A stretch of DNA of 64,000 bases, from the NCBI GenBank assembly GCA_002269645.1, contig NIVC01000884.1, positions 124,001-188,000 on the forward strand, given 5' to 3'. Positions within the stretch are counted from its first letter, which is position 1; each line of letters starts with the position of its first letter. Shown here piece by piece: positions 1 through 64,000 of the stretch. The notes under the pieces are model-generated. The model saw nothing but the letters and a program-made list of their open reading frames with translations, was not told where the DNA came from and made no database searches. The translations under genes and the position numbers were made by a program. Source of the DNA: Macrostomum lignano (Eukaryota).

Positions 1-12
1 TCTATCTATCTA

Positions 13-48
<36 letters not shown>

Positions 49-749
49 TAAGGCCATGTTTGCTAAATTTGTCAAACTTTGTTTGATTTTCATAATCAAT
101 GAAAAACCCACGACATCAAAGTTACGAGACTGAGCGGCCCATCCCAAAACTCAGATTACATGCACCTCTAGTCTTGTAATTCCTGCTCAGACAGCAGATG
201 CATGCGCATGCTCATAGTTTTCTGCCTCGCGTATTCTATTTTAAAAGAACTTCTTTCTGGCGTGAGGTCGTTTTTGTGCTAGCAGCAGGTTGGGGACAAA
301 ATTTTTTGTAAGTACGTCTATCAGGGGTTAACTGGAGGGCAAAGTACTGTGTGATACCATGTCCTTTTGCCTGGCTTCACCTACTACCGTAGACTGCACT
401 TGAGTTTTCTGTAAAACTTCTGAAATTTCTGGCCAGTTGATGGCCAGTTTAAATAGAGTTTTGGCCATAGAGAGCTTGTTGTACCGGTTGAGCAGCACTT
501 ATATTCGGTTAAGCTTCCCTATTTTTATATTTATTTCGTTCTCAAATATCTCAGCAGCTCAAAACGTGACCGTCCTTTGGGTGTTACGGATTTGAAAATT
601 TCTCACATGAAAGTTCGATTTCATGCCGCGCTTTCAAACAGAAGCTAGGGATACGAGCTAGCAGGGAGAACTCATGTTATTTAGTTTTTTGTTGTTTTGC
701 ATGGGCCCTTGAGCACTTCTGAAAATCAATACGACAGTCCCGTTCCACT

Positions 750-1477
750 GAACCCAGTGGGTGTCCATGAACATATTGAGTGTCCATGAACATATTGAGT
801 GTCCATGAACATATTGAGTGTCCATGAATCCATTGGGTGTCCATGAACCCATTGGGTGTCCATGAACATATTAAGTGTCCATGAATCCATTGGGTGTCTA
901 TGAACATATTGAGTGTCCATGAATCCATTGAGTGTCCATGAACCCATTGGGTGTCTATGAACCTATTGAGTGTCCATGAACCCATTGGGTGTCCATGAAC
1001 ATTTGGGTGTCCATGAATCCATTGGGTGTCCATGAACATATTAAGTGTCCATGAATCCATTGGGTGTCTATGAACCTATTGAGTGTCCATGAACCCATTG
1101 GGTGTCTATGAACCTATTGAGTGTCCATGAACCCATTGGGTGTCCATGAACATATTAAGTGTCCATGAATCCATTGGGTGTCCATGAACATATTAAGTGT
1201 CCATGAATCCATTGGGTGTCTATGAACCTATTGAGTGTCCATGAACCCATTGGGTGTCTATGAACATTTGGGTGTCCATGAATCCATTGGGTGTCCATGA
1301 ACATATTAAGTGTCCATGAATCCATTGGGTGTCTATGAACCTATTGAGTGTCCATGAACCCATTGGGTGTCTATGAACCTATTGAGTGTCCATGAACATA
1401 TTGAGTGTCCATGAACCCATTGGGTGTCCATGAACATTTGGGTGTCCATGAATCCATTGGGCGTCCATAAACCCATA
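750..1477. repeat. 19-bp minisatellite (GTGTCCATGAACCCATTGG and variants)
   Basis: Direct tandem periodicity. It is related to the array at 19405-19740, which lies in the opposite orientation. Confidence 0.95.
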
Positions 1478-1880
1478 TTTCTAATTGTTTTCTCTCATTT
1501 AGACGGCTGCAATGAGCTCAAAAGCAGAACCTTATAAGTACAATGCATCAAGTGTTTTTTGGATACTAGTAGATTTCTATCCCAACATAAAATCAGATTA
1601 AAATCTCAGAACTCCAGCTGCTGGTCTGCTTTCACCTCTTGAGCAGTGGCCCGCCCTCTATTGGCCAGTTAAAACACACGATGAGACAGGGGGGGGTGGG
1701 CAGCGTTTTCCCATTTAAACACAAAAAATTTAAATTTGATAGCCTTATTTATTCCTGAATTTTAAAGAATCGTTCAATAATTGAAAAAACTTCAATAACT
1801 TTGTAGAGATGGGTAAGTATGTTATAGAGAAGTTACTTTTCAAATTTGTAATTCCTATTTTGTCAACATAGGATTTTCGT

Positions 1881-2782
1881 GGATGTGTTATCAAAACTGG
1901 ATTGTCAGGGATGTGTTGTCAAAACTGGATTGTCATGGATGTGTTGTCAAAACTGGATTGTCAGGGATGTGTTATCAAAACTGGATTGTCATGGATGTGT
2001 TGTCAAAACTGGATTGTCATGGATGCGTTGTCAAAACTGGATTGTCAGGGATGTGTTGTCAAAAATGGATTGTCATGGATGCGTTGTCAAAAATATATTG
2101 TCATGGATGTGTTGTCAAAACTGGATTGTCAGGGATGTGTTGTCAAAACTGGATTGTCAGGGATGTGTTGTCAAAACTGGATTGTCATGGATGTGTTGTC
2201 AAAACTGGATTGTCATGGATGTGTTGTCAAAACTGGATTGTCATGGATGTGTTGTCAAAACTGGATTGTCATGGATGTGTTGTCAAAACTGGATTGTCAT
2301 GGATGTGTTGTCAAAACTGGATTGTCATGGATGTGTTGTCAAAACTGGATTGTCAGGGATGTGTTGTCAAAACTGGATTGTCATGGATGTGTTGTCAAAA
2401 CTGGATTGTCATGGATGTGTTGTCAAAAATGGATTGTCATGGATGTGTTGTCAAAACTGGATTGTCAGGGATGTGTTGTCAAAACTGGATTGTCAGGGAT
2501 GTGTTGTCAAAACTGGATTGTCATGGATGTGTTGTCAAAACTGGATTGTCATGGATGTGTTGTCAAAAATGGATTGTCATGGATGTGTTGTCAAAACTGG
2601 ATTGTCATGGATGTGTTGTCAAAACTGGATTGTCAGGGATGTGTTGTCAAAACTGGATTGTCATGGATGTGTTGTCAAAACTGGATTGTCATGGATGTGT
2701 TGTCAAAACTGGATTGTCATGGATGTGTTGTCAAAACTGGATTGTCATGGATGTGTTGTCAAAACTGGATTGTCATGGATGT
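1881..2782. repeat. 28-bp satellite (GGATGTGTTGTCAAAACTGGATTGTCAT), block 1
   Basis: Tandem units. The ORFs in all three frames are repeat translations. Confidence 0.97.
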
Positions 2783-3156
2783 TGGATTGAAGAGTAAAGG
2801 TTTTGCTTATTTCATTGTACTTCTGTACTATTACTCATCATTTGCCTAGCTAATTTACCTGCCCCCCTCCGCGCCTCACGCCACTTTCTCACCCCCCCCC
2901 ATTCTGATTTGGTTAAACGTACGAGTACATAGTAAGTCATGCACACTTACAACCCCCCCCGCGCTAAAGCCTGTGTCAACTCCGCCATATCTTATATTGA
3001 GAATAAATATACCTAGCTCAAGAGTAGACTGCGAAACCCCCTTGGTGATTTTGTTCTGCTACGATTGTCAATTGCGAGGCTAGCCGCCAAGTGCTGAGTT
3101 CTCAGTTCTTAAGAATCTCTTGTTAACATTTTGGTAGCAGAGCGTGGTTCAGGTAA

Positions 3157-6100
3157 ATGGCCAGCCACGAATCGAATCAGCAGCAGACTGGCTGCTCAGA
3201 AGATGAAGAAGAAAAAGAGATCAGCACTGAGGAGCGGCTTGGCATCGAACAGTTTCGACGAGTGAAGGCAAGAACGAAGTCTGCAGCAACTAGGAGTCGA
3301 AACCGTCTGGTACTGTTGCTACAGAGCGACACCGATCATGGAGCGATCCAGCAAGCGTGCGATGCAGCCACTACAGCACACGAAGAGTGCGTGAAGCTGC
3401 TTGACGAATTCTATGATGAGCTCCTTCAGCAAGAAGCCACAGAAGAAGCTCGAGACAAACTTCTGGACGAGCTGGATCAAGTGGAGCAGCAGTTTCAAGA
3501 CACTATGAAATGTGTCACTCAGTTCATCACTGCTCATCAGACTGCCGTGACAGCTGCGCCTGCGGCGACTGCCGCGACTGCGGCGACTGCCGCGACTGCC
3601 GCGACTGCGGCGACTGCGGCGACTGCTGCGACTGCCGCGACTGCCGCGACTGCCGCGACTGCCGCGACTGCCGCGACTGTGACGACTGCGACGACTGCGG
3701 CGACTGCCGCGACTGCGGCGACTGCCACGACTGCCGTAACTGCCGCGACTGTGACGACTGCGGCCACTGCGGCCACTGCGGCGACTGCGGCCACTGCGGC
3801 GACTGCCGCGACTGCCGCAACTGCCGCGACTGCGACGACTGCAACGACGGCGACGATGGCGGCGACGACGGCTACGGCAATGCCGGTTGTGAGTGCCAGT
3901 AGTATTGATGACTCTGTAAGTGAGGCGGGCCATTCTCAGACTAGCAGCAGTGAAGCCGAGTTGGCAAAAGATCTTTGGAAGATGCTTCGGCGTGTAGAGA
4001 TTCCAAAGTTCGGCGGCGAAAAGCAGCAGTACGAATCTTGGAAAGCCGCCTTCACTGCTTGCATTGATAGAGCTCCTGCCACGCCGGAGTTCAAATTGCT
4101 TCAACTCCGACAGTATCTTCAAGGGCCGGCTTTGAAATTAGTCGAACATCTGGGTCACTCTGCCGCTGCTTACGAGGCTGCCAAAGACAGATTGGAACGC
4201 GAATTTGGGGGCAGCCGCCGACGTATCGCTATGTATCTTGAAGAGCTCGATAACTTTCCACCCATCCGCTCCACCAATGCAAAAGAGCTCAAGCAATTCT
4301 CTAATCTGTTGGATGTCGCAGTTGTAAATCTCGAAGAGTCTGGTAAGGTCTCAGAATTGACTGACGGGTTGTTGTACGCAAAGTTGCAGAAGAAGCTCCC
4401 TGAGCAGATGGTGGCGCGTTACCGGCGTTGGCTATTCGAAGGACATAGGCAGGAGAACGTAAAGATGTTACGTGAGTGGGTGCTGATGGAGGCCGCTTTC
4501 CAGACAGAAGCCATGGAGATTGTGCATGGTGTGACGAGTGAAGAGAAGGTTAAGAAGGAGACGCGGTCCAAAACGTTTCTTGCAGATCATCAACAAGGGT
4601 CTCCGTCAAAATCTTGTATGCTGTGTCAAGATCAACATGAGCTGTGGAAGTGTCCAACATTTAGACAGCTGTCAATTGAAAATCGGTGGAAGGCTGCGCA
4701 AGATTCGAAATCATGCTTTTGCTGCTTAGCTCGCGGTCACGCTGCTCGGCTATGCCGTCATGGACGCCGATGTGGAATCGGTGAATGCAACAAGTTTCAC
4801 CACCGCTTGCTGCACTCAGACGAGGCTGCAAAAACTGAGTCGAAGAAGAATTCTCCGGCCGAAGGAGGCAAAAAGAGCGCTGAGTCGGGTCGCAAAGGAG
4901 CCGCCGTAACTATGATGGCAGGAAGTGGAAGTGCAACGTCGCTGCGAACAGTTCCAGTAGTTCTCAAGGCTGGCGGCCGTGTAGTGAAGGTGAACGCACT
5001 GTTGGACGACGCGAGTACAAGGACGTATGTGAATGCGGAGATTGCTGAAGCTCTGGGACTGGAGGGCAATATGGAGCAAGTGAAAGAGAACGTTCTGAAC
5101 GGACAGACAGAGACATTCTTGACAGCTCCGGTTACGATGACGCTCGAAAGTGTAGATGGAAGTCTGAGTCGTCCGATCACGGCATTCACGACAGACAGCG
5201 TCACCGGGAAGTTGAAGGCTACGGATTGGCAGACGACGGCAGCAGATTGGAAACATCTGGAGCGCATTCCATTTTCTCAGCTCCACGCGCCGCATCTCAT
5301 AGACCTGCTGATAGGAGTAGATCATGCGGAGTTACACGTGTCCTACCGAGAAGTTCGCGGTGGCCCTGGGGAGCCACAAGCACGTTTGACTCCCCTTGGA
5401 TGGACAGGTGTGGGTCCAGTAGAACAGATTCAGCATCAGACAAACTTGGCCAGCACCTTTTTCTGTGTCACCAGCGAGGAGATGCTGTCACCAGTGCTGC
5501 GCAAGTTCTGGGAGGTCGAAGAAATCCGGCCAGCTCAAGATCAAAATTGGACAGCGGATGAGCAAGCTGCAGTCGAGCAAGCCAAGTCTTCATTAAAGCT
5601 AACAAACGGCCGATACCAGGTGGGAATTCCGTGGAAGCCAGAGGCGAAAGTTCGCTCGAATAACTATGAGATGGCGATCAAGCGGCTTTGCAACACGGAG
5701 ACCCGGTTGAAGAAGGATCTGGAGGTGGCAAAGCAATATCAAGCATGTATAGAGCGATATGAGCAGCTAGGCTACATCAGGCGCGTTGCAGTAGAAGAGT
5801 TCTCGGCCAGAAGGTGTTTTCTACCGCATTTCCCGATTATTCGATTCGACAAGCTGACGACAAAGGTTCGGATCGTCTTCGATGCCTCGGCGGGCGGAAA
5901 CGAAAAGTCGTTAAACTCTCTGGTCTTCCCAGGGCCGAAGCTTCAGCGAGAATTGTTTGACGTTCTGCTTCGCTTCCGGAGAGATGCGGTGGCTGGGGCT
6001 TGTGATGTGTCCGAGATGTACCTCCAGATCGAAATGGCGCCAGAGGACAGGCCGACGCATAGCTTTCTACACCGTGAGATGGACTCCAGCAAGCCTGTTG

Positions 6101-6885
6101 AAATATTTGAGACCAACCGCATCGTTTTCGGCAACTTGAGCTCGCCGTTTCTTGCTCAGTTCGTAGTTCGTGAGCATGCGGAACGCCTGAAAGAAGAGCT
6201 GCCATTAGCTGCAGACGCTGTTCTCAACTCCACCTATATGGACGATTGTTTAGATTCGGTCGGGTCAGAGGCTGAGGCGATCCAGCTGCTTCAAGAGTTG
6301 AAGACTCGCTGGGAGCGTGCAGGCATGCACCCCAGGAAATGGATGTCCGATTCGCGAGAACTGTTGAGCAGAGTGCCACCAGAAGATCGAGTAGCCGAAG
6401 TAACATTGGAAGGGACACCGATGCCATCCATCAAGACGCTTGGTGTAGAATTAAGAAGCGATCGGAAAGAGTGCACCTTTAAATTTGACCAGCCGTTTGG
6501 TGCGAACCGCATTGGAGAGACCAAGTTTGTCACAGATCCGGACCAGTGGAGGTGTGTCACGACCGAATTCAATCCAGTCGACGCGTTGTCTCGAGGAACT
6601 TCAGCGCAGCAGCTGACGGAGGTTGACAGCTGGTGGCATGGACAAAGGGTGACTGGTCGGAGCACAGTCGTTAGCATGAATGAGGAACGATCGGCGGTCA
6701 GACGATTAGACCCGACCATGGCGACCTGCAGGTTCTCGAGCTCAAAGCGGCGCATCTGCATGCAAGGCGAGACAGCTCGATTCGCGACCACCTGCTGGCT
6801 GCAGCGGAGAGACGGGTGCGAGTTGCAAAAGTGCAGCTGGTTGGCAAGGCCTCCGCGAGGCCGATTGCGAGGCCGCGTCCGCTAA
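3157..6885 (+). CDS. BEL/Pao gag-pol polyprotein (truncated)
   Basis: Gag-like region (EIPKFGG..YESW), Cys/His knuckles (CMLCQDQHELWKC, CFCCLARGHAARLC, CNKFHHRLLH), protease ALLDDAS, RT (RIVFDASA, YMDD), RNase H tail (WRCV..NPVDALSRG). The RNase H core and integrase are missing. Confidence 0.92.
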   Translation: MASHESNQQQTGCSEDEEEKEISTEERLGIEQFRRVKARTKSAATRSRNRLVLLLQSDTDHGAIQQACDAATTAHEECVKLLDEFYDELLQQEATEEARDKLLDELDQVEQQFQDTMKCVTQFITAHQTAVTAAPAATAATAATAATAATAATAATAATAATAATAATAATAATVTTATTAATAATAATATTAVTAATVTTAATAATAATAATAATAATAATAATATTATTATMAATTATAMPVVSASSIDDSVSEAGHSQTSSSEAELAKDLWKMLRRVEIPKFGGEKQQYESWKAAFTACIDRAPATPEFKLLQLRQYLQGPALKLVEHLGHSAAAYEAAKDRLEREFGGSRRRIAMYLEELDNFPPIRSTNAKELKQFSNLLDVAVVNLEESGKVSELTDGLLYAKLQKKLPEQMVARYRRWLFEGHRQENVKMLREWVLMEAAFQTEAMEIVHGVTSEEKVKKETRSKTFLADHQQGSPSKSCMLCQDQHELWKCPTFRQLSIENRWKAAQDSKSCFCCLARGHAARLCRHGRRCGIGECNKFHHRLLHSDEAAKTESKKNSPAEGGKKSAESGRKGAAVTMMAGSGSATSLRTVPVVLKAGGRVVKVNALLDDASTRTYVNAEIAEALGLEGNMEQVKENVLNGQTETFLTAPVTMTLESVDGSLSRPITAFTTDSVTGKLKATDWQTTAADWKHLERIPFSQLHAPHLIDLLIGVDHAELHVSYREVRGGPGEPQARLTPLGWTGVGPVEQIQHQTNLASTFFCVTSEEMLSPVLRKFWEVEEIRPAQDQNWTADEQAAVEQAKSSLKLTNGRYQVGIPWKPEAKVRSNNYEMAIKRLCNTETRLKKDLEVAKQYQACIERYEQLGYIRRVAVEEFSARRCFLPHFPIIRFDKLTTKVRIVFDASAGGNEKSLNSLVFPGPKLQRELFDVLLRFRRDAVAGACDVSEMYLQIEMAPEDRPTHSFLHREMDSSKPVEIFETNRIVFGNLSSPFLAQFVVREHAERLKEELPLAADAVLNSTYMDDCLDSVGSEAEAIQLLQELKTRWERAGMHPRKWMSDSRELLSRVPPEDRVAEVTLEGTPMPSIKTLGVELRSDRKECTFKFDQPFGANRIGETKFVTDPDQWRCVTTEFNPVDALSRGTSAQQLTEVDSWWHGQRVTGRSTVVSMNEERSAVRRLDPTMATCRFSSSKRRICMQGETARFATTCWLQRRDGCELQKCSWLARPPRGRLRGRVR
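3545..3880 (+). repeat. In-frame 9-bp repeat (ACTGCCGCG/ACTGCGGCG) encoding (Thr-Ala-Ala)n inside gag
   Basis: Seen directly; the reading frame is preserved across it. Confidence 0.95.
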
Positions 6886-7906
6886 TCACGAAGGGAGGCT
6901 TGAGGACGGAGTAGTTGAGATTTTGGCCAAGCTTTAGTTTATTAAAACAAATTTGCGATGTAGCGATCATTTCCTTAACTTTGACTAGCCGTTGCATGCG
7001 TTTCAATTTTCGATGTTTTCAATTTCAAGCTATTTTGGTGATGGGTTGGCGCTACATTTTTCTTTTGTGGCTTTTGAGAGCTTTGCTTCCCTGCGCATTA
7101 AATCCAGTTTGGTTCCATCGCATTGTGTTTTTTCATGTCTGCTGTCTATTTTTGGGAGTTTTTGTTGTCTGTTTTTTGTGTTTGTTTTCTGTTTTTTTTT
7201 GTGTTTTTTTGCTTTTTTGGCGTTTGTTGCGAAGAGGTTTTGCATACTCTGTTCGGTTAATTTTCCCATTTTCAGCGTTTATCCCCTTTGCTCATTTCAT
7301 CGCACTGTACGCTACTTTTTAGGTTCAACTCTGTTGTTAATCCAGTTCGAATATTTATCACACCCCCTGATCCGTTTACTGCATCTAATTATTTGATCCG
7401 ATTTTCACTTTGTCATTTTGTCGAGCGTATTGCATCCTAGCGATTTAACTTTTTTCCTGAAAAGTACGCGGTACTATAATAATTGAATGTTTTAATTTTA
7501 AGATCTTTGTTCGAGGTGCTCTTTGTTGTGTTGGCATGTGCTCATGCCAAGAAGGGAGGTATGGATTGAAGAGTAAAGGTTTTGCTTATTTCATTGTACT
7601 TCTGTACTATTACTCATCATTTGCCTAGCTAATTTACCTGCCCCCCTCCGCGCCTCACGCCACTTTCTCACCCCCCCATTCTGATTTGGTTAGACGTACG
7701 AGTACATAGTAAGTCATGCACACTTACAACCCCCCCCCGCGCTAAAGCCTGTGTCAACTCCGCCATATATTATATTGAGAATAAATATACCTAGCTCAAG
7801 AGTAGACTGCGAAACCCCCTTGGTGATTTTGTTCTGCTACGATTGTCAATTGCGAGGCTAGCCGCCAAGTGCTGAGTTCTCAGTTCTTAAGAATCTCTTG
7901 TTAACA

Positions 7907-8443
7907 GATGTGTTGTCAAAACTGGATTGTCATGGATGTGTTGTCAAAACTGGATTGTCATGGATGTGTTGTCAAAAATGGATTGTCATGGATGTGTTGT
8001 CAAAACTGGATTGTCATGGATGTGTTGTCAAAACTGGATTGTCATGGATGTGTTGTCAAAACTGGATTGTCAGGGATGTGTTGTCAAAACTGGATTGTCA
8101 GGGATGTGTTGTCAAAACTGGATTGTCATGGATGCGTTGTCAAAACTGGATTGTCATGGATGTGTTGTCAAAACTGGATTGTCATGGATGTGTTGTCAAA
8201 ACTGGATTGTCATGGATGTGTTGTCAAAACTGGATTGTCAGGGATGTGTTGTCAAAACTGGATTGTCATGGATGTGTTGTCAAAACTGGATTGTCATGGA
8301 TGTGTTGTCAAAACTGGATTGTCATGGATGTGTTGTCAAAACTGGATTGTCATGGATGTGTTGTCAAAACTGGATTGTCATGGATGTGTTGTCAAAACTG
8401 GATTGTCATGGATGTGTTGTCAAAACTGGATTGTCATGGATGT
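7907..8443. repeat. 28-bp satellite, block 2
   Basis: Same unit as 1881-2782. Confidence 0.97.
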
Positions 8444-8790
8444 TGGATTGAAGAGTAAAGGTTTTGCTTATTTCATTGTACTTCTGTACTATTACTCATC
8501 ATTTGCCTAGCTAATTTACCTGCCCCCCTCCGCGCCTCACGCCACTTTCTCACCCCCCCCATTCTGATTTGGTTAGACGTACGAGTACATAGTAAGTCAT
8601 GCACACTTACAACCCCCCCCCCGCGCTAAAGCCTGTGTCAACTCCGCCATATATTATATTGAGAATAAATATACCTAGCTCAAGAGTAGACTGCGAAACC
8701 CCCTTGGTGATTTTGTTCTGCTACGATTGTCAATTGCGAGGCTAGCCGCCAAGTGCTGAGTTCTCAGTTCTTAAGAATCTCTTGTTAACA
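8444..8790 (+). mobile_element. Solo LTR of the BEL element
   Basis: Copy of the LTR flanked by GATGT on both sides; no PBS follows. Confidence 0.95.
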
Positions 8791-9489
8791 GATGTGTTGT
8801 CAAAACTGGATTGTCATGGATGTGTTGTCAAAACTGGATTGTCATGGATGTGTTGTCAAAACTGGATTGTCATGGATGTGTTGTCAAAACTGGATTGTCA
8901 TGGATGTGTTGTCAAAACTGGATTGTCATGGATGTGTTGTCAAAACTGGATTGTCATGGATGTGTTGTCAAAACTGGATTGTCATGGATGTGTTGTCAAA
9001 ACTGGATTGTCATGAGTGTTTTATTAAAACTGGACTGTCAGGGATGTGTTTTTGAAAGTGGATTTTCGTGTTGTCAAAACTGGATTGTCATGGATGTCTT
9101 GTCAAAACTGGATTGTCATGGATGTGTTGTCAAAACTGGATTGTCAGGGATGTGTTGTCAAAACTGGATTGTCATGGATGTGTTGTCAAAACTGGATTGT
9201 CATGGATGTGTTGTCAAAACTGGATTGTCATGGATGTGTTGTCAAAACTGGATTGTCAGGGATGTGTTGTCAAAACTGGATTGTCATGGATGTGTTGTCA
9301 AAAATGGATTGTCATGGATGTGTTGTCAAAACTGGATTGTCAGGGATGTGTTGTCAAAACTGGATTGTCATGGATGTGTTGTCAAAACTGGATTGTCATG
9401 GATGTGTTGTCAAAACTGGATTGTCAGGGATGTGTTGTCAAAACTGGATTGTCATGGATGTGTTGTCAAAACTGGATTGTCATGGATGT
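8791..9489. repeat. 28-bp satellite, block 3
   Basis: Same unit. Contains a variant segment (CATGAGTGTTTTATTAAAACTGGACTG...GAAAGTGGATTTTCG) that recurs in block 4. Confidence 0.97.
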
Positions 9490-9835
9490 TGGATTGAAGA
9501 GTAAAGGTTTTGCTTATTTCATTGTACTTCTGTACTATTACTCATCATTTGCCTAGCTAATTTACCTGCCCCCCTCCGCGCCTCACGCCACTTTCTCACC
9601 CCCCCATTCTGATTTGGTTAGACGTACGAGTACATAGTAAGTCATGCACACTTACAACCCCCCCCCCGCGCTAAAGCCTGTGTCAACTCCGCCATATATT
9701 ATATTGAGAATAAATATACCTAGCTCAAGAGTAGACTGCGAAACCCCCTTGGTGATTTTGTTCTGCTACGATTGTCAATTGCGAGGCTAGCCGCCAAGTG
9801 CTGAGTTCTCAGTTCTTAAGAATCTCTTGTTAACA
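9490..9835 (+). mobile_element. Second solo LTR of the BEL element
   Basis: Copy of the LTR flanked by GATGT on both sides. Confidence 0.95.
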
Positions 9836-10318
9836 GATGTGTTGTCAAAACTGGATTGTCATGGATGTGTTGTCAAAAATGGATTGTCATGGATGTGTTG
9901 TCAAAACTGGATTGTCATGGATGTGTTGTCAAAACTGGATTGTCATGGATGTGTTGTCAAAACTGGATTGTCAGGGATGTGTTGTCAAAACTGGATTGTC
10001 ATGGATGTGTTGTCAAAACTGGATTGTCATGGATGTGTTGTCAAAACTGGATTGTCAGGGATGTGTTGTCAAAACTGGATTGTCATGAGTGTTTTATTAA
10101 AACTGGACTGTCAGGGATGTGTTTTTGAAAGTGGATTTTCGTGTTGTCAAAACTGGATTGTCAGGGATGTCTTGTCAAAACTGGATTGTCATGGATGTGT
10201 TGTCAAAACTGGATTGTGATGGATGCGTTGTCAAGACTGGATTGTCATGAGTGTGTTATTAAAACTGGACTGTCAGGGATGTGTTTTTAAAAGTGGATTT
10301 TCGTGTTGTCAAAACTGA
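9836..10318. repeat. 28-bp satellite, block 4 (decaying end)
   Basis: Same unit, degenerating just before the GPCR start codon. Confidence 0.95.
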
Positions 10319-10357
10319 CTGTCATCGGTTGTGTGAAGACTGGGAAGTCATATAGGC

Positions 10358-13296
10358 ATGGAAGTCACTGCAGCAAAGGCTAACTCTTATAACCTTTACA
10401 GTAAATGCTACTACAGCGAGTAGCGGCAGGAACGCCAGAAGTCCAACTCTCCTGTCCGCTCTGACCGCATCCAACAAAGTGCTCAACTATCTTCGCTTGT
10501 ACGCGGCACCATCGCTCTCTCTTCTGGCCATCGTTGGCGCGGCCGTGGTGCTGTACTGTGCCATCAGGTCCTGGCGTCGAGTGAAGGGCAAGGATCTCGT
10601 GCTGTGCTGCTTGGCTGCGGCTGACATGATCACCGCCGTCTGCACGTGAGGAACTGGCGTTAGGCGTAGAATTTCGCATTTTATAAAGCTTCTGGTACGA
10701 ATAGAGCTGCTGGTACAAGTAGAGCTTCTGGTACAAATAGATTATTATTTTTATTAGAAGCAGGGGTTGTGTGCACCCTGGCGCACTTTAAGCGACATAG
10801 GCTCACAACCGGCGAGAGGCATTACTGCCCATTCCGCCGACTCCCTGAGCAGGCATACAAGCGCGCGGATACGTACGCAGGCACACACTCACACAGGAGT
10901 GTACAGCGGCTCTAACTTTATATTATCGTTGGGCATGTACACTTCACTGCGCCTTGGGGGGTTGGCTCTCAAGGCCGTTAATTGCACGAGCAGAGCCAAG
11001 CCGAGATTCCAATTCAGCCCCAAATTAATGTACAAGTAGAGCTTCTCTTACGAATAGAGCTTCTGGTACAAGTAGAGCTTCTGGTACAAGTAGAGCTTCT
11101 GGTACAAATATAGCTTCTGGTACAAGTAGAGCTTCTGGTACAAACAGAGCCTCTGGTACAAGTAGAGCTTCTGGTACAAGTTGAACGTTGAGTGTATGGT
11201 GCAGGTCATTCAGAGAATGGTACAGGAGGTTGACAATATGGTGCAGGACGTTGACAGCATGTTTCAGGACGTTGACAGCATGGTGCAGGACGTTGACAGC
11301 ATGGTGCAGGACGTTGACAGCATGGTGCAGGACGTTGACAGTATGGTGCAGGACGTTGACAGCATGGTGCAGGACGTTGACAGCATGGTGCACAACGTCC
11401 CAAACATGGGTGCAGAACGATGAGAGCTCAGCTTCCATGAACCAAGCTTTCAGTGCACGCAGCCTTAGAAACTGGAACTGACAGCATTGATGTAATTCTA
11501 AGGGAAGCAACGAAAAAACTCGGGGATCTGTGAGACGAAACTGTGACACAGAATCCGGACACAAGATGTGTCTGTGACAGTCCACTCGGGACATTCTGAG
11601 CCGCTAGAATCCTTTGCAAATTATCCCAGTTGGGGCTCTATTAAATTGAATTCAGTCCCTGTCTGAACCTAATCTATCTGCCAACCAAAGGGCTTCTCAT
11701 TTTTATTTCAGATCATCAGATCATTATATCGATTTTTTGTCAAAAAGAAATAATTACTGCGAAAGTAATTACATTTAATAGCAATCATTTTCTAAGTAAA
11801 ACAAGCTCTCGCTGTACTTTTGTAAAATATTCGGCATATATCAAGCTTTCTTTTCGCTCATGCTTTTATTAATTTCTTAATTTCTTAATTTCTTCCTTCA
11901 TCACTCATTCAGTTATTTATTTATTTATTCATTCATTCATTCATTTATTCATTCGTTTATTCATTCATTCATTTATTTATTCATTCATTCATTCATTCTT
12001 TCACCAACTCGACTGCATTCCCTCAACCCTCAGGCTGCTCTCTCGCGAGTTTCTGAGCTCCGGCCTGGGCCTCCAGATGCCGCAGGTGCAGCTGGGCTGG
12101 GTTTGCCAGTTGTGGTCCTTCTTCTGGATCCTCAGCAACAGCCTGTCGTCCAACTTTCTCTGCCTGCTGGCCGCCGACCGAGTCTACGCGTTGAGCTGGC
12201 CTATGCACCACCGGGTGCACATGGCGAGGACCAGGTGAAGACTTGATTAATCGTAATTTCTTCTTTTAGAGCTTATAGCATAGTGAAGCCCCACTGTTCA
12301 CTTCAAACGAAGGCCGTAGCTCAGTGTTCCTGGCACGGCGTTATGATGTGCCAGCGACCCAGGCTCGATTCCCAGTGCAGTCACATTGATTTGGGGCTGA
12401 AATGAAATCTCGGCTTGGCTCTGCTCGTGCAATTAACGGCCTTGAGGGCCAACCCCCAAGGCGCAGTGAAGTGTACATGCCTAACGATAGAATAAAGTTA
12501 GGGCCGCTGTACACTCCTGTGTGAGTGTGTGCCTGTGCTCTTGTGTGCCTGCTCAGGGAGTCGGCGGAATGGGCAGCAATGCCTCTCGTTGGTTGTGTGA
12601 CAATGTCGCTTAAAGTGCGCCATTTAATCTTCTTCAAGCCTTCCACCGAGGAGCAACAGTTCCCCTTAGTTAATCATTCCCTAGCAACATCGGCAAGCCC
12701 CATCGCCCAACCTCAGGTACTCAGTCACCGTAGCCGCATTCGTCCTAGCCTTTGCCGTCATCGCTGTCCACGGCGTGCTGGTGTACGACGCCTACGAGTA
12801 CTTCGGGTCTCGCTATTGCTACGTGGCCCTGACGGTCAGTCCGGCAGTCAACATGGCCGTCCAGGTGTACACCAACGTGGTGATGAATGGCTTGCTGGCC
12901 GGGGTCTGTCTCGCCTCGGCCAACATCTACCTGTGCGCTCGGATCCGCAAGATTCACTTCGACAAAGCCCGCCTCACCGGCAGCGACAGCGGGCCAAGCA
13001 GTGGCGAGCTTCGAAGCAGCGTCACCTTGGTGATCCTCGCCTTCGTACACCTCGCCGCCTCGGTGCCGCGGGTGGTGGCCTACACCTGGCACTTCACGCT
13101 GTACACCCAAGACGAGGAGCGTCGCGCCGATCCGACCTTCCAGCAGCTTCTGTTCTCGCTGGCTAACAACTTCAATTACCTGTTCTTCATCAACAGCTCG
13201 CTGAACTGGCTGATCTACTGCATCCGGGTGCCAGCGTTCAGGGCTCAGCTGGGGTGCCGGCGGAACCGCGGCTCCGACAGTGCCAGCTCGCAGTGA
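10358..13296 (+). CDS. Class A (rhodopsin-like) peptide-type GPCR, 3 exons
   Basis: Exons about 10358-10645, 12034-12234 and 12717-13296 with GT-AG borders and matching phases (2/2). TM2 LAAAD, TM3 DRVY, ECL2 Cys, TM7 NSSLNWLIY. The ATG at 10358 joins the frame only if one T of TTT at 10395-10397 is removed, giving MEVTAAKANSYNLTVNATT; otherwise an unidentified upstream exon is needed. Confidence 0.88.
10685..11180. repeat. 18-bp minisatellite (TAGAGCTTCTGGTACAAG) split by a SINE
   Basis: Units lie on both sides of the SINE at 10741-11030. Confidence 0.85.
10741..11030 (-). mobile_element. SINE family A copy, 5'-truncated
   Basis: Reverse-complement homology to 12311-12635. Lacks the tRNA head and ends in a TAA-rich tail. 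Confidence 0.8.
11215..11392. repeat. 21-bp minisatellite (GCAGGACGTTGACAGCATGGT), intronic
   Basis: Tandem units in GPCR intron 1. Confidence 0.9.
11905..12000. repeat. (ATTC/ATTT)n microsatellite
   Basis: Seen directly. Confidence 0.9.
12311..12635 (+). mobile_element. tRNA-derived SINE, family A (most complete copy)
   Basis: Head AGGCCGTAGCTCAGTG (A-box-like) to GGCTCGATTCCC (B-box-like). The body is shared with 10741-11030, 32575-32885, 38265-38468 and a diverged copy at 58430-58635. Confidence 0.8.
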
Positions 13297-13347
13297 CTCC
13301 AAAGCTGCTGCTGGAGAAGGGCCGCTGCAAGTAGTGCAAAACTATCA

Positions 13348-13455
13348 TTGACTAATTGGGAATTTGATGTGTCAGGTGACTGACTAATTGGGTATTTGAT
13401 GTGTCAGGTGACTGACTAATTGGGTATTTGATGTGTCAGGTGATTGACTAATTTA
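13348..13455. repeat. 32-bp minisatellite (GACTAATTGGGTATTTGATGTGTCAGGTGACT)
   Basis: About 3.5 units; the core is shared with the 30-bp array at 16440-17110. Confidence 0.9.
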
Positions 13456-13498
13456 TAAATTCAATGTTTTAAGTGACTGACTAATTTGGACTTCAATA

Positions 13499-13895
13499 GC
13501 ATGGCCTCACCTGTTACAATATGGCCTCACATGTTACAATATGGCCTCGCCTGTTACAATATGGCCTCACCTGTTACAATATGGCCTCGCCTGTTACAAT
13601 ATGGCCTCACCTGTTACAATATGGCCTCACCTGTTACAATATGGCCTCGCCTGTTACAATATGGCCTCGCCTGTTACAATATGGCCTCACCTGTTACAAT
13701 ATGGCCTCGCCTGTTACAATATGGCCTCGCCTGTTACAATATGGCCTCGCCTGTTACAATATGGCCTCACCTGTTACAATATGGCCTCGCCTGTTACAAT
13801 ATGGCCTCACCTGTTAAAATGTAGCCACATCGGTTATAATATTATGGCCTCACCTGTTGTTACAATATGGCCTCACCCGTTATTACAATATGACC
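13499..13895. repeat. 20-bp minisatellite (ATATGGCCTCACCTGTTACA)
   Basis: Tandem units. Confidence 0.95.
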
Positions 13896-14384
13896 TCACA
13901 AAAACACAAAAACAAATATTCATGCGCCACGGATCCAGTGGTCTAACTTTGAACCACTCGGCTATTATTGTCTGTTTTTTTACTCAAGCTAGGCTGCTCA
14001 TTACTTGAGCAGTTCACCCGATACACAGGCCAGCTATCCAAAATAAGATTTCTGCACAAAAAAATAAAAAAGACACTACATTTTCGTACTTAAAGCGATC
14101 GCTCGTATCCCATATACTAAAAATTTATTACTAAAATTAATAAGGCACGAGGTTATTGCTTTGAATAGTTTAGCATCAGAGGGAATAAATGTGTCAATTT
14201 TTCTAAACTAAAAACTATCAAAGCCATAAAAACGTTGCTTTGCTACTACTAGTAAACTGAAAAATTGGATAAATATTTGTTTTACTGATTAAAGCGTACC
14301 AAAGAGCACAAATAGAAATTTGTCCTGCTTGCTTTCTCGATAAGTTTTGCAGCTCTTCTCATCCATATAATATTTCTTAAACCT

Positions 14385-14535
14385 GGGCCTCTCTGCTCCC
14401 CAGTCTCCCTGAACCTGTCTCTCTGCTGCCCCAGTCTCCCTGAACCTGTCTCTCTGCTGCCTCAGTCTCCCTGAACCTGTCTCTCTGCTGCCTCAGTCTC
14501 CCTGAACCTGTCTCTCTGCTCCCTCAGTCTTCCTG
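14385..14535. repeat. 31-bp minisatellite
   Basis: CAGTCTCCCTGAACCTGTCTCTCTGCTGCCC repeated. Confidence 0.85.
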
Positions 14536-14564
14536 AGAATCTCCCTGAGTCCCCACCATTATCC

Positions 14565-15323
14565 CTAATCCTTGCTAGCCTTGAACTCCTCCTCTAGAAA
14601 GAGGCTGAGCAGCTTTACTTTGTCCTGCAGACCACATGGCTCAATTAGGCTTTTCACTTGAGCATAGAGCCTCATCAGACGATCATCAGGCTGGAGAAAC
14701 GCCAGCTGATCCAATGTTGGCGGTGCCTCATGGCATGGGATCGACCGCAGCCGCTTGCAGCTCTCACAGGCGCTGTCCAGATTGCCCAGTCTCTCTGCGG
14801 CCAGCAAGTTAGCGGCCAGGGTTCTAACCTGGAGCTGGTTCTCTGCCCATTGTTTTCTCCTATTCAGGTAGGACACCTGCTTGTTGGCCCAGTTCCCCAC
14901 CTGGTCAGTGAGGAGCTCCATTGCGCTGCCTAGCGATGCGATCGTCTTCTCCTGCTTAAATCGGCATATTTGCAGCTCCAAATCGCAAACGCTGATCGTC
15001 TGCTCCAGATCGGCTTTGCTGTCCACTTCAAGTAGAATCCTTTTAGCCAGTTTGGCTCCCTCTTGGGCCATCTGGACTCGTCCAGCATTAAACAGGGCTC
15101 TCAGCTGCTCAACTCGAAAGTCCTTGGTCAGCTGGTCAGGTTGTTGGTTGGTCACCTTGCGGCACTCCGGACAGCAGAGTGTGCCAGATCTGCGATAGAC
15201 CTCCTGCAGACAGCCCAGGCAGTATGAGTGCAGGCAGGGCAACGCCCTGGGGTCTTTCATCTCCTCACAGCAGATTCCGCATTCGGTGAGCGAGCTGTCA
15301 AACTCGTCACTCGCTCTGGCCAT
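14565..15323 (-). CDS. C3HC4 RING-finger / coiled-coil protein (TRIM-like E3 ligase, no clear B-box)
   Basis: CGIC-x11-CLHSYCLGC-x12-CPEC followed by a helical region; single exon, 252 aa. Confidence 0.85.
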   Translation of the reverse strand: MARASDEFDSSLTECGICCEEMKDPRALPCLHSYCLGCLQEVYRRSGTLCCPECRKVTNQQPDQLTKDFRVEQLRALFNAGRVQMAQEGAKLAKRILLEVDSKADLEQTISVCDLELQICRFKQEKTIASLGSAMELLTDQVGNWANKQVSYLNRRKQWAENQLQVRTLAANLLAAERLGNLDSACESCKRLRSIPCHEAPPTLDQLAFLQPDDRLMRLYAQVKSLIEPCGLQDKVKLLSLFLEEEFKASKD

Positions 15324-15684
15324 TCGAATTACTGTTTAAAGAGAGTCGCTTGGGAAAATACTTTGCGAAAGCGCCACAGTAGGCTTGAATGTCCGCTTGC
15401 TTTTATTTCATTTTGCAATTTTCGTACGCAAAACGCAAGCTCTGGCGTGCGTACACTATACTCCAAGTACAAAGCCACTTTAAGCTTGTCGCTGTTGTCG
15501 TCTTCTACCGAATCTGTGCCTTACCTGCGAGTAATTATCTGGGCCACTGACTGCCAACCGCGCACACAGCTAAGATAACAACAATAAACGCATTCAGACA
15601 AAAACGTACTCGCTTGCTCGAGTTTACCCAGAGTCGCGCAGAGCTCAGTTTTTGTTTTACACAGTTACCCCGAAAGCAGCTGAC

Positions 15685-16422
15685 ATGGCCAGGCTACTCA
15701 ACACTGACCCCTACGCGGCTCTGACGTGCAGTGTCTGCTTCGGCGAGTTCGACATTCCTGCACACCTTCTGCCTGCGGTGCCTGGAAGGGGTGCACGACG
15801 CTGACTGTGTAATTACTGTGAATGAGTTAATGACTGAGTAACAAAATGTGTAGGAGAATCATAAAACCAATAAGTCGAATTGTGCCATTTTTAAAGACTT
15901 TTTCGGCACAGGACATGTAAAAGTAGGATATAAAGTCAACATAGAATCCTAAGTTTCTAAACATAAGGTTTATGAATAGCAATAGAGCTATAAGAAAGGC
16001 AGACATATCAAAATATGAACATTGGGTCTGCTTCTTTGTCAAAAGCAGTCATATCGTTCACCCCCCCCCCCAGAACAATCGAAGGTCGCCGTTCGGAACC
16101 GTCGATGGGCGATTGACTCACTGGAGATGCGCAGCGTCTCCGAGTCGATGGTGCAATGCGTCAGCGACGATGGTCGTCAGTCGATGCCCGACTCTATGGC
16201 AAGATTCCGCCTGAACAGCCGCGCCAACAGCCGAAGCTGATGCTGGAGCAGCCGACGAAGGAGGTCGTCTGTGCCGAGCTACGCGCCGCCCTGGCCCTGA
16301 TCGACGTGGCTGACGTGAGCGGCGGCTACACCAGGGTGTACCAGCGCATCCAGGAGATCCGCTCCGAGCAGGCCCGGAGCGTCGACCTGGACGAGGCTTG
16401 TTGTGATCAGAGCGACGCCTGA
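15685..16422 (+). pseudogene. Disrupted RING-finger paralogue
   Basis: ATG at 15685 reads MARLLNTDPYAALTCSVCFGEFD, then after a deletion and frameshift LHTFCLRCLEGV. Coding-like helical fragments lie in two frames at 16075-16422. Confidence 0.6.
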
Positions 16423-16439
16423 CTTAACTATGAGAGTTG

Positions 16440-17110
16440 AGCGTCAGGTGACTGAGTAATTAGGAATGCGATGTCAGGTGAATGACTAATTGGGGTTGGG
16501 GTATCAGGTAAATGACTAATTGGGGTTGGGGTATCAGGTAAATGACTAATTGGGGTTTGCGTATCAGGTAAATGACTAATTGGGGTTGGGGTATCAGGTA
16601 AATGACTAATTAGGGTTTGGGTGTCAGGTGATTGACTAATTAGGGTTTGGGTATCAGGTAAATGACTAATTAGGGTTGGGGTATCAGGTAAATGACTAAT
16701 TGGGGTTGGGGTATCACGTGAATGACTAATTGGGGTTGGGGTATCACGTGAATGACTAATTGGGGTTGGGGTATCAGGTAAATGACTAATTAGGGTTGGG
16801 GTATCAGGTAAATGACTAATTGGGGTTGGGGTGTCAGGTAAATGACTAATTAGGATTTGCGTATCAGGTAAATGACTAATTGGGGTTGGGGTATCAGGTA
16901 AATGACTAATTAGGGTTGGGGTATCAGGTAAATGACTAATTGGGGTTGGGGTATCAGGTAAATGACTAATTAGGGTTTGCGTATCAGGTAAATGACTAAT
17001 TGGGGTTGGGTTATCACGTGAATGACTAATTAGGGTTTGCGTATCAGGTAAATGACTAATTGGGGTTGGGGTATCACGTGAATGACTAATTGGGGTTGGG
17101 GTGTCAGATG
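16440..17110. repeat. 30-bp minisatellite (GTATCAGGTAAATGACTAATTGGGGTTGGG)
   Basis: Tandem units; the HLPDTPTPIS ORF is a repeat translation. Confidence 0.95.
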
Positions 17111-17739
17111 ACTGACTGTGCGGAGCTGGGAAATGAGGCGACATGCGTGCATTATTCATGCCTGTACGTCTTTACGAAGATAAACGCATAAATCTTATGA
17201 TGCTTTTAAATAGCATTTTGAGACGTATGGCCCGAACTCAGCTTCAATGTCGATCTAATATGCTATTTAACCGGTTATTAACACTATTTTTTCCACAAAT
17301 AAAATGATGAGAAATAAATTGCTAAAATTTGGAAGCTGAATATATATTTGAATGCATCTAATTACAATCAAGCACTAACATAAAAGTACTTTTCAATTCG
17401 ATGTAAACTTATTTAAAAAATTTTAAGGTCTTTGAATTTTTGCGTAGGCCGGTTTTCGCATTAGGGTTAAAAAGCCTACCATTGTTCAACCGGTTTCAAC
17501 AACCAGGGTGAGCTGTGACTAATGGCGCAGGGTTAATGTAAGATCCAACACAGACGAATCGCCATCTTCTAAAAAGTGCAGCTCACTCCAAAGTCTGCAG
17601 CCAGCCAATTAAATGCATGGATGACACTTCCTTTCCTCAGAAATGCCATAAATATGTTGCATGGAAACGGTGAGGAGAGCTGCTCACCTCCGAACCTCTG
17701 AAGCAAAACTTCCAGTGGCAGTTCCCCAACAAATTCAGC

Positions 17740-20700
17740 ATGTCTGCTGCCGGATGGCCTTGCTGGATTTTACTGACTGCTCTGCTGCATGCTGGCACCG
17801 TCACGGCTGATGCGACTCCCGGCTGTGCCCCAGGCTCAGGTGAGCTGAGGCTTCTGCGACTTGCTCATTTTTCTCGATTCAAAGCCTCCTAGACTATTGT
17901 AGAGAAAGTGTTGTGAAATTGTGAGTGACAATGGATAAATAATCAGCGGCGCGAGCCATAGACAATCGTTGTCATGCACTGGGACCGCTGATTCTTTGCA
18001 TTGTTTTTCTGTTTGACGATCCTACAGACAATGCATTGTTTGTAGTAATGGATTGTTCTGCATTAAAAATGTGAATAATGATCGTCAAATTGCTAAACAA
18101 TGTCAAATTTCAGTTCTTTCACGTTGTCTCCTTTCTGTCTGCCAAAATACTCGTAGGTTTGGCCATAGAAAACCTCACTTTAACTGGAACATAAAACAGA
18201 AAAACCATATCGGAAAAATAGCGTAGGGCATTATACTTTAACAATTATACTTTTTTGCGATTGAATTCGTCCAAACTGCAAAACCTTTCGTCCACAAATG
18301 CTTTCTTAATGGGAGCTAAATTTAGATTATACCATAGACAACTGTGTTCACGCAAAACGGTTCATCCAGTTTGTAAAACATTTCGTCTAAACCCTACGTC
18401 CAAACAGCTAACAGCTAAACGGAGCGACTTTATTTGATATCACGAGATATTGAACAAAGCAAAAACAGTGTCTCTTGTTAGAATGTTAGTTCAAAATGTC
18501 TTCGTAGTCCAAACAGCGGCCGTAGTAACCCACAGTGTGATTGGTCCATTGCTGGCACTTCTCCTGTGTAATCACGTGCAGTGCAGCTTCGACCTCTCTC
18601 TTCAAAATGTGCATCCGCCAGGCCTCGGTTCATCTTCGACTGTTTTGCCGGGTTCAGAATGGAAGATATGCGTTGCTGTAGCTGTAGTGGTAGCAAAAGC
18701 GAACTGTCAATTGGGTGTTAACTATGGTAGGAACAGTACACTCGGTCTCTAGTCTAGGGGACGAAATGTTTTACAAACTGGATGAACCGTTTTGCGCGAA
18801 CACAGCTGTCTATGGTATGATCTAAATTTAGCTCCCATTAAGAAAGCATTTGTGGACGAAAGGTTTTGCAGTTTGGACGAATTCAATCGCAAAAAAGTAT
18901 AGTTAGACTAGAAAAAGCAGAATTAAAGAAATAAAATATTTTTGCATATAATTCCACGCCCTTTAAAGGGCCGTTTAAGTATACCTTGTGTTAGGCCCTT
19001 AAAAGGACCGTTTTAGAAAACTTAATGTTGGAGCCTCAAAAAGGCCGTTTTAGCATACTTTATGTTGAGCAAAGGTTGGAATGAGGCAACTCCTGCGGGA
19101 GAGACCATTAAAAGATTCTGTATAGTAAATATTAAACATCAGCGTCATTAAACATCCCATCAGCCTCGCAACGCTTCGAGCCGTTCGAGGCCAGCTGTCC
19201 GCCCGCTCCATCGGCCAGCGTCTTGGCTGCTGGTGAAAATCTCTCCATCGAACTGCCAGCGGACAGCCAGACGACCTGCTCGATTCTGTGCGCCATGCGA
19301 GACGCCTGCGGCTACCTGCGTTTCGATTCGCAAGCTGGCGTTTGCAGCCTGTCGAGTCGAGCGCAAGGCATGACGCATCACAAAGCCGGTGAGACATTCC
19401 GGATTGGACACCCTCTGGGTTCATGGACACCCTCTGGATTCATGGACACCCTTTGGGTTCATGGACACCCTCTGGGTTCATGGACACCCTTTGGGTTCAT
19501 GGACACCCTTTGGGTTCATGGACACCCTTTGGGTTCATGGACACCCTTTGGGTTCATGGACACCCTCTGGGTTCATGGACACCCTTTGGGTTCATGGACA
19601 CCCTTTGGGTTCATGGACACCCTCTGGGTTCATGGACACCCTCTGGATTCATGGACACCCTCTGGATTCATGGACACCCTTTGGATTCATGGACACCCTC
19701 TGGATTCATGGACACCCTCTGGATTCATGGACACCGTGTGGCTTCATAAAGCCACATAAGCTGTGGCTTCATAAAGCCACATAAGCTGTGGCTTCATAAG
19801 CTTCTTAAACACCTTCTTGGCTGCATAGACCTTCTAAGTTCAGTTCCACCCACTGGGTCCCACCCTCTGGCTTCATGGACACCCTCTGGCTTCATGGACA
19901 GCCTTCTGGTTTAATGAATATGAATTCGATCATGAACACAACTTTAGATAAATAGGGAGTTCAGTTATATAGATAAGACGCAAGAGCCACTTAAATTTTT
20001 TTAGACATCCATGGGTTATATCAGGCAGGGTCTAGTACGTATGACAAGACTGGTTTGAGTATGACATCCAGAGCCATCATCAGATCACAAACACTTAGGG
20101 CTCAGGGCTTGATTACACCGCTCATTAAATGAATCATTTCTTGATACAGCCGGGAGGCGTTGTGCGCCCATTCCCGCCAACCCCTGGAGACCAGGGGAGC
20201 TGGTGCTGCGCAGGGAGTTCCGGTGGTGCCGGTGTCCGCAGCGCGGTCCCCCCTCGGGAGAATCCAGAAGGTGGATGGTCGCTCGCCCGGTAGCCCTTAG
20301 GTAGCGGACGAGCTGACAAAGATTCTCAGTTTTGGGAATTCAAATTTCCCCATGTGTCCGAAGCCCCCAGTGAATATACCAAAGTGAGTAAAGTGAAAAT
20401 GCAATGATACCCTCCGGTACTGCAAAAAAACTGCAGCTGTATCATCAGTGAGTGAAACTGTGTCTCTCACTGACAGTGAGTCAACATCAACCTCAGTGTT
20501 AGAGCCCCCCCCCCCCTGTGCCGTAACCATGAGAACTGCGGATGTAGTGTGTAAGAATGGCTAAATTTACTTTAAAAAGGTGCAATTTAAGTCAGCTGGA
20601 AAGCTGCAGAAATAATGTTACAATGGTTAAGTTTGCTCACCAAGGCGTCAAATTCCAATAGCTTTGAGTTTGCAGGTCTGTACTCAGACACATGATAGAT

Positions 20701-22316
20701 GGGGCACTTTAAAAACCAAAAAATTATCGCGAATTCTCAAAACCTCACAATAACTTGTTTACGCCTTCACAAGCGGGGATAGCGCACGAACTGGATGGAA
20801 TTTGGGTCAAAGTAGGGATAAACAGTACAAATATATTGGATGCCAGTGAACAGAGTAGCTCGGCAGATTAGCTCGGCAGAGTAGCTCGGCAGAGTAGCTT
20901 GGTAGAGTAGCTTGGTAGAGTAGCTTGGTAGAGTAACTTGGTAGAGTAGCTTGGTAGAGTAACTTGGTAGAGTAACTCGGTAGAGTAGCTCGGCAGAGTA
21001 GCTTGGTAGAGTAGCTTGGTAGAGTAACTTGGTAGAGTAGCTTGGTAGAGTAACTTGGTAGAGTAGCTCGGTAGAGTAGCTCGGTAGAGTAGCTCGGTAG
21101 AGCAGCTTGGTAGAGTAGCTTGGTACAGTAGCTTGGCAGAGTAGCTTGGCAGAGTAGCTCGGTAGAGTAGCTTGGTAGAGCGTTAGGCCTCTATCCTATC
21201 GCTCTGCAGCAGCAATAAACTTTTTCCGAACAGATGCCCGACTGTCTGCCTGTCTCAAAGTGTGCCGAGGTTCGAGGCTGTTCTGCGTCTTTCAGCAGCG
21301 CCTGACCGACTCGGTAAATTTCAGCCGACCCTGGCCGGACTATGTGAGCGGCTTTGGAGATGAGGACAACTTCTGGATTGGTAAGGATTTTGATGGTCGG
21401 ACTTCCATAGGTTTTCTTGAGGTAGTTCTCGCTGTCTCTGATACATATATTACTGTTGTTTTATTACTATGGTCACTTTGGTCACCACAATACCCGACTT
21501 GAAGGTCGGGGGTTCGATTCCCGATCCCACGGGAACAATTTGTGTCCTTGACTAAGACACAAAGGCCTTGAGCAAGACTTTTAACTCTGCATTTATTCAG
21601 CTCACCCAGCTGTAAAATGGGTGTCAGCATTAGCTGGGGTAATTGAGGACCCCCCAGTCCTTGGACTGAACAGCCGTACGCAGCTGCGGCTGAGCTGTCG
21701 GTTGCAAATCTGCTCATAAGGGCAGGTCTAATCAATTATTTCTGCATTATTATTATTTATTACTATAATGGTCACAATATCCTTGTCACAATGTCGATGT
21801 CAAATTAATTTTGATCACATTGCTCTTGTGACACTATCTCAGCCATAGCTCGTATTTCCGCACTGGTTTTCAGGTCTCGAACTGCTCAGCCTGATAACAT
21901 CTCTGTCCAACAGTACTCTAAGAGCCGAACTCTTTGACTGGTCCGACGCCATGTTCTCGGCCGAGTATTTGGGATTCGTCGTGAAGAACGCCAGCACGCA
22001 GTACACAATGGACTATGCCGGATTTCTCAGCGCCAATTCGAACGTCACCGGAGATTCTCTGTCACTCTGCAGAGGCGAAAAGTTCTCAACAATGGACAGG
22101 GACAATGACAATTTCGGCGGATCCTGCAGCCTCATCTATCACGGCGCCGCCGGCTGGTGGTTTCGCGGCTGCTCTAACGTTAACCCGAACGGCTGGATGA
22201 CCTCGGGCCAGGTTGACAACTTTCCCAAGGCCGTGCACTGGTATAGTGTGCATGGCAACAAGAATTCTCTGAAGGCTGTCAGGCTGTTGGTTCAACTGCC
22301 TACAGAGGGACCCTGA
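17740..22316 (+). CDS. Secreted PAN/apple + fibrinogen-C (FReD) lectin-like protein, paralogue 1 (intact), 4 exons
   Basis: Exons 17740-17839 (signal peptide MSAAGWPCWILLTALLHAG), 19164-19388 (PAN-like CSILC..C..F..C.L), 21234-21380 (VFQQR..W.DY..GFG..FWIG) and 21874-22316 (FSTMDRDND, GWWF.GC...NPNG). All introns are phase 1 with GT-AG borders. Confidence 0.88.
18248..18899. mobile_element. Non-autonomous Tc1/mariner-IS630-like element with about 140-bp TIRs
   Basis: 18248-18387 is the reverse complement of about 18760-18899, with TA on both flanks. The minus-strand interior reads LKREVEAALHVITQEKCQQWTNHTVGYYGRCL, resembling DDE_3 transposase C-termini. Confidence 0.7.
19405..19740. repeat. 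19-bp minisatellite (GGACACCCTCTGGGTTCAT)
   Basis: Tandem units in lectin intron 2; same family as 750-1477. Confidence 0.95.
20143..20293. repeat. GC-rich dispersed repeat, copy 1
   Basis: Reverse-complement homologue at 31264-31419. Confidence 0.8.
20850..21180. repeat. 13-bp minisatellite (AGAGTAGCTTGGT)
   Basis: Tandem units. Confidence 0.95.
21490..21735 (+). mobile_element. SINE family B with CORE/Meta-like central domain
   Basis: B box GGTTCGATTCC at about 21511, then CCTTGAGCAAGACTTTTAAC...CTCACCCAGCTGTAAAATGGGT, matching the conserved central domain of CORE/Meta-type SINEs as I recall it. Confidence 0.65.
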
Positions 22317-22555
22317 GCAGGTGGACGCTCGGCTGATGTGCACGGATACAGCTGGCTTAACTTTGAAGTACAAACAACTGAATACGGAAAACTCTATGAA
22401 ATACAACAACAACAAAATTGAATCTAAAATTGAATTCAAAAGTACAATACAGGCAATATATATCCTGCTTAAATAAAGCCTCACAAATTCTAGCATCCCA
22501 GGCGGTCGAAAAATACTTGCTTGCCAGTCATTTTTATTGCACTGTCCAGTTATTC

Positions 22556-24486
<1,931 letters not shown>

Positions 24487-25281
24487 AAGGATGCAGAGAA
24501 GTCAGTATGTTTGAAATTGATGCAACAAAATTGTTTTGAGGATCTGTTTAAAAAATTAAGTCTCAGCGCCGATGTTTATGACATAGACTTTTAGGTTGAA
24601 ATTTCCCATAAAAACAGCTTTTTCTGTCTACCCAGAGATTTTATTCCGGTCGCAAAATGTTTTTAGCTCTGTCCCGAAGTTTGAAAGACAAGCATTGTTT
24701 GCAGTCATTGTTAAGCTACTTGCAAAAATAAAGTTTTTTATGCAAATCTTTTTAGTGCATGGGGACCAACCTAATGCATTCAAAGTCGAAAGCAATCAAA
24801 ATAGGGTTGGGGAAAATGAGGACAAATTTGTTTTGTATGCCGAGTTAGCGATCTGTAACGCCTTAAATGGACGTCCAGGTACATTTTAAAGCACTTGGGT
24901 ATCTTCCTGTAATTCGGGTATCTTTAGGTATCCACATCCAGGCATCTCTATGTATCCAGGTATCTTTAGGTATCCAGGTATCTTTAGGTATCTTTAGGTA
25001 TCTAGGTACCTTTACTGGTGGGTATCCAGGTACATGTGTACCTTTACGCATCCACGTACCTTACAGTATCTAAGACATGTTGTGGCAGTTCGTGTTAGAA
25101 ATACCCTTAAAAAACTGATTTAGTTAAATACAATCAATGTTTCACTTAAGTCTACTACTGGCAGTAGGGTGTAAGAAATTGAAAATCCTGTTGTTCCTCT
25201 GAGACGAGAGTATTTAAGGAGGTAAATTGACGCATTTGCTTCTCATGGGAAGAGCAGTTTAAGAGCACAACTGACCAAGCC

Positions 25282-26062
25282 ATGAAACTCAGCCAGCATC
25301 TTGCAGCTCTGGCTATTCTACTCAACCTGGCTCACCTTGGTTCGGCCATTCAACCCATCACGGAATCTGATGCTAGTCCTAGCAACGTAAGTTTCATCGA
25401 TTTCAACCTGACGACTATTTTTTAGAACCTTAGACCTTCCACACCCCAGTCAACAGTGTCAGACATAAAGATCTACATCTAAATCTAAATCGTTTTCGTA
25501 GAATATGGATGTTGAATAGTCCGCAGTGAGCTTGTCTTTAGTTCCCCCATGTACTTACGAAATACTCGTAATTGAAGACTTCCCAAGCCAGTAGAGCATC
25601 TGATTTATTTCACAGCGGGCCTTTACTTACAAATGACACGGTTAAAGAACTTTTCAAAAGCCATGCTTCCTTAACTGCTGTGGGGTTCTGCTGCTTGTCA
25701 CTCGTCCAATTCATCCGCTTTAGCCGAGCAATCCTCAGGTTGACGGTGCCGCAAAACTTCTGACCCGGATGAAGTCAGTTGCACTGCGACTCGGCGATGC
25801 TGAACGCAAGATGCACCTGGCTGCGGAAGCTCTCCACAGAGTCACTTCCGGTGACAAGCTAAAAGTGACGCCGCCGAAGCCACAACTCCAGGAGCCGCTA
25901 AAGAGGCAGCACAACCGTTTGTACACGCAGCCAAGCCGGCTTGAACTGTCCCGCCAGCTGGACGCCGAAGTCAGCGCAGCCAAGCTGCCTGGCGGGGACG
26001 CGGCCTGTCTGTTCCATCCGATCTCCTGCTACGGCAGGCCCATGGAGCTGCATGCGAACTAA
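25282..26062 (+). CDS. Secreted neuropeptide precursor with allatostatin-C/somatostatin-like C-terminal peptide, 2 exons
   Basis: Exon 1 25282-25386 encodes a signal peptide (MKLSQHLAALAILLNLAHLGSA) and ends at a GTAAG donor, phase 0. Exon 2 runs from 25724 (or 25739) to 26062. It has a KR site and the C-terminal CLFHPISCY-G-R. Confidence 0.78.
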
Positions 26063-26329
26063 GCGGAACTGCAGGGGTTGCCCTGCTCACAATTAAGATT
26101 CAACTGTAGTGGAAGTACTTGAGTCTCGATAAATCTAAATAAAGTTTTCACTGACTCGCTCGTAAATTAGCGAGATTGGATATTTTAGTTAGTTTATTAA
26201 CCATAAACAGCCTCAATCGTTAATTAATCCACACACAATTCAAAAAAGCATAAAAACTTGCGGGCTTGTCGGTTATCACCGACACAGAGTAAATGAGGAG
26301 TAGCATTTCTAGAGAGAGAAAATATATAA

Positions 26330-27242
26330 GCACTCAGACAGCAGAGTTCAAGCACTGAGACAGGAGAGCTCAGGCACTGAGACAGGAGAGCTCAGGCACT
26401 GAGACATCAGAGCTCAGGCACTGAGACATCAGAGCTCAGGCACTGAGACAGCAGAGCTCAGGCACTGAGACATCAAAGCTCAGGCACTGAGACATCAGAG
26501 CTCAGGCACTGAGACAGCAGAGCTCAGGCACTGAGATAGCAGAGCTCAGGCTCTGAGATAGCAGAGCTCAGGCTCTGAGATAGCAGAGCTCAGGCACTGA
26601 GACAGGAGAGCTCAGGCACTGAGACATCAAAGCTCAGGCACTGAGACATCAGAGCTCAGGCACTGAGACAGCAGAGCTCAGGCTCTGAGATAGCAGAGCT
26701 CAGGCTCTGAGATAGCAGAGCTCAGGCACTGAGACAGGAGAGCTCAGGCACTGAGACATCAAAGCTCAGGCACTGAGACATCAGAGCTCAGGCACTGAGA
26801 CATCAGAGCTCAGGCACTGAGACATCAGAGCTTAGGCACTGAGATAGCAGAGCTCAGGCTCTGAGATAGCAGAGCTCAGGCTCTGAGACAGGAGAGCTCA
26901 GGCACTGAGACAGGAGAGCTCAGGCACTGAGATAGCAGAGCTCAGGCTCTGAGATAGCAGAGCTCAGGCTCTGAGACAGGAGAGCTCAGGCACTGAGACA
27001 TCAGAGCTCAGGCACTGAGACAGGAGAGCTCAGGCACTGAGACAGGAGAGCTCATGCACTGAGACAGGAGAGCTCAGGCACTGAGACAGGAGAGCTCAGG
27101 CACTGAGACAGGAGAGCTCATGCACTGAGACAGGAGAGCTCAGGCACTGAGACATCAGGGCTCAGGCACTGAGACATCAGAGCTCAGGCACTGAGACATC
27201 AGAGCTCAGGCACTGAGATAGCAGAGCTCAGGCTCTCAGACA
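26330..27242. repeat. 22-bp minisatellite (CTCAGGCACTGAGACAGGAGAG)
   Basis: Tandem units with an internal CTCAG-nnn-CTGAG palindrome. Confidence 0.95.
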
Positions 27243-27694
27243 GGACAGCTGTTGTCTCACTGACTACCTCACCAGCTCATCTCACCCAGAGATTCTCTAT
27301 CTGGCGGATGTGAGAATTTCACCCGATTAGAAATTTGGCACATTACCAAAAATGGATTTCTGAAATAGCTTAAAAAGGAAAAAATCCCTCCAAAGCAAAC
27401 GGCTTTTTGTGGAGCTTGGGAAGATGGCTTATCCTTAAGAATTTAAGGCTCAAATATTGCGAAATCGCTTTACTGGAATCTTGTTACTTCTTTAAAGATC
27501 TGTGTAAATGGAGAAAATTGAATTTTCGAAAAAATATTTAATCCCGAATTTGGTTTAAACAATTTCCAAGTCCATGCTTTCTCAAGTATATAAGTGTCTT
27601 TCATTGGTCCGCCTGTCTTAGTAGCCTGGAGCTGCCCTTCTTTGTATGCACCTGTGATAGAAACCTGTGAGAATATACTGCTTAACATAGGGAG

Positions 27695-28155
27695 AAGGTT
27701 GAGGGAGGGAGAGATAGAGAGGGGGACGATAGAGAGAGGGAAAGGATAGAGAGAGGGAGAGGATAGAGAGAGGGAGAGGATAGAGAGGGAGAGAGGATAG
27801 AGAGAGGGAGAGGATAGAGAGGGAGAGAGGATAGAGAGAGGGAGAGGATAGAGAGGGAGAGGATAGAGAGGGAGAGAGGATAGAGAGGGAGAGGATAGAG
27901 AGGGAGAGGATAGAGAGGGAGAGGATAGAGAGGGAGAGAGGATAGAGAGGGAGAGAGGATAGAGAGAGAGAGACGATAGAGAGAGGGAGACGATAGAGAG
28001 AGGGAGACGATAGAGAGAGAGAGACGATAGAGAGAGGGAGACGATAGAGAGAGGGAGTGGACAGAGAGAGGGAGAGGATAGAGAGAGGGAGAGGATAGAG
28101 AGGGAGAGAGGATAGAGAGGGAGAGAGGATAGAGAGAGGGAGAGGATAGAGAGAG
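27695..28155. repeat. GA-rich (GAGAGGATAGAGAG) low-complexity array, continuing at 30372-30472
   Basis: The same repeat lies on both sides of the 28156-30371 insertion. Confidence 0.9.
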
Positions 28156-30371
28156 TGATGTAACCACGCTCTGGTCGCGGGATAGGGCATGGGAACTTTT
28201 TCGAAAGTGCCTCCTATCCCGTGCACCCTCTGCACAGAGCTGTCAAGACTCGGCCAGGTCTCCGACCGGGCCTGGAGACTCCCGCTCTGCTGCACCCCTC
28301 CTGCTGCCTTGGTCCCGTCTCCCCTGCCGCCACACCTGCCTTTCCGGAGCCCCCTACCCCTTTCTGTACCTCCCCCTCTACCCTATCTCTTCTGTTTTCC
28401 GCCCTATTCTTCCTGTACTTTCCCTATCTCCCCTCTTTTTGTCTCCCTCTGCACTCTTTTCCTGCGCTGCCCCCCCCCTCTTTCTCTGTGTCTACTTACA
28501 GTATGTTGTGTGCTCACCGTCTCCCCATACCCTCTCAAACTCCCAAACGGTGACGCAAGTCGTGTGACCCCCTCTCCCCCTCGGTGACTCATCGATGACT
28601 CATCCCCCCTCTTGCGCAACCTTTTCTCACGCCATTGTTCTCCTCCCCAAATTTCTCATGCGACACCCACCCCACCTCCGCTTCTATTGTTCTCGTTTTT
28701 GTTTCTTTTGTTCTCTCGAACCCCACCAATTATCACATTTTCTCCGATTTTCTCTTTCTTTTGTTCTCGTTTTCGCACCTAATTATCACCTTTTCCCCAA
28801 TGTTTACTTTTCCATTGTTCTCAGTTCTCCCCAATTATCCCCGTTTTCCAATTCCTTTGTTCTCGACCCCAGCCCTATTGTTCTCAATGTTTGCTTGCGC
28901 AATACTTTCGCGACCACCCGCTGCGCCAATTATCCCCCCACCCCACCTCCGGATTGCGCAATTTCCCGATTTCTCATGTTGCTATGCCGGTCTCATGCTT
29001 CTCATCATGACTCATTCTGACGTCATTCTGCCGGCAGCCAATCAGAGAGAGGGAGCCATGGTAACGACCTTGAGGAGGCGGCTGTGAGGTCTATAAAAGG
29101 AAGCGATTTCGGCATGAGAATCCTCAGACTCTTCCTCTCCTCGTCCTTCTTTGGACTTGCTGTCAGATTGAGTTCTGACCCATTCATCTCTTAGACGAAT
29201 CCCTGCCGGTCCGCGGTCTGTTACCGCCAAGTTATCCTTAGCTCCCCAAGTGAGCTCGCCTATCGGCCAGCGGTCTGATACCGCCCAGCATCATCAGCAT
29301 CGCTTGATCTACATCAGCGCCTCGTCGCTCCAGCGCATCGCCGCTTCACTGTCTGCCTGACTGCAGCCTACAGCCGCCCTCGGTCACTCCGCCTCTCTCT
29401 CTCTCTGTGCAGCTGCCGGTAAGTTCCTGTTACTAATTTGTGCTCTAATTGCCTTTGCTTATCCGGGGTTTGCCTATTTTCCATTGTCTGATTAGAGAGC
29501 TGAGCCAATTGTGATACCGTAAATTTTTGCTGTATTTTACTCAATAGTGAAGCCGCCTAATTGCCTGATTATTTGCCTAAGGTCCTAATTATTAACTATT
29601 AACTAACCTCATCATTATTCAATCTTTCACCATCATTTAACTCATGGCTTGCTAAGCCTTTCTCCCGGGGTGGCAAAGCATAAGGAAGTTTGGGTAAGCT
29701 AATGGCCTCTCCCCGTGCAAAGCCCGCCTGTGTGAGTGCGTGCGGCGGGTTCGGGAGTGCGTGCAGTGGAGGGTGATTAGCGAGTTTTGGCACAGAATGG
29801 CAGTAGGAAGGTTGCAACCCCATGCTAACGCATCCCTTCGCCCTGAGCAATCTAAACTAGAGACAGTACATGTTCGCCTCATACTACTCTTAGTAATCAA
29901 AGTCGCAAGTCAGCCTCGCTCACAGCCACAAAGGATCCCCTGCTGAGAAATCCTCCAGGATTGAGCCCAGAGTTCCCGATCATGCCCCAAGCAGAGTCCC
30001 TGTACTCGGCTGCATGCGTCTCCCCTGTTAGCCTAAATCCCCTGGTAACCAATCCAGGCGGGGCTCTAGCCTCGAGAGGTCTGGTAGAAAGATCCAGGTG
30101 CGCCAGGTCACATAGAGTGGTGGCAGCCACTCGGTCATACCATGACCGAGTGACCAACTATTGCACCTTGGCTACAGGTGGGGTCCATGTGGGTCCTTGG
30201 CCCTCTGGTCACGAAGCGCTACCAAAGCTACTAATCATGTGGGCGGGACAGTCTGGTGCTGGAGGTCCGTCAGGTCATTGCCCGGTCATAGGCAGCCTAC
30301 GGTCATTGCCCCCTCTAGCCAAGCGTTCGTCTCTCAATAGGAGCGGACAGGCGACAAGGGCGGTTACATCA
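28156..30371 (+). mobile_element. Probable 2.2-kb solo LTR (Gypsy-type) inserted in a GA repeat
   Basis: Termini TGATGTAACC and GGTTACATCA form a perfect 10-bp inverted repeat, with AGAG on both flanks (possible 4-bp TSD). Internal CCAAT and TATA boxes; no convincing ORF. Confidence 0.6.
29008..29098 (+). promoter_or_regulatory. Pol II promoter module in the putative LTR
   Basis: TGACTCA 29008-29014, TGACGTCA 29018-29025, CCAAT 29038-29042, CCATGGTAAC about 29056-29065, TATAAAA 29092-29098. Confidence 0.6.
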
Positions 30372-31263
30372 AGAGGGAGAGGATATAGAGGGAGTGGACA
30401 GAGAGAGGGAGAGGATAGAGAGAGGGAGAGGGTAGAGTGAGGGTGTGGACAGAGAGAGGGAGAGGATAGAGATCGCATGAGATATCTATAAACGAATATA
30501 TAAAGCGAATAAATAAAAAACGAAGAAAAAAGAAACGAAGAATCGAGACAGATACCAGGAGAGTGAATCGAGCCAATCGTCCCTTTGACTCAAACGCCTG
30601 ATTCACGCCTACGTAAAACAAGACTTTAAGCATACTTTATACTTTGAGGTGGCATTAAAGCGGAATGCAACACTGGCTACTACAAGTAGTCAGGGCTTTT
30701 GTTTGCATATTCTTATTGAACCAAAACTCATTGACAGACAAAAACTTGCGGGCAAGCAGCGCAATCTGCAAGCTACTTCTATGAAGTAATGCAGCCACCA
30801 CGAGCGATTCATGGCACCAAATTGGTGTTTTACCTGGTAATGTGATTTGGACCAGGGGTCCAGGGTAGTTCAGTGCACATGTAACTCCTGGGCTCGTCTC
30901 CTGTGCACGAAAAGTTCTATAGAGGGATCCGACAGCGAAAGCGCCGCTCTGATTGCATCGCTTCAATCTTGGGACAAAGGACTTAGTCGGCCTTATTGTC
31001 GGATTAGTCGGACTTAGCCTTATTGAAGCGGCACCCAGAGGAAAGTCACAGGCTCGTGCTAATGAATAGCTTCTAAAACAACTTACCTGTCTTCTGTCGG
31101 CTGAACTCTACAACAGCAAAATTCAACATGCAGTGTTCATCATCAGAAAGTATTCGATTCACTTTTCGAAGCACTACGCCGTTAGCTCCGTTGGCGATAC
31201 ATTAACGTGGACCTCTGACGTTTTCAGGCCCGAGAATCTCTGCCAGCTCGTCCACTACGTCCA

Positions 31264-31419
31264 CTACCGGGCGAGCGACCATCCACCTGCTGGACTCTCC
31301 GGAGGGGGACCGCGCTGCGGACGCCGGCTCCACCGGATCTCCCGCGCGACACCGCAGCACCAGCTGCCCGTGGTCTCCAGGGGTTGGCGGAATGGGCGCC
31401 AACACCTCCCCGCTGTATC
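31264..31419. repeat. GC-rich dispersed repeat, copy 2
   Basis: Reverse complement of 20143-20293 with substitutions and a loop indel. Confidence 0.8.
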
Positions 31420-32124
31420 CGGACGCCCGGAACCCCCGAACCGTCGATGAAAGGCACCGAAGTTCAATGCTAACAAGCAGCAACTGGCCTATAAGCGGCG
31501 TTTCTTTGATGCTTGAAAAGCCGTAGACAAATAATCGGAGGCTTTTGTGAGCCATTGATTTGCTATAGAGCGCCCACCCCATTTTTCCGGCTCCGTACGT
31601 CAGCCGGCTTTCTCTCTCTAACTCTCGCCCCCTTATCTGTACTCGTAGTAAGCAAAGTGTACATTTACGACCACCACCCCACGCAATGCAGTAGCCGACT
31701 AAATATTAAATAAATAACATCGTCTCGCCCACTGTGGCTTTCGTACTTCTTCGTGCAACTGCCAAATCATGCATTAAACCCTTACAGCTTTGAATGCAGA
31801 GCTTCATCAGAGCGACGGGGGAGACTATGAAAGACGAATGATGAGAGAATTCAGGCGCTGCAGCAACGGATGGCATCCACTATTGTTATCATTTTGTAAT
31901 TCATACCGTGTATAAATAGGCTTTCGGATTCGGCTGCCGTCCGCTGCTGGCTAAGTGTAGCTCCCGGCAAGCCATGACTGAATTAAAGCAACTTTTACCA
32001 TTTGTAATCCTGACGTTAATGTTAGCGGTCAATGCTGATGGACGTGAGCAATTACCTTTTAAATTTTTTTGCGACCAACCAGAAACGCCATTCTCATCGC
32101 ACACTCACTGAACTCAAATTTTAG

Positions 32125-33680
32125 TGGCTTTAGAGTTCTAACTCAAATCGAGTTCACCAAACCTTGTCACCGAGTTCGCCCAGGTGACCAGATCGGTTGC
32201 CAGCAGCAAGATTCACTGCGCCGCTTTGTGCAGCAGCCGCAGCTACTGTCGGACATTCAGCTACTCACCGGACAGCTCCGAGTGCCGGATGTCAAACCAG
32301 AACGGAGGCCTCGCCAGCTTTGGTCTACCTGAGTACAGCCTCGGTCATAGGAGGCGCGCAAGCGAAGCAAGTGAGCAGCTAATTAACTTGGAAGAGAACA
32401 ATTCATCAGTTTTCAGGACTGTCAACATGGATCGATCTGTATGCAGATATAACAGCAACAGTGTTAATTTTAAGATGGGTCTCGAGCGCACAAACGCACA
32501 CAAAGACGAACATATCTGTTCTGACTTTTCAGCTTCAGGTGGTAAATACACTCAGTGCATTTTTAGTGGCAGCTGGCTGTGTGCACCCTGGCGCATTTTA
32601 TGCGACATTGTCACACAACCGGCGAGAGGCATTTCTGCCCATTCCACCGACTCCCCTGAGCAGGCACACAAGCGCGCGGATACGTAAGCAGTCATACGCA
32701 CAGGCACACACTCACACAGGAGTGTACAGCGGCCCTAACTTTATTTATAGTTAGGCATGTACACTTCACTGTGTCTTGAGGGGGGTGGTGGCCCTCAAGG
32801 GCGTTAATTTCACGAGCAGAGCCAAGCCGAGATTCCAATTCAGTCCCAAATTAATGTGACTGCACTGGGAATCGAGCCTGGGCCAACAGTAAGCCTCACG
32901 AGCGCAAACGTCCTGGAGAGTGATAAAAGTATCCAAAAAAGAGAAAATCCAACCATTCAATGGACACACATAACACCTCCACAGACACCGGATCTCAGTG
33001 CAAGCGTAACATAGTGACCATGACTGACGGTCGACAGTTCTGCCCCATCCAGCAGCGGGTGAGCGACACCAGCTTCGAGCAGTCGTGGAGTGCGTACGAG
33101 ACCGGTTTGGGCGACGATTTAAACTACTTGGTGAGTCGTCCATTTTAAGCTTCAACTCTTAGAGTATTGACATTGTTTCGTTTACTAATAAAAAGTGATG
33201 GAATTAATTGTGATTTTTACCAATCGGCAGGCCTAGAAGCGATTCACCAGCTCAGCTCGGCTGTCGCCAACGGAGTCACTCTTCTCGTCCAAGTTGTGAC
33301 CTGGGAGGACGACGAGCTGCAGTATCAGGAGTACTCGAACTTTCTCGTCCAAAACGCCAGCACAAACTACTCGTACGTCATGACTGTCGGGCCCGTTGAT
33401 TCGGCGAAATCGAACGCTAAGGAAAGTAAACTAAGCCTTAGCAACGGAGGTATGTTCTCAACTACGGATCGGGATAACGATATGCTTACAGCCTCCTGTT
33501 CGAATAAATATCACGGAAGAAGCGGCTGGTGGTTCCGAGGCTGCACCCTGTTCAATCCGAACGGAGTGTACTCTCGCTGTACCGGCGGTTGGTCACGGGG
33601 AGCACAGGTGGATGAGCTGGAAACGCTCCAGCGTTTGGAAGTCGCTGAAGGCGACGCGTCTGCTGCTTCTGATCGCCTGA
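32125..33680 (+). pseudogene. PAN-FReD paralogue 2, pseudogene
   Basis: Exons 32125-32370, 32985-33130 and 33231-33680. TAA at 32139-32141 where paralogue 3 has CTA. Exon 3 is 146 nt versus 150 nt (YWIG becomes YL). A further frameshift lies before the terminal WMSWK..SLKATRLLL. First exon not identified. Confidence 0.8.
32575..32885 (-). mobile_element. SINE family A copy in intron of paralogue 2
   Basis: Homologous to 12311-12635; retains the B-box part of the head. Confidence 0.8.
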
Positions 33681-36630
33681 TTCGGGAAATTGAACGATGA
33701 TACTAATTGACTGATCAACTATTGTTAAATACACTGGGAGACAAATAAAGCGGCTCATGACACTTGTGATGTCCAATGTCTACTACTGATACAGAATGCC
33801 GCTGCAATGTAGCAAAAACAAAAGATTTTAATTTCGATTTTGGATACTTGCTGTGATCGATGCTTATTATTGGTGTGTTTTTATTCAAATTTCTTCCTTG
33901 AACAAAAAGCTCAAATGACAAACCTTGAGATCGTAATTGCTTGATTGTTCGAGTTTGAAGCAGTCTTAAGCTCGACAAGCGTGGACAACGGAAGTTTCTA
34001 AGACAGGAGGAAGCTACACTAGATTTTCTTAGAAATGAACTGTACGCTGGTAAGCAACATATATATTTGTCGTATCGCTGCAGTGCAGTTAGTGTACTCT
34101 TGAGAAATCTGGAGGGGGGTCTTTCTCGAAAGCGACTTCCGGTGTGCCATAGACGTAAGTTAGGGAGGAAGCACTTATAGTTTGCTCGAAAGGCTCGCAA
34201 CTTGACGCGACGTACGATCGATCGCAACTTTACGCAAAGGACAGTTTCTCGAAAAGAGAGTAAGTCTATGGTCCTGCTTAATATCGATCGTAAATCTGCG
34301 CCTGTTCGAGACCAAGCGAAAGTAGACATGAGCCCCCAACTTCATTCTCATCAGAGACCATCGCGCATCTAACCGATCCACTCGGGGCCGATGAGCTGCT
34401 CAGACACAAACAGACCGTTCGGATTGGAACGGGCGCATGCGTTGAACCACCAGCCGCCGCTGCCGTGGTAGGCGTTCGAACAGACAGCCGCAAACATGTC
34501 GTTGTCCTGATCCGTGGTAGAAAACATCATGCCGTTCTGGTAGTCAAGATGGTTAAAATCAATATTCGAACTGTTAGAAACGATGGGTCCAACTGTCATT
34601 GTGTAATTCGAGTGGAGATCCCGAACGCTGAAGTTGGAGTACACCTGGTAGAGCGACTCGTTGCGCCATGTGACCAGTTGAACTAGCAGAGCAACTCCGT
34701 TAGCATCGCACGAAGTAAGCCGGTGTATGGCTTGCAGACCTGCGGGAGTTGCGGCCCGTGACTTTCCAAAACAGGCACGACACGTGTTCCGTGGGAAATA
34801 TGGCAGGCATGGATAGGTAAATCAGACTTGCACTTAAAAATCGAGCTAACTTGCTTGACAGCTTTCGGTTTTCGCCTCAAACTTCATGGGCGTGACAGTT
34901 AATAGCAGTTATCGATTGGCTTGAAAAAACTTGATTCCGAAATTATAAATGAGTGATATTAGGCATTGAGTGCTATGCGTGTAAAATCGAATGCGAATAT
35001 GCATTAAAACTACTGTTAGTAGTTTCCGTTTGAGAGAATATTAGTTAAGGTTAGATAAGGGGTTAGCATGATTCAGTAAGAATAAGGAAGCAGTTGGTTA
35101 GGAGGCCCTAAATTCTTGCCCCTAGTTTTGTCTCGCATAGAGACGCCTAACCGCAGTACCACTGTGACACTTGTCTCTGCCTGGCTGAAAGCTTGTAATG
35201 AGTTAGTAGGCTGGGTTGGAGGGTAATAGTCGATCAGGAAGGGCTGTGGGTAGCTGTATGGGAAGGCAGGCCTAACCTGTTCCAGTTGATGCTCTGGCGG
35301 AGTGTCCTCCCTCCCTCGGAGTGTCCTCCCTCCCTCGGGGTGTCCTCTGAGCGAACAGCCAGCGACTCTATTAAAGCTGGAGTGTGCCAGAACCAGGACT
35401 GAGTCTGACCAGGACGGGGCCGTTGGCACGGCCTAATAGAAATGGCGGGTTGGCGAAGCAAAGGGTGAAATAGTCCCGGCGATTAGCCCTCCTGCCGCTT
35501 CAAAGATAAGAGACTGTCAGGCAAGAGTACCCGGGGTTTAGTGAGGGGGGGAGGCTCCTCGAGGGTAGCCACGGCCGTGGGGGCGGTCAAATGACCGGTT
35601 TTTGGCTCTTCTAACCCGGAGAAGGCACGGGCTTCCCTGATTGGTTCACTCAACCCCCTCTGGCCCCGGGTAGGTTTTGATTTGAGCTTGGAGTAGGCTT
35701 AACGCCCCGAAGGCAGGGGGTAGGGCCCGCCCTTTGCCCGACTGGTGTTGCCTGCTCAGCTTGTTGGCCACAGTCACTCTCACTCTAGCTTAGAAACCTT
35801 GTGTACATTCGTACACTCCCAATCTGGAACCCAAATTATCACGTGTGGCGTAAGAGCCTGCTCAATGGCTGAGGCGCCAGATTTACTTATTTTAGTTAGT
35901 TAGTTAGAGGCCCCAAAAGTCTCGCCTCTGCTAATTCTGAAACTGTAAAACATTTTGCTACTCAAAATCGATATTATTATACGCTAAATAAAAATTTTAG
36001 AAAAGACAGAAGGGAGAGAGGAGAGAAAATAGGGGAGGGGAGGAAAACGGAGAGAACTGAGAAGAGAGCTGAGAAGAGACACAAACCTTGAGCGGGCCGG
36101 ATTGCTATTGTGAAGTTTCAAAGGACCCGATCAGGGCCGGGTAGAGAGGCTTCTGCCGACCCCTGCCCTAGACCGTTCGATCACATGCTGTAATACAGCA
36201 TTTTGAAGAGTCAGAGAGCCGAGCTCACCAATCCAGTAGTTGATATCGTCGCCGAAGCCAGACTCGTAGACAATCCATGGCTGCTGAAAGTCGGCGTCGC
36301 TCACCCGCTGCTGCATGGGGCAGAAGTGGCGACCGTCAGTCATTGTCACGATGGTACGCTTGCACGGAGACCCGAAGGCTGTTTGCGTAAAGTAATCAAT
36401 AAATTAAAACTATTTGCAGCATTTCAATCGAACGGAACTGGTGAATGATGTTGTTCTTCATTTTGTAGTTAGCCAGCGTTCTTCAAAGAATATAAAACAG
36501 CTTTTTCCTAATACAAACGTTTATTCAAGTCCGATTAAACCGTTAAAAATGTTAAAAATGAGATTTGATTTAAAGGCTGGGCCTGTTCGAGTGACTTCTG
36601 TCACCTCACCTGCCCGTTCTTTCAGGCCGG

Positions 36631-37722
36631 TGTTATGGTTTAGGATCTCCGGGGGTCCGGTCAGTTTAGGGTGTCCGGGGCGGAGACCCTAAACGGTTTA
36701 GGATTTCCCCTGGAGACTTCTAACGGTTATGGGTCTCCGGGGTAGGAGATCTGAAACCGTTTAAGGGTCTCCGGGGCATTTTCAGGTCTCCGCACCCGGA
36801 GATCTTAAACCAGTTTCTGATCTCCCCCCAGGAGACTCTAAACCAGTTTCAGCTCTCCGTCAGGGCCGCAAAAACATAGTCCTGGTTTAGGATCTCCGGT
36901 TTCCGATCTCCCCCCCCCCATTTGTGTAAAACCAATGGTCATGGTATTGAACGCGTACATGTATAAGAAGTGGAAAGGCATTTTTATCATCAACGTAGCA
37001 TTAGTTTTATATGTATATGCTCGCACAACTGTGTATTTAAATGGAAAACTGTTTACTGTTAAAGTAATGAAGTAAATGTCCGCTTAGTGAAAAACCGGTG
37101 ATGCACTTTCAGCCGGTGCTTGGAGGAAGCATCTCTTGAGGTGTTTCCCATTGACACACCTGGTTAGTCCTCCTAGCCTGTACACGTTTTGACCAAGACA
37201 CCTGGTCACGATGTAGACTTGCTGACTCCAAGTGTATCGCATCTTACCACCCTTCCGATCGTCCCTGCGAAGATTGCGAAGCCTAACTCTGTCCCCTCGC
37301 TTCAGATCCTGAACCCCAGCTGCTCCCACGGTGTGACCAGCTCGCACCTGTCACAAGACTCGACCACTGCCTTGGCAATCGGTGTGACGGGGAGGTCAGC
37401 ATAGTATCGTGCAGTAAAAAGGCTCACTGTGCTGTTGACACCCACGTGACTTCCTTGCGAGTGAAGTCTCCAAAATGTGCAAAGCCTATTGAAAGTTACG
37501 CAAGACTGCTCACACTTTGGGGTGCCAATCTCGATGTACACAGAAGTAGCTATAATTTTCATATAGAAAAGAACCGCGGAGATCCTAACACGGCGGAGAC
37601 CTGTAACTCTATCTTATGTTATGGTTTCCGATCTCCGTGTGGGCGATCTTAAAATGACACAATTTTCAGTTTGTGATCTCCGGGCCGGAGACCCTAAAAC
37701 GCGGAGATCCTAAACTCTAACA
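36631..37722 (-). mobile_element. Ginger-type (Gypsy-integrase-related) DNA transposon, internally deleted
   Basis: Termini TGTTATGGTTTAGGATCTCC and GGAGATCCTAAACTCTAACA. TSD CCGG at 36627-36630 and 37723-37726. The minus strand encodes an HHCC zinc finger (LHSQGSHVG..T..ARYY..CDRC) next to a GPY/F-like tail (GDRVRLRNLRRDDRKGGKM..W..VY...VNGKHLK); the DDE core is absent. Confidence 0.85.
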
Positions 37723-38264
37723 CCGGAGCTGTAGGCCGGATGGCCATCAGTGTTAAGAACTCCGGGTTCCTCGTTCGACATCCGACACTCGGAACTGCTC
37801 GGCGAGTAGCTGAATGTCAGACAGTCGCTACGGCTGCTGCTCAAAGCGGCGCAGTGAATCTTGCTGCTGGCAACCGATCTCGCCACCTTAGCAAACTCGG
37901 AGACAGACTTCAGCGAATTCGATTCGAGTAGGAACTGACGAATCACTGCAGATGGAATTCGATAGATTGGTGGACACCCTCTTACTTAGGTGGGTGCCCC
38001 AACCCCCTGTCTGCTAGGCTGGTGGACGCCAAGTCCTAAAGATGTCAAAATTTGAGCTTCTGTCCTTCGACGAGCTTCTTTCGTCCAGTTTTTGTGAAGG
38101 TGTTTAGGGGGGGGGGGGCGCTGCCCCCCTGACCCCCCTGCGTACGCCACTGCCCGTTGCGACTTTCCATGCAAAATTTCGAATTCCGCATGAATCTATT
38201 TCAATATGGGATTCGAATGGTCACTATATCGTAATTGTTCATGAGCAAGTCGGGGCATGCAAAT

Positions 38265-38468
38265 GCACCCTGACTCACTTTATGCGACATTGTCACACAA
38301 CCGGCGAGATGCATTGCTGCCGGCCCCATTCCAACGACTCCCCTGAGCAGGCACACAACCGCGCAGATACGTACGCAGTCATGTGACTGCACTTTGGAAT
38401 CGAGCCTGGGCCGCTGGCGCATCATAACGCCGAGCCCGACTACATGTACATGTACTAGACTACGGCCT
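38265..38468 (-). mobile_element. SINE family A copy, internally deleted, with tRNA head
   Basis: The reverse complement reads AGGCCGTAG...GGCGTTATGATGCGCCAGCGGCCCAGGCTCGATTCC, joined to the 3' body. Confidence 0.75.
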
Positions 38469-39150
38469 CTTTATATTTTTGGTCCTTCTTTGAATTCGGA
38501 AATAAAACTGAGTTGCAGAAAAACATCTTATTAATTCAATAAAGAAATACTAGAGGCTCTAAACATTTTCGGGTCTTTCGTCAAATAATTTTTTACTGAG
38601 TTAGGGTGGCGGCCACCACATTGAATGATTAACACGGTATAATTAAAAGCAAAGACACCAGTTGGAAAGCAGTACCGTTGTTGTTTACTGACGCCTACAC
38701 GTGCGTAGTAACAAAACCCGTGAAAAAAGCAGTTTTGGCACATTAGAATAGCCACGATCAGGATGTGAGCTCAGCTTACCCATTGCCGAGTCAACACTGG
38801 GGCAGCAGGTGTTAGTCCAGATCAAGCACAGCACAGCACAGAAGGACTGCAGACAGCAAAGGTTTGTCGCCATGCTGACTGCTCCTGAGACTTTTTGCTG
38901 AGCCAGCAGAAACAAGATGGAGAAACAAAGACGATGAGATTACCATGGCCTTATTGGTCTCAGCTCAACTCTCCAATCAGATTGTTCAATGCATGGACAC
39001 CTGAAGTAGGAGGAAGCTGAACTCGACTGTGTTAAATCATCATTGATATATCTTGTGGCGTCGCCATGGATTTTCTGTTGGGGGAACAAAGCCAAGAATT
39101 CTACATGTACCTTATTTTCAGAGTTGTTGTTGTTAGCGCTCATTCATTTT

Positions 39151-39297
39151 GGCGCCGCAGACACAAATTTTGGCGCCGCAGGCGCTATGTTTTGTCGCCC
39201 TGAATAAAAACTATTGATTTCCATAACGGGTCACAAGGTTGGGTGGGGGGGGGACAAAGCATTGGCATGTCCCCCCCCCCGGGTGGCGACGCCCCTG
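39151..39297. repeat. Short dispersed repeat ending GGTGGCGACGCCCCTG; second copy inverted at 59213-59353
   Basis: Shared ATTGATTTCCATAACGG..ACAAGGT.GG and a GGCGACGCCCCTG terminus. Confidence 0.7.
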
Positions 39298-39874
39298 AGT
39301 ATCACACATAATCGCATCATATCAGTTCAAGACATTTGGTCTTGCTCAATCAGCTTACCCTCACTATACTTGTTATGCTACCTGTTACCTGTGTAAACTC
39401 AGTAAAATAATTTTCAACGCATAGGAAAGGTCACTGATTTAGAGTGATTGGGTGGACACAGCACACGATATCTGTATTTCATCACGTTTTTCAAATTAAA
39501 AAGAAAACCATTCTCAAATAAAAATGGATTAAAAAATGTTCGAAAAATAATCACAGACAGCTAGGCGAGTAGAAAAAACCGACAAAAGTGCAAAAAGGTA
39601 AACTAGGCTCACACGCGCTTTTATATCAAAACAAGCTGTTGAAACCCGCGGATTTTGAACCCGAGGAATTCCAATACCCGGAACTACTTTTGCATGTATT
39701 CTGAAATCTAAGGCCATACACAAACAAAAACTTGTTAATAGTTAGTAGGATAGAGGTAGACATAAAATGGAGCACATTTGTCTAAAATTAGGGTTTGAGA
39801 CATTGTTGGCTGGGGTACTGCGCAGAATGTCAGGCAATGTCTGTCTGTCTCTAAAACATATATTGCTAAACTCT

Positions 39875-40170
39875 GGTCTCTCCCTGACTCTCCCTACGTC
39901 CCTTGGATCCTTCTATCGTCTCTTTGTTTCCTCTCATCTCTCTTGTCCCTCGTCTCTCCTCTCTCCTCTCGTATCTTCCCTTATCTCTCTTCTCTTTCGT
40001 CTCTTGTCTCTTCGTTTCTCTCTCCTCTCCTTTCTCCTCTCTCCCCTCTCCTCTCTCATCTCTCCCCTCTTCTCTCGTCTCTTCCCTCACCTCTTTTCTC
40101 TCTTGTCTTTGCTCTCTCATCATTCATTTCTCTTTTTTTATCTTTTATCTCTTCTCATTTCTCTCTGCTC

Positions 40171-40266
<96 letters not shown>

Positions 40267-40930
40267 GTCTTTCTCTCTTATCTCTCCTTCTCTCTCTCCC
40301 TCTCCTCTTTCCGCTCCTCTCTCCTCACTCACTTCTCTACCTTTGTCTCTCCTCTCTCCTCTCGTCTCTGTAACCTCTCCTCTGTTCTCTCTACTCTCCC
40401 ATCTTTTATCTGTTCACTCTCGTCTCTGCTCTCTCATCCTCCCTCTTTAATCTGGCATCTCTGTCTTATATGTTCTCTCACCTCTCTCCTCTGTACTCTT
40501 TTCTTTCCCCTCTTTTGACTCCTCACTTTCCTTTCTCCTTTCTTCTTTTCTCTTCTCTTCCCTTTTCTATACTCTGTCTCCCTCTCTTCTCTCACTCCAC
40601 TCTCCTCTCTCTGTTATCTCTTATCTCTCCTTCCACCTCTCATCTCTAGAACCTTAGAGATGTAGAGATGTATCTTTATCTCTTCTCTCTTCCCTTTACT
40701 CTCTCATCTCTTCTTTCACCTGTTTCCTCTCTGCTCTCCTCTCTGCTGTCTCCTCTCTCCTCTCATCTGCAGCTCTCTGCTCTCTCATCTCTACTCTCTC
40801 CTCTCGCTTTTCCTCTCTCCCCTCTTCTCCCCTCTCTCTCATCGTCCTCACCCCCTCATCTCTCCTATTATCTTTTATCTTTTCTTTTATCCCCTCTGTC
40901 GCCTCTCCTCTCTTCGAATCGTCTATTCCT
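39875..40930. repeat. CT-rich low-complexity region with (CT)n core at about 40175-40260
   Basis: Seen directly. Confidence 0.95.
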
Positions 40931-41879
40931 TCTTCTTTCCACTTTCATCTGCCCCTCAGCTATGAGCTGGATTCTTTATCTGGCCTTTGAGGTAAAAGTC
41001 TGCCCATCCCTGCTTGGAAAGCCAGTTTGTGGGACGTAGTACTCTCATGGTTGTTCTCATGCTTTGATCACGTCATCTTTCTTGCCAATTTGCAGTCCTG
41101 AAAGGAATTTGTGTATCTTCAGCTCCACTGCAGTCTGCATCAGTCTAAAAACCAAGGAAAAACGCATTTCTTAGGAGGCCATTTAAAATTTACATAGTAC
41201 CTTTAAAAGAAACCTAAAATTTCCCTGGTGTGCCTAATTTAGTAGGGTTGTATTGCATTGCATCGCATCGCCTTTTCATAAATCTTTAGCTTTTACAAAC
41301 CATGCTGGATTCCCTCAATTTGCCAATTGCCATCCAGTGTTAAACTGCTGCAGAGTTTGCCAATACAGAGGGGAGGGCAGTGGTTAGAATTTCTCACTAA
41401 ACTGTTATGGCTAAACGTAGCCTCTCCACTCTCGGGGTGCAGAGAAGGCTATAAATAAAGTTATTCCAAAACACTGTACATTTGCTATGTACATTCAGTC
41501 CTATCGCCTGACCCTTCGTCTGGCTCTGGGCAATGAGTGAGTGAGTGGCACAAACAACAGAAAAAGCAGACAAACTTCACATGCTTACAGTTTCTTTTTC
41601 GGTTGAGTTACAGAGTTGAAACTTTACATTTAGACAGAGAATGAGTCAATGAAGAATTGTGTTAAGTTTGAAGTCAATCGCTTTACGTGGAGCAAACTTA
41701 TGGCAGCTGAAAGTTAGTCAATTTTGAAACCCTTTTACACATCTGGGGCTGGGCCCAGATCGGGAAAGAGAGGCAGGCGGGCGGACATTGGGGTGGTTGC
41801 TACGCTGAAAAAAACAGCCTAACTTTAAAAGTGCACAGCGGCTTTCAGGATTAACTTTGAGATTTGAAATTTTACACGA

Positions 41880-42179
41880 TTGTGTCAAAATAGGTGAAAA
41901 TTGCCTGTGTCAAATTTGAAGAGAATCGGTAGAAGTGGAGCGGCGCTATGGAGGATTAAGTGAAAAAATCGCACATTTTGAGCAGTTTTTTGTACTTTTA
42001 GGTAGGAAGACTCAAATTTAGGAAATTAAAAGGTAGCCTAAGACATTCTCCGTAGTAAGTTTAGGGTGGGTGTAAAGTTTGGTGTAATTTGGTTGAGCGG
42101 TTTGGGAGTCCATAGCGATCAAAATTGTCCACACACAGACAGACAGACAGACAGAGTTTTGATTTTTATATGTAGAGAT
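41880..42179. mobile_element. Possible non-autonomous Helitron-like element end with (GACA)n
   Basis: GGTTGAGCGGTTT...ACAGACAGACAG...TTTTTATATGTAGAGAT resembles Lep1-like Helitron termini from memory; boundaries are uncertain. Confidence 0.35.
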
Positions 42180-42547
42180 GGCACAAGAAGCAGATTATTT
42201 TGTGGCGTCGGGGAACAACCCTCTCTGGATTAATGCGAAATGGAATGGCGTCGGGGAACAAAACTTCAAAACTTCATTTTGTGGCGTCGGGGAACAACCC
42301 TCTCTGGATTAATGCAACATGGAATGAAATGAAGGCAGCAAACTTTGCACCAATTTTATGTTCAAACAATTCAATTTGGTAATTATGAATATAGCATAGT
42401 TGTAGCACCGAACAGAAGATATTTACGCTCATACAGCCTAATATTGTTCTTGTCAGTGCAGATACATGAAATTATAAATGGTATTGAGCAGTTGAGAGCA
42501 TTGAGACAAATGAACTTCAGTTATAAGCCCAATCGGAGCCTACTAGG

Positions 42548-43035
42548 TGTTGCGGCTTTGGGGTTGGGGACAGGCTGGGAGTGAGGTGGGTGCTGCGGCA
42601 TTGGAGGTTGGGGACAGGCGGGGAGTGAGGTGGGTGCTGCGGCTTTGGAGGTTGGGGACAGGCGAGGAGTGAGGTGGGTGCTGCTGCATTGGAGGTTGGG
42701 GACAGGCGGGGAGTGAGGTGGGTGCTGCGGCTTTGGGGGTTGGGGACAGGCGGGGAGTGAGGTGGGTGCTGCGGCATTGGGGGTTGTGGACAGGCGGGAG
42801 TGAGGTGGGTGCTGCGGCTTTGGGGGTTGGCGACAGGCGGGGAGTGAGGTGGGTGCTGCGGCTTTGGGGCTTGTGGACAGGCGGGGAGTGAGGTGGGTGC
42901 TGCGGCTTTGGGGTTGTGGACAGGCGGGGAATGAGGTGGGTGCTGCGGCTTTGGGGGTTGTGGACAGGCGGGGAGTGAGGTGGGTGCTGCGGCTTTGGGG
43001 GTTGGGGACAGGCGGGGAGTGAGGTGGGTGCAGCA
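42548..43035. repeat. 44-bp G-rich minisatellite just 3' of the CARMIL stop
   Basis: GTGAGG recurs every 44 nt. Confidence 0.92.
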
Positions 43036-43138
43036 TTCGGCAGTTGTAAAGGGGGGCTAAAACAGACAGTGCTAGCGATGCTACGCGTAAATACACCGTG
43101 GGTCCAGTATGTAATGGCGTAGAGTGAAATCAGTCGCA

Positions 43139-46100
43139 TCAGGCGTCGCACTCAGAACCCGGTGAGTCGTTAATCTTAGCATTTCCGCCCCGCTTTCTTG
43201 GTACAGGCACTGGCGCTCGCGCCTCCTCGGGAGCTGGTGTGTCAATATTCTTTTTTCTCAATGGCTTGCACGGCGGTTTTGGTGGCACTGACGGCGGCTG
43301 GTTCTTCTGGTTCTGCTGATGCTGCTGTTGCGGGCGAGGCATTGGCATGCTCATCGCCAGGCCCGGAATTGCCACAGCACCGGGTGGCACTCGGATTCCT
43401 GGAGGAGGATTCAATTGCTGTGTCAAAGTCGTCGTCTTTGGCGGCGTCTTTGGCGGCGGCGTCGGTGGCGGCGGCGTCGGTGGCGGCAGCGTCTGCGACA
43501 GCGGCGTCGGCGGCGTCGGTGGCATCAGCGGTGTCGGAGGCAGGGGCTTCAGAGTCTGAGGCGTCGGTGGCTCTGGCATCGGTGGTGTCGGTGATGGCGG
43601 CGTCGGTGGCTCTGGCGTCGGTGGTGTCGGTGATGTCGTCGTCGGAGGCAGGGGCTTCAGAGTCTGAGGCATCTGTGGCAGCGGCCTCGGCGGCAGCTCC
43701 CGAGAGCTGTCTTCGCCACTAACGACACCGTTGACCGGCGCCGGCGGTTGTTTTCGCGACGTTGGCAAGCGTCGATTTTTGTCGCCAACAGGCCGATGGG
43801 TGTGCGCCAGTGCGGCTGTCGGCTTTGACGGATCCCAGTCATCTTCGCTAAGGCTTAACTCCTCGACATATTCTTCATTGAGAGTTTCTGGCGAATCAGG
43901 AGCCGGATGTTGATGCGGCGTCGAAGATTTATTAGAAGCCGGAAACAAGGAGAGCGGGCGGCCCCGGCTGTTGTGGCCAGACTGGGACGCCTCCATGTTG
44001 CGGCGCAGGGTTGGCACGAATACTTTGTTCCGGATCAGCGAGTTCTGCATTGGAAGGCGTGATTTGTCTTAGGGGGGGAATTTTAGGAACCTACTAGTGT
44101 TCCATTTGAGTGTCCGAGGTGCGTTCGAGGTGAGTGTCCGAGATGAGTGTCCGAGATGCAGTGCATGAGATGAGTGTCCGAGGTGAGTGTCCGAGGTGAG
44201 TATCCGAGATGATTGCATGAGATGAGTGTCCGAGATGATTGCATGAGATGAGTGTCCGAGGTGAGTGTCCGAGATGCTGTGCATGAGATAAGTGTCCGAG
44301 GTGAGTGTCCGAGGTGAGTGTCCGAGGTGAGTGTATGAGATGAGTGTCTGAGGTGAGTGCCCGAGATGAGTGTCGGAGATAATTGTCCTATATGGGTGTC
44401 CGAGTTGGAGTGTCCGAAAAGAGTCAGTAAAATTTTATTCGCAACTATTTGAACATTAAATAGATCAGCTCATTTTACCGTATTTGAAGCTGACAAGAAG
44501 TCTTCAGCTTACCAAAGAGCCCGTCGACTGGTGCAAGTTACGAATGGCCACTTCCTGCAGGTGGGTAGTAATCACCAGAGCGCTGTTAAGCTTGAGAACG
44601 CTGAAAATAAGTTAGCAATGAAGTCAACTTAGACATATCATTGGGGCACTGAGCATTGTGGAAAATACACCGATTATGACAAAGAGTGACACAGAGTGTG
44701 ACAAAGAGAGTGACACGGAGTATATTAAAAGGAGTGACACCGAGTGTGACAAAGTGAGTAACAATAGGGAGTGACACCGAGTGTGACAAAGTGAGTAACA
44801 ATAGGGAGTGACACCGAGTGTGATAAAGTGAGTAACAAAAGGGAGTGACACCGAGTGTGACAAAGGGAGTGACACCGAGTGACAAATAGAGTGACACCGA
44901 GTGACGTCACAAAGAGAGTGACACCGAGTGTGTCAAAAGAGTGACACCAAGTGTGACAAAGGGAGTGACACCGAGTGTGACAAAGGGAGCGACACCGAGT
45001 GTGACAAAGGAAGTGACACTGATTGTGACAAAGAGAGTGACACCGAGTGTGACAAAGAGAGTGACACCGAGTGTGACAAAGGAAGTGACACCAATTTTGA
45101 CAAAGGGAGTGACACCGAGTGTGACAAAGGGAGTGACACCGAGTGTGACAAATAGAGTGACACCGAGTGTGTCAAAAGAGTGACACCAAGTGTGTGACAA
45201 ATAGAGTGACACCGAGTGTGACAAAGAGAGTGACACCGAGTGACGTCACAAAGAGAGTGACACCGAGTGTGTCAAAAGAGTGACACCAAGTGTGACAAAG
45301 GGAGTGACATCGAGTGTGACAAAGGGAGCGACACCGAGTGTGACAAAGGAAGTGACACTGATTGTGACAAAGAGAGTGACACCGAGTGTGACAAAGAGAG
45401 TGACACCGAGTGTGACAAAGGAAGTGACACCAATTTTGACAAAGGGAGTGACACCGAGTGTGACAAAGGGAGTGACACCGAGTGTGACAAAGGGAGTGAC
45501 ACCGAGTGTGACAAAGGGAGTGACACCGAGTGTGACAAAGGAAGTGACACCGAGTGTGACAAATGGAGTGACACCGAGTGTGACAAAGGGAGCGACACCG
45601 AGTGTGACAAAGGGAGTGACACCGAGTGTGACAAAGGGAGTGACACCGAGTGTGACAAATGGAGTGACACCGAGTGTGACAAAGGGAGCGACACCGAGTG
45701 TGACAAAGGGAGTGACACCGAGTGTGACAAAGGGAGCGACACCGAGTGTGACAAATGGAGTGACACCGAGTGTGACAAATGGAGTGACACCGAGTGTGAC
45801 AAAAAGAGCGCCAGAGCAGTTGCTCTCATAACTCACGACAGCTCAGCGGCCAGTGCGGGTCCCGCAGACCGGCTCAGCGCCTCGGCCACGCGGGCCAGGC
45901 CGATGCGGCAGCGGGAGTTCTCGCCGTGCAGCTGGGCCTTCAGCGAGTCGGCCAAGCCGGAGTCCTCGGCGAAGCTGGTCGGGCAGGCGGCAGCGGCCAG
46001 GCGCAGCATCTCGGACTGGGCGGCGTCCAGGTCGGCGGACAGAGCCGCGTGCGACGGCGCCGGCAGGTCGGCGGTCAGGCAGCGGCTTATTGCAAAGTCA

Positions 46101-48334
46101 CCGCCGTTGCCGCTGCTGCTGCCACCGCCGCTGCTGCCTCCTCCAGGAGCATCGGCATCGACCTGCAGCCGGATGAGGAGCCGCTTCGCTGACTCAGCGT
46201 CCTTTATTGCCGCCGGCAGCGCTCTGCGTGCTCGTCGATTTCCGCCCTGCCGGTTTCCGGCGCGGCAGCGACGCTGGCGACGGCGGCGAGGCTGACCGAG
46301 GCTGACGCAATCTGGTTGTCGGCGGTGAACTGGTAGTTGCTGAGCTCGGCGTGCAGGCGGTAGTCCTTGGCCGTGACCTGGGCGGTGGGTGCGGGATTCG
46401 ATTTTAAGACTGTAAGTTCCTCATTATCCCAATGGAGTTCGGCGATAATCCACATTATCCCAATTGAGTTCGGCGATAATCCTCATTATCCCAATTGAGT
46501 TCGGCGATAATCCTCATTATCCAATTGAGTTCGGCAATAATCCTCATCCCGATTGAGTTCGGCGATAATCCTCATTATCCCGATTGAGTTCGGCGATAAT
46601 CCCCATTATCCCAATTGAGTTCGAATGTGCTCATAACTCATAACTCATTTTCGACTCATGTCCCTCTTCACGAAGCCCGAACACCCCACGCACGTGTCCG
46701 CAAAGAGTTTACCTGCCGACCGACTTTCTGATTGTTACGAACCAGGCCTTCCTGCAGCAGGTCCAGAGCCTCCTGCACCAGCTGCTGCTGCTGCTGACTG
46801 CCTCCAGCAGAAGCGGCAACATCAGCCACTGGCACCGGGAGTCGCAGCAGAGTCTGGTTGAATCGCAACGACTCGGCGATGTCTCGAAGTCCTTTGGCGC
46901 CGATTCTGTTGCCGTCCAGTTGCAGCACAACCAGGCTGCTGTTGACGAACAGCGCCTTGGCGAGAACTTTGGCGCTTAATTCGCCGGCGCCATTGTCGGA
47001 GATGTCCAGGCGGGTGAGGTTGTTGCACTCGCCCAGCGCGTTCAGCAGCACACACAGGTTGCGCTCCAGCTTGGCGCCTCTGATTGACAGAGAGGTCAAC
47101 CTCTGAGGTGGGGTCAAAGGGGGGCTCTACTTGCGAGTGTCTCCTTTCTGTAAATCCCCTGTGTCATGTCTCATCTACCTGTGTCATGTCTCATCTACCT
47201 GTGTCATGTCTCATCTACCTGTGTCATGTCTCATCTACTCCTGTCATGTCTCATCTACCTGTGTCATGTCTCATCTACCTGTGTCATGTCTCATCTACTC
47301 CTGTCATGTCTCATCTACCTGTGTCATGTCTCATCTACTTGTGTCATGTCTCATCTACCTGTGTCATGTCTCATCTACCTGTGTCATGTCTCATCTACTT
47401 GTGTCATGTCTCATCTACTTGTGTCATGTCTCATCTACCTGTGTCATGTCTCATCTACTCCTGTCATGTCTCATCTACCTGTGTCATGTCTCATCTACCT
47501 GTGTCATGTCTCATCTACTCCTGTCATGTCTCATCTACCTGTGTCATGTCTCATCTACTTGTGTCATGTCTCATCTACCTGTGTCATGTCTCATCTACCT
47601 GTGTCATGTCTCATCTACTTGTGTCATGTCTCATCTACTTGTGTCATGTCTCATCTACCTGTGTCATGTCTCATCTACTCCTGTCATGTCTCATCTACCT
47701 GTGTCATGTCTCATCTACCTGTGTCATGTCTCATCTACTCCTGTCATGTCTCATCTACTCTTTTCATGTCTTATCTACTCCTGTCATGTCTCATCTACTC
47801 CTGTCATGTCTCATCTACCCCTGTCATGTCTCATCTTTAAGCTTTAATGAAAGGCTCTAATAGAAGTTAAATTTTCATCAATTTTACTTCTCATTTCTGA
47901 TCACTGCCATTCTCTTTCTTGCCCATTTTTACTCTTTTTATAAAAAATTAACCTCCTTCTTTTGTTAATTTTTCCCAAGCCATTAATAAACACCAAAGCA
48001 GCAAGATTTGCTCACGCATTTGTCCTCGGTAACCAGCTCTGAGAACTCCTGTATCATAGACTGATCCCTGAAAATTGGTTTATGGCAAAGCTTGGGTTGA
48101 GAGCAGGGGTAAACAATAAAACCTGTTGCTAACCACAGTGGGTAATAAATTAAGCAATTACTTTTTCGCAAAGCCTCGAAAATTATTGCCTCCAATGGAG
48201 AGGTGCCGAACAGAGGACTTGCGAATGGAATCAACCAACGGGTTCGTGCCCGCACCGAAGTCTGGGTTGGGTCAAAGGTGAACGCATTGTAAATGGGCGA
48301 TCGCTGACTGACTGACTAACGAACTAACTAACTG

Positions 48335-48365
<31 letters not shown>

Positions 48366-48366
48366 G

Positions 48367-48399
<33 letters not shown>

Positions 48400-48459
48400 C
48401 TAACTAACTAACTAGCTAACTAACTAACTAACTAACTATCTAACTAACTAACTAACTAG

Positions 48460-48526
<67 letters not shown>

Positions 48527-51500
48527 GCTAGCTAACTAACTAACTAACTGACTAACTAACTAACTAACTAACTACGAGCGTAACAAACTAACTAAGTAAC
48601 TATGTAACTAACTATCTAACAAGCCTCCCTAACCGTTATCGCTCAGGTCCAGTGACTCCAGCTGGGGCATCTGGTAATTATTGAAGCAGTTCCAGAGAAT
48701 CTGCGCGCCCGAAACGCCGAAGTCGTTCCCGGCCAGCTCAACGCTGAGCTCAGCCGGTTTCGCGCTGTCGCCGCCGCCGCCGCCGCCGCAGCGACTCAGG
48801 CCAATCAGGAGGCTCTCGGCCGCAGCGGCCGGCAGTCGGCAGCGGTTTAGCCGGACCAGACGGAGGCTGCGGCACTCGGCAAAGAGCTCCGCCCAGATGT
48901 CCAAGCGATTGACCGCCGTTGCCGTCGACGCCGCGCCATTTGACGCATCGTCGGCTGTTTTCGACGTGATGCTCGGCTTGCGAACGAACTTGTTGAACAA
49001 GCCCGCGGGGTGCTCATGGCCGGCTTGAGCTGTCGGACAGTACTGATTGCGGCTCAGGTCCAGGTGGGTCAGGCGGTGGGTCAGCTTGAGCAGAACCGGG
49101 GTCAGCTGCGGGGGTCAGTTGGGGTCATCCAAGTTCAAGGCTAATTCTTGGAAACTGAAATAAAATGACTGAAGTGGCAAATGGATCAGCCACTTTTACA
49201 ATCTTGGTTACACTTCTCGAATAGTTCAGTGCTCAAATAAGTGCTCAAACTTGGAGCTAAAATATTGAAACAGAATTACTCACGGGTTCTAAAACTAGTC
49301 CGCAGTCAACGCAGCTCAGGTGCTCGAGGCTGCCAAGTCTAGACAAGTAGTTCTCAAGTCCCTGCAGGTGTGGAAATAAAAAAATCCAGAGTAAAGAAGT
49401 GTTTATTTAAAAAAGTCGATAAAAACAAGAAAAATCAATAAAAAATCAGAACAGAGCAAGGTTGTCTAAACAACAAACAACTAAAAACTTAAAACAATGT
49501 GCACATAAGTATAGGACTAAAAAGCTACATAAATTGAAGGGCAAGGGAAAAATGGGGAATTGAATACTTATAATAATAGGAAGCTTAAGTACTTTAAAGC
49601 ACGGCTTACCAATGATACCAAGTCACTGAATTTGAAAAGGTTTGAACATATTGTTTATGGGAAAGGAACCAACTTTTAATTAATCCTATTTATATTAAGA
49701 AAACATTCGGAGTTTACGTAAAAACTATTTTTAGTACACCTCCTGCCTTATCATCCAGCTGAGTCTATGTCACCCAGCTGAGTCTAATGTCACCCAGCTG
49801 AGTCTAATGTCACGCAGCTGAGTCTAATGTCACCCAGCTGAGTCTAATGTCACCCAGCTGAGTCTAATGTCACCCAGCTGAGTCTAATGTCACCCAGCTG
49901 AGTCTAATGTCACCCAGCTGAGTCTAATGTCACCCAGCTGAGTCTAATGTCACCCAGCTGAATCTAATGTCACCCAGCTGAGTCTAATGTCACCCAGCTG
50001 AGTCTAATGTCACCCAGCTGAGTCTAATGTCACCCAGCTGAGTCTAATGTCACCCAGCTGAATCTAATGTCACCCAGCTGAGTCTAATGTCACCCAGCTG
50101 AATCTAATGTCACCCAGCTGAATCTAATGTCACCCAGCTGAGTCTAATGTCACCCAGCTGAGTCTAATGTCATCCAGCTAAGTCTAATGTCAATCGTAAA
50201 CTTACAACGCCGCCGCCCATGCCACTGCCGCCCAAGCCGCCGCAGCCGTCGATGCACAGGTGCCGTAGAGGCAACGACTGAAAACCAATTAACCTGTCAG
50301 TCAGCAGCTCGAAGCAACGGTTCAATCGTTTCATGAGCAGGCCGCATCGAGCTAGATTCAGCTTCTCCAGGGTGGACGACTGGTGAGCCAGAATCTGGGC
50401 CAGGTTTTCTGGCACACCTGCAACAACCGTGCGATGCCCAAATTTAACAATTAGAAACCATGATTCAGCAATCGAGAACTCTAGCTCACTGATTAGAAAC
50501 CATGATTCAGCAATCGAGAACTCTAGCTCACCGATAAAAAACCATGATTCAGCAATCGAGAACTCTAGCTCACCGATAACAAACCATGATTCAGCAATCG
50601 AGAACTCTAGCTCACCGATTAGAAACCATGATTCAGCAATCGAGAACTCTAGCTCACTGATAAGAAACCATGATTCAGCAATCGAGAACTCTAGCTCACC
50701 GATAACAAACCATGATTCAGCAATCGAGAACTCTAGCTCACCGATTAGAAACCATGATTCAGCAATCAAGAACTCTAGCTCACCGATTAGAAACCATGAT
50801 TCAGCAATCGAGAACTCTAGCTCACTGGTTAGAAACCATGATTCAGCAATCAAGAACTCTAGCTCACCGATTAGAAACCATGATTCAGCAATCGAGAACT
50901 CTAGCTCACCGATTAGAAACCATGATTCAGCAATCGAGAACTCTAGCTCACTGATAACAAACCATGATTCAGCAATCGAGAACTCTAGCTCACTGATTAG
51001 AAACCATGATTCAGCAATCGAGAACTCTAGCTCACTGATAACAAACCATGATTCAGCAATCGAGAACTCTAGCTCACTGATTAGAAACCATGATTCAGCA
51101 ATCGAGAACTCTAGCTCACTGATAACAAACCATGATTCAGCAATCGAGAACTCTAGCTCACTGATAACAAACCATGATTCAGCAATCGAGAACTCTAGCT
51201 CACTGATAACAAACCATGATTCAGCAATCGAGAACTCTAGCTCACTGATTAGAAACCATGATTCAGCAATTAAGAACTCTAGCTCACTGATTAGAAACCA
51301 TGATTCAGCAATCAAGAACTCTAGCTCACTGATTAGAAACCATGATTCAGCAATCGAGAACTCTAGCTCACCGATTAGAAACCATGATTCAGCAATCAAG
51401 AACTCTAGCTCACCGATTAGAAACCATGATTCAGCAATCAAGAACTCTAGCTCACTGATTAGAAACCATGATTCAGCAATTAAGAACTCTAGCTCACTGA

Positions 51501-54500
51501 TAAGAAACCATGATTCAGCAATCGAGAACTCTAGCTCACCGATTAGAAACCATGATTCAGCAATCAAGAACTCTAGCTCACCGATTAGAAACCATGATTC
51601 AGCAATCAAGAACTCTAGCTCACTGATTAGAAACCATGATTCAGCAATTAAGAACTCTAGCTCACTGATAACAAACCATGATTCAGCAATCGAGAACTCT
51701 AGCTCACTGATAACAAACCATGATTCAGCAATCGAGAACTCTAGCTCACTGATTAGAAACCATGATTCAGCAATCGAGAATTCTAGCTCACTGATTAGAA
51801 ACCATGATTCAGCAATTAAGAACTCTAGCTCACTGATTAGAAACCATGATTCAGCAATCAAGAACTCTAGCTCACTGATAACAAACCATGATTCAGCAAT
51901 CAAGAACTCTAGCTCACCGATTAGAAACCATGATTCAGCAATCAAGAACTCTAGCTCACCGATTAGAAACCATGATTCAGCAATCGAGAACTCTAGCTCA
52001 CTGATTAGAAACCATGATTCAGCAATTAAGAACTCTAGCTCACCGATTAGAAACCATGATTCAGCAATCAAGAACTCTAGCTCACTGATTAGAAACCATA
52101 ATTCAGCAATCGAGAACTCTAGCTCACTGATTAGAAACCATGATTCAGCAATCAAGAACTCTAGCTCACTGATAACAAACCATGATTCAGCAATCGAGAA
52201 CTCTAGCTCACCGATTAGAAACCATGATTCAGCAATCGAGAACTCCAGCTCACCGATTAGAAACCATGATTCAGCAATCAAGAACTCTAGCTCACTGATT
52301 AGAAACCAAGATTCAGCAATCGAGAACTCTAGCTCACTGATTAGAAACCATGATTCAGCAATCGAGAACTCTAGCTCACTGATAACAAACCATGATTCAG
52401 CAATCGAGAACTCTAGCTCACTGATAACAAACCATGATTCAGCAATCGAGAACTCTAGCTCACTGATAACAAACCATGATTCAGCAATCGAGAACTCTAG
52501 CTTACTGATAAGAAACCATGATTCAGCAATCGAGAACTCTAGCTCACTGATTAGAAACCATGATTCAGCAATCGAGAACTCTAGCTCACTTGTTAGAAAC
52601 CATGATTCAGCAATCGAGAACTCTAGCTCACTGGTTAGAAACCATGATTCAGCAATCGAGAACTCTAGCTCACTGATAACAAACCATGATTCAGCAATCG
52701 AGAACTCTAGCTCACTAATAACAAACCATGATTCAGCAATCGAGAACTCCAGCTCACCGATTAGAAACCATGATTCAGCAATCAAGAACTCTAGCTCACT
52801 GATTAGAAACCATGATTCAGCAATCGAGAACTCTAGCTCACTGGTTAGAAACCATGATTCAGCAATCGAGAACTCTAGCTCACTAATAACAAACCATGAT
52901 TCAGCAATCGAGAACTCTAGCTCACTGATTAGAAACCATGATTCAGCAATCGAGAACTCTAGCTCACTGATTAGAAACCATGATTCAGCAATCGAGAACT
53001 CTAGCTCACTGGTTAGAAACCATGATTCAGCAATCGAGAACTCTAGCTCACTGATTAGAAACCATGATTCAGCAATCGAGAACTCTAGCTCACTGATTAG
53101 AAACCATGATTCAGCAATTAAGAACTCTAGCTCACTGATTAGAAACCATGATTCAGCAATCAAGAACTCTAGCTCACTGATAACAAACCATGATTCAGCA
53201 ATCAAGAACTCTAGCTCACCGATTAGAAACCATGATTCAGCAATCAAGAACTCTAGCTCACCGATTAGAAACCATGATTCAGCAATCGAGAACTCTAGCT
53301 CACTGATTAGAAACCATGATTCAGCAATTAAGAACTCTAGCTCACCGATTAGAAACCATGATTCAGCAATCAAGAACTCTAGCTCACTGATTAGAAACCA
53401 TAATTCAGCAATCGAGAACTCTAGCTCACTGATTAGAAACCATGATTCAGCAATCAAGAACTCTAGCTCACTGATAACAAACCATGATTCAGCAATCGAG
53501 AACTCTAGCTCACCGATTAGAAACCATGATTCAGCAATCGAGAACTCCAGCTCACCGATTAGAAACCATGATTCAGCAATCAAGAACTCTAGCTCACTGA
53601 TTAGAAACCAAGATTCAGCAATCGAGAACTCTAGCTCACTGATTAGAAACCATGATTCAGCAATCGAGAACTCTAGCTCACTGATAACAAACCATGATTC
53701 AGCAATCGAGAACTCTAGCTCACTGATAACAAACCATGATTCAGCAATCGAGAACTCTAGCTCACTGATAACAAACCATGATTCAGCAATCGAGAACTCT
53801 AGCTTACTGATAAGAAACCATGATTCAGCAATCGAGAACTCTAGCTCACTGATTAGAAACCATGATTCAGCAATCGAGAACTCTAGCTCACTGGTTAGAA
53901 ACCATGATTCAGCAATCGAGAACTCTAGCTCACTGGTTAGAAACCATGATTCAGCAATCGAGAACTCTAGCTCACTGATAACAAACCATGATTCAGCAAT
54001 CGAGAACTCTAGCTCACTGATAACAAACCATGATTCAGCAATCGAGAACTCTAGCTCACTGATAACAAACCATGATTCAGCAATCGAGAACTCTAGCTTA
54101 CTGATAAGAAACCATGATTCAGCAATCGAGAACTCTAGCTCACTGATTAGAAACCATGATTCAGCAATCGAGAACTCCAGCTCACCGATTAGAAACCATG
54201 ATTCAGCAATCGAGAACTCTAGCTCACTGATAACAAACCATGATTCAGCAATCGAGAACTCTAGCTCACTGATAACAAACCATGATTCAGCAATCGAGAA
54301 CTCTAGCTCACTGATAACAAACCATGATTCAGCAATCGAGAACTCTAGCTCACTGATAACAAACCATGATTCAGCAATCGAGAACTCTAGACACATCGGT
54401 AAGAAGCTTAGCACTTCTAATTAAATTCTGCATCCTTTTGATGAATCAAGGTTAACAACGTACCTTTATCGTCTCCATCAAATTTATTGTCCGATAAGTC

Positions 54501-56193
54501 CAAATCCGTGAGTTTGAGGCCTGAATTCTTCTCTACTGCACTAGCAAATGCTCGGAGAAAGTCGCTAAAATAGTGCAAGCACATATTAATATTAAAAAAT
54601 GTGTATTAAAGTCTAACTTTGGTGCATAATACATCGTTCGTGGTTCTTACTTTTTCAAATTGCACCCAGAGAGAAGCAGCTGGTTTAGAGTGACGTTGTA
54701 AGTGAGCAGAAACCCGACGCTCTTTATGAACTGCGAAGGCAAACCGTTGTGGTAGTAGCGTATAAAACTATTGATATTAATGACTAGCTTGGATGGTAGG
54801 CAATCGCTTTTCTGAAGGATAGATAACTGTTGACACACTGAGATGTGTTTCTAATAACGTAACTCTTAATGAAGAGATTTACCTCGGTCAAAAAGTTCCG
54901 ATAGTAACTGCATATCAAATGCGTATTTTTCTTGTAGTTTTAAAAGTACACTACGGAGATCGGAAGTTTTCATTTTTCAGCACAAAATTGTTATTGCTTT
55001 CGATAGGAGGCAGATCCAATGTTCATCTTTTGATATGTTGTGCCTTTCTTATAGCTCTATTGATATTCATAAAGCTTTTCGTTCAGAATTGGAATTCTAT
55101 GTTTAATTTTTTATTCTACGTACAATTTGCTGTACCTTAAAATCATAAAAAAGCATTGCGGGAAAAGTTCGGCAGGAAAATCTCGGCGGGCAATTCGATA
55201 ACAAACCATGATTCAGCAATCGCATTTTGAGCTTGTGAAACGCACGCACGCCCCCCGCCAGAGAAGACAGGCCATTTCCAGATGAAACTTACGAAGCTGT
55301 CGCTCAGTCGAACTCCCGAGCAATCCAGACCATTAAAATAGTCGTTAAACGCCAGCGCGCCAAGCACTGCAGAGAATTCTTCCTGCTTGGAATCCGAGAA
55401 ATCTCTCAGGCAAAAGGTGTGCGTGCCCTGCGAAAAATAGATCGTGTCCACGTCCCATTTGATCTCGGGTTGTGCCGTCACGCCTAGGTAGCTCGAGTAC
55501 AGATCGTAGGCCGAAGCGAAGTGGCCGCACTTGTCCGATATGGCCTGTGATTGGACTAAGGAGGTACCCAGCTCGGCGATGAGCACCTCCAGCATCCACC
55601 TGTTGGGCAGGCTGACTTCCACTAGGCGATTGCCCACCTGGGGCAGGTGCATTCGCAGGCAGGCCGTAACGTGGGCGACAATCTTGGCGCAGTCATTCTC
55701 CAGGCTGCAGGAAAACTGCAGCCCGTCGCCGACGCTGCCGTCGGGAGAGGCCACGCCGAATTCTATGCGGCAGGCGTTGGTTTCGGGTACACGGATCCGG
55801 CGCAGGTCCAGGAAGGGCACACACCGTTCCAGTTGGTGCGGTAACTTCGCGTTGCCGCCAGGCTGACTGAGCACGTGAAGACGGTCCAGGAAAAATACCT
55901 GACGGGTTGTAAAAGGGGGAGTACCCAGGTTCGAGTCAGGTTCGGCACATTGGAGCCAACCCGCCCCCCCCCCCCCCAGGAAAAGCCGTATGTACCAAGC
56001 CTGACAATGAGAAATTCCCAATCCTTCTGTACAGCCTGTGTAAGCGTGTATCTGCGTATGATCTGATGATCTGCGTCCTGAATGATGTCTCAAGCTTATC
56101 AACGCGCCAGCGACCTGTTTTGCCGTCGGCGACTTCAGCTGACACAGAGAAGGCCTGGTGATATCCTGACGCTGCAGTTATTTTTTCACCCAT
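43139..56193 (-). CDS. CARMIL: CARMIL (capping protein, Arp2/3 and myosin-I linker; LRRC16A-like)
   Basis: Exons 55898-55293 (WDVDTIY motif), 54730-54651, about 54562-54465, 50417-50206, 49361-49284, 49105-48634, 48261-48162, 48067-48016, 47102-46713, 46377-45837, 44582-44513 and 44044-43139, with consistent GT-AG phases. LRRs align to CARMIL1 (LDISDNG..AK.LAKAL..N). CPI-like motif and Pro-rich tail present. 5' exon uncertain; one 1-nt frameshift at 46213-46214. Confidence 0.9.
44110..44415. repeat. About 13-bp intronic minisatellite (GAGATGAGTGTCC)
   Basis: Tandem variants. Confidence 0.85.
44680..45802. repeat. 24-bp intronic minisatellite (GTGACACCGAGTGTGACAAAGGGA)
   Basis: Tandem units with an internal block duplication. 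Confidence 0.95.
46420..46622. repeat. 31-bp intronic minisatellite with GATAAT-nnnn-ATTATC hairpin
   Basis: GAGTTC recurs every 31 nt. Confidence 0.9.
47160..47836. repeat. 20-bp intronic minisatellite (GTGTCATGTCTCATCTACCT)
   Basis: Tandem units. Confidence 0.95.
48303..48620. repeat. (CTAA)n intronic microsatellite
   Basis: Reverse complement of the TTAG repeat. Confidence 0.95.
49755..50192. repeat. 20-bp intronic minisatellite (GTCACCCAGCTGAGTCTAAT)
   Basis: Tandem units. Confidence 0.95.
50448..54390. repeat. 42-bp intronic VNTR, about 94 units, with 1302-bp higher-order duplication
   Basis: Unit TAGAAACCATGATTCAGCAATCGAGAACTCTAGCTCACTGAT. Rare variants recur 1302 nt apart (52100/53402 and 52309/53611). 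Confidence 0.97.
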
Positions 56194-58429
56194 TAACAGT
56201 GCATTTTTTTCTGTTGTTGTTTTCTGTGATTTTTATTGTTTTATTGTTATTGTAGGTAGATGTTTTCGTTGTTGAATTGTTTTTGATGTTGTACGTCGCA
56301 ATAATTTTCTGATTAACTCTTAGTGCTGTCGGCGAAACGGCAAAATTGCCACATACAATCGATAATTATCAGGTGTTTATCGCCTGACATGGTTGCACTG
56401 ACCAAGAGAAAAAGAACGATGTTGCTGCATGCACCTGAGTCATGTGGAAGCCAAATTATACGGAGAAATCAAGAGAAGGTATAGCATCATCGATAGTTGT
56501 GTGTATGCAGGTGCATTTCCCAGGCCACCTGTCCATAAACTTTCAGAGTAGAAATACGCTCGTAGTCTTAGAAAATGAAACTTAAAATGTATTTTCCTTT
56601 TCCTTGACAGGAAGACAATACTGCAGCAAACCTCATCACTATAACTAGCTAATTAAGTTGTCAAAAAAAATCGGTAAAATTAAAAAACAAATTGAAATGA
56701 AACTTAAGAAACTGCGAGAACGAGCTACGCTATATGCTATAATATAAATGTATGGAAGTTCGGAATGCGCCTGTGTTAATACGGGTGCAGCGCAATAGAA
56801 TTTGGCTACATAATAGGTAGGAAGGAACGAGAACCTGTCTGTCATGCAGTTTACAATAATAAATTTCCATAATTAGTCTCAGAAATAAACTAAAACTTGA
56901 TACATAGTTTCGAGTGCAGAGCAAGTTTCCTAAACTCATTAACTTTAAGCAACTTGCATTTCTATACAATTACATTGGAATGCCATTGCAACTTAAATGG
57001 TTTGTCAACTGAAAGTTAAGTAAGCTTCTATATAGTGTTTAAAAAAATAACGATATAGTCGCTTCGAAATACAACCAAAATACTCGTAATACGTCTGAAC
57101 TCATAATTAAGAGTACAGGGTTCTTTATCACCAGCCCTGATTTGACCGCTAGCAATTTTGAATAGGGTTCAACCGTTCAAGCTCAAGGGTTAGGGTCACT
57201 TTGTCAATTTGTGCCCCCACCCCGTAAGCTAGTTGGCAGTCAAATGTCGCCCCTTAAACAGAAGGGGCCAGTAATCTTATAGAAAGAAAAGCCCCGAATC
57301 CAATGTACATTTGGATCCGCGGAAAGACACTTTCCCTTCCCACCTCAACCTAAAAATCGCGACACCCCCAAATGAACTGTACACCAACGCAGTGTACATT
57401 TCCAGAGATAGAGATCTCACGCACACGCGGTCAAGAGTTTCGCATCCTGTAATTCTTACTGATAGTGAAAAATCGATAATATTGTTTAGCCTCCACGAGA
57501 AGCCCACTGTGGGCCCGACATAGTCGCAAGACTGTATTAAACTGATATATAGGCAATATACATGTATTCATTTTCATATACTAAAAATCTTTTCGTAACT
57601 ATTTTTATGAAGTGTGCTAAATTAATTATAGGTTTACAGCATACTAGCAGCATACTTATCTCTCTTACCAGTATTTTTGTCTGCTGAGTAGTAGCCTTTT
57701 TTATAATAACTTCACAATGCACCGTAACCCTGAAGTGCTCTTTGTCCATGATTGTTTACTGTGTTAGATCCTTGTATGTAGCACACTTGTCGCTGCTACT
57801 CAGCTTTAAGAATGTAGCTCTCTATAGTTTAAGTGGCCGTCTGCTTCTGCAACGGATTAAAAGGATAAAGAAAGTAAATAGATTGGCTAACAGTTTGTTA
57901 ACTTTGTAGGAATGGATATCTGCAAACGTCTGAAAATATGCAACTCTGTAATTGGATGTCTTTTATATTAACTAAATTAACAAGCAGATCCTGTATTCTA
58001 TGGTGTACGCTGTACAAGTTGTATTTAAAACTCTGCGTACATTGTTGCCAGCTATAAAGGCACTATTGTAGTTACCTCAACAATTTTAATTACCCGTCCT
58101 AAGTCTCAGCGTTCATTATTGTTTGCCTGCTTGCAAAGACATTGCATGCTGTTCATTCTATTTGCGTCTAAGTCTCGTATCTAGTCTCTCCTCGCGTCAA
58201 CGGGGGTTAGCCTATAAAATGCACTGTTCTACTCGCACATCTACACGAGTAACCGACGAACAAAAGACCCAGCATCAGGAACAGAAAAACCACCGTACAA
58301 ACGCACAAAAATCTGAGCACACCAACAAAACCCCGTGACTACCTGTAATCCTACAATTTAGCCACTGTGTGAAAAAGCTTTACGAAACACCTTCGTAACC
58401 GTAGCCTGAGGGGCAGCGTAGCTGAGCCG

Positions 58430-58635
58430 CAAACGAGTCTGGCGCCAACCATCAAGGCACAGAGACTCTACATGCCTGAAGATTATAAAATCAGCGCCGA
58501 TGTACACCCTGTGGAAGCGTGTGTGTGAGTGCGTGTCTGAGTTCAGCATTGGCGCGCTTATATATGTGCTCAGGAATCGCCTCAATCCTGGTTATGGCCT
58601 ATGGGACGATGTCGCCAAAGGCCTTGCGCCGGGAG
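58430..58635 (+). mobile_element. Diverged SINE family A-related body
   Basis: Shares CCAACC..CAAGGC, TACATGCCT, TGTACAC, TGCTCAGG and GAC.ATGTCGC blocks with 12311-12635. Confidence 0.55.
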
Positions 58636-59617
58636 CCCACAGACTTTAATCTTAACAACTCAACCCGAACGATTAACCCAAACCTAAAAAAATTGTCGGT
58701 ACTCCAATTGGGTCAGTCAAATGTCGGGAATTGCACTGATTTACGAAGCTCAGAGGGGAAGCGAAATCTCGTGCCTCTGATAACTAAAGTTTTACCAATA
58801 TCTTAACAGCTACAGAACTCAAAATCTATTTAATACTATAAAAAATCAAAGAATATGAATGAACGATTTTTTGAGCAAAGCATACGCACAGATTCAGTAT
58901 GCTACTAAATATGCTACTAAAAAAAGACAAATGCATTTTTAGTAACAAAAAAGCAGTTCTGCAGTTTGTACAAAGGAAAGGATAACATAATTAGCTTCAG
59001 TTGAAAAAAGGCAGTAAAAAGATGACATAAACAGTTACTAAAAAACTACCACGTAGCAAATATTGCATGGGAGATTAACGTGTTGTCACGATAAAACAAA
59101 TGTGATTAAAAGCTTAATTAAACTATTAAAAAGTAAATAAAATAAGACTTCTTTCAGCCCCCTTGAGTACAGCTTTAGCGTCCCTAGGGTTGCTGCCGAT
59201 GGTGCTGATGCTCAGGGGCGTCGCCACGGGGGTAAACAGGGCGGAATCCCCCCACCCCACCTTGTGATCCGTTATGGAAATCAATAATTTTTTGCTTCGT
59301 GGCGCCACAATATAGCGCCTTCGGCGCCCGAATGGAGGCCTGCGGCGCTAAAAAGGGTGCTAGAAACACTGATTCCCAAATCAATGTAGGAATTTAAGTC
59401 ATGCAGACATTTTCGGCCAAAAATCCATGGCGACGCCCCCGCAGTGGTGCTCCTGACCCGGGCAACCCTTCAAATGAAACGGCAAATCAAATAAACAAAG
59501 CGCACCCCTCCAGTGAAAGATCTGGATGGCATGCCGAGTGGTTCCTTCAAACAATACGCGTATTTTGATAGAATCACTAGAATTATCATGAAGTAGGAAA
59601 TTTTTTGAGCACAATCT

Positions 59618-60840
59618 TTACAGCGCCTGGCTGACACAAAACAGCAGCATTGAGACGGCCAATAGTATGGCCCACCGCCACCAGCAGCTCCAAGGCGACT
59701 CGAGCTGCAAGCCTTCAACTGTGTTGGCTTTGGCCAGCATTGGCTGCAGATATCGTCCAGAAACCAATAGGTGAGCCAAGTCTGGCAGCATGAGGCCGGC
59801 ATTTCTCGAGTGGTGCATGAAAGAAGCCAGCCTACTGGCTCGCACAGCCGCAGATGCCGGGTCGAACAGGTAATGATCGGCGAATCCGCTGACCAGGTGC
59901 GACGCCGCTAAGCAGAACACAATTGACAACTTGACTCGATTGATAGCCGATTCGACATTGCACAGGTGCAATACTAGCGCGGCAACGATTAGCTCGCTAG
60001 CGTAAAAATACATATGATGCCTAATAAGACTGTACATTGGCGTCTTCTCGTTCAGGTACATTAAATAGCTCCACCAGGAGTAATAGTTGGGATAGATGTT
60101 GAGCAAAGTTAGACAGACGAAAGCTGGACGAAGTTTACTGAGGCCGTGGCGCATGACAATGCAGGTGAGGCTCTCGACAGCTTTGTAACATAGCAGCGCC
60201 TGTGATGATGATTTCATCATTAAATTATGCTTTGATTACAACAAGGGTGACCTTGGAGTGGCTTCAAATTCAAACACTTCATCATAAACTAGCAGTGCAA
60301 TCAGAAAACACTCGCTGTTTCTTAACCTATCCGTTCTATGTTGAAACTTGTTGTATGTGACACTTGGTGATTCACAATTATCTCGTTTATGGGAGATATA
60401 GCGATTCACAATATCCCCTTTATGGGAGATTTATCGATTCAAAAATTCCCCTTTATGGGAGATTTATCGATTCACAATATCCCCCTTTATGGGAGATTTA
60501 TCGATTCACAAAAGCCCTTTTTATTCATAAAATACACAAGCACTATAAGATTGCACACCTGCAGCACAATGAGGCAGTACATGGCCAATGTGCACCCATT
60601 GCTATTCCAGTAAACGCTGTGATAGGCATGGTGTCCAGGCGTCTCTCTCGATCCCACGCTGATCGTGTCCCAGCACTCGCACCCAGCACAAGTGGCAAAG
60701 TCAACTTCGGTTTTGGCGAATAAATGGCGAGTGGCAATGTGTTGAACAGCGGGGATGCCACATAGTAGAGTTATGGCTGTTGCCATGGCAACTAGGGTGG
60801 GGCCAGTGTGGCCTAGCGTGGCGGCAGCGAGTCCCAGCAT
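59618..60840 (-). CDS. Conserved uncharacterised multi-pass membrane protein, 2 exons
   Basis: Exons 60840-60559 and 60199-59618 (phase 0, GT-AG), 287 aa. Motifs IYPNYYSWWSY..Y.NE, HHMYF..SEL and RN.GLMLPDL.HL recall an invertebrate uncharacterised TM family. Confidence 0.8.
60385..60510. repeat. 33-bp intronic minisatellite
   Basis: ATGGGAGATTTATCGATTCACAATATCCCCTTT, about 3.5 units. Confidence 0.85.
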
Positions 60841-62429
60841 AAAGTTAAAGTTAAAGATCTACTTAAAAATGTAGAAAACAAAACATTACTATGTATAAAT
60901 TTAGCTAGAACAATCACCATATAGTTAATTTTAAGAGTTTTACTTCCATGGTCTACAAAGTCATATTCTTGATGAAAAATTAAGACTATTTCTAATCATA
61001 TTAAAGAGCATGGCATACTGATATCTTTATCTAGGTGTTTTGTGTCATAGTTATGCTAGGGGATAAAAGAATTTTTGCCATAATAAAAAAGACTATTATT
61101 CTATTTGGAATAAAGGTTTTTTAAAATAATAAAATATATTGTTAATGAAATAAAAGACAATTTTGGTAGAAATCTATGAAGCCATATTTTATTTTATTTT
61201 ATTTTTTGTAGTTTTGTTCAATGGAAAAATTTTACTTTTAGATGTTCTAGAAGATGTGAAATATACATGATAAAGATGACCAATTTTTATATAAAAAGTT
61301 GAACTTGATGAAATTAGAAAAACATGTCAAATAGTTGGCCCTTTATGCTACTTAATTTAAAAAGAAGTTATCAAATAAAAACAAGTAATAGCAACATAAA
61401 ATTATTTTGTGAAAACTTTTCTTTGTTTAAATAGTTTTTGGAGCCAGTTATTTGTAGAACTTTGTGTATAATATATGTATATTCAATATAAAATTTATAT
61501 ATAAAAGGGAATGCTAAAAACCATAGTTTCATAAAAAGTAGCATAAGTACAATATTTATTTTTAATCATTTCAAGCTATTTTCTTAGGCTCTATATACTT
61601 CTGAAATAAGCTTAAATATATTTTGGTATTTTTAGAGACCTAGAACAGGCCATACTAATATTAATAATAAAGATCTAACATTGGATCCTAATGCTAATGT
61701 ATTATGTATCTAGTATTAGTTTAGGCCTACCTATTGTTACTCAAATAGTTTCATTTTGATTCTACACCAGCAAGTATGAGTCAGCGTCATCAGCAACCAG
61801 CCTAAGTCAACAATACTGAGTAGAGACATGCCTGAATAAAAATTTGTAATTCTTTAGCAATTCTTTTAGCAAAATAAATAGTGTAAAATTATATACAGTG
61901 TAACTGAAATTATGAAATTTCAACAAGGAAAATGTTGCTAAAAATGAAGGAAACTCTCAGTTATTTTTTAGAGTCTCTCCGAGTTAATTATTAAGTAACA
62001 AATTATGAAACAACAGAATTTATTTCTAGGCGCGACATAACTATAATATTATATAATTTTATCATTTATTAAGAGATAGTTATACGATGAACAAGGTCAT
62101 TTCAGCAAAAGCGCTCATGCACATTATTTTAAGTCCCTAAGTTAAAAATTTGCTAACTGTACTTGTGTCAAAAAGAAAAAACGTTTCTGTTTAACAATAT
62201 AATCTGTGTATATTTATATTACTTAATAACAAACCAAAAGTTTACCTTAATCATATATTACCTATATTCATTGGATATTTTGTTTACAATCAGATATTCT
62301 TCGGATTTAGGCTTGTCACTTGTCAAGTTATCGCGGCATGCAATCGAAACAGTCACTCATATCTTTATCTTTTATAGTTAAATCTACAGGAATAATCCCC
62401 ATAACTTTTTCATAAAAATTTATGAAATT

Positions 62430-64000
62430 TCAACCTGCCAAGCTTAAAGGACGAATATAGTCTGACGCGGATAAGATTTTGGAAGCTCTGAAGGCTTTAT
62501 AGTCGCTGAGATCAACGAACTTTATGAGAGAAGATAATTCTGGCTAAGAAGCCAACGCCCAGATGAGTGTTTCTCAGACTGGTTCGTCTGCCTGAAAGAA
62601 TTGGCCACCAAGTGCAACTTGGGCAGATGTTGCGACAACTGCGCGAAATTCATGCTTCGGACAGGATCGTCACTGGCACGCGCGACACCAGCGTCGTCGA
62701 GAAGCTTCTTGAATGAATGAATGCCCTGAGAGGCAAATCGGCGTTCAGGGACGAGGTCCGCGACGAGAGCAGCGCAGCAAATCAACTCAACGAGTGACAC
62801 AATGCTCATTTTGCGGGAAGCAGCACGCTCCCACCAGACAGAATTGCCCAGCGTTCGGCAAAGAGTGTAAGAAGTGCGGGAGGAAGAATCACTTCGCGCA
62901 AGTTTGCAAGTCAACGACAGAAAGGACGAGCAAGCCGAAGAACTTCTCACAAGCACAAGGCAACACAATCGCCTCAGTGATCTCAACGGTTAACGATGCG
63001 CTTGAGAAGATTGAAGTGACAGTGATAACAGGAAAGGGCACATGTCGAATGCCGATGCGACCGGACACTGGTCCAGTATAGACGCGATCCCAGCAGCCGA
63101 GTTGCCAAAGCTGAAGATCAAAGCAAAAGAGCTGGCAATGTCTATGGTAGTACCCACATGAGTCGATGGAAGACCAATTGAGAACTTGGGAACTACAAAA
63201 GTACTTCTGAAACTGGGCGACAAAGTGCTAGAGAAGGAGATTCTTGTACTGCAGAAGAATATCTCTGGAGCAATTCTATCCCGACAGACCTGCAAGCAGT
63301 TCGCGCTGATCCCACAAGAATTCCCTCACTATATGCACATGCACCAGATAACCGGAAACAGCACACCAAGTCACGGTACCGATGCCGAGCAACTAATGTC
63401 CGAATACCCAGAGCTGTTCAAAGGTCAAGAGATGCACATGCCCTGAGAGGAATTCAAAATTAAACTAAAGACAATGACGAACCATTTGCCATCTCATGTC
63501 CAAGAAAGATCGCTGAACCCCTGAAGGACAAGCTGAAGGCCGAGTTGAACGAACTGGAGGAACAGGGCATTATTGAACGCATCACCGAGCCGACAGAGTG
63601 GTGCGCCCCAATTACAGTTTAAAATAAGAAGGAATACGGAAAGATCCGACTCATGCGTCGATTTGAGGAACCTCAACAAATACGTGGTGCGTGAACGCTA
63701 CATGAGCAGTATACCACTTGAAATCGTCTCGAGATTACCACCAGGAGCAAGATTATTTACGAAGGTTGACGCTCTCAAAGGCTACCATCAAATCCCACTC
63801 GCAAAAGAATCACAGAACCTGACTACATTCATAACACCCTTCGGAAATATAGGTACAAGCGCGCCCCATTCGGAATCAGCTCGATCTGCGAACACTACAA
63901 CAGAAGAATCGATGAAGCTCTCGAAGGTATGGAAAACGCCTACCATGTAGTGGACGACATTTTAATTGCTCACTCGGACAAAGGGAAGCACATGGAAGCT
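62430..64000 (+). mobile_element. Decayed Gypsy (Mag-like) LTR retrotransposon gag-pro-RT, running off the window edge
   Basis: Gag remnants (SQRPDECFSDWF..LKELA..C), double knuckle CSFCGKQH..CPAFGKECKKCGRKNHFAQVC, RT (VDLRNLNK, FTKVDALKGYHQIPL, TTFITPFG, APFG, VVDDILI). Many frameshifts and stops. Confidence 0.9.

Follow-up and report, generated by a model that had tools for sequence, protein, structure and literature searches.

The 64,000-nt window analysed here (the whole stretch of Macrostomum lignano DNA, to which all coordinates refer) contains three four-exon genes, one intact and two decayed, which very probably represent three members of a family combining a PAN module with a shortened fibrinogen-related domain (FReD) across introns that are all of phase 1, copies 2 and 3 having been inactivated later within a birth-and-death array. 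Copy 1 lies at 17740-22316 (+), copy 2 at 31974-33680 (+), and copy 3 at 38873-34369 (-). In all three, a signal-peptide exon is followed by a PAN exon, a short exon that opens the FReD, and an exon for the rest of that domain, and the introns are of phase 1 throughout, except at the shifted exon 3 donor of copy 2; this plan had been proposed in an initial annotation of the window and was recovered here. The products would be secreted and small, about 270-300 aa long. Exon 1 is predicted to encode the signal peptide, exon 2 a minimal PAN/apple module whose four core cysteines probably form two disulfides, exon 3 a short entry segment consisting of a beta-hairpin, the QQR strand, and a WIG motif, and exon 4 the remainder of the FReD. 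The features are as follows.

17740..17839, +, copy 1 exon 1: start codon and hydrophobic signal-like peptide (MSAAGWPCWILLTALLHAGTVTA...), phase-1 donor G/GTGAGC
19164..19388, +, copy 1 exon 2: 225 nt, phase 1-1, PAN/apple core with cysteines C72, C76, C82, and C94
19405..21180, no strand, tandem arrays in copy 1 intron 2: 19-bp unit at 19405-19747, 13-bp unit at 20852-21180
21234..21380, +, copy 1 exon 3: 147 nt, phase 1-1, FReD entry exon DARLSACLKVCRGSRLFCVFQQR...NFWIG with beta-hairpin and QQR strand
21874..22316, +, copy 1 exon 4: FReD B and P subdomains, to the stop codon
31974..32043, +, copy 2 exon 1: MTELKQLLPFVILTLMLAVNADG, phase-1 donor C/GTGAGC
32125..32370, +, copy 2 exon 2: PAN module, PAN_1 28.4 bits, passing the Pfam threshold
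32985..33130, +, copy 2 exon 3: 146 nt, ...CKRNIVTMTDGRQFCPIQQR...NYL
33231..33680, +, copy 2 exon 4: FReD B/P subdomains
38780..38873, -, copy 3 exon 1: MATNLCCLQSFCAVLCLIWTNTC..., phase-1 donor G/GTAAGC
37724..37945, -, copy 3 exon 2: PAN module, PAN_1 22.2 bits, passing the Pfam threshold
37084..37562, -, copy 3 intron 2: retroelement integrase-like remnant, Integrase_H2C2 E 1.4e-3, below cutoff
36229..36378, -, copy 3 exon 3: ...CKRTIVTMTDGRHFCPMQQR...NYWIG, intact, phase 1-1
34369..34739, -, copy 3 exon 4: FReD B/P subdomains, closing at a premature TAG (34371-34369)

Copy 1 was confirmed as the one intact copy: every junction is GT-AG and of phase 1, yielding an uninterrupted 304-aa ORF that carries every family-invariant residue. 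Its fourth exon encodes the calcium motif DRDND, the C242/C257 pair, NPNG, and the C-terminal strand SLKAVRLLVQL. On the whole protein, Pfam Fibrinogen_C scored 127.9 bits and aligned residues 125-296 with profile positions 43-217 of 221. PAN_1 stayed below the 21.4-bit cutoff both on the exon ORF (17.4 bits) and on the whole protein (14.7 bits); the PAN identity of this copy is supported via the family PAN profile, with which it aligned at E 1.8e-4 with all four cysteines matched (hhalign). In the AF2 model, PAN residues 61-97 form a strand-helix-strand-strand arrangement. Close database matches to copy 1 were found only among M. lignano proteins, at 97-99 % identity.

Three lesions were located in copy 2, the number given in the initial annotation: an in-frame TAA in exon 2 (32139-32141), an exon 3 donor at phase 0 (NYL/GTGAGT, where relatives have NYWIG/GT) that clashes in frame with exon 4, and a frameshift after NPNG near 33554, beyond which the family C-terminus, ...SLKATRLLLLIA and stop (SLKATRLLLL), lies in another frame. 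A counterpart at another locus, P0158, shares about 93 % identity with copy 2 and is undamaged at the first two of these sites, with Lys in place of the TAA; it also confirms copy 2 exon 1, since its MTELKQILPFVILTLMLAVNADG is joined to the PAN exon. Copy 3 had been described as transposon-hit, which proved too strong: the weak integrase-like remnant is confined to intron 2 and touches no exon, and the phases are intact. Its real lesions are instead the replacement of the second, otherwise invariant PAN core Cys by Ser (AGC at 37841-37839) and the premature TAG, which sits about 22 codons short of the family C-terminus and is followed by more stops; no frame downstream of this TAG restores the last FReD strand. 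Errors in the long-read assembly could in principle account for the frameshift-type lesions, an explanation less likely for the two nonsense substitutions.

Copies 2 and 3 are arranged tail to tail with a gap of about 690 bp, and their exons align in inverted orientation at 74-84 % nucleotide identity, in agreement with the convergent inverted pair proposed earlier. A comparison over 227 codons gave dN 0.26, dS 0.93, and dN/dS 0.28. The two copies are probably old tail-to-tail duplicates that evolved under constraint and were inactivated later, and the history of the cluster is best read as one of birth-and-death turnover within a tandem array, a reading supported by the lesions, the dN/dS ratio, and the intact counterpart of copy 2.

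The family is real and is expanded in M. lignano. The GenBank models PAA73083/PAA66279, PAA71533, and PAA69192 combine PAN with the same shortened FReD, and a signal peptide is visible in PAA73083, PAA66279, and PAA71533. These models come from a genome-guided RNA-seq transcriptome (PMC5730564). When mapped to their own loci, PAA73083 and PAA71533 showed the same four exons, phase-1 junctions, and introns of 80-110 bp, and P0080 and P0158 join copy-2/3-type exons exactly as predicted, so that the joining of PAN and FReD exons expected from the initial annotation is borne out by transcript-based models of relatives. Further tandem copies or fragments were found at L001:8091-9098, L001:13592-13759, and L002:18228-18491, and in P0004, a fused model, the order is FReD, PAN-FReD, PAN-FReD. 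From a 50 %-identity library, at least 13 representatives of M. lignano, some of them PAN+FReD proteins and others fragments with the FReD alone, are present in UniProt/GenBank under the label 'Fibrinogen C-terminal domain-containing protein'. Restriction of the family to M. lignano is provisional and is based on the best 150 of 7884 FReD hits.

Expression and splicing of copy 1 itself remain putative, and all three copies in the window could be non-functional, with copy 1 unexpressed or only recently dead and functional members at other loci. Transcriptome-derived GenBank models exist for relatives elsewhere and were not found for copy 1; none of the transcripts or protein models recovered spans all four of its exons, its 90 % cluster consisting of three partial, FReD-only UniProt models from an older assembly (P0001-P0003), one of which (P0001) is frame-shifted through the hairpin segment. 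The copy 1 introns are also swollen to 1.3-1.8 kb by comparison with about 100 bp in expressed relatives, and contain tandem arrays and a MITE-like inverted repeat. However, an uninterrupted 304-codon frame with consensus GT-AG sites, matching phases, and every invariant residue argues against a dead gene, and a missing model could be explained by the GenBank annotation itself, which deliberately excluded transcripts overlapping repeat annotations (PMC5730564). Loss of function in all three copies is therefore regarded as rather unlikely.

About 25-40 residues of subdomain A are missing from the FReD of the family, and with them the opening helix and strand and the canonical first disulfide. 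The B and P subdomains are retained, together, in the window copies, with the DxDxD calcium motif and the P-domain Cys pair. The absence of the usual N-terminal segment, already pointed out in the initial annotation, is a property of the family and not a gene-model error, since the transcript-derived PAA73083 and PAA71533, at other loci, have the same exons and phases and a Pfam start at about position 40 of 221. The short motif placed before the QQR strand was given as C-x(10-11)-FC; in the sequence, copy 1 has C-x10-C and copies 2 and 3 have C-x13-C, and the motif is better explained as a degenerate vestige of the canonical VyCDM...GGWT hairpin than as a new element. The Cys residues on either side of the hairpin are present together in copies 1-3, P0022, P0154, P0080/P0155, and P0158 and absent together from P0009, P0153, P0018, and P0004, a both-or-neither pattern that fits a predicted disulfide pair.

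The AF2 model of copy 1 (pLDDT 81.5, pTM 0.75) matched ficolins, ANGPTL2, MFAP4, and tenascin in Foldseek; the hairpin before the QQR strand is retained in the model, while the first helix, strand, and disulfide have no counterpart. The tightest superpositions covered 177-195 columns of 213-219-residue domains at 1.4-2.4 A. By sequence the best solved relative was ficolin-2 (E 4e-26), in which WTVFQRR at chain residue 48 stands opposite FCVFQQR. It is very improbable that the truncation is an annotation or alignment artefact, with a complete subdomain A hidden in an unnoticed exon or in the region called PAN. Pfam local alignments do often clip divergent ends, and when P0009 is compared by BLASTP with a canonical PAN-FReD protein, a weak stretch of the alignment reaches GIYSITIPG...VYCDM; but transcript-derived models show four exons only, the last PAN Cys and the QQR strand are about 25-35 residues apart as against about 70 in the canonical PAN-FReD P0088, and the N-terminal 20-40 or so residues of solved FReDs were unmatched in the tightest Foldseek alignments. 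No further coding piece was detected in the introns by tblastn with family members, nor was an exon for the missing N-terminus found in copy 1 intron 2 (19405..21180). The family PAN profile, moreover, matched only PAN modules in the PDB (MIC4 3e-4, plasminogen 1e-3, HGF 7e-3).

The four PAN cysteines are invariant across seven aligned members, and Foldseek hits to the PAN model alone had no significant E-value. With the modules of plasminogen, HGF, MIC4, and SML-2 the Macrostomum module shares the four-Cys core C-x3-C...C...C and, as predicted, the strand-helix-strand-strand fold; unlike them it is minimal (about 40-45 residues) and has no conserved apple disulfide of the outer, first-to-last kind, and the Pfam threshold is not reached by several members.

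Ficolins, tachylectin-5A, and FIBCD1, the acetyl-group-binding FReD lectins, are the best sequence and structure matches of the Macrostomum FReD (ficolin-2, Foldseek rmsd 1.4 A over 177 columns), and the DxDxD motif and P-domain disulfide are common to both. The Macrostomum protein differs from them in having neither a collagen or coiled-coil stalk nor the N-terminal portion of subdomain A with its disulfide. The acetyl-pocket His after the second P-domain Cys (CH..NLNG) is absent from every family member, being replaced by Ser, Ala, Thr, Tyr, or Cys, and NLNG becomes NPNG; the NGxY Tyr is variable, and the calcium motif has been lost in some members, such as P0154 (DAGSN). Ficolin-like sugar binding therefore cannot be assumed, and with no collagen or coiled-coil oligomerisation region in the family protein, lower avidity is expected than for a classical pattern-recognition lectin. 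The secreted products may bind ligand through the P subdomain with the assistance of calcium, and the PAN module may offer a second carbohydrate- or protein-binding surface or pack against the FReD at the place of its lost N-terminal segment.

A role in extracellular glycan recognition, in innate defence or in a mucus or surface coat, is our most likely guess, and a pattern-recognition function is suggested by analogy. A structural or reproductive role is possible, although less favored: the secreted protein would then belong to a mucus or surface coat, a gland secretion, seminal fluid, or the matrix, and its FReD would serve as a protein-binding module, as in angiopoietin-like proteins, tenascins, and MFAP4. 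ANGPTL2/6, tenascin-R/C, and MFAP4 are as strong structural neighbours as the ficolins, and the family-wide loss of the pocket His and the lack of an oligomerisation region point the same way. The PAN modules of HGF and plasminogen bind proteins and heparin, and their structures are among the PAN profile matches. Most members nevertheless keep the calcium motif and the P-domain disulfide, and lineage-specific tandem expansion with pseudogenes, a pattern commoner in defence or environment-facing families, would fit glycan recognition better. No expression data bearing on this choice were found either way.

The parallel with snail FREPs drawn in the initial annotation is one of architecture only. 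Both families are lineage-specific, tandemly expanded, and secreted, include pseudogenised members, and place an N-terminal recognition module before a C-terminal FBG domain; the IgSF domain and the coiled-coil interceding region of the FREPs, however, are missing from the Macrostomum family, as is any collagen region. Immune function has been shown for snail FREPs and, like FREP-like somatic diversification, would be no more than hypothetical in the Macrostomum family. To call the family undescribed was an overstatement, since its M. lignano members are already uncharacterised UniProt/GenBank entries and PAN+FBG proteins are known in molluscs; it is a variant of a known invertebrate lectin type. 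PAN/Apple+FBG combinations have been reported for Biomphalaria FREP1, Lottia, and Crassostrea (PMC7588048), and further ones were found in Physella and in a eukaryotic metagenome contig (one each). Biomphalaria glabrata FREP1, some Lottia gigantea FReDs, and Physella acuta XP_059152687 (P0103) resemble the Macrostomum proteins in being secreted, spiralian, and PAN/apple N-terminal to FReD, and the Physella PAN modules were weakly recognised by the family PAN HMM. The molluscan proteins are larger (two PAN-FReD units in Physella, an added IgSF domain in FREP1) and their FReD is complete, as P0103 shows with its highest-scoring Pfam stretch starting at profile position 30 and with the canonical C...VMCD...GGGWT present, unlike the Macrostomum proteins, which are single units of about 285 aa with a FReD from profile position ~40.

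The window is eukaryotic and rich in repeats, and exactly three fibrinogen-type coding regions were recovered in its six-frame scan, all of them within the interval marked by the initial annotation. Pfam detected both Fibrinogen_C and PAN_1 on separate ORF pieces of these copies, and their four-exon models are as follows.

Exons of the three copies, in the order signal peptide, PAN, short FReD (fibrinogen-related domain) entry exon, rest of FReD
Copy 1, forward strand: 17740-17839, 19164-19388, 21234-21380, 21874-22316; product of 304 aa
Copy 2, forward strand: 31974-32043, 32125-32370, 32985-33130, 33231-33680
Copy 3, reverse strand: 38873-38780, 37945-37724, 36378-36229, 34739-34369

Every junction of copy 1 is GT-AG and in phase 1, and its exons 2 and 3 (225 and 147 nt) are symmetrical 1-1 exons. 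Copies 2 and 3 were found to be convergent, as described previously, with approximately 690 bp between their 3' ends; only their exons could be aligned (74-84% nucleotide identity), and the protein identity of copy 1 to copies 2 and 3 was only about 35%. The donor of the copy-2 PAN exon was first placed at G|GTCATAGG, which was wrong, as the intact protein P0158 (A0A1I8FVR7) puts the exon end 24 nt further, at GCAA|GTGAGC. At the corresponding copy-3 donor (G|GTGTTAG), which is weak, an extended exon would run into a TAG, and an additional lesion may be present at this site. The only close protein matches to copy 1 were three M. lignano UniProt entries, with 97-99% identity across the FReD part, which places the window in M. 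lignano or a very near relative. Of the three M. lignano database models that correspond to copy 1, P0001 (A0A1I8I6E3) departs from the window at positions 21234-21300, where its hairpin segment follows another frame (DNARCLLSQSVPRFELFCVFQQR), and the remaining two keep the frame of the window. This difference is consistent with a 1-bp change in another genomic copy or assembly; nothing is on record for the genomic context of P0001.

Copy 1 is intact, with no interruption, and copy 2 carries the three lesions reported for it: a TAA at 32139 within the PAN exon, a 146-nt exon 3 whose displaced donor (NYL|GTGAGT) is out of step with the phase-1 acceptor of exon 4, and a frameshift past NPNG that leaves the family C-terminus (SLKATRLLLLIA, then the stop) in another frame. 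P0158, a UniProt model from an older M. lignano assembly with about 93% identity to copy 2, continues from the exon-1 peptide into the PAN exon and is intact at the first two lesion sites (Lys for the TAA; NYWIG|LEAIH), stopping at NPNG, short of the third. Copy 2 therefore represents, in the window, a decayed duplicate whose counterpart elsewhere is intact. Copy 3 retains every phase, has Ser (37841) at a PAN cysteine position that is constant in the other members, and ends in a premature TAG (34371-34369) about 22 codons ahead of the normal end, with more stops after it. Its description as transposon-hit was overstated: a weak integrase-like remnant is present, but it is confined to intron 2. 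Between copies 2 and 3, dN was 0.26, dS 0.93, and dN/dS 0.28 (Nei-Gojobori, 227 codons). By these values the duplication is old, with divergence mostly under constraint and inactivation later, which is the course that birth-and-death evolution, as originally proposed for the cluster, predicts.

Relatives were collected by an exhaustive HMMER scan of 1.84 billion representatives, which was used instead of a word-indexed protein search because the latter returned one protein with copy 1 and 19 with the family profile, and missed known relatives. Of the 7884 FReD hits the best 150 were inspected, and among these the proteins matching through the PAN region or by the family PAN HMM were almost all from M. 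lignano, namely P0009/P0153 (PAA73083/PAA66279), P0154/P0047 (PAA71533), P0022 (PAA69192), P0024, the P0080 cluster, P0158, P0018/P0033, P0029, and P0004, a model in which three tandem units are fused. The GenBank BOX15 models come from a genome-guided RNA-seq transcriptome (PMC5730564), and the signal, PAN, and FReD exons are therefore joined in transcripts of the relatives; for these, the linkage of PAN and FReD exons on which the initial annotation depended was borne out. The loci of two relatives were mapped and had the same four exons and the same phase-1 junctions, with introns of just 80-110 bp. Close to both of these M. lignano loci lie further material of the family, in the form of second tandem copies and lone PAN or FReD fragments (L001:8091-9098 and 13592-13759; L002:18228-18491), so that tandem duplication and decay are recurrent across the family. 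With small corrections the initial observation was confirmed, and its interpretation is supported in part: the cluster, its architecture, and its shortened FReD are real and family-wide.

Detection of the PAN module varied among members. PAN_1 (PF00024) scores were above the Pfam curated cutoff of 21.4 bits for copy 2 (28.4), copy 3 (22.2), P0080 (28.2), P0158 (28.7), and P0004 (25.2), and below it for copy 1 (14.7-17.4) and for P0009 and P0154 (20.4 each). Exon 2 of copy 1 aligned with a family PAN profile built without copy 1 (hhalign E 1.8e-4, all four cysteines matched), and this profile retrieved only PAN modules from the PDB (MIC4, plasminogen, HGF). The cysteines C72, C76, C82, and C94 are invariant across seven aligned family members, one of them being lost in copy 3. 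AF2 predicted the module as strand-helix-strand-strand, and the pattern is that of a PAN core in which the helix C-x3-C would be bonded to two strand cysteines. In Foldseek searches with the isolated PAN model, the matches of highest probability and lowest rmsd (1.4-2.0 A over 41-48 columns) were plasminogen PAp, the HGF N domain, SML-2, and MIC4, all with E > 0.5. No conserved flanking cysteine pair corresponding to the outer (first-to-last cysteine) apple disulfide was present in the family alignment, and we read the module as a minimal PAN core that lacks this bond.

Fibrinogen_C (PF00147; curated cutoff 22 bits) matched copy 1 with 127.9 bits and the exon pieces of copies 2 and 3 with 62.2, 51.0, and 18.5 bits. 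The domain is N-terminally short, as had been claimed: for all PAN-FReD proteins of M. lignano, the start of the Pfam match lies at profile position 28-54 of 221, compared with 2-30 in canonical hits. The best solved relative, ficolin-2 (E 4e-26), has 47 residues ahead of the start of its alignment with copy 1 (FCVFQQR in copy 1, WTVFQRR in ficolin-2), and the distance from the last PAN cysteine to the FReD alignment start is only about 30 residues, compared with about 70 in the canonical PAN-FReD protein P0088. The canonical subdomain A cysteines (DC ... VyCDM) are missing from the M. lignano PAN-FReD proteins. An exon hidden in the introns was considered as a source of the absent N-terminus and rejected, as tblastn of the introns found nothing and those of expressed relatives are only about 100 bp long.

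The AF2 model of copy 1 (pLDDT 81.5, pTM 0.75; pLDDT above 90 for most of residues 121-300) consists of a PAN core (strand 61-65, helix 69-78, strands 84-88 and 93-97), a poorly ordered linker, a hairpin (116-120, 123-131), and a confident FReD. Foldseek matched the FReD part to ficolin-2, ANGPTL2, and MFAP4 at E of about 1e-18 to 1e-19, and the tightest superpositions, on these same three proteins, covered 177-195 columns of domains of 213-219 residues at 1.4-2.4 A; the FReD fold, comprising the B and P subdomains, is accordingly present in the predicted structure. Alignment of the hairpin (VVTTTDGRQFCPIQQR vs VYCDMVTSGGGWTVFQRR) indicates that the C..FC motif emphasized in the initial annotation is what is left, in degenerate form, of the canonical VyCDM...GGWT hairpin. 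The parts really missing from the FReD are the first helix and strand, together with the first disulfide. The two hairpin cysteines are, member by member, either both there or both gone, which lends indirect support to a putative hairpin disulfide as a feature of a subfamily and not of the whole family.

Fibrinogen-related proteins are a recurrent source of invertebrate recognition repertoires, including snail FREPs, mosquito FREPs, ficolins, and tachylectins. The Macrostomum family differs from each of the systems compared. In molluscan FREPs in the strict sense the FBG is preceded by one or two IgSF domains, whereas no Ig-type domain was detected by Pfam in copy 1, P0153, P0154, or P0158. 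Ficolins carry a collagen-like stalk N-terminal to the FBG; in the Macrostomum proteins there was no Pfam collagen repeat and no visible Gly-X-Y run. A Physella acuta protein (XP_059152687) and a eukaryotic metagenome protein have PAN followed by a complete FReD, unlike the short one in Macrostomum. Three Ciona intestinalis 'ficolin-1-A-like' proteins (P0159, P0160, P0166) have a Trefoil domain (PF00088) upstream of the FBG, another small disulfide-rich module joined to a FReD. The combination of PAN/Apple with FBG has already been recorded in Biomphalaria FREP1, Lottia, and Crassostrea (PMC7588048), and the proteins themselves are deposited as uncharacterized entries, so the family cannot be called undescribed as an architecture class. 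In the literature searched there was little on FReD proteins of free-living flatworms, no paper naming 'fibrinogen-related' together with 'PAN domain', and no expression data for the family; the gene identifiers Mlig012238, Mlig031549, and Mlig031505 occurred in no full text, and a Macrostomum adhesion paper named fibrinogen just in passing.

The features observed are a hydrophobic N-terminus, the domain content, the fold, a conserved DxDxD and P-domain cysteine pair, and tandem turnover. With these, the product would be secreted, its P subdomain may bind ligand with the help of calcium, and the PAN module could have a second binding or a packing role, amounting overall to extracellular recognition; a secreted non-immune role is a serious rival. 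DRDND or DQDND and C...GWW..C are kept in copies 1-3 and most relatives, but P0154 no longer has the D-x-D-x-D calcium motif and P0024 has it in degraded form. In ficolins and tachylectin-5A the acetyl site uses the His after the second P-domain cysteine and the NGxY Tyr; across the Macrostomum family this His is missing from every member and the Tyr is found in some (GCSNVNPNGWM in copy 1, NCHTSNLNGRY in ficolin-2). A simple ficolin-like reading is disfavored because the pocket His is absent, the NLNG of ficolins is NPNG in the family, the calcium motif is lost in some members, and there is no oligomerization region. A more far-reaching proposal, which we consider rather unlikely, is that in macrostomid flatworms PAN occupies, in structural terms, the site once filled by the N-terminal half of subdomain A, giving a single composite PAN-FReD globule with a new hairpin disulfide, C-x(9-13)-C, in one subfamily, and that this unit was amplified into a fast-turnover, lineage-specific recognition repertoire for microbes or the environment. 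If that were true, flatworms would have, in the composite PAN-FReD, a counterpart of snail FREPs that arose independently.

This Macrostomum-expanded family pairs a FReD with PAN in a fixed four-exon, phase-1 modular plan. A FReD that apparently manages without the beginning of subdomain A offers a natural experiment on which portions of the fold can be spared. The family would be useful for comparative immunology and domain-evolution catalogues, and would leave the overall picture unchanged. Transgenesis, RNAi, and in situ hybridization are available for M. lignano, and the family's function is therefore directly testable.

Other elements of the window
1860-2782, 7907-8443, 8791-9489, and 9836-10299: 28-bp tandem repeat arrays, flanking the Pao-type ORF on both sides
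3157-6885, forward strand: 1242-aa ORF of an LTR/Pao-type retroelement (DUF1759 gag-like and RVT_1)
14565-15323, reverse strand: 252-aa ORF with a RING finger (zf-C3HC4, E 8e-8), upstream of copy 1; probably an exon of a neighboring gene
16428-17159, reverse strand: 30-bp tandem array (16474-17107) reading as a 243-aa repetitive ORF (PDTPTPISHL...), directly upstream of the copy-1 start; almost certainly non-coding
18243-18387 and 18760-18904: 145-bp inverted repeat pair of MITE-like appearance within the first intron of copy 1, the two repeats 97% identical and separated by about 370 bp
22558-24486: (TTAG)n microsatellite of 1.9 kb, from about 240 bp past the copy-1 stop codon
46668-47117, reverse strand: ORF with a leucine-rich-repeat (LRR_6) match
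48307-48620: shorter inverted (TTAG)n array, 24 kb downstream of the first
50450-54390: 42-bp satellite of about 94 copies with 95% identity, giving spurious ORFs of >1300 aa on both strands

Dispersed short repeats with 84-88% identity are common to introns or flanks of the three copies (32582-32695 with 38264-38382; 20143-20327 with 31232-31419). One pair has the same orientation despite the inversion of its host genes; these repeats are therefore separate insertions that were not passed on by the duplication.

Follow-up and report, generated by a model that had tools for sequence, protein, structure and literature searches.

A compact gene of two exons in Macrostomum lignano probably encodes, by way of a predicted splice, a 147-residue precursor of a neuropeptide of the allatostatin-C (AstC) type. 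The gene is on the plus strand of contig NIVC01000884.1 in the assembly Mlig_3_7, within the 64,000-nucleotide stretch of DNA that we analyzed (the window; all positions given are those of the window). The initial annotation had proposed an unannotated AstC/somatostatin-like precursor at this site, and that proposal is supported: the size of the loop, the profile matches, the Gly-basic end, the phase-0 intron, and the constraint among genomic copies all point to the AstC type. We consider the gene a probable new member of the known AstC family, in a phylum for which we found no report of one.

In the gene model, exon 1 starts with the ATG at 25282, the first codon of MKLSQHLAALAILLNLAHLGSAIQPITESDASPSN, and its 35 codons stop exactly at the GTAAGT donor at 25387. 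The first in-frame AG acceptor (ccgctttAG, followed by CCG) starts exon 2 at 25724, and the stop codon is at 26060–26062; use of an alternative in-frame acceptor, with exon 2 starting at 25739, would give a product of 142 aa instead of 147 aa. The rest of the pro-region is in exon 2, as are the peptide of the AstC type and, after it, Gly-Arg and seven tail residues. The features of the gene are as follows.

25211 to 25218, plus strand: TATA-like box TATTTAAG, located by direct search 64–71 nt 5' of the start codon; putative in function
25282 to 25386, plus strand: coding part of exon 1, from the translation and the GTAAGT donor
25282 to 25347, plus strand: predicted signal peptide MKLSQHLAALAILLNLAHLGSA, with Gly at −3 and Ala at −1, followed by the first 13 residues of the pro-region
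25387 to 25723, plus strand: intron, phase 0, 337 nt, predicted splice (GTAAGT, pyrimidine-rich stretch, TTTAG)
25724 to 26062, plus strand: coding part of exon 2, 112 codons and the stop codon, from the open frame and the acceptors
25901 to 25906, plus strand: Lys95-Arg96, the sole dibasic site in the window copy; a cut here would yield a 42-residue peptide that starts with Gln
25952 to 25954, plus strand: Arg112, candidate monobasic site, with Arg107 at P6; the product would have 26 residues
26006 to 26032, plus strand: AstC-type core CLFHPISCY, with a loop of six residues between Cys130 and Cys137 and then an aromatic residue at the C-terminal end
26033 to 26038, plus strand: Gly139-Arg140, predicted amidation donor and basic cleavage residue
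26039 to 26062, plus strand: C-terminal tail PMELHAN and the stop codon, located by direct search
26138 to 26143, plus strand: AATAAA polyadenylation signal, located by direct search 76 nt 3' of the stop codon

The length of about 147 aa and the coordinates proposed in the initial annotation hold for the spliced product; however, its placement of the C-terminus at Gly-Arg does not, because the tail follows. It had also stated that the ORF list misses the signal-peptide exon, but this exon is present as a 47-aa ORF once the cut-off of the list is lowered to 30 aa. The GC content is 0.58–0.60 in the exons (GC3 0.63–0.68, with 0.68 in exon 2), 0.41 in the intron, and 0.37–0.40 in the flanks, and in composition the exons are similar to the other coding exons of the window; the codon-usage score of exon 2 is best of the six frames in the sense frame, although weakly so. 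A tRNA scan found no tRNA genes; a scan for promoters and terminators of the bacterial type, which is unsuited to a eukaryote, showed nothing.

The predicted signal peptide was judged by hydrophobicity and the −3/−1 rule; the hydrophobic core of the N-terminus has a value of 2.4 on the Kyte-Doolittle scale. A crude scan of both strands of the window for an ATG with a signal-peptide-like start and a GTRAGT donor identified a single site, that is, exon 1, with thresholds for signal peptide and donor that were chosen after the candidate had already been seen. The predicted intron follows codon 35 in phase 0, 13 residues past the predicted signal-peptide cut; a phase-0 intron in the N-terminal pro-region is common to all of the SS/ASTC genes examined (PMC7536072, PMC9048919).

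The motif is present in one copy, nine residues from the C-terminus of the precursor, and Cys130 and Cys137 are the sole two Cys residues of the product; the AstC-like spacing of six residues between them, described in the initial annotation, is confirmed by the translation. We scored all 80,347 stop-free 9-mers in the six frames of the window with a matrix derived from 10 distinct published AstC cores; CLFHPISCY scored 21.6 bits, with 9.3 bits for the next best. An HMM built on 24 published AstC, AstC2, and AstCC precursors (77–155 aa) had the ORF with this core as its sole match among ~1,050 ORFs from the window and 2,000 shuffled sequences (26.4 bits, E 1.7e-6; best shuffle 9.8 bits). The alignment with the AstC profile by hhalign has a probability of 93.4% and an E-value of 2.5e-7, for a match that spans only ~15 residues, and BLASTP with the Pseudaletia precursor gives an E-value of 4e-4. 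Position by position, the core agrees with the pattern of the family (aliphatic or aromatic, F/V, N/H, P/A/V/I/L, I/V/L, S/A, Cys, aromatic), and at every loop position the residue has a precedent at the same position in some published AstC.

Searches of larger collections gave no relatives. The 147-aa product had no match at E<=10 in a word-indexed search of 5.8 billion clustered proteins, and an exhaustive phmmer search of 1.84 billion representatives with exon 2 gave nothing credible (its sole match, a 5,751-aa protein without an aligned stretch, is spurious); both collections contain few flatworm transcripts. Pfam has no family for the product, an exact look-up returned no record of the 97-aa ORF that starts within exon 2, and a degenerate DNA pattern for CLFHPISCYG had no match in metagenome contigs. 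Surveys based on homology would have missed the gene, since the protein sets searched do not contain it.

The cores nearest to that of M. lignano are those of nemertean AstC2 (CFFHAVSCYGRK), chiton AstC, and arthropod AstC (CYFNPISCF); six of the nine core residues are shared with each. In protostomes the AstC loop always has six residues, the first of which is aliphatic in molluscs and annelids, and the FxP motif, another rule of the family, is also present in the M. lignano core. The likeness to nemertean AstC2 (Notospermus geniculatus ...KRDYVRDCFFHAVSCYGRK; Thiel et al. 2021, PMC8557429 supplement) includes the C-x6-C spacing, Phe, His, and Ser at loop positions 2, 3, and 6, the Tyr after the second Cys, and Gly-Arg (6/9 core residues plus Gly-Arg), as well as a single C-terminal copy of the peptide in a short precursor with a signal peptide. 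However, the nemertean loop has Ala-Val where that of M. lignano has Pro-Ile, and the nemertean precursor has Lys-Arg five residues before the first Cys and ends directly after Gly-Arg-Lys, whereas in M. lignano the distance is 33 residues and the seven-residue tail follows. The ending CY-G-[KR] is common to nemertean AstC, nemertean AstC2, and M. lignano; Gly and a basic residue also follow the core in nemertean, brachiopod, and Platynereis AstC.

Arthropod AstC (e.g., Manduca sexta pQVRFRQCYFNPISCF) shares F-x-P-I-S-C-aromatic with M. lignano, identical except for x and for Tyr/Phe at the end; unlike M. lignano, it has an aromatic Tyr at loop position 1 and Asn at loop position 3, is not amidated, and has Lys-Arg six residues before the first Cys. 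The mollusc and annelid peptides compared (Aplysia SHYSSMCMFNVVACY, which is receptor-verified; Platynereis pQPVQCLVNIVSCW-amide; Helobdella CLFSIISCW; and chiton CLVHVLSCY) are alike in the aliphatic residue at loop position 1 (Leu), in the C-terminal Tyr (molluscs), and in the amidation (Platynereis), but they have Val, Ile, or Leu where M. lignano has Pro, and their dibasic site is 3–7 residues before the first Cys. The His in place of the common Asn has precedents in nemertean AstC2 and chiton AstC.

Somatostatin and SSRP-like peptides resemble the M. lignano product in that the disulfide-looped peptide occurs once, at the C-terminus, the pro-region is interrupted by a phase-0 intron, and the receptor class is related; however, they are characterized by a Trp-Lys motif and by loops of different size (10 residues in somatostatin-14), whereas the six residues of LFHPIS are the fixed AstC size. 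We rejected membership in the somatostatin/SSRP-like group, since the Trp-Lys motif (FWK or C.WK.C) is absent from LFHPIS. Thus, these sequence-level tests support an assignment to AstC, not to somatostatin.

The proposed maturation of the peptide would begin with entry of the precursor into the secretory pathway and removal of the signal peptide after Ala22; a Cys130–Cys137 disulfide would then close the six-residue loop. Cleavage after Arg140 by a prohormone convertase, removal of the Arg by a carboxypeptidase, and conversion of Gly139 by amidating enzymes would give a C-terminal Tyr-amide. The Gly-Arg anticipated in the initial annotation is present, and a basic or Gly-basic end follows the core in all but one of the 24 published precursors; a tail after the peptide, as in M. 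lignano, also occurs in Daphnia ASTC3 and one chiton AstC. Arg140 is followed by Pro, and Arg-Pro is unfavorable for convertases. Because of this Pro after Arg (or Lys, in another copy of the gene) and of the lack of Lys or Arg at P4, P6, and P8 upstream, cleavage and amidation at this site are uncertain.

The N-terminus of the mature peptide may be freed at Arg112 (a pyroglutamate 26-mer), Lys-Arg96 (a 42-mer), or Lys122 (a 16-mer). The Lys-Arg and monobasic sites upstream of the motif that the initial annotation had described correspond to Lys95-Arg96, Arg100, Arg107, Arg112, and Lys122. In 21 of the 24 published precursors a dibasic site is located 0–7 residues before the first Cys, and in the other three the site is monobasic; in M. 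lignano 33 residues separate the nearest dibasic site from the first Cys, so that either a monobasic cut makes the N-terminus or the peptide is exceptionally long. Lys122 is a monobasic candidate seven residues upstream of the first Cys. In nemertean precursors monobasic sites have a second basic residue 3–6 positions upstream (PMC8557429). The residue after Arg112, Gln113, could cyclize to pyroglutamate. The calculated monoisotopic masses of the disulfide-bonded, amidated forms are 1659.754 Da for LPGGDAACLFHPISCY-NH2, 2655.246 Da for pQLDAEV...CY-NH2, and 4634.291 Da for pQHNRLY...CY-NH2. The cyclic amidated peptide would be secreted by neurons or endocrine cells and would act on a GPCR of the somatostatin/AstC type (rhodopsin gamma), which is the type of receptor used by AstC in arthropods, Aplysia, and Platynereis.

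The M. lignano assembly contains two more copies of the gene, on NIVC01002603.1 (L003) and NIVC01000418.1 (L004), with the same RING neighbor 8.5–10 kb away. In the window, this RING gene matches contig NIVC01000884.1 of GCA_002269645.1 exactly. The ATG, donor, and stop codon are intact in all three copies, and so are the two acceptors, the open frame, the motif, and the AATAAA; exon 1 is identical among them, as are the nucleotides that encode the core. The exons differ at 12 sites, of which eight are synonymous and four are non-synonymous (P=0.0028, omega ~0.17), whereas the ratios in the other two sense frames are 1:11 and 2:10; the test rests on 12 sites because the copies differ by just 2–4%. 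This substitution pattern is typical of a constrained coding frame. One of the replacements changes Arg140 to Lys in L003, so that two copies have Gly-Arg and the third Gly-Lys, that is, the basic character after Gly is kept. The intron has 14 substitutions among the copies, and in L004 also a 191-nt insertion and a 1-nt deletion, whereas the exons are free of indels; the 132 nt 5' of the ATG have one variable site and the 110 nt 3' of the stop codon are invariant. Conservation is higher in the promoter region, in exon 1, and in the 3' UTR than in the intron (Poisson P 0.01–0.03).

Other explanations of these observations must be weighed. The gene might be a lineage-specific secreted-peptide gene whose C-terminal Cys loop became AstC-like by convergence and whose product uses a different receptor; we consider this unlikely. 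The similarity to AstC is confined to ~15 residues, with a pro-region for which BLASTP and the HMM detect no homology to published AstC precursors; the dibasic site that usually adjoins the peptide is missing; and, according to a published warning, convergence is not excludable for motifs this short (PMC8851493). Receptors of the somatostatin/opioid/galanin (SOG) group are reported as zero in the genomes of two other flatworms, which would fit a convergent peptide with a different receptor. However, AstC precursors in general have little in common outside the peptide (mean column identity of 18%), all of the loop residues have precedents, and the full pattern, with its aromatic residue and Gly-basic end, scores 12 bits more than the next best in the window; the location of the sole copy at the C-terminus and the phase-0 position of the pro-region intron also agree with AstC. 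We regard as still less probable that the locus is non-functional, that is, an unexpressed or decaying ORF with a chance motif that was copied with its surroundings in a genome duplication. The copies are so alike that an intact frame could last unselected for a time, the codon-usage score is just marginally positive, and the databases searched contained neither an annotation nor a homologue; but a large coincidence would be needed, since the ORF is the top match to the AstC profile (scaling the per-ORF HMM probability to the ~12 million ORFs of the assembly, an extrapolation, gives ~0.007 expected) and the sole exon in the window with signal peptide and donor is in frame 337 nt upstream of exon 2. 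The suitably placed TATA-like box and AATAAA, the 8:4 synonymous excess, and the higher conservation, relative to the intron, of the promoter region, the 3' UTR, and exon 1 also argue against a decaying ORF.

It is very improbable that the gene model itself is wrong, with exon 2 used without exon 1 or with the coding frame on the antisense strand. M. lignano trans-splices many mRNAs, and an exon 2 trans-spliced at 25724 could be translated from Met51 at 25769, the start of an ORF of 97 aa (25769–26062); this product would be non-secreted, yet the exon 1 that it dispenses with has the features of a signal peptide and is invariant in the three copies. As for the antisense strand, the frame that shares the wobble positions also has an 8:4 ratio, so the synonymous/non-synonymous test is blind to strand, and the strand is set by start codons, stops, codon usage, and the orientation of signals. 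This antisense frame is interrupted by stop codons along exon 2; at most 82 aa (25735–25983) are open in one stretch, and these include no ATG. Its codon-usage score is −11, where the sense frame scores +2.5 over the same span, and the orientation of both the TATA-like box and the AATAAA is that of the plus strand. The two-exon AstC-type precursor remains our preferred reading.

AstC-type ligands had been described in the initial annotation as poorly documented in flatworm-like lineages, and the searchable literature on flatworms agrees: we found no description of an AstC or somatostatin ligand in this phylum, although a report in a closed journal is possible, and no ligand of the AstC type appears in the published surveys, which cover planarians, schistosomes, tapeworms, and one polyclad. 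The string 'FHPISC' had no match in a full-text search of papers. In a 2026 review, the key to one figure gives 'Asta-C' for polyclads and xenacoelomorphs; the text is silent on the subject. The SOG-group (rhodopsin gamma) receptors were counted as zero in a genome survey of Schistosoma mansoni and Schmidtea mediterranea; if M. lignano also lacks a receptor of this type, the peptide would need an unrecognized type of receptor. A 7TM-like gene 12 kb upstream was considered as an AstC receptor and rejected (E=5 with Platynereis AstC receptor 1); it has a sub-threshold match to Pfam Srw and no relative among GPCRs of solved structure.

Among the large spiralian phyla, flatworms are the one in which ancient bilaterian neuropeptide systems are least documented. 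M. lignano, an early-branching flatworm, is a laboratory model for which transgenesis, RNAi, and a genome sequence are available; a credible AstC-type precursor in this species allows a direct test of whether the ancestor of flatworms had AstC signaling that derived lineages then lost. To a broader reading we give slightly less than even weight: M. lignano may keep a working AstC signaling system that planarians and parasitic flatworms have lost, with a ligand that combines the F-x-P-I-S-C of ecdysozoans with the Leu at loop position 1 and the Tyr-amide of spiralians. As a spiralian data point with F-x-P, the peptide bears on the debated relationship of AstC, echinoderm SS1, and somatostatin. 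If the AstC system has indeed been kept, the F-x-P form would be suggested as the ancestral protostome state, and the proposed link of protostome AstC with the F-x-P-containing echinoderm SS1 would be strengthened.

The two-exon gene at 25282-26062 on the forward strand probably encodes a precursor of the allatostatin-C (AstC) type, as we predict from its structure and its match to the family; its protein is absent from the protein sets searched. The elements of the gene and its immediate surroundings are as follows.

From 25282, forward strand: coding part of exon 1, ATG and 35 codons (MKLSQHLAALAILLNLAHLGSAIQPITESDASPSN), ending exactly at a GTAAGT donor
25724 to the stop codon at 26060-26062, forward strand: coding part of exon 2, 112 codons; its acceptor is the first in-frame AG downstream
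64 nt upstream of the ATG, forward strand: TATA-like TATTTAAG
76 nt downstream of the stop codon, forward strand: AATAAA
24936-25014: 18-nt minisatellite, bounding the gene's island on one side
26330-27250: 22-nt minisatellite, 42 units, right after the gene

The exon 2 acceptor is preceded by a pyrimidine-rich stretch (...catccgctttAG), and the predicted intron (337 nt, phase 0) joins 35 and 112 codons in frame, giving the product of about 147 aa that the initial annotation described. The two minisatellites bound a 1.3-kb island of unique sequence that holds the gene; the exons have a GC content of 0.58-0.60 (GC3 0.63-0.68), comparable to other coding exons in the window, with 0.41 in the intron and 0.37-0.40 in the flanks. 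C130 and C137, the sole cysteines of the product, are separated by six residues, as had been noticed, within CLFHPISCY. Gly-Arg follows, as also claimed, but the product does not end there, because seven further residues (PMELHAN) form its C-terminus. Between the TATA-like box and the main ATG there is a short upstream ORF, MGRAV* (25245-25262, forward strand), which would be part of the 5' UTR if transcription starts ahead of it.

In a nine-position scoring matrix built from the ten distinct AstC cores in Supplementary Table 3 of the Aplysia AstC paper, CLFHPISCY scores 21.6 bits, with a runner-up of 9.3 bits among the 80,347 stop-free nine-mers in the six-frame translation of the window; by itself, such a score is expected a few hundred times by chance in a genome of 760 Mb, which is why the gene context counts. 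In a crude scan whose thresholds were picked after the candidate was known, exon 1 is the one site on either strand of the window where an ATG opens a signal-peptide-like start that is followed by a GTRAGT donor. We also aligned 24 precursors from the AstC, AstC2 and AstCC set of Thiel et al. 2021, the supplement of which holds full precursors from brachiopods, nemerteans, molluscs, annelids and arthropods (PMC8557429). Run on all window ORFs of at least 30 aa and on 2,000 shuffles of the candidate, the HMM of this alignment matches the candidate only (26.4 bits, E 1.7e-6; top shuffle 9.8 bits); extrapolation to every ORF of this kind in the assembly gives an expectation of roughly 0.007 matches at this score. 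Profile-profile comparison gives a probability of 93.4% (E 2.5e-7, 15 columns, DAACLFHPISCYGRP), and a moth precursor is matched in BLASTP at E 4e-4.

As read from its residues, the CLFHPISCY core is a mosaic of lineage features: Leu at loop position one is found in molluscs and annelids, F-x-P-I-S in arthropods, His in place of the common Asn in nemertean AstC2 and chitons, and the Tyr-Gly-basic end in nemerteans. Its nearest counterparts, each with six of nine residues in common, are nemertean AstC2 (CFFHAVSCY-GRK), the chiton cores (CLVHVLSCY and CMVHLISCY) and arthropod CYFNPISCF. According to the literature, the protostome loop is invariably six residues long, an aliphatic residue opens it in molluscs and annelids, F-x-P is frequent among ecdysozoans, each gene carries a single peptide copy, and a phase-0 intron interrupts the pro-region (PMC7536072, PMC9048919); the candidate has all five (the intron as predicted). 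The defining mark of somatostatin-type and somatostatin-related (SSRP-like) peptides, a Trp-Lys motif, was looked for in the candidate and is absent, so we assign it to the AstC type and not to the somatostatin type. Among the readings of the gene, the original proposal has the strongest support.

Two further copies of the locus were recovered from the 10 kb around each of two near-identical relatives of a neighboring RING-finger gene, both in the same assembly and annotated as M. lignano hypothetical proteins.

14565-15323, reverse strand: RING-finger ORF, 252 aa, 10 kb from the AstC-like gene
530-1337 of L003 (NIVC01002603.1), reverse strand: copy of the AstC-like locus
480-1481 of L004 (NIVC01000418.1), reverse strand: copy of the AstC-like locus
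25735-25983, reverse strand: antisense "shadow" ORF, 82 aa, overlapping exon 2, with a TTG start and no ATG

The 252-aa RING-finger ORF matches exactly a gene on NIVC01000884.1 of GCA_002269645.1, an accession that a paper gives for the M. lignano draft genome Mlig_3_7. The AstC-like locus and its RING neighbor thus occur three times in Mlig_3_7 (NIVC01000884.1, NIVC01002603.1 and NIVC01000418.1) at about 96-99% identity, 8.5-8.7 kb apart in L003 and L004 vs 10 kb in the window, in line with the genome duplication that M. lignano is known to have undergone recently. Each copy retains the TATA-like box, ATG, donor, both acceptors, open frame, motif, stop and AATAAA, and they show a coding-type substitution pattern. 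Exon 1 is invariant; exon 2 has 12 variable sites, eight of them synonymous and all eight at third-codon positions (P=0.0028 given 110 synonymous and 331 non-synonymous sites; omega about 0.17), and the four non-synonymous changes are H73R, T84P, D127N and R140K, the last retaining the basic character after Gly. The exons contain no indels; the intron has 14 substitutions, a 191-nt insertion (L004) and a 1-nt deletion. Substitutions are also fewer in the promoter region, exon 1 and the 3' UTR than expected from the intron (Poisson P 0.01-0.03). The remaining two sense frames of exon 2 give synonymous:non-synonymous ratios of 1:11 and 2:10. The antisense frame that shares wobble positions also gives 8:4, so the synonymous test cannot pick the strand: the shadow ORF mimics the signal because the wobble positions are common to both frames. 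This antisense frame contains in-frame stops, and its codon usage over the same span scores -11 bits vs +2.5 bits for the sense frame, which ranks first among the six frames, though weakly.

For the sense-strand AstC precursor, general neuropeptide processing would remove the signal peptide after Ala22, form a Cys130-Cys137 disulfide bond, cut after Arg140, trim the Arg, convert Gly139 to a Tyr-amide, and free the N-terminus of the peptide by cleavage. The N-terminal cut is the least certain step. Of the 24 reference precursors, 21 have a dibasic site 0-7 residues ahead of the first cysteine; for the other three (the AstCC type and one Daphnia gene), processing must be monobasic. The upstream KR and monobasic sites noted in the initial annotation exist (KR95-96, Arg112 and Lys122), but KR95-96, the only dibasic site of the window copy, is 33 residues from the first cysteine, and Lys122 has no supporting basic residue upstream; two of the three copies have an additional Arg-Arg at 73-74. 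Arg112, with Arg107 at P6 and Gln next, fits the monobasic pattern detected by mass spectrometry in a nemertean (PMC8557429). Cleavage at Arg112 would give a 26-residue pyroglutamyl peptide, and cleavage at Lys122 a 16-mer of a size typical for AstC. In the product Arg140 is followed by Pro, which is unfavorable for convertases after a basic residue, so a non-amidated, tail-bearing form may occur. The peptide would be expected to act on a rhodopsin-gamma GPCR of the somatostatin/AstC type, as shown for Aplysia AstC (Aplysia AstC paper).

Elsewhere in the window, two exons of a very divergent 7TM receptor-like gene (12050-12236 and 12718-13296, forward strand) lie 12 kb upstream on the same strand as the AstC-like gene; TM3 ends in a DRV motif and TM7 contains NSSLNWLIY, the sole family match is sub-threshold (Pfam Srw, 19.5 bits vs a cut-off of 22.2), and neither Platynereis AstC receptor 1 nor any solved GPCR proved similar to it. 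Exons of a secreted-type protein (32184-33700, forward strand), 6-7.6 kb downstream of the AstC-like gene, encode a fibrinogen C-terminal domain (PF00147, E 8e-17) and, from the translation, a putative cysteine-rich PAN/apple-like stretch. A retrotransposon ORF of 1,242 aa (3157-6885, forward strand) has DUF1759, aspartyl protease and reverse transcriptase domains; a long trinucleotide repeat that codes for Ala/Thr interrupts it in the N-terminal part. On the reverse strand, 46668-56102 holds leucine-rich-repeat exons with a weak hint of a CARMIL PH domain; between them lies a 4.2-kb tandem array (50170-54424), open in two frames, which produces false ORFs of 1,300-1,400 aa. Mini- and microsatellites are very abundant in the window (1879-2849, 7898-10219, 24000-24486, 24936-25014, 26330-27250 and 27689-28155), including a 487-bp (AGTT)n; since many such repeats yield long spurious ORFs, the length of an ORF by itself says little about where genes lie in the M. 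lignano genome.

We found no description of a flatworm AstC-type ligand in the openly searchable literature, in keeping with the initial remark that such ligands are poorly documented there; an earlier report may exist in closed-access work, notably the flatworm neuropeptide surveys of 2009 and 2016. Papers on AstC/somatostatin evolution do not mention the phylum. A mollusc-centered survey covers Schistosoma, Schmidtea and Taenia, and the sole M. lignano sequence in its supplement is an AstA-type precursor; a polyclad single-cell study enters a "Somatostatin/AllatostatinC" precursor for oyster only, and a helminth review lists somatostatin presence as "Unknown". A 2026 review, in which Asta-C appears in a figure key only, describes the loss of many ancient peptides in planarians and parasites. 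Receptors of the somatostatin/opioid/galanin group were reported absent from S. mansoni and S. mediterranea (Zamanian et al. 2011); a later BLAST-based paper claimed SSTR2-like sequences in S. mediterranea. M. lignano is a free-living macrostomorph flatworm. The candidate is a probable new member of the known AstC family rather than a system of a new kind; what makes it notable is the phylum it comes from and its mosaic motif.
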